DNA of 64,000 bases from Neodothiora populina (lineage: Eukaryota), in the NCBI RefSeq assembly GCF_041146345.1, contig NW_027191404.1:2356001-2420000 (forward strand). The letters run 5' to 3'. Every line of letters starts with the position of its first letter. Position 1 is the stretch's first letter. Shown in pieces: positions 1 through 64,000 of the stretch. The notes beneath the pieces are model-generated. The model was given only the letters and a program-made list of their open reading frames with translations, had not been told where the DNA came from and searched no databases. A program made the translations under genes and the position numbers.

Positions 1-1047
1 GAGGGTTCGTCGTAGTTCCGCAGGTAGGTATGAGGAGAAGATGAAATTCAATGCTGTCCGTAGGCGCAAGAGACGTATGATCTCTTCAGGCGCAGACGCT
101 TCTCGAGCCCCAGGGTTCGCCTCGACCGAGGTTGCCTCTGTCAACACAGACACATTCGAGTCCTGGGTCTTGAGTGGCGGGGTAGTCGTGGATTCGGCTG
201 TGCTTTGACTGTCTAATACCGGCGTTGAAGAGTCATCGTTCTCGGGCTGCCAAGTTTGCATGCTTTCTTCTGTCAAGATAGCCATCATCGGTAGCTTCAG
301 GGGCTCTTGTACAAAATGTTCTTCCAGTGAAGCAGGCAGTCCGTTCGCTGCCATCCTGTTCGCCTTCTTCTGTAGCTCAGCCAGGAGCTTGTCATGAGAC
401 AAGCGATACATTTTCTCGTCACCGGCGTCTACGTTGTCGCATACCGCCTGTGCACGGCGCTTAAAGGTACGACGCAACAAGTCCGACCGGATCAGATGCC
501 TGAGGTGTTTCGAGTTCTCTGCTAGAGCATCGAGATGGTCGTCGATGGACAGGAACAATTGTCGCGTCTCTCCGGCCTTGGGGATCAGGGCTGGCAACAA
601 CACAAACAGAGGATCAAGGGGTGTTGCAACCAGCAGATTCGCGTCTTGAATCACATATCCCCTGGTCAAGTCGGATTCCGTGGCACCGGTGGTCGTATTT
701 GCAGGTGGATGTGTTGTGGCTACATCTTCGATCGCGTTGTCAGCGCCGTTTGAATGCTCTTCTGTCCTTGGAGGAGCCAGTAGCCAACTGCTGGGAGACT
801 GCTTGGGTGTGGCTATCTTCGTGAATTCATAGATGCCTTTCTCGGGACAAAAGAAGTATCTGGATGGTGTTCTGGCTGCAGAATTGGGAAGAGTGATGAT
901 GCGCGCATCGGGAGAAGTGTTGTCCGGCAGAATGAACAGTGTAGGCGGATTGGAAGTGGACGGCGCGAGGGTCTTGGATTGGTCTTGTGCTTCTTCTGCC
1001 ACTTTATCAGATTTGGTCGCTGCTGTTCTCGTTGTCCTCGTCTTCAT
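1..1047 (-). CDS. RNH202: Ribonuclease H2 subunit B (Ydr279p/Rnh202 family); 3' end runs off the window
   Basis: Manual translation from ATG 1047: MKTRTTRTAATKSDK...NPPTLFILPDNTSPDARIITLPN...PSRYFFCPEKGIYEFTKIATPKQSPSSWLL, matching the N-terminal pattern I recall for fungal RNase H2B. Absent from the ORF track, consistent with no stop before the window edge. Confidence 0.8.
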   Translation of the reverse strand, partial: MKTRTTRTAATKSDKVAEEAQDQSKTLAPSTSNPPTLFILPDNTSPDARIITLPNSAARTPSRYFFCPEKGIYEFTKIATPKQSPSSWLLAPPRTEEHSNGADNAIEDVATTHPPANTTTGATESDLTRGYVIQDANLLVATPLDPLFVLLPALIPKAGETRQLFLSIDDHLDALAENSKHLRHLIRSDLLRRTFKRRAQAVCDNVDAGDEKMYRLSHDKLLAELQKKANRMAANGLPASLEEHFVQEPLKLPMMAILTEESMQTWQPENDDSSTPVLDSQSTAESTTTPPLKTQDSNVSVLTEATSVEANPGAREASAPEEIIRLLRLRTALNFIFSSYLPAELRRTL

Positions 1048-1134
1048 ATTGAGTCAGCAGGTTTCTGGTCGGATAGTATAGTATAGCTGATATCAGTAAT
1101 CGACTGCTCGAACAAATCAATTACATTTCCCAAA

Positions 1135-1195
1135 GGCGCGATTTGGATACCGGGACGACGCGAAGAAACGCGCCAAGAAGCAGACAACAACGCGA
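1135..1195. promoter_or_regulatory. Cluster of MCB-like CGCG elements in the RNH202/MCM10 divergent promoter
   Basis: GGCGCG 1135-1140, ACGCGA 1158-1163, ACGCGC 1168-1173 and ACGCGA 1190-1195, within ~410 bp between two head-to-head DNA replication genes. Confidence 0.5.
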
Positions 1196-1458
1196 CAGAC
1201 TCGGCTAAACATTCCCCGAACGGCCGGGGTTTGTTGAGTTTCACAGGCGCATGCAGGGAGTGCAGAGTGCAAGGAGAGATGGAGTAAAGAGTGAGTACGA
1301 CCGTATGCATGAAATAGCTGTTCCTTCAGGTCCTTGTATAGTCTGTTCATTCGTGTTTATTCGCCTTATCCATGTGTCCTGTGTCGCAAGTCTGAGGCCA
1401 GGGAATGACCGAACCCGCCCATGACCAAGTGTATATACTGTAGAGACAGGCAATAATC

Positions 1459-4209
1459 ATGGTCATCGCAAGGGCATCTCCGAATGCCAAAGGTATGTAT
1501 GCATGCATCATTGTTACATTCAGTTAATTTATTCCCACCCGTGCTTCTCCGGATGGGGGCGCTTTTTCGTGGAACAATTGTCCTGACACATGACTCACAG
1601 TCTCGCCTGACAAGAACAATGCCAATTGGCCGCCAAAATCTCCGTATGAAGCTCTGCTAAGCTCTCCGAGTGGACGCAAGAGATGGGAAGAACACCACGA
1701 CAGGTTCTCCCGTCGAGATGCTTCGCCGTCCCCTCGTGGCAAACCAGTCACTACTTCAAGGGCATTGCAAGCTCTGCAGAACATGTCCGATGATGAGGAT
1801 GGTCGTAACAGAGCTGCCGATGACGATGAAGACGACAACGACGATGATGAGGACGAGGAGATGCTGCGTCTCAAGTTGCAGGCGATCGAGGCCAAGTTGA
1901 AGTTGAAGAAGTTACAAAACAAAAGAAAACAGTCCAGCGCATCCAATGATCACAATAACGATGTCTCATCTTCCTCGCTGCCTGCATCTCCAAGAAAGAG
2001 GATCAAGTTGTCTTCACTCGATGTCAGGCCGGGAGTTGAGATCCCCGTTTCGCCCGTCAAGGACCGCATGCCTCCTCCAGACCTGCCCAAACAACACACT
2101 TCCCCAGCTCGTGTCCTCCTGGGCATCGACAAAGGCCTCAAGGCCAAGGATGTTTCTCTGAAGCGCGCACGGCCAGGAGCACACTCAAGCACGTCTGGGG
2201 CCTTCACCGACGCGAAGCCAGCTCCGAGTTTCAGCGAACGTATTGCCGCAACTCGTCTGTCCAACGAGGAGCAGGAGGCCAAGCAAGACCGAATACAACA
2301 AGCCAGATCTAGAGGCTTTGCACTGCCTCATCCTCCTCTGTCGCGACCTTCGAGCAGTGCCACTTCAAGGGCCACTCCTCCGCCCTCTTCTTCCTCTTCT
2401 GATGCCCAGAGACCACCTTTGTTCCGCAAACCACTCTCCTTCTCTTCAGACGCCGGCTCAACCTTAGACAGTCCTTTTGTCACGAGAACACGAACCACTC
2501 CTGCCTCGGCCCTCCCGCCATCCAGTCGCTTTTCGCACATCGATGGTGACTCCGAAGGCAAGTCCACCGAGCCGTCCGAAGATGGGTCTGCTTTCGAGTC
2601 TTTCTCTGCCCTGCACCTCTCGCGTCGGACCATGCCTCATACCGATCTCGTCCGCGGACTGGACGGCAAAGAACTTTATACACTGCCTCGCCTGCTGAAA
2701 GAAGTCAAGGCACCACTTTACGACCCGCCAGACTGCGAGTCCGACTATGTCGTCCTTGCCATCATAGCCTCCAAGTCTTCCCCTTACACCACCAAAGCAA
2801 AGCACCAGACCACCTCCAATGCCGAGCCAGACCTCCAAGAGGAGATCAACCCGCGGAACAAATTCATGGTCTTGACCCTGACCGATCTCAAGTGGGAAGT
2901 TGATTTGTTTCTGTTCGACACCGCCTTTACGCGTTTCTGGAAACTGACGCCAGGCACTCTCGTTGCCATTCTCAACCCACTCATCATGCCTCCCAAGGCA
3001 AACCAGCACAATGGCCGCTTCAGCCTCAAGCTGGGGAGTTCGGACGACAGCATCCTCGAGATCGGCAACGCCCGTGATCTAGGCTTCTGTAAGAGTATCA
3101 AGAAGGATGGCAAAGAATGCGGGAGCTGGGTCAACAAGCGAAAATCGCAATTTTGTGAATACCACGTCGAACTCGCCGTCGAAAAGACTCGCAAGAGCAG
3201 AATGGAGGTTAATTCCATGTACCGTCCCACAGGCAACGCCTCGTTCAAGCCCAACAGCCGTCGTCCCGGTGAACATCCGTCCGGCTTGAGGAAAGACTAC
3301 GAGAGCGGAGGTCAGTTCTACATGGGCGGCAGAGGTGGACTTTCGGCAGCAAAACTACTCGACGCCGAAGATCTAGGCAAAGCCGAGGCCATGAGGAAAC
3401 GACTGAAAGCAAGAGAAAAAGAGCGTATCCTCGGAGAGAAATTAGGTAGATTAGGCAACGGCATGGGCGCAGAGTATCTCCAAGCCTCCTCTGCCGCCGC
3501 TTCTTCCTCAACCAACCCATCGGACAAGAACAAACCCCCCAAAACAACCACATCTACCACCAGCTCATCAGCAACAACAATAGACAGACCCAACGCCTAC
3601 GACCACGACCTCGACCCAGAAGCCCTAGGCCTCCTCTCCAAGAAAGCCGCAGACGTAGACCTATCTCGCCCGACACGACCGCGCAAACGTGCCTTCCAGC
3701 CCTCTTCGTCTCAATCGACCGTCGCCCCATCGCCGCGAATCCGGACAACAGGCGGCAGCACAGAAGCAATGGGCTGGGGCGGCGCGAATAGACGCTTAGG
3801 CTATGGTGCGCCTCCTCCTGTCCCTGCATCTCCCGAGAAGGGCCAGACGAATCTGCATTTCTCCGTTGCTGCTGCCGCAGACAGGTCAACACATGAAAAA
3901 CAACGACGACAGACGCAACAAGACCAACCCGCCTGCACCGCCATCGCCAGTAACACGCGAAGCAGCCGAAGCGCCAGCCCCCGCAAACGAGCGCGATTCG
4001 ACCTCGAAGGCAAAGGCGTGCGAGAGCCAGGCAGGGACAGTCTCGGCGGTGCTGTCGCTGTCGCTGCTGTAGCAGCCGCTAGTGCAAAGGACAACAACAA
4101 CAACAACAACACCGACTTCGCGGCAGCGGACGTCAGGAGAGATGCAAAAGGCAGAGTCATCGTGACGCAGGCGCCCGATAGCAGTGATGATGATTTGGAT
4201 ATCTTTTGA
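1459..4209 (+). CDS. MCM10: DNA replication factor Mcm10 (exons 1459-1492, 1601-4209)
   Basis: WPPKSPYEALLSSPSGR N-terminal motif, OB-fold region (FMVLTLTDLKWEVDLFLF) and CCCH zinc finger (C-KSIKKDGKE-C...FCEYH). Intron 1493-1600 (GTATGT..CAG) joins in frame. Confidence 0.9.
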
Positions 4210-5011
4210 GCTTAGCTGTTTCTTGTTTCTCTTTTTCTCTTTTTTTTCTCTGAGTCGATCGCAGTGCCGACAGACACTTTTTCTTCTTCTAGCCCCCCCC
4301 CCCCTTTCTTGGGCTCGGAGTTTGGTACTTACTCTTCTGTCGCTCGGCAGAGCAAGAACAGAAGCCCTGTTCGAAACTAGGTAGGTAGCGCTTGACGGGT
4401 TCGTCTAGCTAGTACCTCTTTTCATGAAAGTCTTTCTTTTACCTGAGGAAGAGGAAGGAAACGGGGGATGATAGGACCAGCACTGTATCCTTTACCTTTT
4501 GTGTATTTTTACTTACATTAGTACACACGTTTTGTATAATTATCAAGAGCATCATGAGATAACTTCCGAATGACATTGGTCGATAACCCAATCTCTTGTT
4601 ATGATTTACCTTTGCGCAACCATCTGAGACAGGCACACACATCTGGTGTCGTGTATGGGAAAAAGGCCACGTAATTCTGATCTGATTGTGATTTTCTGTA
4701 TTCCTTCTCGCTTCTACTGAGGGGGTTGTAATACATGTGCCTTCGAGGACTCGTTAACTTCGGTTCGACATAAAATCTCCTGTCTGTCGGTCTGAAGCTT
4801 GTTCGCTACCTATCTGGCAAACCATTCTCATAGCCATCTTCAAGCCTCTCCAGAGGAACAGATGGAATATAGAGCAGCCTTGACTACTCAAAGGTGCTAG
4901 CGGTGCGAAAGGAAATGTAAAGAAAAAGGGAAAACCTCGTCTTGAAGCCAGATTGGATGGACAAGGGGAGGCATGAGCTACGACGAACCGCCATGATCTC
5001 GCCAGCAGCCA

Positions 5012-7264
5012 TCAGAGCTCCCATCGATGAACCTCGATAAGACACTCGGTACATTTGAGGATCAAGAAACGAGAATTGACATCTTCAGTGACGCCGCGGA
5101 AGGAAACTGGAAAGGGAGCGCAGCACTCCATGTTGTTGCAGCTGCGAATATCCAGAGACACATCCTTCAACGCGTCGAGGATGACGCGGGACTTGTGCGG
5201 AATATTGTGTGCCTGCAGGGGTGGGGGCCCGCCGCGGTTGTTACGGACTGGCTGATCGGATCCAGCATTGCGAGTTGGGACGGGCCAATTTCCTGCTCCC
5301 ATGTTGCCGTCGTATACAGGAGGACGGGTCGCGAAAGCTGGGGAAGGGCGTTGAGGGGTCAGGTTGCGAGCGACGGCGGTGTTCGACTGGTTCTGGCCCG
5401 TCTGTTGACTGCTTCCGAGAGTCTCAGGCTTCTTCATCTCTCTGTGCAACCGGGCGTTTTCGGCTGTAAGTCTGCGAATTTCATCATGTAGCTTCGCAAT
5501 GCGATGAGGCGAGACGCTTGCTACATTGATCGAAGCTTTGTCTGCTTCGGCCCTCAAAGGATTGGGGATCGCGTCCCCAGCATTCACCCTGATTATGGTA
5601 TTTTCGGCGTCAGTGGTAGTGACTGGTGTGGGCTTAGGTCCACCCACGGATGGAGACATCAGTCCTGATGTGATAGAGGCTGCCGACGACAATGGGCTCA
5701 TGGGGTCAGATGAGGTCTTTCCGGCTGCGTACCGACCCTTTTCATGGTCTCTAACGACCTTTTGGAGGAACGTCTCTGGACCTCCGTGAGAGACCTTGAC
5801 GCTGTCTGTAGCGGTACGTCTGTTAGCTACAGCAAGCTGAGCAGTCATCTTTGTGACTTTCTCCTGAAGGTTCTCAGATAGAGCCTTCCGGTCTGTACTG
5901 CCAGTTGCCTTGCCCGGGCCTACAAGATCCTGACTGTAGTTCCGAGAGTGGATTCTTCGCTGGGCCTGCTCGAAAATCTGTGTCTGACATCTCCGCTCGG
6001 TCTCTTCGATAGCCTTCTTGACAGAAAACTTAAGAGTCTCTTCCACACATGCGGCAGCTTGTTCACAGTTCCGTCTATACACCTTCTCGGCCGCACTTGT
6101 CTCTTCTTGACGACGAAGACGCTGGTCCTCAATGTACTTTTTGAGAGAAACCACTTCAGACGCAGCTCTCTCTTGGGCGGCGGTAGCAGGAGTCGATTTC
6201 ACAGCCGCACCTTCATTCTGCTTCATCACATTGATCTGACTCTTCAGATCTCTGACTTCCTTCTCGAGAGCCAACTTCCTGGTGTTTGCCGCAGCAAACC
6301 TGACCAAGAGGCGATGTTTCTCAAGACTTGCCTCGCCAAGGGGAATAGGATCTTCTGTCATGGGAGGAACGTTCACGTGCTTGGCTCTGAACTCAGCCGA
6401 GAGCGGTTCTGGGTCGTAGATTTCAACGACTGCATGGAGAAGCATGACAGTAAAGTCGGGAAATTCTTGCAGCAAAGCAGTGAAATCGTCAGCGAGTAAG
6501 AGCTCTACGATGTTCAGAGCGCACTCATGGGCAATCAGACGACAACCATCGTCAGTAAGCAGTCTTGGTCTAGTGGTCTTGATCGCAATACGCAGGAATT
6601 CGTAGAAGCCAAATGCTCGAGTACAGGCGTACAGGTGATGACTGAATTGAGTGATTGCGAAAGTTCTCAGGTTTGGGATCTTAAAGCTCGCGGCAGCCTT
6701 AAGCAGACGATGGTGGGTGAAGAGCGCCCTGAACTTCTCATTCGGAATGTCTTCTGGGCACTCAAGTTGAACCTTGTCGAGCCATTCGAGGCCGTTGCTG
6801 GAGTCACCATCAAGGCTCACGCCAAATTCATCTTTGTCGCCGAAGATGAGGTAAAGACTATCATTCTGTTTGCCAGGAGGAACATAACGCGATAACATCT
6901 CATCGGTCATCTTGTAGACGTAGATGTAATGATCCTCAACGGCAAAGGGCATGTTGTAGCAAAAGTGAACGATGCGATGAGTCGTTGCTATGTCGATGTC
7001 GTCCGAAATGCGTAATACCCGTGTCTCCTGGTCCTATAGCTGAGGTTAGTGAACGAAGCTTCCAGGCCTTCAAAAAGGGTAAGAACCTACCTCGGACTCA
7101 TCGTCGATCGAGCCTGCCATATGAGGTGATAATTCCTCGATCATGACTGTATGTCCCCTCCACACGAAATTACCATTGACAATCATGAGATCACAGTAGC
7201 GATCTAACATGGAAGGAGTGCCTGGACCTCGGTCCGGCAAGATCCTTGGCTGTACGCTTGACAT
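5012..7264 (-). CDS. BTB/POZ-like domain protein with coiled coil and C-terminal Cys motif (exons 7264-7091, 7033-5012)
   Basis: Spliced N-terminus DRYCDLMIVNGNFVWRGHTVMIEELSPHM...RVLRISDDIDIATTHRIVHFCY resembles a BTB fold. Intron 7090-7034 (GTAGGT..ACTAAC..TAG) is phase 0 and in frame with the 646-aa ORF. Confidence 0.6.
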
Positions 7265-8417
7265 CTTGAGGGATCCTAATGAGGGTTGGTATTCTGCGAA
7301 AGAACGCAAAGTATTGAGAAAGCGACGTGTTTTATCCCTTTGCTACAGCTTCAGTAAAGGTAAGAGCAGACTATCATATGCCCATGACAGCCGTGTCACT
7401 TACCAATGTGCTTCACCGACGTATCAAAAAGCCGACTCGCTTCTGCTCAAGAAAGTCTTGAAGCAAACGTTATCACTTTGATGTGAGTGTGCGGATCGAT
7501 CAACAAACAGACAGACGTAGTGAAGCAAAGCGAAGTGGGAGACGTGCGAAGTGAAGTTTATCAAAACAACAGACGTGAGAATTTTTTCAGGCAACGACAC
7601 GCCCTCCATCCTCGGCGGCGATGTTGCAGTAGTCATAAAAGACCCATCTGTATTCTCCCTCATATACTGAACAGATTAGCCTTGACACATGAGTTGATGC
7701 TTGCCCCCTAAAGATCATGTGATGACGTAGAGTCACCTCTTACTCATACAAAATCGCCTCATGAAGTGAGGCGTTCGTCGAGTCCATGAGACATGTCTTC
7801 ATTGCACCGCCTGTCTCTTCCCATACACCACACGGTGTGACAATCACTCAACACCTTTGTCGTGCCTAAGCCTTGAGCACCAGATCAAGGGTATCTCGTG
7901 CCCCATGGCAGAGTTATTCCATGTGAAAGATGAGGCCAGCCTCAAGAACAGTATCATTATTGTGACACAGATGTCTATACGAGGTCAGTAAGGGAGTGAC
8001 TGTTGGATGTGAGAGAATTACCGGTCTGTGACAATGACGGCTACTGTCATCATTTGACTGCAGTGGACTTTCAGCACCGCTGCGGCCGACTTGGTAGACT
8101 CAGTGATATATCATCACCCTGTCCATCACATGTCAGGTTGAGTTGACAGAAGTGTCGTGTGCTGGGTGAATATGAACACTAGTCATGCGTCTCTTACAAT
8201 GCCACGTCACTGAGGCTGGGATGAAGGGGGTTTAATACATCCTCTATAGCTCCTAACATCTATCCTTGATTGCTTCTGGTCGGCTTATGTTAGGTAGCGA
8301 ATCATTCGGTGGCGGGTCTATAAAAGCCAAGGTGTCCATGGCTTATCCTGTTCAAGTAGACTCAGTCAAAGTCAACTTAACGACCTGACAGCACATATTG
8401 TGTTGCTCCACAGTGCT

Positions 8418-11400
8418 CTAAATGCTTGCCCTACGTGGCGCCATCGTCCGCCGTAGGTTCTTCTTCTCTTCGGTCTCCTCCATGACGGGGAGGATACCCT
8501 TTTCCCTCAGTTCGTTCAAAAACTCTTTACCATATTTATAGCCGACATCGTAGATCTCGTCGAACTTTCCGAACTCCAGGGTACCGTAGGGGTCGATTGG
8601 TGGACGCATATATCTGCAGCCGGGTGTGACTTTGGCTCTCTCGAGAGCATCGACGCTTGACACATAGGCTAAGCGCGCCTGAATCTCGGATAGAGTCGGT
8701 GGATTGGGGAAGGCAGAGAATGGGTTCCAGCGATTGACAGAAGCCCAGAAGCCCGAGAGTGAGTCTCCGTATTCTTGAGGAACGTCGTCATCGATAGCAC
8801 CCACGTCTACGGCAAAGATGACGTCCGCTCCGAGAGACTTCATATGCGCAACCGTGAGATTGTCAATGTAACCGCCGTCCAGGAGCATGTTTCCTTCGTC
8901 GCAAAGTGGTGGGATCAGACCTGCCAGAGACATGGACGCACGGACATAGCGCCAGACGTATCCACTGGAATGTATCTCAGATCTACTTTTGCTGATATTG
9001 GTGGTGTTGCAATAGAATTCAAGCCAGAAGTCCTCGATTTGCGAGTCGCCGAATGTCTTGAAAATGCCTCTGTTGAATTCGTGGCCAGTAGTATAGGAAG
9101 CCCTGTTCAGTTAGTATTTCTTTGACCCTGCTCATGATATAGATAGACTTACGAAGGATATGTGAGGTCGAGGGCGAACCTCCACATACTACCCATGCGC
9201 CCTGCGAATTTCTTTGCTCGGCCATACATAGGAACAACATCTGCATCCCATGCGTATAGGGCACCAATAAAAGATCCAATCGAAGTACCACCAACAATGT
9301 CAATCGGAATGCCAGCTTCTTCCAGGGCTCGGATGATGCCTACGTGGGCTATGCCTCTCGCTCCACCTCCACCAAGGACAAGGCCAACTGACCTACCACA
9401 AAGCCTACGAGCAAGGCGGTGGAAGTCGCCCTTGAAAGGAGTCTCTGCAGAATACAAGGGCGTTTGCCGGACTTTTCGAGATGTGTATTTCTGAATTTCT
9501 GCTTGCAGGACTTGCACTCTTTGCTTGAGTGCAGTGCCAAAACGCCTTACTTGTGGATGCACAGGTTCAGCAGTACTGCGGAACGACATCTGGATATGGT
9601 GATGACTACCATTGATCCACACTCGATTACGTAGCCATTTCCGTGTCAGTCCAGGCGGACAGTATCTTTCAGCATGGAGCAAAACAAGTTCTTTTCTCGC
9701 AGTCGTTTTCGTCGTGAGCAGAAAGCGCTCATATTCGCCGATCCCAGGGGAGCCTTCCGCCAGACCCACCAACAGGATACAATCTGCCTGGCTGACACAA
9801 GTTGCTGTCCACGGTGACTTGACATTAGTGTCAGCCACATATAGGACCATGCCATATTTCTCTTCGAGGTCTGCTAAGTATTGAGACAGCTTCAATTTCC
9901 CCATTCGGCTGAAGGCATGGCGACCGAGATGATTCAAGATAGCTGCTTGGTTTAACGAGGTGACCCCGTTAGTTGTGCCAAGCTGACTGAGCGCGTTGAG
10001 CAAGCGATTACCAAACTCCACCACTGGCACGCCACCAGTGACTGGAAGGATAGCAATAGTCCTCAGATTTGTCGTCGAAGACACCTTCTGACGGGTTGCT
10101 AAGCGGCCATGTTCTCTGCCATTCTCATGGTTGGGGTCCTCAATCAACGCACGCATTCGTGTCGCGATGATTTTGGAGATCTTGATTGTGATTCCGGGAT
10201 GCTCCAGGGCCAGACTGTTGAAGAGTGTCTTGGGAAATTTGGCAAGCTCAGTCTCTCGGATGGCAAGCAGACTGCCAGGTCGTGTAGACTCTGTTAGTAC
10301 CTCAAGCTCTCCCACACTATCTCCTTGGCCGTACTCGTCGATCACTCGCACCTTGCCATCGTCCCCTTCTTGTATGGCGCGTAGACGACCGTTGAGCACA
10401 ATGTAGATAGCATCACTCTCATCTTTCTGGTTGTAGATGACCTGTCCGGCATTGACTTGCACCCATTCGAGAGCAAAGTCAATATGGAGGATAAGCCTTG
10501 GCAAGAGATTTGTCAATCTCTTTGCAAGCGTGAGCAGGACGATGGGGAACTTTTCGGTAATCTTCTCGACCACTTTCCTGGGGAGAAAGCCGACGTAGAC
10601 GTCAGTCTTTGCTGTCACCTCGATGAAGGACCGGTATGATGAGACGGTACCAAGGTAGCCGGCAAGTCCGCCAGGCTTCGTGATGAAGAGAGACTTCGAT
10701 CTGGACTTCCGCTTCTTACCCTCCGGATTCTGGTGACCACCATTCGGCTTCTCGAATAGATTTGGACGTGAATCGTCAGAAGCGCCAAGTCCATCTAGCA
10801 CGCTGTGGTCCGTCTCCGACTCATCCATAGAGACACCGACGTCCAGAAAACCATCAATGACATAGTACAGGCCCGGATTTCTTTCGCCTTGCTCCACCAG
10901 CACCGATCCTTTAGGGAAGAAGACGATTTCCACCTCGTCTTTGATGTCCTCGAGGTAGCTTGCATTGCCACCAGCATTGCTGATACCGGATGCCGAAGTC
11001 ATGGACTCAGTATCGCCATCTGCAGAAGGATCAAAGCTGTCCATAAAGCCAAATGCATTATTGAAGATGGCCTTCTGTCGCTTTGAATCGTAAGACACAA
11101 GCCGCGGTGATTGAGGCACTGAATCGGTCTTTCCAAAGTTCGCTTTCTCGTTGGTCAGACCAATCGCTCGATACATACAGTCGATGATTGATTCGCGAAA
11201 CATGGAGTCTTCATCGACGGATTCTTGTCGATGTAATTGGGATATGCTTGCATCGAAGGGGTTGAAATTCCTTCTGGCAAGTGGACTGCTCATGTCTCGT
11301 TCAAGTGGCTTCGGGGTTTGGAAAGGTTGTGAAAAGCTCTCACGACCTCTCCTACCGCCGCTTCGAGCCATTTGCGTATTTGTCAAAAGATCACCTGCGC

Positions 11401-13035
11401 TCATTCCGCTCCTGTCGCCTTGTGAGAATTGAGAGGAATCTGTCCGTCGGAGCGGATTCACGGAGTCCTGATTGAATGGTACACCTCGTGGAGTGCGAGG
11501 CGTCGATGTCTGACGCATTGTTGCTGCTTTCCTCAGGCCGTTACCCGACTTCCGGGCTTGGCCTGCATGAGGATTGTGCAAGGCGATGCCTTTGTTGAGC
11601 TCTTCCGGGCCTGTACGCTCTTGTTCCTGGCAATCTGTCAGTATGGTTTCCCATGTCGACGGGTTCGTCACAAGTGGCTTACCTTTCGAAACTTGTCTTT
11701 GAGGCGCTGTAAGGCGTCGCCGCGCAGAAAGTCTGGAAGATCGAAAGAAGTGTATTTGTCCATCAATCGTTCTGTACGGAGTACCTCACTGGTGAGACCA
11801 AGGTAAGTATGACCCGTGGCAAGAGTGACACGCTGGAGCCGCGTCAATATTACTTGGACAATGTGCGCAGTTGCTTTGGGATACAGTCTCGTGAGGCGCT
11901 GGAAGGCGGTGGCCGGAATAATAGCAATGGTGGTGTCAACAGAGGCTCTAGCAACGATATCTGGATGCGCAGAAGCGTTCTTTACGGATTGCTCCTGCTG
12001 CCTCTGCTGCTTGTCGTTCCGATATTGGCTCGATCGTCCGTTGGTATTTGGGTCCAAAGCGAATGGTGGCACAGCCTGACGACCCGGTACGCTCGTAGAG
12101 GAGCTCACCCGAGTCAGGGGTCGCAAAGGGGACATAAGCTCCGGGCTGAGGATGCCTGATCCAGGGGTGGCCACACCGCTTTGTGGCTCGCTGGGGAAGG
12201 CCGCACCAGATGGGAGATCGTCCTTTTCGTCATGTCTCAACTTGACATCCTCGGTGAACAGAGACAGAATGGAAAACAGCGAAGACATTGGAGCACCATT
12301 TCTGACCTCGGTCAGAAGCGAATATCCCTGGTTCCCGTGTACTCTGCCACCACTTTCTTCGTCAGAGTCGAAGGGGTAGTATTCTTCAGGCTCGTCGTCT
12401 CCGCTCGCAGCATCGTCTTCGCTGGACCTGTTAGACTTGACAAAGATCTGCACCAGACCATCGACAACGAGACAGAAGCCCTTTTCGTCATCCAGCAGCA
12501 AAGTTTCTCCAGCGATCAGCTTTCTGGTCTGCATTGTGCGGGTCAATTCATGGAAGACGGAACGCTCGAGGTAGCCGAAGACCTTGATGGCGCTGAGAAA
12601 TTCGTCAAGGTAGTTTGCCAGACCTGGCTTGGAGTCTGACTCCTGGGTGTCGGGAAAGACCTCGACCTGTGGCTCCTTACGCTGAGGCTCCGGAGGCAGA
12701 CGACTGTACAAATTCATGAATCTGTATCTCACTATCCAGCTGATAGTGGAGACGAAAAAGACGAGGATCAGGAGCAGAGTGGTCATGTTCACGGTCAGGG
12801 TCAGACTGGTGGACAGCAAAGTGAACATCCATGTCGGCAAGGTAATGGTGGTGAAGGTGATGATCCAATACAGAACGCTGGGCAGGATGGTAACGAGTGC
12901 TATCAATAGTCCCACCATTGTTGATCTGCCTGGATCGCTCTGGGAGACAGACGAAGCGATGGCAGATGTGTTCACAGAGGCAGCACTACTTCGCGCCACA
13001 TCCTGTAGGGCACCCGTGACATTCTTGGCCGCCAT
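8418..13035 (-). CDS. NTE1: Lysophospholipase NTE1 (cNMP-binding plus patatin domains); introns 11682-11627 and 9152-9103; alternative start at 13155
   Basis: N-terminal TM segments, cNMP-binding repeats, and patatin motifs GGGGARG, GTSIG and DGG. Both introns have GTAAG..CTRAC..CAG and restore the frame. Confidence 0.95.
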
Positions 13036-13612
13036 TGTCGAGGATGTACCTGTACCACCAAATCTGCCAGAGGTTCGCCGGGGCAGTTCTGGCTTTCTGT
13101 TTGGCTGGAAGCGACCCGGATAAAAGATACGCTCAAGGTACCATCCTAGGGACATGTGGCAGATGAGGGAGGAGGAGAGAGAGGGTGGCGATCAATGGAA
13201 CACTACCCTGAGCTGTTGCATATTATAGTAGTGTAAGTAGCCGAGCGAATCTGAGTCGATCTGCTGTAGGATGCATTTGCTTATAGAGGCACGGGGGGTG
13301 TGCGTGCATGGATGCATGGATGCAAGGATACTGAGATCTGGCCAATACATAATCCTGCACGAGTCATTCACGAAGATCTGCACAAAGATGCATAACAATG
13401 CAAACAGTGCTGCGTTTGCTCCAATCTCCATCTCCATCTCCATCATAATATCAAGCCTGACAATTTACTTCCACTGACCAGCTGCAATCGAGACGAAGAG
13501 TGGCTCTCGTCGCATTCAACATTGACCACGACTCTGTCTCCTCGCGCATACATACACGATCGCTCTGTACATGTCCTGTTTTTAGAGCTGCCTGTCTCTC
13601 ACCTCCCCCGTC

Positions 13613-15192
13613 ATGGCTGGCTCTCGACCCGAACGCGTGTATCATCAAGATTACATTGCGCGCATCCGATACTCCAACGTGCTGCCTCCTCCCCCGAATC
13701 CTCCGAAACTGCTCGATATTCCCGGCACTGGTCTAGCGGGTGGACAATACACATCAGCCGCCTTCGCATCACGGCTGGCGCGAGAGCAGCCACTCAACAT
13801 CGAGGCAGACGCCGAACTGGGAATGCCCATTGACCTGATTGGTCTGCCAGGTGTCTTTGATGGAGACGAACGAGGTGCGCGGCCATCTGCTGCGTCTTTA
13901 CTTTATCACGAAGTGGAGGAAAGAACTAACGACGTGTCGCAGCGCTCATGGCTCGCGAGCCAGCACCTGCCATCCACCCCCACGACCGAGCCCTCCTCAA
14001 ACCCCTCACTGCGCTGGGAAAGCCGACGACGATGAATGCGGGAGTTAGTTTCTTGCGCAGAACAGAGTACATCTCCTCCTCCCAGGGCGGCCAGCGCTTC
14101 GAATCCAGCACATCCAAAGACCTCCTGCGTGTGCGTCAAGACTCGAAGCGCAAGAGGAAGCCCGTCAAGAAGGACGATCCCGTCAGTATCCTGCGTGGTC
14201 TGGTCAAGGGCTTCGACATCGCCTATCCGAAAGATGCATACAAGGGAGAAGATTCACAGAGCAATCTGCGCGGTGCCGACATCACAGCCGAAGACATGAA
14301 GGCGTGGAAGAAGCCCAAGCATCCGACGAACCCGCATCTGGAGTTGCTTGACTCCTACCCGCTCCTGCCTGACCTCGACGCCATCCCTACCGACAGCGCC
14401 TATCAAGTCACCAAGTTCAGTGTCAATCCCACTGGCACCACCGAAGGCTACGACGCCCGCCTGGATGTCGCAATCTTGCGCCCTACCAACGCCGACCTTG
14501 AGAAGTACGAGGAGCGCATGGCAGCACGCGTCGACGATCCCACTCTGCCCAAGCCCATTCCCGAGTTCCAGTACGACCTCTTCCTTGCCGAAGGTGACGA
14601 GAACGTCGTCAAGGGCATCAAGCGCAAGTTCGATGTCAACGATCCCGAGTGCGACAGCGAAGAGCTCTATGAGAAGCACGACCAGGACGGTGGTCACTTC
14701 TATTACAAGTTCGTGCGCGAGTACGAGACTTATCAGCAAGCCGGTAATCCCGATGAGCCGTACGGCGACACTGTGGCGCTTGCCATTCACGATCCAGATC
14801 TCCATGCCGGCACCGCGCACGCATCGAACAAGAGACTCAAGAAGGGAGCCTACTACTATCCCATCAAGCAGAGGACAAACCTCCGACCCAAGAGGAAGAA
14901 CAACATACGCGGACAGCAGAGCGAGGGTCCCGAGCACGCCGATGCTATGCTCGTCAAGACGAGAGCGCAGGACGACTACGAGACCTACGACAGACTCAAG
15001 GCGCAGAACAAGCTAGATCCAAGCATCGAGGTGCCCACTCTGCCCGATCAGGGTCACGAGGAGGCACATGAGGTGGCGCACGAGGAGAGTCAAGTCCAGA
15101 CTGAAGGGCAGGTCCAAGCAGATGACGACGGCGATGCCGACGCTGACGCCGACGCCGACGCCGATGCGGATGCTGATGCGGATGCTGAGTAG
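13613..15192 (+). CDS. PAF1: RNA polymerase II-associated factor Paf1 (intron 13875-13942)
   Basis: HQDYIARIRYSNVLPPPPNPPKLL and SFLRRTEYISS motifs, acidic tail; intron GTGCGC..ACTAAC..CAG joins in frame. Confidence 0.93.
15133..15189 (+). repeat. Coding (Asp-Ala)n hexanucleotide repeat at the Paf1 C-terminus
   Basis: GAYGCN repeated ~9 times, encoding DADADADADADADADADAE. Confidence 0.9.
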
Positions 15193-15444
15193 GTAGCAAA
15201 GCATTTAGAGCATTCTCTGGGCGTAGGCATTTGTTCTTTTTGAGTGGCCATAGTACACGTTTTTCCCGAATCCCAATATACCCCTCTGCATATACGGGAT
15301 GTGAAAGTTCTCATCATTACTTCGTGTGACACCTGTGCCGTGGCAGGCGACTAATCCCTTGCCTCATGACGTGTGCATTCTCGCATGTAGACGGCCCGTA
15401 AACCTCGACGTGACTTTGTGGTTGTCAATTTCAAGTGGTCGTCT

Positions 15445-16296
15445 TCAGTCCGACACGTCCAAGCCACTGCCCTCGCTCATCCCCTCCCAGGCTTTATTCA
15501 TCCGCTCTCTGGCAGTTCCATCCTCGCCTTGATCAATCTCCGCATCAACAGCGTCAAGGAATTTCTCCAGACCATCGCCGTTGCTCCAGATGGACGCCCA
15601 CGGCAACGTCACTTCCTTCTGCTGCAATTCGGCAGGTAATCGACTGACATCAACCAGCGAGTAGCACCGGCTCAGCTCGCCGTAGTCGGGCGGTCGCATC
15701 ACCATCTTGACCTCTTCCTCCATGATCTGCGTCTCATCCACATCTTTCACATCCTCCGCCATCGCCGCCGTCACCGTAGCCCCAGCTCCAGCCCCGCTCT
15801 TGACCTGCGTCACATCCCTGAACCCCGTAGCATTACTCGGCCTGGCCCCGTCGCTAGTCTGTAGATTCGACGACAACATGCCCGCATTCTCCCGTCGCCT
15901 CCTGTCGCCGCCGCCACCGCCGCGGTTGCTGGCGCTCTCGCGCGCCGCCGCGGTCGCTTTGTTCGTCAGCGCGCGCATCTCTTTGGCCCGCTTGCGGTGC
16001 TGGTGCTCGTAGCTGTTTTCGTGGGTTTCGATCTGGTCGATGCGCGCGTAGCCTTTGCCGCATAGTTCGCTGGGGGCTTTTGTTAGCTTTTCATCAGTGG
16101 GTTGCGGTTCGGGCGAGGAAGAGGAGGGAGCGGAGGAAGAGGGCGGGTCGAGTCTTTACCAGTAGAATTTACGGGCCAGCTCGCGCGCGCTCTCGGTTTG
16201 CGCGCTGGGGAGCGTTGTTGATCGCTGGTTCTGTCTTGGTGTCAGTCGGAGGTTTCGACAGGGGGAGGTGGACGCTGGATTTTTTACGGGTGGCAT
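15445..16296 (-). CDS. Small C2H2 zinc-finger protein (introns 16287-16231 probable, 16159-16070)
   Basis: Spliced translation TLPSAQTESARELARKFYCELCGKGYARIDQIETHENSYEHQHRKRAKEMR contains a CxxC..H..H finger and continues into the 177-aa ORF. Confidence 0.75.
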
Positions 16297-17819
16297 GATT
16301 GTGGTAGACCTGACAGGCGCGGTCTAGATTTGTCCTCACTTCTACTTATAGCTGTAGGTAGGCGCTCCAGCTGGCCTCAGGAAGTGTTGTCCTCAGTGGC
16401 TGATGGAGCAATAGCTCGATCAAAGACTGGTTCGGATTGAAGAGAAGCGGCGACGGCGACAGCAATGGTGCAGAAGATTGTTGTGCTTTTGATGAACTTC
16501 CACTATTCGCGAGATGCATTTGTTCTCACAAGCCAGATTGGCCTGGCCCCGCCTCACTTGGCTCCCACGGCTAGATCCGAAAGATTGAATCTAATCGATG
16601 AGCCGCATGAGTTACCAGCATTCGAGGCGCCGCAAAGACAAAGACGCTTACCTTACTGCATCTGTCGCCTTCATCCACCCCGCGTCATTGCTTGCATTCA
16701 AAACTGTGAGCACAAGTGGGCAAATGATGCTTAGAACTCGAGTGTCTTAGCTATATTACTCGACCCTCAAACTTGCGCAGCTGCTCACTCGTGCTTGCGT
16801 GACTTATGTGTCTTTCGCACCACACGGCTCTTCTGCTACTAACTACCGCCTTGAGTCATTTGCTCGTGTATTTGTAGATTGAGTCTCCATGTGGCTAGGT
16901 ACTTGACATGCCCATGCAACAAGCAGATCCGGTTCCACAATCACCAGATGACCGCATCCATACCGACTCGCGATTGGACGTTCCCATCGTACGAGGATCA
17001 AATGCCCGAGGCTGCGTCTTTGCGTGGCGTAAGAGGGGGCGTCCGTCCGGGCTTCGAGACTCACCGACTGACTGGAGGAGCTTCCGGCCGTGTCTTTCGC
17101 TTCGGACGTCTCGCTACGATCGCACGCATCATCGCCATCGATAACCATCTCGAGGATTTCAGATAATTGTTCTTGTCCCCGAGTCACGCATGATTGCTAT
17201 CGCAAGTCTCACTGGCTAAGAAGGCACTGACGATATGCTGCCTCGGCTCAATCATTCGCAGACCAGAAGCGAGCATCCAGGTGGATGGTTTCGCGTCTTG
17301 GCAGCCAGTTTTCACCCAGGCCCATGAGTAAGAAAAGTGTTAGCCCTAAGGTACATCGGCAAGTGAGGTGCAGCATCTACCACTTTGACTTTACCTGCAC
17401 CTTAGTTCACTTGTACTGTACCATTCTCCAACGTTGCGAACCTGCTTACGCACGTAAACTTTACATCCCACTTTGCCTATTCCTTCCATGTTTGTAACCA
17501 TCCGAGAAAAGTACAGATGATAGCCATGGCGATGATGAACTGGCTCGCCTACGGCCGATACTTGTTCTGACCACTTTGCTGTAGTAGTTTATGGTAAGGT
17601 ACCTAGACTTTGGCTTCTCTGCACCATTCTTTTCCTTATACACAGCGCCCGCGGAGGGAATCTACCCGACCCACCTTGCAAACCGGCCGAAGTGGGCGGA
17701 CCTGGGTTACTGTGCCCCTCTGTCACATGGAAATATAACAGGCAGACTGAAGCCCTCCACTGGAATCAACCACTTTGACATACAATTCCCATTGCGCACC
17801 ATAACAAACTCGTTCTACA

Positions 17820-18934
17820 ATGTCACAATTTACTTCGAATATGGAATTTGTCGGTCTGAGACCTACTCAGGAAAAGAGAAGGCCGAAGAACCCGAGGTCA
17901 CCCACTGTGGTATGCACTATCCGACTTTCTTCATTTTCAGAATATGTAACTGACCTTCTACAAAGATCGTAAGAGACAGTCTCTCTCTCACGACATGGCT
18001 CTGCTTGGGCGCAGTACTCCAGTCTGCTGCTTTCTTGTCAGTAGGACGGTTGGCATTCCTTCCCGCCACGGCGTATCTCGTGTATCGTGCAGGCGAGGCC
18101 TACGCCATGGCGACGGGGCTGATGAGGAATCCCTACATGGACAATGTAGTCATGGAGAAGCACTCTGCCCAGTTTCCTGATCCCGTGACTGGGAGATACG
18201 GAAGCACCCCGGGCAACAGCGACGTGACGCTGCTGATCATTGGCGCGAGATCCAATCATCCTTATGGTCTCATAGCTCCGGGCTTCAAGGCACTTGGCGA
18301 CCACATGTCGGGCATGATCGAGCAACTCCAAGGTCAGTTTCTGTCCCGCATCCCGCCGCATCACCAGCGCGAGCAAAGAAATCTCTGTGCGAAAAGCAGA
18401 CCCTAACCTCTCACAGAAAACCCAATCGACCACGGCTTCCTCGGCGCAAGCAGTTTTCTAGGCCAGCAACGCTCGACGAAAAATACGATAATGAGCATCA
18501 TGTACTTCAAGTCTGCAGCCGACGTGCACGCCTTCGCCGAGTCCCCCGTGCACCGCGACGCCGTGACTTGGTGGAACAGAATCGTCGGCGCGCACCCGCA
18601 CCTGACTATTTTCCATGAGCTCTATCAGGTCCCCAAGGGTAATTGGGAGAGTATCTACATGCAGAGTGCGCCCATTGGTGTCGCGGACACGATGCATCAC
18701 GTCTGTGATCCTGCCGCTACCGAGTCTGTCTTGTCGGAGAAGACTCCTCTTGTTGCCGCCACTGTCGCTAGAGAAAGCGCTCTCGAGGAGGCGAGGACGG
18801 GCGTTGCTTCTGCTCCTACTGCTGCTGCTGGTGCACAAGACGGTGCTGGCGTGTGGATGAGTCCCATCGTCGACGCACGAAGGGGTATCCTCAAGGATAG
18901 CGCGGGCCGCATGGGCTTGAGAACCAAGCACTAA
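17820..18934 (+). CDS. DUF4188 / af470-like monooxygenase-family protein (exons 17820-17909, 17966-18332, 18417-18934)
   Basis: Motifs GARSNHPYGLIAPGF, GFLGASSF, MYFKSAADVHAFAESPVHRDAVTWW and IFHELYQVPKGNWESIY; both introns are canonical and in frame. Confidence 0.75.
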
Positions 18935-19157
18935 TTGTCGACTCGCTGTCTGTTTACTTTCTTTCTGCCCATCTCCACCGACTGACTCGGTGCAGCATAT
19001 GATGATTGTTTTCACTCGCTGGCCAGTGGCATTTCTGTTGTTGATTATTCTTCTTGCGCAACGCATGTAGACGAGAATGTATATGTCGTGCATGTCCTTC
19101 GCCATTTAATAGTTTGGCGCTGTCCCGGATTATAAACACATAATGGAAGACGAAAGA

Positions 19158-19378
19158 GTCACGGTCACAAGAACATGAAACACGAAGATTTAGATATTAA
19201 GAAAAACCTGGTCTTTCGCAGACTCGTTGATTTTCTCTTTACAATATAATGGAAAAAGAAAAACGCGTCACGATCACAAGAACAGGAAACACGAAGGTTT
19301 AGATATTGAACAGAAAAAAAAAACCTGGTCTTTCGCAGACTCATTGATTTTCTCTTTACAATACAATGAAAAAGAAAC
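19158..19378. repeat. Tandem direct duplication, period ~109 bp, two copies
   Basis: Copy 1 starts GTCACGGTCACAAGAAC at 19158 and copy 2 starts GTCACGATCACAAGAAC at 19267. Both share the core AAACCTGGTCTTTCGCAGACTCRTTGATTTTCTCTTTACAATA. Confidence 0.95.
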
Positions 19379-19503
19379 AAAAATCTAAAAACACTCAGTG
19401 ACACAACAATACTGTGTCCTATCGACCATTTTCATACACATCAACTTGAACAACGAAACCCCATCCATCCATCCACCGCTCTCTCCTCTCACTACACCCA
19501 CGC

Positions 19504-20520
19504 TTAAAGCATGAAAGCAACACCGGCAACACCAGCAAGCAGACCCATACCAGCCTTGACGTTAGACGCGCCACCGGAGTAAACAGGCTTGGCACCAGTG
19601 GAAGTAGAGCTAGCGCCAGGAGCGTAGGCGCCAGCGGTGACAGGGCCAGTGGTGACGGCGGGGCCGTGGCCCTGGACAACAGTGGTGCTGTAGGTGGTTC
19701 CGGAAGGCGAGGGGACGGCGACGACCTTGGTGGACACGGGCACGACGGTGGTTGAGCCGCCGACGACGCTGGTCGCGTATACGGTTGCGGTGGAGGCTCC
19801 CCATGCGCAGGAGCATGCGGCCGGGCCGGCGGGGATCACGGTGCTGGTGGGGCAGATGTAGTCGGTTGAGGTGACGGGGATGACTTCGGTCACGACGGCT
19901 GCGCCGACGGCGCCGCGCAGAGGGCAGTCGGTGACGGTCGGGGCGCACGACGAGATGGTTTGGACTGCGGTGCTGTAGAGGGTCGAGGTCATGGTGCCGC
20001 CGGGGGCGATGGTGGTGGGCTCGTCCTCGGAGATCTGGAGGGCGAAGTCGATGCCGTCGGCGGCGTAGGCGGCGCCGACGGAGCTGTAGAGCGCGCAGGT
20101 GCGGGCGGCGGTGTCGAACGCGGTCGCGGTGCAGTCGGGGACGGCGTCGCAGGCTGCGAGACAGTCCTGGATGTTGGCCGGGGCGACGGTGGCCTGGCGC
20201 TTGGCGAAGGCGGTCGAGTTGTACTGGACGTCGATGATGACACCGAAGTGGTTGGTCGAGCACTCGAGGAGGAACTCGACACCCGAGGGGCTCGTGAGGA
20301 CGGAGCCGGAAAGCTTGGGGCAGAAGAGAGACTCGGGGAGCGCGGTCGAGTTGGACATGGAGCCTCCGCTGGGCATACCGCTGGGTCTGGCACTACCAGC
20401 GCCAGAGGTGCCGTTGCCAGCAGGCATGGTTCCGTTATAGGAAACACCCTGAGGGATGGCGGTGGCGAGGCCAGAGAAGGCCATGAGGCCGGCTGCGGCG
20501 GTGACGATCATGGAAGGCAT
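19504..20520 (-). CDS. Secreted, probably GPI-anchored cell-wall protein with PAN/Apple-like domain and Ser/Thr-rich stalk
   Basis: Signal peptide, CLAACDAVPDCTATAFDTAARTCALYS Apple-like Cys pattern, TISSCAPTVTDCP motif, and hydrophobic C-terminus after YSGGAS. Confidence 0.75.
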   Translation of the reverse strand: MPSMIVTAAAGLMAFSGLATAIPQGVSYNGTMPAGNGTSGAGSARPSGMPSGGSMSNSTALPESLFCPKLSGSVLTSPSGVEFLLECSTNHFGVIIDVQYNSTAFAKRQATVAPANIQDCLAACDAVPDCTATAFDTAARTCALYSSVGAAYAADGIDFALQISEDEPTTIAPGGTMTSTLYSTAVQTISSCAPTVTDCPLRGAVGAAVVTEVIPVTSTDYICPTSTVIPAGPAACSCAWGASTATVYATSVVGGSTTVVPVSTKVVAVPSPSGTTYSTTVVQGHGPAVTTGPVTAGAYAPGASSTSTGAKPVYSGGASNVKAGMGLLAGVAGVAFML

Positions 20521-22078
20521 TTTGATTTTTGAGTGTTGGAACGAATGGACGGCTGAGCCACAAAGACGGATGATTATTATTAAGAGAGGGGGGGTTATAG
20601 CGATGGAATTGTCTTGATGGAAAGAAAAGTCATTGAGAAGTGGAAAGCAGGACTTATTATATGCTGCTCTTCAACCTACATGGATCCTTGGTCTGGCTTG
20701 ACTACTATTGCATAGGAGCCGAACGTAGGACTCGAACAATCTCCGTCTTCCCCTGTACCTAGAACGTTAGGGGGCCGTTATGAATATGTACCCACAACAC
20801 AGAGAGAAAAGGCATCAAGTCGAGCGTTTGATACACTTTTCGACCCGACAACCGACGGCAAACGTTTGATCTAGCGTTTGATAGCAACAGAGGTGGCAGG
20901 ATAGGTGGCTGTGGATGTCGAATCGTGCAATCGATGATCATGCGAGGACGTCGCGTGCACTCACAGAGCATGGGAGGACGTTGAGATGGCTATGTGGAGG
21001 AAGTGTCGGCTAGCCGACCTTGCATGGCGACGATGAGGTGGAGACCGAAATTGTCCTTGCGGCATTGTCTATCATGTCATTTTCGCACACAGCATACACA
21101 GCATACACAGGACATTCTGTCAGTCGGGCTGGATTTCACAACAAATGGACACTGGACGTCATCGTCATTTGAGGTCGGTTGGCTAAGGAGATTGTAAGGC
21201 GACGGCGGCCGTTTGTCCCCTGCCTTCGCTTACTGCTTTTGAGGGGTGAGAGGCCAGGCTCATACCTCCTTTCGCCAAGACAGTATGGTATGGCAGCACA
21301 TGGCGTCCTCGTCCGCGGCCGTTGACTGCTACAGTGACGAAAGCAACAACAAGCAATGAGACGTTGATCTATGGCGAAAGGATGATCAATTGGCTCGATT
21401 ACCGGATTAGACAGTTGAGTGAGCAAGCCGGAATTGAGCATGTCACGACGTTGTCGTTTACATTGTTTATTGTGGAGTTCGGCCTATAATGTTAATTTGC
21501 CATGGGCCGCTTGACCACCAGAAGAAAACCATGGACGTCACAAAGGAGGTATTATCGATTAAAAATAGATCTTGTGTTCCATTGTACCACACGAGGTTTG
21601 TAAGAAATACTGGATGCCAGGCCGTCTGCCGTGTTGACCTTCTTACGTTATGCAAGTGATTGCGAGATTATGGTGTCAAACGAGATGCGATGCTAGTCAC
21701 CGGTGCAAATGATCGATTTACATCATGTCAGATTTGTAGAAGGAGGGATAGAGTAGCCAGCAAGGATAGTTTGGATCTAGATAGACCGATCTAAGTCTAC
21801 GATAAGTCAATGTCAACCTACACATTCACATGGTACAATTCAGTGCCAGAGGTAAATGATGGAGATGGAGATGCAGATGTGAAGCGGGGTGCCAAGACCA
21901 CGGGAGAACGTCGGTACAGAACAGACAGCCCAGACAGGGCAGGTGCGGTGCTGCTGACCACAAGGCAGGCAGGCACAGGCAGCGCAGCGAGTGACAAGGC
22001 CCGGCGCATCAGTGAATGCTGAACATTGATTGAATTCATCTTTTTGACTGTCAGCTGTACATTTATTCTCCAGCGACG

Positions 22079-23154
22079 ATGACTAGCATAACAGATGTCC
22101 CTCAGAGGGAGAAGCCCTTCGTGCCTGCGAAGAAGGTCAACTCTGAGTACCCGGTGCGTTCCCGCTTCCGCCTTCACCACCACCACCTGCCACCCATCTG
22201 CACCACTTCAGCCGGCCATTGACTATTGCCATTGACCTCTGCTCGACGTCTTCTGATATGCAACACTTGTCTAATGATATACTGACATGTCTCGCAGCTC
22301 ATTGACAGTGATCCGTAAGCTCAACGAACCCTCCGGCTACACCAATGTCTTCCTTTTACTCGACGAGTATTCCTAATATACGTCACAGCCACTTCAAGCG
22401 AGTTATCGGATACTCCAGACCCATGGACTGGGTGTACGGAGCTGGATTTGGATCTCTTCTTCCAGCATCAATGCTCCTGATGGAGCGCGTCTCACCCACA
22501 AATGTCGGCAAGGGCGGCTTTGCCAGCGCAATGCGTCTATCGGGAGGTGTCGGTCTCGCTGCCGCCTTCTTCATGACTTACTCAAGATCCATCAGTACGT
22601 CTTTCTTTCTTTCTTGATCTTCTGGGTTTCTTTATGAAGGGCTTCTACACAGGTGTTTTGATTAGGCAGAGTGTGGACACGTGAAAAGACAGCGCGGGAG
22701 ATGTAAAAAAGACTAGAGGCAATGAAGATGACAGCGACGAAAGGAGGAATATACTACGAACACGGCCATCAAGCCCAGGCTCAGCTACGGCTCGCTGACT
22801 CTATCATCTGTTACAGACCGCTTCTACGGCTTCACGGAGAACCGCCGCGAGGTCGACATGGACATGCGCGAGATGGTCGACAAGGTCAAGCGCGGCGAGC
22901 CCATCTACGGCACCAGCGAGCTCACCGAGTACATGCAAGGTGTCGCCAGCAGACAGAGCAGATACGCCGGCACCTGGATCCACGTCATGCCGTGGTTCAA
23001 CTTTGTCAACCACAACCAGGTATGTTCGTTTCTTTTCTCGTTTGATATTGCCTCCTTGCTGACGGGTTTGATCCAATCACAGCACGGTGTCGACACCGCA
23101 AAATACTACCAACAAGCCGAAAGGGAGCTCGAGGCCGAGAAGCAGAGATCATAA
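22079..23154 (+). CDS. NADH:ubiquinone oxidoreductase 21 kDa fungal subunit (NUXM / Nuo20.9); exons 22079-22153, 22298-22314, 22389-22594, 22817-23019, 23083-23154
   Basis: Spliced protein VNSEYPLIDSDPHFKRVIGYSRP...RFYGFTENRREVDMDMREMVDKVKRGEPIYG...PWFNFVNHNQHGVDTAKYYQQAE, including a 17-nt micro-exon. Confidence 0.9.
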
Positions 23155-23607
23155 GGAGGAGGAAAAAGAGCAATCATATGCTCCTTTTTCTTCTCTTTTG
23201 CACCAAATTCACAATCCTTCTTCGTCATGTCAAACCTCGTTATTTCTGTCCTCCTCCCAAATATCCCTCCATAGGCGCTTCATAAAAGTGGCATGAGAGT
23301 CGTTGCGCTCTTCCATTTGTAGATCGAAGCCACAAACAACCCGAAAGTAAAAAAAAAACCCGACTTCAATTCATTTTCACAGCCGTATCGTTCTGAATTT
23401 GAGTATGGTGAAGAAAGTACTTGTGCGTGAGACTTCCTACTGGTACAGTGTTCCGATGTTTTGTTTTCCATTTTCTATGTTATTTACGTTACGATACATT
23501 TTTTCTGCTTCTTGCTTCTACACTTGGTGATTCGCATCACTTCCATCACTATGTTCCTCTGACTCTCACCGAATTCACGACCGGACAACATGAGTCTCTA
23601 TCGACGT

Positions 23608-26319
23608 TCAAGCCAACGACGCGATCTTGGTAAAGATCCAAGTCGAGGCATACATATTGACCCTATCAGCTCATCCATTAGCGATGGAAATCCTCACGCA
23701 GCAAAGCTCGAAAAGAAAATGAAAAAGGAAACCACATACCGATCAATACAGCTGCCAGGCGGAATCCGCGCACCAACCCTCTTGGCCGCAAACCCATTCG
23801 CCTCAAAGGTATCCACATACCACGGCCTCAACCCCGCACTGCGCACCATACACCGCCCACCCATCTGCAACGCACGATTGACGACCCTGACCTGCTTCCG
23901 CGCGGCGCCGTCGACGTCTCGACTATCAAACCAGTCCATACTGTCCATCAGCACAGCAATAGTCAGAGTCTCGGGCCGCATGCGAGCCATGACTTCGCAC
24001 AGCTCGTCGGTGTGGATGCGCAGGCCGTCGAAGGCGGCGGGCGCGGAGAACTTCGTGTGTGCTTTCGGGGAGAGGTAGGAGGGGTGGCACCGCCGCGTGT
24101 AGTGCCCTGACAGACATAACTGGTAGTAGTGGTTTTCGGAGCTCACGAGCGAGTTGTTGATCACTGGGTCCAGCGTGTTGACGGCGTATTCCCAGATCGC
24201 TTGGCCGGATTTGATGCCGCTTGCTGTGGGACGCGGTGGTGGTCTTGTTGTTGCTGTTCTTGTAGTTGCTAAGGATGGGGACGTGGGAGGGCAGGGTCTG
24301 TCGAGTTGTGCGACGTAGTCCCGCTCGATCATCTCGCGCTGCGCCTTGGGCACTCCCAATGCCCGCCACAGGAATCTCTCTGTGCCAACGACTGTGTATG
24401 CGAGGAACTGGCTGAGCAGGACTCTGCGCACTCGCTTGTACCAGATCTCGCGCTGCTCGGCCAGAGTGGCTGCGTTGCACAAGTCATCGAGGTCCTTGCT
24501 GATGCCGAGGATCTTGCCCAGCCAATGCACGAGGTTCAGCGCGTGTCTGGAGCCGCCGGTGTAGTATAGGCCTTTGGAGCGTGCGCCGAACGTCGCCTCG
24601 CCTTTGTGCAGCCAGTAGTCGAAGGCTTGACACGAGAGGTGCGGAGACATGTGGTTGATGAGCAGGGAGCGGAAGTTGTCATGTTTGCCTTCTCCGAACA
24701 GTGTCCATACGTCTGCGTACTTGAGAGATGTGAAGGCGGCGACTTTTAGCTCGAGGAGATGGTTTTGATTGGGGTTGAGGTCGACGGCGTGGATGCGTTT
24801 CGGCCTCTCGAGCGCGTATGATAGGATGTTGTCGCCCGCACTTGTGATTGCGAGGATAACGTCTTCGGATGTGATCTTGAGCAGTCGAGCGTCAACTCTT
24901 GCGTCTTCCCATGTGAAAGCATAGATGTACTCGTCGCCGAATTGAGCGTGCTTTTGGAGCTTCTCGTCGTAGTAGATTCTCCAATGATGTTGCTGGTACC
25001 AAGCCGCAGGCAGGGGCAGACTTGCTGCCAGATTCACTATAGCGGTATCGTATGCTTTGGAACGCAGATCTGATGATGACGTCCTCCTGTTTCCCGCAAT
25101 GACCGATTTCTTTTGCAAGTCAAGGGCAGCGATGAACGGAGATTCCGTCACTGCAGCGTCGAGCGTGGCGAGGTTGGAGGACGAGGCCTTGGTCTGCTTC
25201 GCGCATCCTATCCAGATATAGTATGGGATGCGGAAGAAGAAGAATCTGTTACGAGCGTTTGTGCTAAGTATGGTGCCAAACTTGTACTCGATGTAGTCCT
25301 GTATGATGGTGAGTGCCTTATTACGTTGTTTTTGCTATTCTTCTCACTTACCCTTCTGGCGGCATCCAGGGAAACCCTGTCCAATTCGAACCTGATTTTA
25401 CGTTTAGAAAACTTCCCGTTCATACTCAGGAAGTTCATAACACATACCACGTGCGCCAGAAGACTCTCGACAACCACATGCAGTGACGGTTGATCACACC
25501 ACCGACATAATTGCGGTTCTGAAAATCGACCTTGTTCTGGACGTAAAAGTCCACAATACCCATGATCCCATCAGGGGCGAGGAGGCACGCAAGAGAATCA
25601 ATGACTGGATGGAACTCAGGTATCATGGACAGGCTGTAGCTCATGGTCAGAACATCAGCGCCGAACTCGACGGCCGCGTTCTCATCATGCATGGCACTGC
25701 CACCAATACTGAACACAGCCTTGTCATCGTCGACACCAGATTCATAATCGCCGAGTCTGAACCTCCGAGCATCCTCACAAACGACCTTGACATTCTTCCA
25801 TCCGAGCCTGGTGAACCTGGCTCTAGCGATCCGACACAGAGAAGGAGAGAAGTCGACGAGGTATACGGCATGGAAGAAGTGCTCGACGGGCAGATAGCTT
25901 TGCATCTTCTCGATGTTCCAACCCGTGCCGCCTCCGATGTCTACCCAGATGGGCTTGCGAGACCGATCAGCCACGCGAGCTTGGTGTTTGATCTGCGCGG
26001 CGACCATGGCAAGCATGTCTTCTCTGCCGTGAAGGAGCTTCGAGCGTGTGGCGTCGTAGATGCCCGCTTGTGACTTGTAGAAGCTCTCGAGTGCATCTTG
26101 CTGAGATCCATTGCTGTCTCCTGTGTGTGGCTTCAGAAAGCAGTTCCAGGCAAACTTCGCCGCAACCTTCATCTGCCCGAGGACTTTACGGGCGGTCTCG
26201 AGTTCGGTGAACGATAATGTGAAGTAAGTGACGAGGATGAGAACGAGTAGGATGGTCGCGATACTGATCTGATTGAAGGGACTAGCCAACGCATGTAGCG
26301 CTGTATGGGCGATGTCCAT
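23608..26319 (-). CDS. BTA1: Betaine lipid (DGTS) synthase, BtaB-methyltransferase / BtaA(DUF3419) fusion; introns 25447-25392, 25351-25299, 23739-23663
   Basis: QQDALESFYKSQAGIYDATRSKLLHGRE, WVDIGGGTG, YIYAFTWED, AITSAGDN, AVDLNPNQNHLLELK and C-terminal DRVNMYASTW. Confidence 0.92.
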
Positions 26320-27261
26320 GATCAAGAACTGCAAGAGAAGGGATGTCTAGTTATTTCTGGACCAAGAGAGAAGGAAAGTGAATGGCATTGCGATAGTCAA
26401 TGGACGGGGACACATTTGATAATTAAAGTCTTCCATTGAACAGTCAATTGATCAACACGAAGATTTGCACTCGGCATAAGTTACAACAATTGCTGCCCCT
26501 CATACCCCTCCTTTTCCGTTTCAGTGGCATATCTGTTCGGGGACCACCTTGCACGAGAGATGTTGCTAGCCTATAGGAGTCAACACAAACGAAACGAGTT
26601 GTGAAGTCGACGGTTACTATCAGTATCTCGGGGTCGTGACACGACTGGCGGTCTAAACCCTTGGAGCATTCGGAGACTTAAGCCATATACGGTGCAGCGC
26701 TGAACACGGATCTCGAAAGGCGGACCTATCGTGTTGTTTTGCATGACCTCGTGGGTTGACAAGACTCAAGAGGTGGAAGTTCTAGGTGTTGCGGTTGATT
26801 AGCCAATCACAGCGTCAGGTGGGGTCCACGGGATTCGTTTGGCGAGGCTTCTTCGACTTCACCTCTCCATCAACATACCGTAGGTACACCAGCTCAAAAG
26901 TGAAGATCAGTCAATTGACTTTGAGAAACGTCTTTGGTCTTCTCCGGTTGAATACTGGGTCGAACACTACATTGATAGAAGTACTAAATCGCTGCAGTCC
27001 GGCCCAAACGCTCGCGCTCGTTGAAGATGCCACATTAACGCCGGGCAAATGCTCCTCTATGCCGCTAAGTTGTTCCCTCCGTAGACGCCTGTAGTGAACC
27101 TCTAAAACCTTCCATCAATTACTATCTATGCAATCATAAAGTCCGCGAGGAAGGAGTCGTTGAGATCCTTTCCTTGGAGTGGTATCATAAGAAAATTGCT
27201 CCCCTTGCCGTTGTTGCATTGGAACCACACAAAAGTTGTGCACTCAGGCACAGACTATCAG

Positions 27262-30200
27262 TTAAGATGCTGCCCCATCGTGAGTCGGTGGCACCGCAGC
27301 GCCGGTGATGTCGCCCTGGGTATCGTAGTTCTCCGCCGGAGCACAAGTGCAGAAGAGATTCATGTCACCATAAGCTGAAAAGGAAATCAGTATACATTAG
27401 AGTCAAGTCGAACCATGTTCAAAGACTTACCGTCATCGAGTCTCGTGACACTGGGCCAGAACTTCTTCTCCTTGAGCCATGGCAGTGGGTACGCGGCCTT
27501 CTCGCGCTCATATGGTCTGTCCCAGGTTCCAGTGATCAGGTCCTTCATGGTGTGTGGAGACATCTTCAGAACATTTCCTTCACGCGGTTGCTTGCCCTGT
27601 TCTACCTCGCTGATCTCTTCTCTGATGGAGATGAGGGCGTCACAGAAGCGATCGAGCTCCGCTTTGCTCTCCGACTCGGTGGGTTCGATCATGAGGGTGT
27701 TGGCCACAGGCCAGCTCATAGTAGGTGCGTGGAAGCCGTAGTCTTGCAGACGCTTAGCAACATCGATGGCCTCGATACCGGCGGTCTCCTTGAACTTTCG
27801 GGTATCAAGAATAAACTCGTGCGCACAGCGTCCGTTCTCGTTTGCGTAAAGGATGGGGTAGTGAGGCTTCAGGCGAGACATGATGTAGTTGGCATTGAGC
27901 AAGGTGATCTTGGTCGCGTGGGTAAGGCCCTTTGCTCCCATCATCTTGACGTAAGCCCAGCTGATGGGCAGGATGCTTGCACTGCCCCATGGCGCACCGC
28001 TGACAGGCGCAATGCCCGACTCGCCTCCGGTCTTGACGAGAGGGTGTTCAGGTAGGAATGGTGCCAGGTGTTTTGCAACACCGATAGGACCAACACCTGG
28101 ACCACCACCGCCGTGGGGAATACAGAAAGTCTTGTGGAGGTTCAAGTGACAGACATCAGCGCCAATTTCGCCTGGCGAGCAAAGACCGATCTGTGCATTC
28201 ATATTGGCTCCGTCCATGTAAACTTGACCACCGTGCTGGTGAATGAGATCGCAAGCCGCCTTGATGTTGGGCTCGAAGATACCGAAGGTGCTGGGGTAGG
28301 TGATCATGACGGCGCCGAGTTCCTCGCTGTGCTTCTCGCACTTTGCCTTCAAGTCGGCCATGTCAAGGTTTCCACTTCCAGTCTCGCACTTGATGGTCAC
28401 AACACGCATGCCGGCCATGGCGGCACTTGCGGGGTTGGTACCGTGTGCGGACACAGGAATGAGACAGATGTCACGCTTCTTGCCAGGCTGCTGCTCTAGA
28501 TACTTACGAATGACTCGGAGACCGGTGAACTCACCCTGAGCACCCGAGTTTGGCTGCAAGGAAACCGAGTGGAATCCAGTAATCTCGGCCAAGTCTGACT
28601 CAAGCTCGTTGATTAGGGTGGCATAGCCCTGTGCTTGCTCTGTTGGGGCGAAAGGGTGAATGGAGGAGAACTCGGGCCATGTGATGGGGACCATCTCGGT
28701 AGTGGCGTTGAGCTTCATTGTGCATGAACCCAGGGGGATCATGGAGTGAACAAGGGAAAGATCCTTGGACTGGAGATGGTGAATGTAGCGCAGCAACTCA
28801 GTCTCCGAATGGTGCGAATTGAACACGGGATGGGTCAAGTAGGCTGACTTGCGCTGCAAGTCCGTAGGGATCTGAGAAAGCACGGTGTCTGAGGAAACAC
28901 CAACCGTCTTTGCGATGCCATCAACGGACAGCTTTGCTGAGCCTCCATCTGCTGACTTCGCGGCGGCGGCGAGAATGTCAATGATAGCCTGGATATCCTC
29001 TTTCTCGACAGTCTCATCAAGAGTGATACCGACATGGTCCTGGTCAATTGCCCTAAGGTTCACCTGGAACTTCTCCTCGGCAAATTTGACAAAGTCGCCA
29101 GCCTTGCCTGATACTGCTCCGTCTGAGATGACAACAGTATCAAAGAGACCGCCTTGCGTGGTGTAGCCGAGGTCTGATGCAGCTTGTGCCACAACCTTGG
29201 TAGATTTTATGACGCGGTGGGCAATGTCCTTGAGACCTTGAGGTCCGTGGTAGACAGCATACATGGCGCTCATGTTTGCCAACAATGCCTGGGCGGTGCA
29301 GATGTTGCTGGTCGCCTTCTCACGACGAATGTGCTGCTCTCTGGTTTGCAGCGCCAGACGAGCGGCGTTGTCACCAAGACGGTCCTTGGAGAGTCCAATG
29401 AGACGACCTGGAATCTTACGCTTGTGCTGTTCTCCGCAAGCAAAGAAGGCAGCGTGAGGGCCGCCGTAGCCGAACGGAACTCCAAAACGCTGGGCATTTC
29501 CAAACGCAATGTCGGCACCAAATTCGCCTGGGGGAGTCAAGACGGTCAGAGCAAGGAGGTCCGTTGCAACGGCAAAAGTGCTCTTGAGCTTGTGCACCTT
29601 CTCAGAGAGGTTTTTGAAGTCAGATACTCCTCCAAGAGTGTCTGGGTATTGGGCCAAAACACCAATCAGGTCTTCTCCAATCTCTTCAACGCGCTTGCTG
29701 CCGTCCTTCAGGACATCGGCAACTTCGATCTTGATGCCGAAACCAGAAGCACGAGACTCCAAGACAGCGATCGTCTGCGGGTGGCACAAGTGGGATACAA
29801 GATATGTCTTGTTTGCTCTCTTTTGTCGGGACATGGGCAACACTCCCATAGACATGGTCATGGCCTCGGCGGCGGCAGTGGGCTCGTCCAGAACGGAGGC
29901 ATTGGAGATGGAGAGGCCAGTGAGGTCGGAAACCATGGTCTGGAAGTTCAGGAGTGACTCAAGACGGCCCTGGCTGATCTCTGGCTGGTAAGGGGTATAA
30001 GAAGTGTACCAGCCCGGGTTCTCCAGAACATTTCTCTTGATGACCTCTGGGGTCCTTGTTCCTGCATAACCACAGCCGATGTAGCTCTTCAGGACCTTGT
30101 TGCCGCTGGCGATCTCTCGGAGACGCGCAAGCAATTGACTCTCGCTGAAGCCTTCAGCGTCATTGTGATCACTTGGCTCACCCTTGCTGTCCTTGAAAGC

Positions 30201-30551
30201 AGGACCTTCGATGTGAAGATCTCGGCTGGACAGGATATCCGCTGGCAGAACCTGTTTCACGAAAGCATCCAAAGACTCAATCGGAGGGTCGAGGACTTTG
30301 AGCATCTGCTCAGTCGATGTTTCCGAAGGGCCAATGTGACGGCGAGCGAAAGTGTCGAGAGGTCGGAAAGGGTACTTGTCTGTTTGCTCAGCAGCCGAAG
30401 GAGAGGCATTTGAGTAGAACGTTCTCGAGGCTGAGAAAGTGAACTTCCTAGGCAGCTGACATGTCGACTGGCGAATGGCAGCTGCGCGAGACAAAGAGCA
30501 GGTTGCAAAATGGCGGCGCGTCCTTATGGTCGACACCAGGGAAGACTGCAT
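27262..30551 (-). CDS. GCV2: Glycine decarboxylase P-protein, mitochondrial (intron 27430-27375)
   Basis: YTSYTPYQPEISQGRLESL, PLP-lysine motif LNLHKTFCIPHGGGGPG, and terminal exon AYGDMNLFCTC. Confidence 0.97.
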
Positions 30552-31427
30552 CTCTGCTTGCTCCTGCTAGATAATACTAGGCTTCCTGGGCCCAGATATC
30601 AATCACCAAACAGTTCAGCTTTTTGGTCTCGGGCTTCGTGTACCTCTTGTTATGTGATTCCGCTCCAGATCAATCGAGTGCTCGAATAATTATGTCGACC
30701 AAGCTTAACCCCGTGGAGCAGACCTATCTCCGCAGTGATATAGTGAATTATGGGGATGGAAGCAAAGAGCAAGTGAGTGTGAGGATGAGAGGTAAGAAGA
30801 AATCAAGAAAGACAGCGAGAAATGTTATGTCTCTACGCCATGCAAAGGACCAAGAGATTCCACAACGTATGACTACCCTACCTTTGCATCTACATCGTAC
30901 GTACATCATCAGCGAACCCCATACAATTTACTCACATCTCTCTCGCGAAGATAACCAAAATGTCGCTTATCTTTTATCATTCTCGCGCGAGAGACCCTGG
31001 GGACCGCGGGAGCGACGCTTCAATACAAGTACGGAACTTTGTTGAAAAGCCGCCGACAAGCGAGCGAGCGAGTGAGAGGCATTGGTCTGAACCCCGGCTT
31101 TATGGTGATGGCAATTAATTACTCCATGCTGTTACGAAGAGCTGGTGAGGACATAAAAGCATCGAGTCCACTTCCAATTGTTCATGCGGCACTCGTACGA
31201 AAAAGCAGTGACAAGTCGCGTGTCTTCCATGTCCTCGCTGTTTGTGAATCACCTTATGCAAACCTGATGTAGCTGTTCCTCTGGGACAGATGCACAAGGC
31301 AAAGTCGTCCGGTGCCGGAACTGCCTTATCAAACAGCCCGGTCCCATGAATGGATAATCACGAAGCAGGAATAATTACCACTGCAAGTCATAGGTGTATC
31401 ATTTCTTACTGACTCCGAATCCTACAA

Positions 31428-32378
31428 TCAATTCCTTCCGAACCAGCCACCTGCCAAGGGTATTTTACTGTACAGCTCGTCATATTCGCGCCCGATCCAT
31501 CCCTCCACTCTCCCTCCCCTGCCCACAATCCCCAGACCGCCCGCCATCCAAAGGCCTGCGATCAATGCGCTGACGGCGTTTATCATGTACCACCTTCTTT
31601 TCTTGATCAATTGTCCCTCTGATCCACCGACCGTAACACTTGCAGGAGTGAGCCTCAACCACTTAGCCCAGCCCCAAGTCGTGTGCCAGACCCCAACAGT
31701 GACCAGCAACGAGAAGCCAGCAAACGACACGGCGGGATGCTTTGCGGACCCATGAGCCACGTATCCGAGACCGATGTTGCTGCTGCCTCCCTCGACCCAC
31801 AACGGCAGCACTCTGCTGACAAAGGCGTGTCCTGCCACCAGCGGCACAAGAAGGTATCCTACTTTACTCGTGCCAGACACTGCTGGCCACGGCACGAAGC
31901 GCCTGTCCTTGCGGCTCTCGGCGCCATATTGCTTGAGACTCTGCCGCCTTCTGTGTATGCGCAGCGCGAGTCCGCTGCCGATATGCGCAATCAAAGGTAA
32001 CACCACAACAAGAGGCTCAGCAATAGGGGACTGATAGTAAGGTCTGGTGAGCAGTAGAAAGCGCTCAGACGCCGGCACCGACCTCGTGATGAGAGGTATT
32101 ATGGACGTGTTGGCGACGTGGAACGCCGTGAAGACGGTGAAGGCATAGCTCGAGTATTTCTGAATGCGATTCAAGTACCAGGCTGGTGAGTGTGCGTTCA
32201 GCCCGAAGGTCGAGGAGCGGTTCAACATGCCCGGGGTGGGCGACACTGGATTGCTTTCATCTTTGGATCCTATGTCTGGGAAGTAGCCTTCGCCGGAGGA
32301 GTTGGGTGTTTCTTCTATAGGTGACGGTTCCAGCTCTTCTAGGGTGGGCTCCCTCGAGAGATCGTCCACATGCTGCAT
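31428..32378 (-). CDS. MCP1: Mitochondrial outer-membrane adapter Mcp1 (DUF1691) family
   Basis: RIQKYSSYAFTVFTAFHVANTS...LLLTRPYYQSPIAEPLVV and multiple His-bearing TM helices. Confidence 0.75.
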   Translation of the reverse strand: MQHVDDLSREPTLEELEPSPIEETPNSSGEGYFPDIGSKDESNPVSPTPGMLNRSSTFGLNAHSPAWYLNRIQKYSSYAFTVFTAFHVANTSIIPLITRSVPASERFLLLTRPYYQSPIAEPLVVVLPLIAHIGSGLALRIHRRRQSLKQYGAESRKDRRFVPWPAVSGTSKVGYLLVPLVAGHAFVSRVLPLWVEGGSSNIGLGYVAHGSAKHPAVSFAGFSLLVTVGVWHTTWGWAKWLRLTPASVTVGGSEGQLIKKRRWYMINAVSALIAGLWMAGGLGIVGRGGRVEGWIGREYDELYSKIPLAGGWFGRN

Positions 32379-33016
32379 GATCAGCTAGGTAGAGTGTAGA
32401 TTGCGATTGTTGTAGAGATGCTGGATGGGTCGTATAATGCACATGCGCGCGGCGAATCAGATCGATCTTGTGGGTCAGCACTGCGCGTCTTCTACCATTT
32501 ACTCCGTCATGCGGGGCGGCCGGGGAGATCGAGTAGGGCGACCCTGGCCGTGTATGCCTCTATGATCAGCATAGTGTCACCTCGTAAAGGCTGCTGGGAT
32601 TGTCCATTGCCTAAGGCGAAATCAAAACATGAATAACTCTAGAGAAGCTCTCATGATACAGTTGGTCAATGGAATTGTAATTGGGTGATGGTCATTGAAA
32701 TCATGGACCATCTACTTCTTCAATTTCTACAGCGTTGCGGCGAGGAGCGGGTCACACAGAATCAACAGCACACGGATAGCTGACTTACCCAGCCTGATAT
32801 CATGCTTTCTAGCATGGTCCCAAGTATCCGAATAGTGTCACGAGGTTGCGAAGGAATGCATCGGTGGATCATAGAGGTAATTAGGCACTTCAGTAGTGGA
32901 CCAGCAGCATCCACACTCGGCGTTTTTCGGCGTGTGACCTCCGCTCCACCAGGGTTGTTTTGCCATATCCACCACCAAAAACTCTCGATAAAGCACCCAC
33001 ATGTGAATCGACAAAC

Positions 33017-33952
33017 ATGCTGCCCTCAACACAGCGGGCGAGCGCGCAATCTCTCAAAAATCTACGGAGGGTATACAGAGTAGCAGCTCGGCGCGTAGAA
33101 TCCACAACAACAAGCTCCACATCCCCCACGCCGCCGCCGTCGTGGCTAAAACGCAACCGAAGAGCAATCATCTGGTCCTCGCTGGGTCTAACATGCGGAA
33201 TCAGCACCGGAGCCCTCATATCTCACACCGTCGCGCCGCCTCCTCACCCGGCCCCAGGAAGTCACGAAGACGCGATCCTCGTGCGCGACCTCGACCGCCG
33301 CATCGACGACGAATTCAAAGTCAAGGTCCTGCGCGGCAAGTGCACAGCAGCGGCAGCGAACCTGCGCGGCGAAGACGGATCATGGCGAGAGCTCCCTGCG
33401 GCGTCGACGACGACGACTCCGGCGTTCTTGAAGCAGTCGCTAGCGGGCGCGCGGGGGCTGGGTGTCGAGAGGGTGTTCTGGAATGGCAAGGGCAAGGAGC
33501 TGGTCGCGGTCGTGTGGTTCGGTGGTGCGACTTCTGGCTGGCCCGGGGTTACGCATGGAGGCTGCATCGCTGCTGTTATGGCTGAGAAAATGACACTGGC
33601 GGCAAGATTGGCTGCGCTTGGTGGCAATGCGCCGCTGCCGTCGTCGTCTGAGGTCGTTCATCAGAGCGCTGATGTCAATCAATTGGAGATCAACTACAAG
33701 AAGCCGACATATGCCAATGCATTTTATGTAGTGCGCATGCTGCCGCGCCACGGCGAGGATGGGAGCAGTGTGCTCGGAGAGGTCGATGTTGATGGCACAC
33801 TCGAGACCCTCCAAGGCAAGCTCTGTGTTTCCGTCTCTGGCAGTGTCCCGGTTTCAGAGGTGAAAACTGGTGCTGGTCAGGCTTCAATACCCACTACTCA
33901 GCGAGCCAAATCTTGGATAGGTTGGCCATCTCGCTCGCAGGCGTCGCAATGA
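33017..33952 (+). CDS. Mitochondrial HotDog-fold thioesterase (Fmp10-like)
   Basis: Arg/Ser-rich presequence, a TM segment, GWPGVTHGGCIAAVM and LEINYKKPT motifs. Confidence 0.7.
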   Translation: MLPSTQRASAQSLKNLRRVYRVAARRVESTTTSSTSPTPPPSWLKRNRRAIIWSSLGLTCGISTGALISHTVAPPPHPAPGSHEDAILVRDLDRRIDDEFKVKVLRGKCTAAAANLRGEDGSWRELPAASTTTTPAFLKQSLAGARGLGVERVFWNGKGKELVAVVWFGGATSGWPGVTHGGCIAAVMAEKMTLAARLAALGGNAPLPSSSEVVHQSADVNQLEINYKKPTYANAFYVVRMLPRHGEDGSSVLGEVDVDGTLETLQGKLCVSVSGSVPVSEVKTGAGQASIPTTQRAKSWIGWPSRSQASQ

Positions 33953-34593
33953 GGGCGAGGCAGACATTATACAAGATGAAGTCAATTCGAAACACTGATG
34001 TAACGCTCGCCGTGCCGGAGCTCCAGAGGATACCTCATTGTCCGTCCGAGCGTCTCGACTTGGAAGTGACGACAGCCCAAGTCCAGAAGACACCACGCTT
34101 TTTGCTGCTGCTATTGCTTGGGGAAACAAGTCTGACGCGGTAGATTCACCGACTGGCCTTTCCCGGAAGGTCGCCGTGCAGACCGAGTACGAAAGTATTG
34201 CAGCTCTCCTATGGCGGCGGATCATGACAAGCAGGTCATAGAAGACAAAAACTTGTCGTATTACTACAGCTATGGCTATGGAAGCGCTGACTATCGTCCA
34301 AAAAGGCAATCGTGAAAACTCCCAACTTTCAAATTGACAAAAGCTATCCCTTTGCGCCATCTCGTGATAAAGGTATCGTCGTTGGTGCTGAATGGGGAAA
34401 GAGTAAGAGATAAAACTGCGGTCGTAATGTAAAAAGCATTCCCATCCTCATCACGCTCGGTTCCGAAAGGCCTGCAACTTGCAGCTGGCGCTTGAAGACT
34501 GCATTTACATTGTTGGAGGCCCCCCAACGTCTCTTACAACCGTATCGTGAATAATGTGCAGAAGCGAAGGCAATCCTGAAATGGTTGCAGAGC

Positions 34594-35427
34594 TCAGTGC
34601 CTCGTTGCGACAACTGTGAGATGTCAGGTCAGCGGATCATGTTGTTGTTCCGATGTCAGAGAGACCTACCACTTGGTACAATGATGACGATGAGCAGAAC
34701 GATGATGCCAATGATCAGGCACATTCTCATCTTCATGTCCTTCCACCACATCTGCTTTCTGACTCTATTCGCGCCGCGTCTGAATCCTTGTGCGGACACC
34801 GCGAGATTGTCTGTCTTGTCTTGGAGGCTGTCGAGGCGCTCACCACGTTCTGAGACCTTGTTGATGTTGTTACGCATGACATTGACGGTGGAGTCGATTT
34901 CCTGGAGTAAGCCGATTAGCTCCTACTCTGCTATCTGTAATTTGTGTTGACGGTTTTGTGTTCCTGAGCTGCCGATATTGATGAGGATGCGACTCCGGGA
35001 TCGACAAGCATGCGACACGCAGGTCGGCTTCGGTGACGGGTAGACTTAGCAAGGCAGCAGTATCATTAATCATTGGCAACATGACGGGCGGAGCTTGCCC
35101 AGCATGATATTGTCAGGGCAATCAGAAGAGTTCCCTTTCACTCATGTAGCGAATGATAGACTTGGTAATTGAGGAGCTCCAGCCTGCTGCTGGTTTCCCA
35201 TTGTCGTCGATACTGCTACTGCGGTTGCTGCTGTAGCTGTCTTATCTCGCGCCCCTAGTAGCACGTCCCCGGAGCGTGACATGCTCTATCACGGCAGCTC
35301 TGGAGTGAAACGAAACGAAAGGATGACCTACAGCTTGCAAAGCTGCAGTGCGCTGGTTTCCATCTCTGGCGCCACTGCTTCCCTGCTGGCCGGAGGGAAT
35401 GTATGGGTCATAGGGTGCCTCAGACAT
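34594..35427 (-). CDS. SNC1: Synaptobrevin v-SNARE (exons 35427-35332, 34901-34670, 34613-34594)
   Basis: [11 protein letters not shown]...[35 protein letters not shown]...[11 protein letters not shown] followed by a C-terminal TM segment. Confidence 0.95.
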
Positions 35428-37409
35428 GTTGTTGTGCGGGATTTTGCCGTGTGTTTGGATCGCAAGACAGTGTATAGATGAACCAGATCACTCCGTTGTA
35501 GGATTTGTCAATGATTGTAGATGCGCGCGGTTGAATAGGCAATAGTCCGAAGGGAGTTGATTGAATGTTTTAAGAAGGCTGGTATGCGAGAATGACGATG
35601 AGAGAGACGGAGAGGTGAGGCGATTCGATTACAGATTACAGGGTTCTCGCGGCTCAGCCGCTTCAAGGTTGTATTCCCGCCCATTTGGGTTTAGACCGGC
35701 GCAGGCTGCGGCTTTCAGACGTTGCACAGTTGCAGAAACCCAGCCCGAAGCCAGTGCTTTTCCCCCTCGTCCTCTTTGTCACGACAACCCCGAATACCTT
35801 TGTCGTATGACATTATTCGTGTTCCTGGCTTGCTCCCAGACTCTCGGACTAGCGATATACCTGCTGCCTGAATGGCGGACTCGGGTCGATCTCAAACACC
35901 TAAGATGAGGCAAACCCGGAGTCTGAGATGCTTTCCGGCTTCATCCAGGGGAACACAACGTTCTCTTTACCTACGGACTCCCACGGTGGTGAAGTATTTT
36001 CAGTCTCGACTGCGTAGTCCCCGACTTGAGTCTTCAATCGTGTCTTCCGCACAAACCGCAATTCCGTAGCCAATATGTGAATGGTCACGATTAGATCGCG
36101 AAACACGCGTAGCATGATAACTTACACGTCAGTACCACATAGTGCATTACGGCAGGTCCTCAATCGGACTGTGAGGCGATAGATACTACTGTATGAACGG
36201 CGGTCCCTGGAAGCCGCTGTACGGTGCTGCAATATACATCACTGCATCAGATAGTATCGCATCTCAGTGATCCTCTATGTGGCACAGCAAAGCTCCCCTA
36301 TATTGCTATGGTTCTTAGGTCTTATACGTACGGTCTATACTGCTGCTCGCTGTCCACGAATCACCCAATCTCTCTTACACACCATGGCAAATAAACAGGA
36401 GCATACCAAGCCAACCAGCTCCTCGGCGGAAGATTTTGGTGGTTACAGAGCCACCCTTGGCCAGCCAGCACTTGGCTATCCCGTATTTAGCTGCTTGGTG
36501 TCAACGCGCACGAGCCTACAGTACCGTCGCTTGCCTTGGCATTTATCTTAACCTCGATTAGGGTGGACGGATGAAGTGTATCTCCTAATAGCAACTCGTG
36601 AACACTGAGAATCGAGACCATATCATACGTGAATGACCTTGTGACTGCGTACGACTCGCAATCTGCAGGGCTGTACCTCGATGTATATGCCTCGACTGGA
36701 GAATTTTGACAGAACAAAGCGCACGTATGGGGAACGTCCGCAGTGGTCCGAGAGAGAATCCCCACACAACCCATCGTGGAGTGACAGAGTCAGGCGGTTT
36801 AGCGTAATGATCTGCATATATTGGCGTCGAGAATGGTCGTCTTCCAACGGCTTATGTGTCTGTGAGAGCTACAAAGCCATTTCGTACATTCATTCGCCTG
36901 CGCCTGTGCCCATGGCTCTCCTAAGCAGCCCAAGGATCCCAAGGGGAAGCAACCTTAATGTCTCAGCATTATTGCCTTCGTATATAGAACGCCTTAGTCC
37001 CCTTTCTGTCTTTGACTTACCCAACCCATTGCTGCTGCCGCCACACACACTCTCTTTTACTACGAGTACCTTACTTTCGCTAAATTTAGATTTGTGTTAA
37101 CCACGGCGCGTGGGGTCCTGTACACCATCCATACTGCCCACATCTTCCGTCTTTGACCGTCATCCCACTTTGCTCTGCGCCCTCGCCATCGAACGTGTCG
37201 TGGTACGAGCATTTGGTGTCTGTGTATCTAATCAGACAGCCACGAACACCTGCAGCAAACCTTCTGTAAAGGGTTGACTGTTACTTCGAACATTGACAAT
37301 ACTTTCTATCGCTGTAAAAGTCATAGCGTCACGAAAATCACTACCACTCGGTCTAAACGCCACTGTATGATATCGACTTAATCTTTCATTGGACATTTCA
37401 TCAACAAGT

Positions 37410-38966
37410 ATGCGCATCTCATCTGGTCTTGCCTGTCTGGCAACCACGACATTACTGTCTCTGCCTCATGTGTCGGCTTTGGAAGTTGATCTTACAAACA
37501 CGGGTTCGTTACTAGTCCAGTGCCTCGTTGTGTCGCATTGACTTATTGACTCTCCTCTAGATTCCATCAAAGCTGCTGCAAAAACTGTCGCTTATGGCAT
37601 GGTAAAGTACTACAAAGGAAATGAATCCGGCGGAATCCCTGGTCTCCTGCCAGGCCCATATTACTGGTGGGAAGCCGGTGCCATGTTTGGTTCCTTGATC
37701 GACTACTGGTACTATACTGGAGACACCACATACAACGACATCACGACACAGGCAATGTTATTCCAGGTTGGACCGGACGTCAACTATATGCCTCCGAACC
37801 AGAGCAAGTCTTTGGGCAACGATGATCAAAGTTTCTGGGGTCTTGCTGCCATGTCTGCCGCTGAAGCAAAATTCCCGGACCCCCCAGCTGGAAAGCCACA
37901 GTGGCTCGCTCTTGCGCAAGCCGTCTTTAATAGTCAGGCCCTCAGATGGGACACTAGCACTTGCGCTGGTGGCCTGAGGTGGCAGATCTTCACCTTCAAC
38001 AATGGTTACAACTACAAGAATACCATTTCCAACGGCTGCTTCTTTAACCTTGCTGCAAGACTCGCTGCCTATACCGGAAACACCACCTACACCGATTGGG
38101 CAGTCAAGAGTTGGGACTGGACCGAGAGAGTTGGACTCATGAGCAGTGACTACCAATTCTACGACGGAACTGACGATACCCTGAACTGCACCGAGCTCGA
38201 TCATAATCAGTGGTCATACAATGCAGGAGTCTATCTGCTCGGAGCCGCCACCATGTGGAACGTGACCGGAGACGACGTCTGGAAGCAACGTACTCAGTCA
38301 ATCTGGTCGGCATGTAACATTTTCTTCACTGGTGAGACCAACCAAATCATGTACGAGTTCTGCGAGCCAAGCAACAACTGCAACACCGATCAGCTCAGTT
38401 TCAAAGCCTACCTCTCGCGCTGGATGGCTGCTTCGACCAAGATGGCACCTTTCCTGTACGACGAGATTAAGCCTTTCCTCGTCACTTCAGCAACTGCTGC
38501 TGCTACATCATGCTCTGGCGGCACCGACGGTGTGACTTGCGGCACCAAGTGGTGGGCCAACGGTAGCGTATGGGACAACACTTGGGGCGTCGGTCAACAA
38601 ATGTCTGCGCTCGAGGTCATTCAGTCCAACCTGATCGACACGGTCCAAGGTCCCGTTACCAACGGAACCGGCGGTACCTCACAAGGAGACCCAAGGTAAG
38701 TTCACAATCTTTCGAGAATGACCGAATAACACGCTAACTTTCATTTCCAAACAGTGCCGGCACAGGTGGCGATACCAACCCCGCCGCGCCCCAAGACCCC
38801 ATCGGCACAAGCGACAGAGCCGGCGCGGGTATCATCACCGCTATTGTCATTCTGACTCTGATCGGAGGAGCATGGTAAGCCTTTCTCCCACATCCCATTA
38901 TCCGCAGATTGATGTCTCGAAGAACACGAAATTAACATTCTCGTCACTAGGTGGATGATTGCATGA
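37410..38966 (+). CDS. GH76 mannan endo-1,6-alpha-mannosidase, DCW1/DFG5 family (introns 37504-37560, 38696-38754, ~38875-38950)
   Basis: Signal peptide, [12 protein letters not shown], catalytic [19 protein letters not shown], and GPI-like C-terminus [14 protein letters not shown]. Confidence 0.93.
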
Positions 38967-39574
38967 TCAAACAATACTCGGTTGTAATTTGGGGCGTTTC
39001 ATTTTTGGATCAGGACAAGGGGTGGAAGTTCCACATTTCCACAAGGTTGACGCTATGTTTTAAAATAATCGTAGAAAGAAAGAAAAGAACAAAGTCACGA
39101 TTGCAAAATTATCACCAGCAAGGGCTGTTGCGTGTGCATAGTCGTTCTCGTTGATGTCATATGCTCCAGGTGTGATTTAGTCATATGGTCTTGTCGTAGG
39201 AGACGTTTTCGCTCTAGAGACGATGACCATTGGCCCTAGTCGAAGGATCAATTTACATGCATCATAGCGAATAATAATACAGAATAGTGTAACAAGGCAT
39301 TTTTTTGAAGGGCTATGGGCAACCTGGAAACATTCTCAACGTGAATGGTCCTCACCGCCGTCGTGGCGCGAGGTTATGGCCATCATCTCCACCACCGCAA
39401 TATATGTATCAGCGATGCCCAACCATGGACTCAATTCCCATATGCAGATGAAAGAAACTTGATGAAAAGAGTAAGGCTAATGACCGAAGACTCTGTTAGC
39501 TCGTCATGATATCGGTCCGCCATTGTCATAAAACCGGTCCAACATGCTCGACTTCCTCTCCAGATAACATTGAA

Positions 39575-41385
39575 TCAGTCGATGATGATAGCATGCTCGA
39601 AACTGTAACCAGGCGGGACAGCTGCCTCTGTCTCCTCACCTTCACCTTCACCTTCAGCCTCGGCCTCAGGTCCAGCCTCGGCGGCGTCGGTGGCTCTCAG
39701 CGTGGCGATGATCGTCTCGAACAGCTTCTGCGCAAACACGGGTGGGACTGCGTTGCCGACCTGCTTACGGACTTGGCTCTTGAGGCCAACGAAGTAATGC
39801 GTCACGGGGAAAGTCTGCAGCGAGGCGAGTTCGCGGTTGGTGAAGTCGCGGAGGCCAGATGGGTGCACGTTGCTATGGCCTCCTGTGCAGGTGATGAGGC
39901 CCTTGAGCGGTCTGTTGGGATCGTAAGGGGGAAAGTTCAACCAGTTGACTGTATTGAAATCGTGGTTTGGCATATTTGGCTGAATGGAAGATATGGCGTC
40001 CGCGATGGTGGTCCAGCGAAGTTTGTCTGGGCCGTGGGTGGTGGTTGGGAAAGGGGGAAGAGGTTCGCCTGGGCTGAATAGTGTGTAAGGTCAGCCTTGG
40101 AGCGACATATACGTGCGGATCAGAGAACAAGTACTTACCAAGATGCGATGATTATGAGTCGCTTGCGAGCCTGAGGCACGCCATACTGCGAGAGATCAAG
40201 AATGGTCCATCGCGTGCTATAGTTCATAGAAGTAAAGAAATGAATAGTCACGTGCAAGAAGTCCGGCCAATGTGTCTTCAATCCAGAAGTCTCTTCAACC
40301 GTGACGATGCGTGGTCTCACTTGCCTGACAATGTACGGGATCGAAAAGAGAGCCGCCGAGTTGGCATCGTCGTCTCTTCCGGGAACTGTATTAGCCGGCG
40401 AGTAGCTCTGGCAAGGGGGTGACAGATGTAGTATGTCCACTCGAGTGCCTTTAGATGACATGATGAAATTGTATGCGTCCTGCTGGAGGACCTCACTTCC
40501 GGGAAAATTCACTCGATATGTTTCACAGCAGATAGGGTTGTAATCGAAAGCCCACTTCATATCAAGTCCAGCAAGTTTCGCACCGGCGCCAATCCCACCG
40601 GCTCCACAGAAGCCTTCTGCAAAAGTGTACGGCTTGTGTGGTATGTGAGCTTCTTCAATGGTAAGATCGATTGTAGCTTGGTCCTGCAGTGGAAATGCGA
40701 ATGCTGTACGAAGACTCTGTTCAGGAATGGCGTGCTCGGGGTCGGACTCTTGCTGGGAAATTCGCTGGAAACTATGCTGATAAAAGGTCTCACTCGGAGA
40801 TTTCGCGCCCGGACGTCGACATGCACTCTTGATGTATTTGACTCGGCAGACCAGATGGCCTGTGTCGTGAAGCATACGACGCTTTCCATGCTTGGATCTC
40901 TTCCATCTTGTGCAACTCAGAGCAGGATAGATCTGGTTGGACTGGATAAGCTCTCTCTCGCGAAGAACGTCATCCAGAGACACTTCTTCCAGCGACTGCT
41001 GGAACATAGACCGTGGGTCTTCGTTGTTGTATTTTTGGATCATGTAGACCTCGTTGATTTGATCCAACAAAATCTTGTGGGAGCTCTTGTTGCGACGAAA
41101 GAGAGTTCCACGCAGCGTCACCTTGCCTGTCCTGATACTCCGGAGGATTGACTCGACGCGTAGGAAATGGAGACTCTTGTGGCCGGTCCTGTGGGGTTGG
41201 AGAAGCTCGACCGTCATGCCAGGCTTGACGGTCAATCCAGTAGTAGTGGAGACTTTGTCAAGTGTAAGGGAAGTGGAGGAAATATCTGGGTGCTTGACTT
41301 CGTTGTCTACGACAGGGTGATCGTCAATGGTAAGGTCAAGCATCATGAAGAGCTCGTCGTCGCTGTCATCGAGTTCTATTGGCAT
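39575..41385 (-). CDS. rid: RID/Masc1/DmtA-type C5 cytosine methyltransferase with N-terminal BAH-like region (intron 40138-40074)
   Basis: Motif I FAEGFCGAGG, motif IV HLSPPCQ, motif VI VEETSGL, YGVPQARKRLIIIASCPGE, RDFTNRELASLQTFP and QVGNAVPP. Confidence 0.88.
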
Positions 41386-42554
41386 GTCAACAAGACTTCC
41401 AAGACTGTCAGAACTATCAGCTAGATGGAGTGTCAGTTTAAGGGAGGTAAGAGCACACGCGGACCCTGTGATTCATACATTCATTAATCGAAGCGCGGCC
41501 GCGATCGTGACTATCAAAAGTCTTGTTCTGCATGATGTTGGCGATACCTGGCGAGCGAGTAGGCACGGAAGGGCTACGCATGGGGGGTCATGTGAGAGCG
41601 AAAGAAAGTAGGGATGGTGCTGGGGAGGAGATGATCAAAAGAATGTGTGCAGAGTCCTGCAGATTTCGAATCTTGAGTGTAAGTGAGCTTGCCCTCAGAT
41701 AAGATCCAGGCCCGTGAGAGGGCCTAATACCTAGCTATTTGAGGTTACAGAAGTGAGGCTTAGGAGGTAAGATTTCCTTAAAAGTTGGTAAGTGAAATGC
41801 AAGCGAAGCGACCTTGCGGCGGCGGCTTTTATCTTAAAGGGTTTATGGTGGACGATAATGGAAAGATGAGATCTGAAGAAATTGTAGCAGTCTTCTAAAT
41901 ATTTATGCCTCGATGTCAAGCAATGTTCAATACTGCGTGGAAAGAAAGAAGAAGAACAGAGTCTAGAAGGCGTGAGATTGTATGCAACTATGAATGAGAA
42001 GGATGGTATGACAGAAAAGAAGATCTTGGAAGAGAGTACTGATTCAATCTACAGCAGGGTGAAAGACATGCTGGACACCTAACCATTTCGAACTTGCCAA
42101 ATGGGAGAAAGTGTTGATATTATGAGTATCTTCATGATGTTTCCAACCATCATCCGCTCCATTCATTATAGAAGTCAAAGCGCTCAGAATTCCTTAAAGA
42201 AATGCGAGAAGTCGCCAGACCACTTCTGAGTCGCATGTGATTCCAGAGTAGAAGCGAATGGTCGAATTGATGCTGGATATACACAGAATCTGTACCGAAG
42301 ATATAGCATGTCATAACATCGATATAGGTAGAGTATCACGTACAATACAGTCAAGTCAACGCTGTCCAGGGCACGTGCTCAGATCGTCGCATCACACCTA
42401 CCTCGAGTGTGTCGAGGTAGCAACTCCTGAGGAAGCAGCGTACAGCGTGAAGTCAAAACTCACCTCAAGCTAAGGTACCTTACTGTAGCTGGTCAATTCG
42501 CTCACGATGGATATAGTGTGCGGCAATAATGCCAGTACGGAGGAATGTTCAATA

Positions 42555-43161
42555 TCACAGTGGATAAGGTATGGTCTGTGGTTGTCCGTGGTCCACAAGC
42601 ACTGTGAAGCAATGGCAATGCGCTCTTATCCGCTTACCATCCGAGAGTGTAACGCTGACCGTCCCAATGTCACCATGCGTCAGTGCGCGGCGTATTCGGA
42701 GTGCTGTGTCCCTTTGGCCGTCCAGATATTCGGGCGATTCTCTGTAGTCTGTGAGTGGAGATCATTGTATAGTGGGGGCAAAGCAGCGCAATCGGACTGA
42801 ATATTTACACTTACTACCGAAAAACCAAAAAATTTCACCAATTGCCAAGAAAAAGTTGTTACCTCCGAAGTCCGGGCGCGACTGCGTCCAAGTCTCAAAT
42901 TTCTTCTTCGGCTCATTCAATCCCTTCAGAACAATGTCGTTGTCGTGTGAGATCTGTCGTAGGCATTCGCCGTCATTATACACTCTCCGTAGTGTCTATT
43001 CTGCTTCTTCGGCGACGTCCGAAAGACCTCCTTGACTCCTTGAGAGCCTTGCCGTGTCATAACCATCTATCTTGTACGTATCGCGTCTGTTTACTATGCC
43101 CCTCACTGCCGCATACCATTTCTGCCATTTCTACCAAAACCATCATGTCTGAAGGATGACC
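42555..43161 (-). pseudogene. Possible decayed gene fragment of unknown family
   Basis: One protein-like frame interrupted by stops (e.g. TAG at 42998-42996). It joins in frame across a GTAAGT..CAG segment (42814-42749) into YRESPEYLDGQRDTALRIRRALTHGD. No family recognised. Confidence 0.25.
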
Positions 43162-43342
43162 TTGAAAGCCAAATCAAAGATGTTAGACTAGTGATCACTC
43201 ATGAACACAAGACTTTCCCTGACTACACAGACATATCTGTTTTTCAATGCTAGATGCCATTTCTGAGATGCAGCGCCTTCATGCTAACCTGAAGATGCGC
43301 AGTAAAGCACTTTTGCTCTCCATCTAGCGCCATTCATCCATC

Positions 43343-45115
43343 ATGTGTGGCATTCTCGGAGTCATTCACGGAAACCCGTCCTCGACGGACGCTGCTGTTG
43401 AGATCCACCAAGCGCTCTACTACTTGCAGCACAGAGGTCAAGATGCTTGCGGTATCGCTACCTGCAACAAGGGTGGACGCATCTTCCAGTGCAAGGGCAA
43501 TGGTCTTGCCTCAAAGGTCTTCCACGACGGTTCGCGCGTGTCTGACCTCTCTGGCTTCATGGGTCTTGGACACCTGAGGTATCCTACTGCTGGCAGCAGC
43601 GCCAACGCAGAGGCCCAGCCCTTCTACGTCAACAGCCCTTACGGCATTGCCATGACTCACAACGGCAACCTCATCAATGCTCCCGCTCTCAGGGAGTATC
43701 TCGACAAGGAAGCCCACCGTCACATCAACACCGATAGCGACAGTGAGCTGATGCTCAACATCTTCGCCAACGAGCTCAACGAGACCAAAAAGGCCAGAGT
43801 CAACGCTGGCGACTGCTTTGCTGCTCTCGAGAGGATGTACAAAATCTGCTCCGGCGGTTGGGCTTGCACTGCCATGCTTGCCGGGTTCGGTCTGATTGGC
43901 TTCCGTGATGCCTATGGCATCCGCCCCATGGTCCTCGGATCCAAGCCTAACGAAGACGGTCACGGTACTGACTACATGATGGCTTCCGAGTCCGTCGCCC
44001 TCTCCCAGTGTGGCTACGGCAATGTCATCGACGTCAAGCCTGGCCAAGCTGTCATCATCGAGAAGGGATGCGAGCCTGTCTTTGCTCAAGTCCACCCCGA
44101 ACAGAGCTACACCCCGGACATCTTCGAGTATGTCTACTTCGCGCGCCCAGAATCTGTCATTGATGGTATCTCTGTCCACCGCAGTCGTCAACTCATGGGT
44201 TACCGTCTTGCCGAGAGGATCCGCCAGCAAATCCCCGCTGAAGAGCTCAAGAAGATCGACGCTGTCATCCCCATTCCGGAGACTAGTCTTATTTCTGCCT
44301 ACGCTGTGTCGAAGCACCTCAAGATCCCCTACTGTCAAGCGTTCGTCAAGAACCGATACATTTTCCGCACATTCATCATGCCCAACCAAAAGGCTCGTCA
44401 AAAGGGTGTTCGAGCCAAGCTCAACGCCATTCCCATCGAGTTCCAAGGCAAGAACGTGCTCCTTGTTGATGACAGTATCGTCCGTGGAACCACTAGTCGT
44501 GAGATCGTCTTAATGGCGCGCGAAGCTGGCGCCAAGACCGTTCACTTCGCTAGTTGTGCTCCTCCCATCACTCACGCTCACATCTACGGTATCGATCTGG
44601 CCTCGTCCTCCGAACTCATCGCCCATGATCGTACCGAGAAAGACATTGCCAAGCAGATCGGCGCCGACTCTGTCGTCTACCAGACACTTCAAGATCTTGA
44701 GGAATCATGCGCGCAGACCAGCCCCCGCGACCCTGCTACTCAAAAGTTCGAGGTTGGTGTCTTCTGCGGCAAATACGTTACCCCCGTCGATGACACATAC
44801 TTCCAACATCTGGAACGCATGAGAGGAGACGCCAAAAAGATCAAAGTCCTCGAGAGTGCAAGGGAAGCTGTCAGACAGGGAACCGCAGAAGAGGATCAAG
44901 TCAGGATGGCCGCTAATGGCGTGCATGTTGACTCACAAGGCAATGTGGTCCCGGCCGACGGAGGCAACGCAGATCAGAAGGCCGCAGCGGCTGCATTGGT
45001 GAATGGCGATGCAGGTGAGAGACCTGCTCGTCCTGGTGCAGGATCGCATAAAGAGGGACTTAGCCGTGGCGAGAGTCAAGACATCTCTCTGCACAACCTT
45101 AACGACGAGCGATGA
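43343..45115 (+). CDS. ADE4: Amidophosphoribosyltransferase
   Basis: N-terminal [23 protein letters not shown], and PRPP motif [14 protein letters not shown]. Confidence 0.97.
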
Positions 45116-46355
45116 GTACCGGAATGATGGGATTACATAAGGCGTTTGGCGCGACGATAAGCTCGTAGATGCTACCAATGGGGGCAGGCTGGTGACGGAG
45201 GGGACAGTCGCTATTGTTTACATAGACCAGAGAGGGGAAGCCTCATAGCAATCATACTGCATTTTGTCTTGATGATATCATCCACTCTGTAGTGTCGTGC
45301 GTACGTGCTGCAACGAGTAACATGTGTTGTTGGTCTCATTTTTCCGCCATATCCACCAACATGGCCTTCGGCCGCAGGCTAAGCATCGGTTCCCGACGCT
45401 CATGAAGATACCGGGACAGATTCGATGTCAATTTCCCAGGACAATCGGTATAGCAGACATGTGTCAGTCCATCGGCTAAGCGGTTCAGTGATCGGACGGG
45501 AGCCCTGCCAATGACTCGAGTTTTAGTTCCAGGCCGAATGTTGCGCTAGAAAAATAATTCGATCCCACCACACATTGGTGATGACTCCAAAATAATTCAG
45601 ACCATTCCAACTCGTCGTCCTGCATCGAACTTCGTCATCGTCGATCAAAGTGGAAAAACGTCGAGTCGAGTCGTGCTAGCAGCAAGAAAGTCTATCCCAT
45701 CGTCTACTTACTCGTTAGTCGACTGCCACGTGCCACGAGAAGCGAGATGAATGAGTAGAAGAGAAAAAGGCAAGCACAAGGAAGGCAACCTTGGGACAGA
45801 AGACCCAGGATTCGGGGACGTGGTACAGTACAGTAACGCGACGCGCTTTTACACGCACAGTGACAAGATTGTCAAAGATAAGTCCTGTGCGACTATCCGC
45901 GGTCGAGTCGACCTAGTTCTCGCAATTCAACGGACGGCTGCCCATTGCGGCTTCCAACATGAACCTGCGCACAATCAACGGGCTATCTATCTCGTGTCGC
46001 CAAAAACGGACGTTCACACTGTTTCATGGAAGCATTACCTTCCTCTACAGTCGAAGGTACTTGTGCTACCTAATCAAGGAGGTCGATATTGCATATCTCG
46101 ACGGAGAAAGCCGATGGGGAAGGGATCGCAATACACAACATCCAGTGCCGCTGAGCTCGCGATTCATCATGATATGTGATACGAAACATCACATCAGCCG
46201 GTGCCATCTCCAAGGAAAGCTAAGTGCGTGATCCAGAGAAGACGACGATGAGTATTCCAATCTCGCTTTCCACACTCAACCTACAGTTTTGAATCGGGCC
46301 TTTTCTTTCTTTACTATTTTCCACATACACACTATGATTGTTCATAAGGCATGCA

Positions 46356-46997
46356 ATGCCCCCCAAAAGACCAGCAGCGTCTGCTTCAATCGCGGATACG
46401 CGCCTCGGTCTAGCCGCAGAGGAGCTGGCTCTTTTCCGCCAGCATCGTAGTATTGCTCTCGGGCAGGCGCCACGCACAAGTGGCGCAACCACAACCACTC
46501 ACCATGTGAACGCTACTGCCCAGCTTCGGAATGGAGGTACGCTGGACTCTACAGGTCTTCAGCTCATGACGACTCATTTTGATAGAGTCATGATGTCCAT
46601 TCAGCAGCGTCTGGAAGCCGTGAGTATGCTCGCTTGATATCCCCAACCACAAGTGCATCACAAAGTATGGACGCAAGACAACGTTCACGCAGCAATCTGA
46701 TGGCTAAGAAACGAAATGAAGGAAGAGAAATGATAGAAAGAAAAAACATTTTCTCACAATTTATCCCCCACATAGTTGCATCGCGACACTCGGCTCGCTT
46801 CACAGCGACATGCTCGACAGCAGCAGCAGGCTCAAGTGTCCGTCCAGGCAGCCAATGCGGAAATTGCCAGGATGCATTCGATCCTGAGACAGATTGACGA
46901 GCTGGAGACGGAATTCGACAAGATCCGCCGCATTCGAGACATCGTGAGGACATATAGAGCACGAATCGAGGACTTGGACCGAAGACTCGGCGGATGA
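46356..46997 (+). CDS. CNL1: BLOC-1 subunit Cnl1-like protein (intron 46620-46775)
   Basis: DTRLGLAAEELALFRQH...ANAEIARMHSILRQIDELETEFDKIRRIRDIVRTYRARIEDLDRRL matches the fungal Cnl1 pattern I recall; intron GTGAGT..TAG is in frame. Confidence 0.7.
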
Positions 46998-47349
46998 AAG
47001 GAGAGAGGTGTCCATTGGGACCCATTGTATCTGTGGAAAGCACAGGGAAGGGAAGGAGAAGAATTCTTCGCGCTACGAGTATGTCTCAAAAGTGGGACCA
47101 CAAGTAAAGATAGATCAGCACTAATGAGGGCAAAGGGCGCGTTGCACGAGGGAGATACGCGTGAGTCCGAGTCACTCTACTTACTCAGTGATCGCTACAA
47201 TCAGACGCAGGAGTGGGATGAATGGATGGCCAGGCGGGCATGGCATTATGCACAACTGATCATACAGGATGAGAAGCATGCATCCGAATACAAGACATGT
47301 GCACTAAAGCAGAACCTGTACAGAGGATAAAAAAGCCTAGACACAGCTA

Positions 47350-50080
47350 CGACCATTCAGGACAGCGCCGGCGCTCGCTCACAGATTAGGTCGATAGTGT
47401 ACTACCATAACATAACAGGCAGTTCGCTGTTCGCTCAATCCGATATCTATACTTGTATTAGTTCCAAGAGGGTCGCACGTTGCGATCAACATATCTGATA
47501 GGGCAATTCGGAATCAAGTGCATGGAGCCGTATCTTCCAGGGGGGATTTTTCTTTCATCCTTCGCAAAAAGTGCTCATTATTTTTCCATGGTCGGCGCTA
47601 TCTGCCCCGTCTCGCACATGGTTTGCAAGGATATATCTGCTACCCGCCTCCACAATAGCAAAAAAAGATTGATCTTGAGAGTGACCATCAGGGTTATTAC
47701 GCGATGATAAGCTGTGCGGGGTCTCATAGATAGGCGATCAGAGTACCTGAATGGACGATATACATCGCACGGACACAAGGCCGTATGCGATGATGATTCT
47801 CCAACAAGATGTTGCGTGCTATCTCGACATCGACCTTGGTTGGTCTTATCGAGATAGGACATGACTGAATGCAGCGCCTGGGTTTCGATACAAAAGGGAG
47901 CCTTGTTCCCCCTTCCAGCAACGTGAGCTGTCACCTAAATTCGGAATCAATGTGACCGAAACTCTGGCTTCACAAATCCCCCAAGGTGTTAGACGAGATT
48001 CGCATTCCCAGACCCTTGTATGCTAGATCCGAACTATGGTCCCCCGGATATGTACCACACTACTACTATGACACTACACAACACACCTCCCATTCAGATG
48101 ACCGACACCGACTATTCGGATGGGGGTGTTCTTGCACCCACTGCGACCTTGATCTAAGGTGCCCGCAAGTCATGTCCAGGATGACATGGGTCGGTGACGA
48201 GTGACAATCCTGAGATCGGCTTCGCACATGTCACAGCGTCTACTGCTATAACTACGGAGGATCCAGTCGAGTCAGAATTAAGGATCCAACATACCTTGCT
48301 TTTTCTCAGGACGGCACTTCTGGCAACATGTGCCAACCGACGAATTTTTCCAATGAAAAGCCAAGGTCACAAGGACGACGTAACAGCGATCCCCAATCTG
48401 GACATTTGATGGGAGCTAGAGTTTCCTACCATCGTATTTGCTTTTGCTTTATTCTTATTTGCCTTTGGTGTGGTAGGTCGAGATCCTTCGCCCCGAAAAC
48501 ACCCCCTGTCCCGCCTTCCGTCATGCGGACAGGCGTGCCGTGGACCTGATGTGATTGCAATAACTCGCTAGCATGCGACTTGAAAACGCGCTGGACGGTC
48601 CGCTTGAGATTTCTGGGGCCATTCTTGTTAATTGTTCCAGCGCGGTGCAGTAAGGCCCGCGGTGGTGCCTGACTCAGGAATATGGAAGAACCGGCAGCCC
48701 AGCACGGATGTGCGCTGTTACAGCTTTCGCATTGCTTCGCAATCGAGGCTTGTGCTGCAGCGATCCAATTAGGTATGTTGTCTTGCGTTTAGATGGGTGC
48801 ATTATGATTTACCAACCTCGGCTGGGGAGACACGAGTCGACCCACACGCGAAATTATCGGCGTTTGATGGCTCGCACAGGGTCTCACCAAGCCACGAGCC
48901 CTTGTCTGGGATCCGCACTTGTCGCTCACCCACTTCTCTTAATTCGGATGGTACCATGACGGAAGCTAAATGGAATAGGTCGCGTTGAGTAATTAGCCAA
49001 CGCTGTCCAACCAGAATACGGTCCTTTCGAGTCTATGAACCTACAATGTATTTCTCACATGGCGTTTAGCGAGCGTTGTACCTCCGTACTCGGTCCGCAA
49101 GACTGAAGCGCGCGACACGCCCCGTGCTAGAATGCCGGGCAACTGGTCGCGTGTGTGGCGTGTAGCCATCTTTGACACTTCTCCGCGCCGAATGCGACAC
49201 CGGGGCAATCGTCTTTTGCCAATCCATACGCACTGTTACAATAATATCCAAGTCGTGCGAGTGGAAATAGCGGAGGATGACCAAAAACGAGCATTCCGCT
49301 GCAAAAATCTATCTGCCCAAGCTGCAACATGATGTAGGAGAGCTGCGACCTGGTACATCATGTGCTTCAGCGCAGAACATCGGATGGCTTGCATATCTTG
49401 CGGTCGCGAGCAGCTCCTTGTACCGCGGGGTGTGTAGCGGCCAATCGGCTAACTGTAAGGAGACGATGCCTCACCTTGCACCACGATGCGGAGGGTAAGT
49501 ATGTGGGTGCTTAGCCAGCGCCTCGTTCCGGAAGGCTTGCTTGTTTGTTCGGGTCTATCACGGGATGGCCGCATACAACCCAGTCTCGACCGGATCCTTG
49601 ATTACGAGCCATCCTGTTGGGCGACATTGCTTCGGTAAGTATGTCCACCTAACACAATCATTGATTTGACAATTTCTGCATATATTCTTCATTTCTAATA
49701 ATGACAACCATCTTGTAAAAAGGCTTGACGATCATACGTGTCGCGTGGAATATGATTCATGTTTGTACAGTGAGTTTTGTACCCGTCAAGCCTGACTTTC
49801 TATTCCGCCTAAAAAAGGGTTAGGCTATAGCGTAGTAGAGGGAGCCCGCAGATCAGGGTTTTGTTTCGGAAAATTACGGGCTTGGTCCTCGGTAGGTTGG
49901 ATATGTGGATCACTGCAGTAGTGGCCTTTGACTCGAGTCAGTTCTATATTACTTTCTGTGACTATGAGGCAGCAGTCTATATCAGGAGGACGCTTCATCC
50001 GTCACAAGTATCTGGATGAAGCACTCGAGCCATGCTCAATAAATGCAGTGTTAGCAGCATGTGAAACCTGATCATCAGGT
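47350..50080 (+). ncRNA. Candidate large structured non-coding RNA (identity unresolved; some telomerase-RNA-like traits)
   Basis: No credible ORF. Many 9-15 bp helices, e.g. 47958-47970/48413-48425, 48515-48525/48955-48965, 49327-49336/49354-49363, 49390-49404/49422-49436 (5 G-U) and 49721-49730/49784-49793. The G-U bias and a cUUCGg loop favour the + strand. Boundaries are approximate. Confidence 0.5.
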
Positions 50081-51345
50081 GTTGGTCGGACGAGCATCCT
50101 TGGAGTGGATGGGTTTATGCGGCGTGGGGTGGAGGAGGGCGTCAAGCATGTGAAAGAGCTAGGGAACGCCAGGGAACACGGGGTTGGCGAAAGGCTTCTC
50201 GACGGCGAAATCAGCCGAAAAGAGCATAGCGGGTGGGTCGAGCGGACGTCTGTCAATGTGAGAGATGCAGCAAGTCGTCATCAGTAGTCAAGCGGCAATA
50301 AGTCAAGGCTAAATGCCACTCCTACACAGCCGCCTCTGGTTGGGCACCTTAGCTTGTGCATGGAAAGTTGGATGGAAAGGTAGACAAGCTCGAGTATGTT
50401 CTGTACATTGTACATTCCAGGGAGAAAAACTCCGACGTCGAGCGACGTATGTACCGTGTGTAAACGGCTGAACAATTTTTTTCACTTCGTTCGGCGAGAC
50501 GGGATGTACAAGTGCCGTGCCCTCAGTCGAGGCTATAGCATGGCTCAGGCACAATTAAAAAAAAAAGGTTAGCTACCGTGACAAGCAGTGCAGTAGCACC
50601 TAGTCCTTGTCGTAGTGTATTGCAGTCTGTAATAATGATGATAGTTCGCGTGGTGGTTGAGGGTTCTGCACCGACACACATGCGACCACCGTTCAACAAG
50701 ATGAATGTGGAGTTGCGTCTGCAGGCGACTAGGCGAGCAGAGATCGGCCGAACCACCCCACTATTACAGGTGGTTTTAATAAAATAGCAAATAGCCACTG
50801 GCGTGGGCATTCATATGAATGGATCAGAGTAATGAGCATCGTTTTTCAGGGTTCATCAATGTCGGTAGTCAATACTCAATGAAGGGAGAGGCGGGCCTCG
50901 CAGACGGCGATAGCTCGAAGTATCCTCCCCACTCGTTTCTTGGTCCTGGCTTTGTCGGTGGCAGCGGGTGCACCGGTCGAGCATACTAGTCCAGCCACGC
51001 ACGAGATCTCGAGTGGGACCTAGCGACGAGCAGTAACGCTAGGGTCGGGTCTTGCCCTGACCATTTGTCGGCTTCACTAGACCATTTTTACAGTGGCAGC
51101 TCGAACGAGAGCGAAAGGGTACCTTAAGGTTAGTTGCCCGTGTACATGCTGACCACTTCACACGACTGGGTGCATCGCATCGCATCGCATTACCACCAAC
51201 TTACCCGTGCCTCTCCCACCAACCAACATTACCACCATACCTGTGACGCTCCTTTCCTCTCTCACCAAAGCAGACAAAGTACAGTATTGATCTCTCCAGA
51301 CTCAGTCAGCGATTGCATGTATTGCCTCTACTTTTGAGCCGCGAA

Positions 51346-54300
51346 ATGGCGTCTGCGTCCGTATCTGCATCTGTATCTGCGTCTCATTCGGGACGTGGGG
51401 GTCGAGTCGGAGACCCTAGCAACAGCACTATGGACTCGTCCGCCGCCGTCACTCCTTCCTCACCGCGACCCCTCCATTGCGAAATACCATCTTCCGAGAC
51501 ATCGTCGGCGATACACTCTCTCACATCAGCAAGTACCATCGACAGCAAACTGGATCTATCACCAGACTCGAGTGCTCGCAAGGGCTCGCTGCTGCGCGAT
51601 TCCTTCTTCGACAACTGGAGGGACGATGGCGGCGCTGCTGTATTGGGTTCTCCGGAGGAGATGCAGCGAAAAGATCCGCTTGCCACGCAGATTTGGAAAC
51701 TATACAGCAAGACCAAGACACAGCTTCCCAATGCAGAGCGCATGGAGAACTTGACGTGGAGGATGATGTCGATGAACCTGCGCAGGAAAGAGCAGGCCAG
51801 GTTACGTCAAGAAGAGTAAGAGAGCACCTTCCCCATTCTTTACGCACTTGCCATTGTTCTTTCACTCTATTTCGCCCTCGTCCAGCACCACCCCAGTCCT
51901 GCTTTGTCACAGTAACAACACCACCTTTATCATCATCATCATTATTATTCAACATGTTTGGCGATGTGCCCACAAGACAGCATCAGCTTACCAGCCCTTG
52001 TCAAATAGACTCTTCCGGGCCACACAGTTCTCGAGTCCAATGGCGGGCAAACAAAATGCGCCCAGCGGCATTGCCCAACTACGACAGTCCGCTGACCAAC
52101 AGGCGCTTGGAAAGAACGGTGCCGCTGTCCACACTAACACCAACACTGCCGAGGCAATGAACCTGGACGACTTCATAGTCCCCTCCTCAATAGCATCCCC
52201 CAGCGCCATCTCGCCGGGTGCGTCGACTACTAGTGACCAGCCTGTGGTGTCGACGACAGCTTCCGCCATCCCCATACGAAAGCAGCAACAGCTCCAGGAG
52301 CAGGACTTCTCTGGTGCCAGAGCTTCCGCTCCCACCACTCAACAGCAAACCCTCAAGGCCAACGGAGGCGACTTTGACTACGTTCAGCGTCATGTTCGCA
52401 AGACGAGCATTGACGAGCGACGAGTATGTATCGAGTCTTCACAAATCACACCGAATTCATGATTACTGACCCCACCGCAGCCTCCGAAGCGACGAGCAGA
52501 CTGCTCGCCTCAAGTCCCTCCTCTGAGCAACAACATGGGCCCCAACGATCTGGGCAATGACCACACCATCCATGAGTACTCTCTGGACGGCTCTCACACT
52601 TTCCAAGCCCAGCACCAGAACTCGCAATCTCAGGTGCCTTTCTCCCTCGATACCTTCAACTTCGATAACTCGAACAACGATCCTTTGCTGTCTTCGGCTG
52701 GCCCGTACCAGCAGCAATTCACTTTCTCGCCTGTTGGCTCGCCCATGATCAGCAATGGTCCGTACACCAACATGTTCAACCAGGCAATGTCAATGCCGCC
52801 GCCGATATCTAGCAGCTACTGCTCTCCTGCAGCTTCCGCCTATCATTCGACAGTTTCGACTCCTCAGCCTCTTCAAGAGAACGAGCAAGTCTTCTTTGGA
52901 TCCTCGAACAGCGTGGACTTGAGACAACATGCCCACATGGGAAGCTACAATCCTAGTTCTCACCAGCAACATGGATCGACCAGTTCCATGCAACAGCAAC
53001 AACAACAACAGCAGCATCAGCATCAGCAGCAGCAACAGCAGCAACAACAACAACAACAACAACAACAATACATTTTCAGCCCTAGCAACGACAGCATCTT
53101 CAGCGCTGTGACAACGGGGCCGCCCTCGGCGTCGTACACGCAATCTGCCTCTTTCAGCATACCGGGTCATATCGATCCCACCGATGTCCTGCCTACAGAC
53201 TTGACTCCTGGTGGCCAGCTCTTTCAGAACAACGAGAACATGTTTTCATTCGGCGGAGACTCAGACAATGAAGACGACGAGAGTGGCAACTTCAACGACC
53301 GCAACCCGTTCATGATGCAGACCGACTTCTCTCCAATTGAAGATCCGTCAATGTCAGAATATCGCTGGGATAATGGTATGAACGGAGCTTTCAATTCTCT
53401 TCCTGCTCGTTACGCTGGCGCTCCCGCACGTAAAGGTGTCAATTTCGGACACACTGAGATGATTCCTCCTTCTCCGCAAGATTGGTCAGTTGGTAGCCTT
53501 GGCCGAACCCACGGTTCCGCTGCTTCAGTCAGTGAGATTCGCAATCGCGGCAACGACCCTCGAAGCAAAAAGATCCCACGCACAAGCTCCACACCCAACG
53601 CGGCAGGCATGGCCCAACATTCCATGTTCTCCATCCGACCTCAGTCGTCGCCAACTTCGCCTCCGGAGTCTGGTTTTAGCTCCATTGCTCCTTCCAGAGC
53701 TGGTAGTCCCAAGCCTGGCGACAACAACGGTGTCCCTACCACGTGTACCAACTGCTTCACACAGACAACGCCCTTGTGGCGTAGAAACCCGGAAGGACAT
53801 CCGCTATGCAACGCATGTGGTCTGTTTCTGAAACTCCACGGTGTTGTTCGGCCCCTCAGTCTGAAGACAGATGTCATCAAGAAACGCAACAGAGGCGGCG
53901 GTGGCGCACCTCCACTGCCCGGGCCTCCTGGACGTTCCAAGAAAACCGCCAGCAGGAAGAACTCTGTTGTGCAGACACCAGCCACCACTCCGAAGAACTC
54001 CGTGCATGACTCTGAGTCTCCCAACTCCATCATGGGATCGGGCCAGTCAACCAGTGGCAACACGCCCACCAGTTCGACGACCGCACCAGCTCCAGCAAAG
54101 ACCACCGTGGTACCGATCGCGCCTGGACCGCCGAAACCTCCCGTCGCTGCGTCAGGCCCTGCTCCTACTCGTTTAGTCGCCCCTAGGCGTCAACGGAAAC
54201 AGAGTCGCGCTGGACAACTACAAGAGGTAGAGATGGGTGATGCTGATGACACAAACGGAAACATGAACGGGCTCAAGGCGAGGGATACGCAACCGGCCCC

Positions 54301-54466
54301 TCCAGCCCCATCAACAAGCCTCACCCCGAACTTCTCGAACATGCCTTCGCCTCCACAAGGCCTAATGATGGGCAATACTGGCTCAGCCGGTCAGATGACC
54401 GGCCCGCCGCCCCCTGGTATGACTGCAGGCCCACAAGAGTGGGAATGGCTCACCATGAGTCTATGA
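51346..54466 (+). CDS. areA: GATA nitrogen regulator AreA/Nit2 (exons 51346-51815, 52009-52423, 52481-54466)
   Basis: [13 protein letters not shown]...[24 protein letters not shown] finger [33 protein letters not shown] and C-terminal EWEWLTMSL. Confidence 0.97.
52991..53068 (+). repeat. CAA/CAG polyglutamine tract in AreA (26 codons, Q8HQHQ15)
   Basis: Direct reading of the sequence. Confidence 0.95.
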
Positions 54467-54502
54467 GATGGTCTACTTTCACAGTCGCTCGAATACGTAA
54501 TG

Positions 54503-54694
54503 TCAATGTTGCGTCGTCCAGTGACCTTGGAAAAGAGTCAATCTTTTCCAAGATTACGAGACCTCTGAAACGCAAGACATTGCCGTCAAGCAAAGGTTTC
54601 CCCTTTTCTCTCGTTTTGATACCCGCCCATTATACCTTTTGGGGCTTTCTTGGTTCGACTCTTCATCTCCGAGGTCTCGAAAAGAGGCCTCGGA
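54503..54694 (+). promoter_or_regulatory. Stem-loops in the areA 3' UTR
   Basis: CTTGGAAAAGA-gtcaa-TCTTTTCCAAG (54526-54552) and TCCGAGGTCTC-gaaaa-GAGGCCTCGGA (54668-54694). Confidence 0.55.
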
Positions 54695-57600
54695 CCGGAT
54701 CTGGACTTTTATTTATACGTCAATTTGCACAAGGTGCAATCTAGCGCCTAATCTCGCAAGGAGTTCCGGATGATTGTGATGTCGTTTTGGACATACTATT
54801 TCTCACATCTTGTTACTTAGACTCGGATTCGATCCGATATATGGTCTTTTCTCTTACGATCTTAGAGTGGTTTTGTTTGCTGGACATTCCAAACTCTGGA
54901 AGAGTGGTGGCGGTGTCAAGATTTGCAATGGTTTTTTTTCAGTTTGTTTTGGTTTTCCTTGGTCAGTGATTGATAATGACGGCTGATGATGCCTCATGAG
55001 GGATGAGATGATAGTCTGCAATGTTGTACACAGGCAGACAGGCGGCGAATATAGATATATTTCTTGGTGGTCACTATCAGTACTAATTATTCGCTTGGTT
55101 TTATGGGAAAGACTGAATTCTGATATCTGCAAATTTTCCCGTCTGACGATGAAGGTGATTGTATGATATGAATCTGCTTAAATGTCGAGTATCTACTGTT
55201 GGCTGTGTCTAAAGCGTGCGATGCACACTAGCCCCGGTAGGAGGAACGACCATCAATCGGCCGGGGACATGAGTCGAACAGTGCCTGTAGCATGGCCCAC
55301 CATCTCGATCACCGTAAACAGAGCGGCGGAGATAGTAGACCAACCAAAATAAAAATGAGCAAGTCCGATGTCTACCGCTCTTACCGCAATTACCCTTGCT
55401 GCCAATCCGGCACCGTCTGCTCACTCTACTCTTTTGGACCAAGTAAGATGATAATTCAAGTAAGGTAATAATGATAGTGGCTACAGTAGAGACTAAGAAA
55501 CAAAAAAAAGAACATGCTACCACACGGTTACACTGACTACCTTAGCGACATGTGGTCCACCTCGACTCGCTCCTACCCACGAGCAGCACATAACGACGAC
55601 TACGACGCGGTGAAGGCGGACTAAGGTAGGCACTTAGAGCAGGAAGACGACTACAGTACAAACGAATGTAATGCTATGACGATAACAATCTGCAACGCCG
55701 ACATACCCTACCTTCCTTTACCTCAAGGGACATCGTAGAGGAGCTGGACTGGTCTGAGCCGACGACTATAGTGATTGGTACGAGGTCGTACATATTTCTG
55801 TCCCATAACGGTCTGTTCACAGGTCTTTTAACTCACTTTAATGGCTATACTCTTCCAATCATCACACATGAATTCATGTGCGTGATGAGACGAAGCTACC
55901 TTACTTACCACCTCTCCGTCCCCCTTACCCTCTTCCCTTCAGCAATAAGAAAACCGATCCAGACGACTACGCCAATGATAAAACATTTCGTCACTTCACC
56001 ATCAACCGAAAACCAAGGGGAAAAAAGTTCAATCTAATCCTACCATAAAACAGTTTTGTCCCATCGGAGTCTTGCTCGGTGAGAAAGTGGGGACCAACCA
56101 GCGCTGACCTTTAAACCGGACTGGACTGGAGCTTGTTTTGGTTTGTTTAATTGTGGGACTTCGCTGGTTGCTCTGGGACTGGAGCTGTAACTGCGTTGCT
56201 TTGCTTGCTTGCGTGCATATACTGAATTCGGAAGGGGGATGATAGAAGGGCAAGGGGCTGATGAAGTTGGGATATACTCGATGGGAAAAGGGGGTGGACG
56301 GATATACTACGCTACACGGTATCATATGGTTGGTCACGTAGAGTTGTCGGTTAGTCAAAGTGGATGCATCGAATAATAGTCAGTCAATCAAGATCCCGAA
56401 TATTTGTTTTGAATCGTGAGTAGTGTGCATTCTCATCGAGTAAGGACTTTGGCTGCGTTTACTGCTCATAGGAGAGCGCTTTTCGGGGCTTGGAGTTCTC
56501 TCTGTATTGATTTTCTCTGTATCTACGAGATGATCTTGGCTATGTAGCACTACGAAAGATGTTACTACACGATTGATGGACCTCGAGGTCATCTCTGCAC
56601 TATTCACATTCTTGATGGATGTGCTGCTGTATGTGACCAGACACACAAGAAGAAGGCATATCCAAGCCAGAGGTCTGAGACCTACTATTGCTGCGACTCG
56701 TCTAGCCTCTTCCTGATTTTCTGTATCCCGTGAAATCTCACAGGGTGTTTTGCACGTCTGCCATGTGGTTGTGTAGATGCAAGGATACAATACAATTCAC
56801 GACATACAATTACCAACACCAAATGTCATGGTTATCACAGCTGTCTTCCATGTATATCCTAGAAAGCTTGTTTTGCTAAGGGACGAACGACAGTAGAGAA
56901 AAAAACGCGAGATCTGCGAAAGAGGCTTCGCAATGGTTTTCTCCATTCGGGTTCATTGTAATAATGTCTTGGTCAGATGCGCGAGTACGGTGTACCCGGC
57001 TGGCCGCTTACCTATAAACCGTTCTATGGCTGGAGTAGGTCACCTAGGGTATGAACCTAATGTTGGATTTACGATACAAGTACCTTGTTCATGGCATTGT
57101 AAAGCCATGACCATGATGCAAACACGCATGTAATCCAAGCGGCGGGCCCTTGGCAGACACGAAAAGGTCTGTGAAGAGCCAGAAGGAATATCAACGGGCG
57201 AGAGGAATCCGAGGCTTGTTTTGCTTTGTCTTTGCGCACCAGCACTGCGCATCGTGTAATTGCATGTAGTGATCAGATCATAGTGTGTAGCCGGAGCGGA
57301 ATTGTTATGTTGCTTAACTCCGCTCTTCGGGATCAGAATATTGAAGCCACACGGCAGAAACCAATGGATACTGTCCCTTGTGGTGAGCTTACAATGTTGA
57401 TGTCTTACTACGCTTGCCATGCTTCCGTCCCGTCCTCGGAAAGCGGATAGACGAAAGGCAAGGTCCCAGAGGAGCCTTGCTGCGGAAGTGAGACCGGTTG
57501 TTGAACGCCTGTGTGCATGGCGTGTTGTGGCTAACTGACGCTGACCATGCGGCACATACATACCAGTGTACATGTACCTTGGCTAGCGAAGGACATCCGC

Positions 57601-59814
57601 AATAGACTTTGCGGAAGCCTTAGATCTGTGAGTCTCATGATCAGAGTCCATCTGGGTCAAGAGAGAAATAGTCAGGTAGCCTTTGTGGAGCAGATGCACA
57701 GGGGTTTTGAGCCAGCCATGGTCCACCAATACTTCCAGGCTCTGCAGTCGTCAAAGAGACTCGTGCAACAAGCGCAAGCAAGCGCGAGTAGGCCGCAGAA
57801 ACAATGGCACCACGCATCCATGCATGCATGGATGCACGCAATAGAGAAAAAAGAAAAAGGAAAAGCCCATGCATGCGGACGACACATTGCAGGAGCTGAC
57901 GCGCACTGCGAAACTTCCCAAAAGCCTGCATGGGTTGAACATGTGCACGCGCGCGTGCTGTCTGTCCGGCGGCAGGGATCGGGCAAGAGAAAGTAAGAAG
58001 TGGATGTGGGGCTTGATGGCCTCGCCCTTGGGGCAGAATTCAATTGCTGCTTACTGCAGCACACCATTTTGCAGGTGACAGGCGAGCAGGCCAAGAGGTG
58101 GGACAGATGTGCTTAGAGTGTAATTGCTGCTCCTGCTGGTGTCATGTGGGGGATTCGGGAAGGGATAATTCGGCGACTTGGCCGATGCAAAGAAACGAGG
58201 GCCCGTGCTATTCGGTTCCATCGTGCCTAATAGTTGCATTGTTAGGTCCTAGTTCCTGATATATAACAGATTGGGTTTGGTATGATGGTCCAGCATCCTG
58301 TACTCCCTGACTTAGAAAGAATTAGGGGATAGAGTGGTTCTCCTTTTCTGTACCTGTTATGCCATCTCATCGGTATGTCAAAGGTTGACTAGTCCGAGTT
58401 GTGCTCAGGGGGAATCGAATCGAGAAGGAGGCTCAAATGAATACGCAAGATCAGGGTACAGCACTGTAGTGTACCGTATTGTCCGTACCCAAAGGTATGC
58501 TTTCCGATGGGGGGGCAGTCAGAGTAAGTGGGGAGGAGGATTTCCCATGTGCGTCGATCGGCGTTCACTGCAATACTGCAAGTGTCTGCAGTGCGGCATC
58601 GATGGAACATCGCCCTTCAAGGCCAAAGCTTTCACTTCAACGCTACAGTACAGTGGACACAGCTGTACCGCGGCGTACGCACGCAGCACGTGTAAAGTGG
58701 TACCAAAGTAGAGCGACAGTCTGGCAATAAATAGTACGACGATGAGGCGTACGTCTCCACCATCCCCATCGCTAACATCACGATCAAAATCAAGCATCCA
58801 TCAAGTTTTCCTTACGGGAGTTTTCGCGGTCTGCAGTATTGCGTCGGAGAATATATTGCTTGGGCACGTGCGCAAACGGTGGTGCATGTCGTTCGTCCAT
58901 CGACGCTTTTTAGACCAACACATATACGTTGGCTTGGTGGAGCATAGCATAAGACAAGGACGTTGTTACGGTATTGTCAGCAACGTCGTGTAAAAGCGAA
59001 ATTTCGTAGGCGCCGACCGATCATGGAACGCGGTTCGTGAGCCGACGAGTAGGATTCGGAAGCACGAAGGATTGACCTGGATAATATTCCAATGCGACAT
59101 CAGCAATGGCCCCTTTTCTTTCTTTATCGATTTGCACATCTCAACGGTCCCACCGGTGGTTGATCTCTATGATCATCTTGAAACAGTATCCAAGGTCAAC
59201 AACAGGTCTCGAGCCCAAGTTTCTCCGTTTCTGGATTGCAGAAAGATGATGCGTTTCACGGGGCGGAGAGGTTGTTGATCCCTTGTGGGTACGATACAAG
59301 TACAACCACTATGCGGCTGTGCGGCATGATCCAGATTGGGTGCTTTGACAGACACTGAAGACCAGATGTAATTCGTGACCTGCAGTGAGATGTTTCGGCT
59401 ATAGAAGTAGAGAGTATGGCGATGATCGCCATTATATGAAGCTACGGTGAAGTAGATGGCTATGATCCCGGAGTTGACGGGGCGTCGTCCTTTCTTCGTC
59501 ATGGGCATGATCCTCGACGCAGGGAGGTGAAACCGCTACACAAGAAGAAAACTAAAGCAAGAGGCAGACCTGCGGTTCGGCTGCATACAGTGAAACGCTT
59601 GTCATCGACACGTAAACACCAAAATTTGAGTGACAGCCACAGACACGAATCAATCGTCAAAGTGAGCACCTTTGGACGCCCGCGGCTGCGACATCCGGCG
59701 AAGCATAGGTTGTCGGGCTTATTTGGATATTTATATTCACTGCTTCTCAATACTAAAACTAAGGGACTGCCGGGACGGTCCCAAATTACATGTGGGCTTC
59801 CAATCACTCCTGGT

Positions 59815-61770
59815 CTACCAATCGTCGTTGTCGTCCTCGTCATCTGTAAAGAATTAGTACTTGTCACATGACAACATGCACATGCAGATAGACATGACTT
59901 ACCGCTGTGGCTGACCTTGCTCTTCCGCGCAGCGAGGGCGCTAGCCAATGCACCAGCCAGCCCACCAGCTGCCTCGCCTCCGCCGCCTCCAGCAGCAGCA
60001 GCTGGAGCACCAGGTGCGGCAGACTCGTTACCGGGGACCAGAGCCGCACTTCTATCCTTCTTTTCACTGTCCGACACTTTCTTGAGTCTGGCTCCTCCGC
60101 GAATGTCCGCCAGCAGGCCACCTCTTTCGCCACCTCCAGGGGGTAACTGCGGTAGAGGCGGAGCTGCAGGTGCGTCTGCGGGAGCACGACCCGGTGGGAG
60201 TGGTGGTGGGGGAGGCGGACCGCCAGTGCCGCCTGGGGGCAATGGTGGAGGTGGAGGCGGTAGTGGTGGACCACCGCTCGAAGATGGCGGCAATGGTGGA
60301 GGCGGTGGAGGACCACCGACTGAGGGCGGCGGGGGCATAGGTCGGCTGGAGGTTGGAGGCAAGGGTGGAGGACCTGGAGGACCACCAGGACTCTTCGGTG
60401 GGAGAGGAGGCGGAGCTGTATGAGGCGTCGACGTGTCCCGCGCGGGCGGCGGTGGTGGGACAGGGGCTCGAGATGGGGGAGGTGGTGGTACAGAGCCCGA
60501 AGATAGACGGTTCCCACCAAATGGCGGCGGAACGCCAAATCTGTGGTTAGAGTCGTCTTCATTGGGAGCTTTGGTAGGGACTCGCGGCGGAGGTGGAGGA
60601 GCAGACGGAAACGGTTGAGACTGAGAGATGGCTCTCGTCCTGCCAGGTGGGGGCGGCGGCTGATGTGCGAATTTACCAGCATCCGCCAACGGAGGAGGTG
60701 CACGGAAGCGTGGTTGTGCAGGAGACGGAGCTCTTGGTGGAGATGGCGAGGGCGAGGGAGGACGAGGAGTTGAAGATGGCGTAGACACTGGCGGAGCTCC
60801 AGCGCGTCTGGATGGCGGAGGCGCTGGGGGAGGTCCACGTTTCCCACTGCCGCTGCCCCCGGTGGTTTGGGGAGAGAGGTTGGCCATTCGCGAGGGTGTG
60901 CTCCCTGGCGGAGGTGGAGGCGGAGCTCTGGACTTGCGCTCATTCTCGGCCGCCTCGTTCGCCTTGCTCTGCTCAAGGTAGGTCTTGATGAAGCCCGAAT
61001 GTTCCTCAATCTGATCCTCGGTGATGCCCATGGCTAGCAGATCGTTCAGAACATTCTGCACTGCAGGGTCGGTCAGGTCGATGGTAGACGAGGCTCTAGG
61101 GCGGGTGGGCTGTGGGCTGTTGATGGTGACCTCTCGTGGGGGAATGATTGATTGGGCAGGAGGCTGGTGTGAGGCCGATGTGTGGCGGTGGCCTGGCAAG
61201 AGGTTTCCGATGCCGAATCGATGAGACTTGCCACCACTGCTGTGCACGGGAGCTGCTGCAGCGACACCTCCACCTCCACCTGGAGTTGCGCCCAATCCAA
61301 AGGGCTTGTTCTTTGTGTTCTTGTGCGCATTCTTCTCGCGCTCGTCCATCTTCTTCTTGAATTGCTTCGCCTCCTTCTCATCAGCAAACGACAGCCCAGC
61401 CATACAATTTTCCAGCTCAAAGGTGTGGAAGAAGGTCCTGTCCTGGTTGTAGGAGAAGGAGTCGTATATCTCCTGATCCCAGAGTACGCCGCGATTGGAG
61501 GGCTGGACCAACATGGTGTCAGTATGAAGAGCATTGGCTCGACTGTCTAATGTGTCTTACCGATACGTCAACCAGCTTGATCCAGAAAGTATTGCCCACG
61601 AGGTCGTTGGCGAGCACAGCAGCGCCCTGTAGACCGGTATAAGTCCATCGTTGCCTGTTTGGATGGGCAACGTATAGTTTGGCGACGGCGACGGCGTGGA
61701 TCTTGTTGGATGCCTTGGGCACCGTCCGCTTGACCGTCTGCTTGTCGTCGTCGGAGAGAATCGAAGGCAT
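59815..61770 (-). CDS. LAS17: WASP family actin assembly factor (WH1, polyproline, WH2, acidic); introns 61560-61503, 59902-59844
   Basis: MPSILSDDDKQTVKRTVPK WH1 domain, polyproline runs, RGGLLADIRGGARLKKV WH2 motif, and terminal exon DDEDDNDDW*. Confidence 0.95.
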
Positions 61771-62764
61771 TGTGTGAGGTGATGAGGCTGTTCCCTGAGT
61801 TGTCCTCGGACAGGCTAGCTCTCGGTGGGATCACGTGAGCCTGTGTATCTCAGACAATCCTTTGACTCGAAGCCTTCGTCATGTAGATGCCCCGAGAGTC
61901 GGCGCCTGGATGTGTTTGTATACCAGACCAGGTTGGATGGTTCTGGCGCATCGGTAGCAAGCTATGGAGGGGGTCGGACCCAAGTCGGTCGCAGCCAAGA
62001 ATAGAAGCCTTGCGTCAGACAACTGCTGAGAACCCAATCAACGAAAGGGGATGAGAAAGATGACGAGTAATGATTCAGAGGTCAACGCAGTGATGTCAAA
62101 TATTGTATATCTCAATTGAGGCAAGGTACAGGTAACTCTGCGGTGATGTAGGGCAAGGGCTATAGGGCACCTTCCCTCCCGAGCCTCCCAAGTGTCTGTA
62201 CCTTCCGATTACCTTACCATTAAAGCCACGACGTTGACGCAACCCAACCGGCCCGCTTCGGCTTCCGGGCATCAACGCCAAGATTTCGGGGGCACATCCA
62301 GGCTTTCGACATGAGGAAATGCTTCTGACATGGCTTGGCGCAAATTACACTTGTTGATATTGGGAACAGCATATTGCTGCCGTGATATTCTACTCAACCT
62401 ATCAGGCGCTTGTTCAGATATAGAGAGTAGTCCGCAAACCATGAAACAGCCTGCAGCTCAATGGGATCGAGGAAATGGTCATTTTTGGTCGCTCCGGTGA
62501 CCTTGCTTCTAGTAGAATCCTTTGTGGGAAAAAAACCTCAACATAGAAAGACGCCCCAACGCTTGATGACCATCGTGAATCTCTCTTCTTGCTATCGCCG
62601 AGAGCCTGTTTGTCATGAGCGCTGCATCTTTTCGTGGCCCTTGCAAGGCTAGCACCTGCACGCAAAACTGCATATAGTGGTGGACAGCGAGTCGCCTGCT
62701 CATCACGGCGCTCGACACGGTCCTTGCCCATGCCACAGAAAACCGCCGAAGACGAAAACCACGC

Positions 62765-63422
62765 TCAAATGTCATCAATGTCGACGTCGTCTCCGCTGTC
62801 GTCTGAGTCGTCCTCTCCGAATTCCAGACCCATCTCCTCTTGCTCGCCACCGTACGTGTCCGTCTCGTTGATCTTGGCCGTCTCGGGCAGCTCGCCGTAA
62901 GCCTTGAGACTACGTGCCTCGTCGGCGCTGTACTTGAGGATGACGTCGCCCTTCTCGTCTTGGTAGTCTCGGAGCGAGAGGAGAATGATGTCGCCTTGGT
63001 TGATCCAGACCTTCTTTCTGAGCTTGCCGCGGATATGTGCTAGTCGCTTTGCGCCGTCGAAGCAGAGGGCCTCCAGTCTTCCGTTACCCAGCATCTTGAC
63101 GACCTGTGCGTACTCTGTAGGCCGTTTGAATTAGTCGCTTATGTGATTCAGGAGCGCTGCATGTAACGACCGCTGGGCCGTCGACAGGCTGGAGAGGTGA
63201 TGCGTACCTTGTCCCTCCTCCTTGAAGGTGAGTTCACGCTTCTCATTGTCGTTCTCGTTCTTTCCTCTTCTCCTGTTCTTTCCTCCCTGTTGTCACCCGT
63301 CGAGTCAGCGCACAAGTCCCCTGGCCAAAAAGTAGACAATAACTTGGTGGGCGAGGGATATGATGGAAGTGATATGATGAAAGTTCTGACAGGGCGCTTA
63401 CCTTTCCCTTGTTCTTAGGCAT
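62765..63422 (-). CDS. TIF11: Translation initiation factor eIF1A (exons 63422-63402, 63286-63208, 63114-62765)
   Basis: [49 protein letters not shown]... Confidence 0.97.
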
Positions 63423-64000
63423 GGCGACGGTCGCTCTGTCTGCTTAGTCCAATAGCGTGCGGCTCCGTTGCCTTTGACGACGAGTGTCTCTGTTTGCAAA
63501 AGATGTGTTTTTGCGGTGTGCAGTTGCGAAAAGAGAGTGAGGGGCGCTGTTGTAGATGCACAGATGACTCTGCCCAGGTGCGTCAGGGTGGGGTTTCACT
63601 GTCATTGGGCAAAAAGTTCCGCCAAGACATGTCCCGTCTTTGTCTTTATTCGCCGCCTTTGACCTCTCCGACTTCAAGCTTGTCATACATGACAATATAT
63701 CATTCATCGAGCTGTTGGCTCAATCCGCGCAATGTCGAGACCTTTTGTCAGGAAATCCCTCAGTATACCAGGCCATCTCTTGCCTCACTTCTCTATGCGG
63801 TTTGAACCTTCCCCGAAAGCCATGAACTGCACCACCCTGCCAGTGACCGTAAACATCTTACATGAACCCACACATCCCTTTTATATTCCCATCCAGCGTC
63901 GTTATGCTGCATGGGACCCGGAAAAGTTTTATTGGGTGATCAGATGTCCCGCCTCTTTGTCCAAAAAGCGCACTGTCCGTACCTGGGCTATGAAAAGGGT

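Follow-up and report, generated by a model that had tools for sequence, protein, structure and literature searches.

Probable regulatory DNA and a weak non-coding transcript between CNL1 and areA

Results

Positions 47350–50080 of the window, by which we mean the whole 64-kb stretch of DNA analyzed here, probably form the areA-distal portion of the 3.8 kb of non-coding DNA that separates the gene termed CNL1 from areA, and do not make up a single large folded RNA. The interval carries a dense GATA motif cluster and is partly covered by cDNA; it shows no coding signal and no excess folding energy. The explanation that we favor, with somewhat better than even confidence, is that it constitutes upstream regulatory DNA of areA with an associated non-coding transcript. 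We infer that the GATA cluster at 47381–47880 is bound by AreA or another GATA factor and that it regulates areA; it might be a distal element for areA autogenous control, the promoter of the neighboring non-coding transcript, or both. The weak, unspliced transcription over 47946–48833 and ~49103–49722 would then represent a promoter- or enhancer-associated lncRNA.

Flanking genes and transcription of the interval

The non-coding gap extends over 3.8 kb from the end of the CNL1 transcript at 47438 to the start of the areA transcript at 51215. The CNL1 transcript (45625–47438, + strand) is represented by a cDNA contig that ends at 47438 and contains introns at 46665–46721 and 47079–47135. The name CNL1 is a label from the preliminary description only; the best relevant Pfam match of the gene was BORCS6, with an E value of 0.071, below the family cut-off. 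The areA transcript (51215–55123, + strand) begins in a cDNA contig at 51215 and has its ATG at 51347, the end of its stop codon at 54466, and introns at 51816–52008 and 52424–52480. Position 51215 is not a splice acceptor, because the preceding two bases are CT and not AG. Relatives of the areA protein are annotated with the GATA-type zinc finger family (PF00320), and they place the organism among the Dothideomycetes; AreA proteins of Dothideales, including Delphinella and Aureobasidium, are 60–78% identical. No tRNA genes were found in the 64-kb window, and no tandem repeats within 47350–50080.

Transcription was assessed with run X2, derived from the same sample as the assembly. No listed run that matches the interval is recorded as RNA, but X2 aligned as cDNA, with five GT..AG joints across the flanking genes as well as a loose poly(A) end at 45272. 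The cover is based on contigs and comes without strand, true ends or a reliable expression level; for the transcript, we infer a strand and any RNA function. Two unspliced segments were covered. Segment A (47946–48833) is a single contig of ~889 nt with a word depth of 4.3, and segment B (~49103–49722) spans ~620 nt at a depth of ~3.6, its left end being approximate (bin depths 3.38 and 1.77). The corresponding depths were 6.4–9.8 for CNL1 and 15–35 for areA, and zero in the other intergenic bins. No X2 cover was present at 47439–47945, from 48834 to ~49102, or at 49723–51214, which are holes between low-depth contigs and do not prove silence. The gap between segments A and B was also considered as an intron and rejected, as there is no GT..AG at 48834 or 49102 on either strand.

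Both flanking genes lie on the + strand with the segments in between, and the GATA cluster occupies the position expected for the promoter of a + strand transcript beginning near 47946, so the segments might be part of a flanking mRNA, either as an areA leader from a distal promoter or as CNL1 read-through. We regard this as improbable, since 47439–47945 and 49723–51214 are uncovered and no cDNA joins either segment to the CNL1 or areA transcripts. The same findings speak against a long structured 3' UTR of CNL1, one of three options proposed in the preliminary description: the CNL1 contig stops at 47438 and is followed by the uncovered stretch at 47439–47945.

The right end of segment B at 49722 is the end of an adapter-joined cDNA contig. 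The same loose letters occur at 55123, and in both places they resemble what we take to be nanopore ligation adapter. An inverted repeat of 10–11 bp, AGGCTTGACG/CGTCAAGCCT (49721–49793), begins where the cDNA cover ends. The end at 49722 could reflect a genuine RNA terminus, reverse transcriptase halting at the 49721–49793 hairpin, or a duplicate molecule, and because of these several possible origins it was not used for strand assignment. On the + strand, an AT-rich run with AATAAT lies just 5' of 49722 and is presumably polyadenylation-signal-like; the X2 contigs showed no poly(A) at 49722. A further run, X3, from a different study and designated organism B, gave identical contigs only at 48029–48413 in segment A and 49244–49453 in segment B, together with one 37-nt partial match and no contigs on the flanking genes. 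Because the kind of this run is not certain and the interval itself served to select it, we draw no conclusion from it on expression or habitat.

The interval had been described as free of open reading frames, and the coding analysis agrees, with a longest stop-to-stop frame of 120 aa within 47400–51200. None of the 36 interval ORFs of at least 50 aa reached the Pfam cut-off, and the mean codon-usage score of 48 interval ORFs was -0.145, compared with +0.125 for long ORFs. A protein search with a 111-aa interval ORF gave no relatives. For the 120-aa ORF it gave three matches, each the sum of 20–33-aa pieces of FN3-type repeat proteins and each covering a different part of the query. Hence, no coding signal was found in the transcripts at 47946–48833 and ~49103–49722. 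Being transcribed, longer than 200 nt and without coding capacity, segments A and B both classify as intergenic lncRNAs. The second option of the preliminary description, an undescribed lncRNA upstream of areA, is thereby retained in reduced form: it consists of two unspliced non-coding cDNA segments amounting to ~1.5 kb instead of 2.3–2.7 kb, and it is not highly structured.

Folding energy and inverted repeats

Folding energies were calculated with RNAfold in 150-nt windows (step 75, 36 windows per strand) and expressed as z-scores against 30 dinucleotide shuffles. The + strand of the interval had a mean z of -0.16 and a minimum of -1.62, with 0 of 36 windows below -2. The - strand had a mean z of -0.29, with two of 36 windows below -2 (47775–47924 at -2.86 and 48225–48374 at -2.08). 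Control DNA (254 window-strands from 1–9600) had a mean of -0.07 with 4.7% below -2, and interval and control did not differ significantly in Mann-Whitney tests (p 0.24 for + and 0.14 for -). The earlier view that the interval encodes a highly structured RNA is thus not supported by the shuffled controls on either strand, as the windowed z-scores are no better than those of control DNA.

As whole segments, segment A (47946–48833) scored +0.59 on the + strand and -0.92 on the - strand (20 shuffles each), and segment B (49103–49722) scored -2.48 on + (2 of 150 shuffles folded as well) and -0.94 on - (32 of 150). The + strand of segment B is the only part that folds modestly better than its shuffles, with a p value of ~0.013 that becomes near 0.05 on correction because four segment-strand tests were run. 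The chief contributors to this signal are two neighboring local hairpins at 49327–49437 (+), present in both the MFE and the centroid structure. The hairpin 49327/49354 has a perfect 10-bp stem, and the hairpin 49389/49437 has a 16-bp stem with six G-U pairs that forms only on the + strand. The 150-nt windows over these hairpins had z-scores of just -0.02 and -0.67.

All nine arm pairs of the helices quoted in the preliminary description were found in place, and eight of the 18 arms recur elsewhere in the 64-kb window. That the interval holds more helices than other intergenic regions is correct for perfect repeats of at least 9 nt only, and fails both at 8 nt and for folding energy. Thirteen perfect inverted repeats of at least 9 nt (loop at least 3, span up to 500) lie wholly within 47350–50080. 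Windows of the same size, taken at a step of 100, contained 5.51 on average (sd 2.27, maximum 13), and 0.2% of them reached 13; dinucleotide shuffles of the interval averaged 3.75, with 0 of 200 reaching 13. Five of the 23 local repeats of at least 9 nt (span up to 100) in the window fall in the interval, where 1.0 would be expected. At 8 nt, the interval has six local repeats against a window mean of 3.5, a count that 21% of windows attain. These comparisons are post hoc, because the borders of the interval were drawn around those very repeats. The excess of perfect repeats brings no extra folding energy, a caution that folding stability cannot be predicted by counting perfect inverted repeats by eye. 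The related claim that G-U pairs favor the + strand was reversed by the counts: ungapped stems of at least 11 bp with G-U pairs allowed numbered 15 on + and 33 on -, with means over 23 tiles of 20.1 (+) and 24.3 (-).

One of the quoted helices, CTATCTCGA/TCGAGATAG at 47819–47857, is an inverted pair of HGATAR motifs ~30 bp apart with a third HGATAR at 47846, and judged by these motifs it is more plausibly a set of paired candidate binding sites in DNA than a stem in RNA.

A functional structured lncRNA on the + strand, comprising at least 49103–49722 and possibly 47946–49722 and with its hairpins selected at the RNA level, appears unlikely. The strand difference of segment B (-2.48 against -0.94), its recovery in cDNA, the G-U-containing 49389/49437 stem confined to the + strand, a repeat count (at least 9 nt) at the window maximum, and the AT-rich run with AATAAT before 49722 all argue for it. 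Against it stand the corrected p near 0.05 after four tests, the absence of any 150-nt + strand window under -1.62, the +0.59 of segment A on the + strand, the fewer G-U stems on + (15, under the tile mean of 20, against 33 on -), and the lack of a visible poly(A) at 49722. The repeat excess and the + strand z of -2.48 for segment B are unexplained by the regulatory-DNA reading and leave room for a structured element.

Comparison with telomerase RNA

The remaining option of the preliminary description, a telomerase RNA (TER) with a non-canonical repeat, is not supported by the sequence, in which no CCCUAA, no 3' processing motifs and no Rfam match were found. The CCCUAA core is present in 13 of 13 Aspergilli TERs according to PMC3603654; the preliminary description had already remarked on the lack of such a template on the + strand, and CCCUAA is indeed absent from both strands of 47000–51300. 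The + strand is also without a TTAGGG template, the longest telomere-like string being CCTAAC, 6 nt. On the - strand, the telomere-like 9-mer CCUAACCCU (49816–49824) was evaluated as a template and rejected, being half paired and falling beyond the X2 cDNA cover. By chance, ~2.9 such 9-mers would occur in 64 kb, counting both strands. In the fold of 49960–49690 (-), which has a z of -1.69, GCCUAA pairs with UUAGGC in a small hairpin, and no template boundary helix ends 2 nt before CCUAACCCU. A second telomere-like 9-mer at 18400–18408 (+) was likewise discarded; it lies among ORFs of 139–215 aa on both strands and is without the 3' end motifs.

The 3' end motifs of TER comprise an Sm-like CGGC(3-5)U(7-12), a 5' splice site AUAAGU or AUACGU, and a branch point GCUAACU (PMC3603654). 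The Sm-like motif had no match on either strand. The sole GCTAACT is at 49448 (+), without an AUAAGU-type site upstream, and the order of an AUAAGU-type site followed by GCUAACU was not found on either strand. The TER three-way junction combines P6 with a 4-bp P6.1 stem that carries a 5-nt NUNGN loop (PMC3592445). A simple P6.1 scan of 47300–50300 returned none on + and two on - (49712 and 49120), and no P5 pairing was seen at 49120. Rfam includes an ascomycete telomerase model, and a search of the whole window against the covariance models of Rfam 15 yielded 0 matches at gathering score and only unrelated weak ones at E up to 10.

A telomerase RNA is therefore very improbable, be it a - strand RNA that uses CCUAACCCU as its template or a + strand RNA whose template is non-canonical. 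Some features do point toward it, namely a transcribed non-coding region of ~1.8 kb, the CCU at either end of CCUAACCCU that a template requires, and the P6.1-like 4-bp stem with 5-nt NUNGN loop following a hairpin at 49120 (-). However, two P6.1-like matches compare with ~0.9 by chance, and each contains one G-U pair. The interval is like a Pezizomycotina TER (2049 nt in Neurospora crassa, ~1.6–2.1 kb in Aspergillus) in being non-coding, intergenic, kilobase-sized and transcribed and in having one telomere-like 9-mer, and differs from it in lacking CCCUAA, the Sm-like site, the AUAAGU/GCUAACU pair, an Rfam match and a folding excess. The Aspergilli TER is flanked by other genes according to PMC3603654, a synteny argument that is weak here because the organism is a Dothideomycete.

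A GATA motif cluster far upstream of areA

Between the CNL1 transcript end and segment A, 47381–47880 contains 15 GATA cores, eight of which are HGATAR. It is the densest 500-nt GATA window of the 64 kb, the runner-up having 10 cores and five HGATAR. Among 2000 dinucleotide shuffles, 15 cores occurred in four and eight HGATAR in two; the resulting p of ~0.001–0.002 is only borderline, since the scan spans ~128 independent 500-nt windows. The eight HGATAR sites lie at 47392–47857, with close sets at 47705/47728 and 47819/47846/47852, and the cluster is 3.3–3.8 kb from the areA transcript start. AreA is described as recognizing HGATAR and generally requiring two adjacent sites (PMC4528345), and 47381–47880 contains such sets of at least two neighboring HGATAR. 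Transcription of areA is reported to increase through autogenous regulation (PMC8683493; autogenous regulation is also covered in PMC3314646). On its motifs, 47381–47880 is a candidate site of AreA binding, or of binding by another GATA factor; the cluster could also serve CNL1, or nothing.

Next, the region was compared with 18 metagenome loci that encode AreA relatives of up to 56% identity. DNA similarity of 47000–51500 to these loci did not exceed chance (best match 22 nt, E 0.015), and no upstream genes were shared. A translated comparison of 242 ORFs of L003, L008 and L009 with the interval gave at most 24.6 bits. In L003 and L018, whose AreA exon is 48% identical and whose upstream gene differs, the top HGATAR clusters (seven and six sites) have offsets of -5100 to -4800 relative to the main areA exon, and the cluster of the window has one of -5100. 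These two loci are 98% identical and therefore count as one independent lineage, in which the cluster position is possibly conserved. The top HGATAR cluster of L008 is 3 kb farther upstream, and in L014, L011 and L002 the top HGATAR windows are downstream of the gene; upstream DNA was too short in L009 and L002.

Alternatively, open chromatin upstream of areA might be transcribed in a pervasive or cryptic manner, giving a functionless RNA, with inverted repeats and GATA density due to chance; this is a real but lesser possibility. It would accommodate the low depth of ~4, the absence of an overall folding excess, the disappearance of the repeat excess at 8 nt, and the absence of DNA or translated similarity to the counterpart regions of L003, L008 and L009. 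It accounts less well for a depth that is about half that of CNL1 while other intergenic bins are at zero, and for a GATA cluster that tops the 64 kb and recurs at an equal offset in one distant lineage.

Had the tests supported a large structured RNA or a telomerase RNA beside areA, this would have been notable, but they do not. What is left is modest, namely an unannotated low-level non-coding transcript and, at a long distance upstream of the gene for the master nitrogen regulator, a very dense GATA cluster. If the cluster is an areA autoregulatory element, it would provide a defined starting point for studying the autogenous control of areA in Dothideomycetes, in which, to our knowledge and on a weak literature search, this control is unmapped. 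Yeast intergenic lncRNAs located upstream of a gene can act in cis, as does SRG1 upstream of SER3. The present case is similar in that a non-coding transcript lies upstream of a regulated gene. It differs in that the cDNA ends ~1.5 kb before the areA start, the contigs are strandless, and any effect of the transcript on areA is hypothetical. The available portion of one fungal lncRNA review (PMC12566771) does not mention areA. A far more speculative extension, to which we give little credence, is that the GATA cluster drives a non-coding RNA from ~47946 toward areA that is nitrogen-responsive by way of AreA and feeds back on areA in cis, with the layout of cluster, ~3.5 kb of non-coding DNA and areA conserved in distant Pezizomycotina despite different upstream neighbors, and with the 49103–49722 (+) hairpins forming a functional RNA module.

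For the regulatory-DNA reading, the closest comparison is with AreA-bound clusters of A. nidulans. These resemble the present cluster in having many close GATA and HGATAR motifs, some ~30 bp apart and inverted, here upstream of the areA orthologue. In contrast to them, the cluster is defined by motifs, lies 3.3–3.8 kb from the areA start and abuts the 3' end of another gene. The AreA-bound pnmB promoter is reported to hold 12 GATA motifs, five of them HGATAR, in ~1.3 kb (PMC8683493). With 15 GATA motifs in 0.5 kb, the cluster upstream of areA is denser than this promoter.

Transcripts in the gap between CNL1 and areA

We lean towards reading the interval 47350–50080 as upstream regulatory DNA of areA, holding a dense cluster of candidate GATA-factor sites, together with one or more weak, unannotated non-coding transcripts. 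The source of the window is a Dothideomycete close to the Dothideales; its areA exon of 643 aa shares 72% identity with Delphinella strobiligena, 60–61% with Aureobasidium, and 78% with the best match. Gene structures were taken from X2, a sequencing run that shares its sample with the assembly. Although catalogued as 'DNA?', X2 behaves as cDNA, with five GT..AG joints within the genes on either side and a poly(A) loose end at 45272. There ends the cDNA of a 590-aa gene (43343–45272), amidophosphoribosyltransferase-like by its Pfam glutamine amidotransferase and phosphoribosyltransferase domain matches. It is followed by the gene called CNL1 in the preliminary description (45625–47438, + strand, introns 46665–46721 and 47079–47135). 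The areA transcript (+ strand) runs from 51215, with the ATG at 51347, introns 51816–52008 and 52424–52480, and the stop at 54466; 51215 is not a splice acceptor, since the preceding two bases are CT. On this map, the interval sits in a 3.8-kb gap separating two + strand transcripts. The second, spliced 57-nt GT..AG intron of the CNL1-like transcript lies ~80 nt past the stop of the 46776–46997 frame, and therefore apparently in the 3' UTR. With cDNA over 43000–56000, X2 could serve to annotate the entire window.

Two parts of the interval are transcribed in X2, with positions taken from bin depths and contig pieces that carry neither strand nor true ends; the transcript's strand, and whatever function the RNA may have, are matters that we infer. 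Segment A (47946–48833) is one 889-nt contig at a depth of 4.3. Segment B (~49103–49722, its extent calculated from bin depths of 3.38 and 1.77) has a depth of ~3.6 and adapter-like loose letters at its right end, 49722. Neighboring depths were 6.4–9.8 for CNL1 and 15–35 for areA, and uniform DNA carry-over is unlikely because other intergenic bins had zero depth. X2 cover was absent over 47439–47945, from 48834 to ~49102, and over 49723–51214; no X2 joint fell inside the interval, and the coverage-gap edges between the two segments had no GT..AG on either strand. The proposal of a very long CNL1 3' UTR was accordingly rejected, as the CNL1 transcript ends at 47438, uncovered sequence follows to 47945, and no joint bridges into the interval. 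X3, a run from another study, holds identical short contigs at 48029–48413 and 49244–49453 only, and supports no inference, being of uncertain kind and having been selected by way of the interval itself.

The interval was described as free of long reading frames, which held: no stop-to-stop frame is longer than 120 aa. None of the 36 interval ORFs of at least 50 aa reached the Pfam cut-off (best E 0.028). Codon-usage scores of 48 interval ORFs averaged −0.145 (maximum 0.069), compared with +0.125 for the window's long ORFs, by a classifier that is weak owing to antisense shadow frames in its training set. Protein search found no relative of a 111-aa ORF; the 120-aa ORF had three matches, each summing 20–33-aa pieces of FN3-type repeat proteins and each covering a different part of the query. 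We treat segments A and B as non-coding. Of the suggested lncRNA, weak unannotated non-coding transcription thus stood, and the large structured RNA did not.

Inverted repeats and folding energy

All nine arm pairs quoted in the preliminary description lie where it placed them. The stretch 47350–50080 contains, in full, 13 perfect inverted repeats of at least 9 nt with a span of no more than 500. No window of equal size holds more (mean 5.51, sd 2.27), and 0 of 200 dinucleotide shuffles get that far. Of the 23 local repeats in the window (span of no more than 100), 5 are in the interval, against an expected 1.0. All these counts carry the caveat that the interval borders were set around these very repeats. 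At 8 nt, the local count was 6 against a mean of 3.5, a value reached by 21% of windows. The claimed excess of strong helices is hence confined to the longer perfect repeats, being seen neither at 8 nt nor in folding energy. G–U pairing did not favor the + strand: the + strand had 15 ungapped stems of at least 11 bp with G–U allowed and the − strand 33, where tiles average 20.1 and 24.3, respectively.

Sliding-window folding (150-nt windows, step 75, 30 dinucleotide shuffles) gave a mean z of −0.16 on the + strand, with a minimum of −1.62 and no window below −2, and of −0.29 on the − strand, with two windows below −2. Control DNA at 1–9600 (254 window-strands) had a mean z of −0.07, with 4.7% below −2, and did not differ from the interval (Mann–Whitney p 0.24 and 0.14). 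The inverted repeats yield no thermodynamic signal, and a large structured RNA was rejected on the mean folding z. Segment A showed no folding advantage over its shuffles, 20 for each strand (z of +0.59 for + and −0.92 for −). For segment B, z was −2.48 on the + strand, a fold that 2 of 150 shuffles matched or bettered, and −0.94 on the − strand (−2.82 and −0.61 from the folding tool's 20 shuffles); counted over four tests, the + strand signal is borderline. Behind it are local hairpins at 49327/49354, 49389/49437 (+ only; 16 bp, 6 G–U) and 49560/49608. The structured-RNA picture thus survives weakly for the + strand of segment B alone. For the surplus of perfect 9-mers and the z of −2.5 at 49103–49722 (+), the regulatory-DNA reading offers no explanation, and they allow for a small structured element in the interval.

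The strongest local z of the whole gap lies outside the interval, just upstream of areA, at 50325–50774, a stretch without cDNA cover: 50400–50549 (−3.17 on +, −1.91 on −), 50625–50774 (−2.74 on −) and 50325–50474 (−2.18 on −). A TGTACAT tandem occupies 50402–50416.

Hallmarks of telomerase RNA

Telomerase RNA hallmarks described in passages of Kuprys et al (PMC3603654) and Qi et al (PMC3592445) are CCCUAA within the template, a boundary helix ~2 nt 5' of it, a pseudoknot, a P6/P6.1 three-way junction with a 4-bp stem and NUNGN loop, and, at the 3' end, an Sm-like U-tract, the 5' splice site AUAAGU and the branch point GCUAACU. CCCTAA is absent from both strands of 47000–51300, extending the preliminary description's failure to find a + strand template, and no Sm-like site was found there. 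The sole GCTAACT (49448, +) has no AUAAGU-type site before it. The sole telomere-like 9-mer, CCUAACCCU (− strand, 49824–49816), is of a kind expected ~3 times per 64 kb by chance; it lies outside cDNA cover, and in the predicted fold its GCCUAA is paired with UUAGGC. P6.1-like hairpins numbered 0 on + and two weak ones on −, with ~0.9 expected. Rfam returned nothing at the gathering score, and at E up to 10 only weak, unrelated hits on 5.7 kb or 2.1 kb. That the interval encodes a telomerase RNA is extremely improbable on these grounds. The window's only other telomere-like stretch of at least 8 nt, ACCCTAACC (18400–18408, +), had no telomerase RNA 3' end motifs found nearby and is surrounded by ORFs of 139–215 aa on both strands.

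A GATA cluster upstream of areA

Directly between the CNL1 transcript end and the start of segment A, 47381–47880 holds 15 GATA cores, including eight of the AreA recognition motif HGATAR. It is the top of all 500-nt windows in 64 kb (next best 10 cores, 5 HGATAR); 15 cores were reached in 4 of 2000 shuffles and eight HGATAR in 2 of 2000, which by statistics alone is borderline after scan correction. One helix of the preliminary description, 47819/47849, is an inverted HGATAR pair with a third HGATAR at 47846, an arrangement said in a passage of PMC4528345 to be generally necessary for AreA. Autogenous regulation of areA is described in parts of PMC8683493 and PMC3314646, and GATA-factor binding at 47381–47880 is predicted. 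A perfect 13-nt direct repeat, AATTCGGAATCAA, occurs at 47505–47517 and 47938–47950, 433 nt apart (~0.15 expected in 4.5 kb); its copies bracket most of the cluster, and the second overlaps the start of segment A.

Among metagenome loci with AreA relatives, L003 and L018 (98% identical to each other) are the one distant lineage whose upstream DNA is long enough, that of L009 and L002 being too short for comparing cluster position. The AreA exon of L003 and L018 shares 48% identity with that of the window, and the gene upstream of areA encodes a CREG-like beta-barrel protein (L003 3330–4361), not CNL1. In this 21.8-kb locus, the richest HGATAR cluster (seven and six sites) falls at −5100 to −4800, counted from the main areA exon, compared with −5100 for the cluster in the window. 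The cluster in L008 is weaker and sits 3 kb farther upstream, and loci matching the zinc finger only gave a mixed picture. The ~4.4-kb gap between the CREG-like gene and areA (L003 4365–8840, also in L018) has no Pfam match; in L003 it contains frames of up to 204 aa and 10 HGATAR at 4686–5612.
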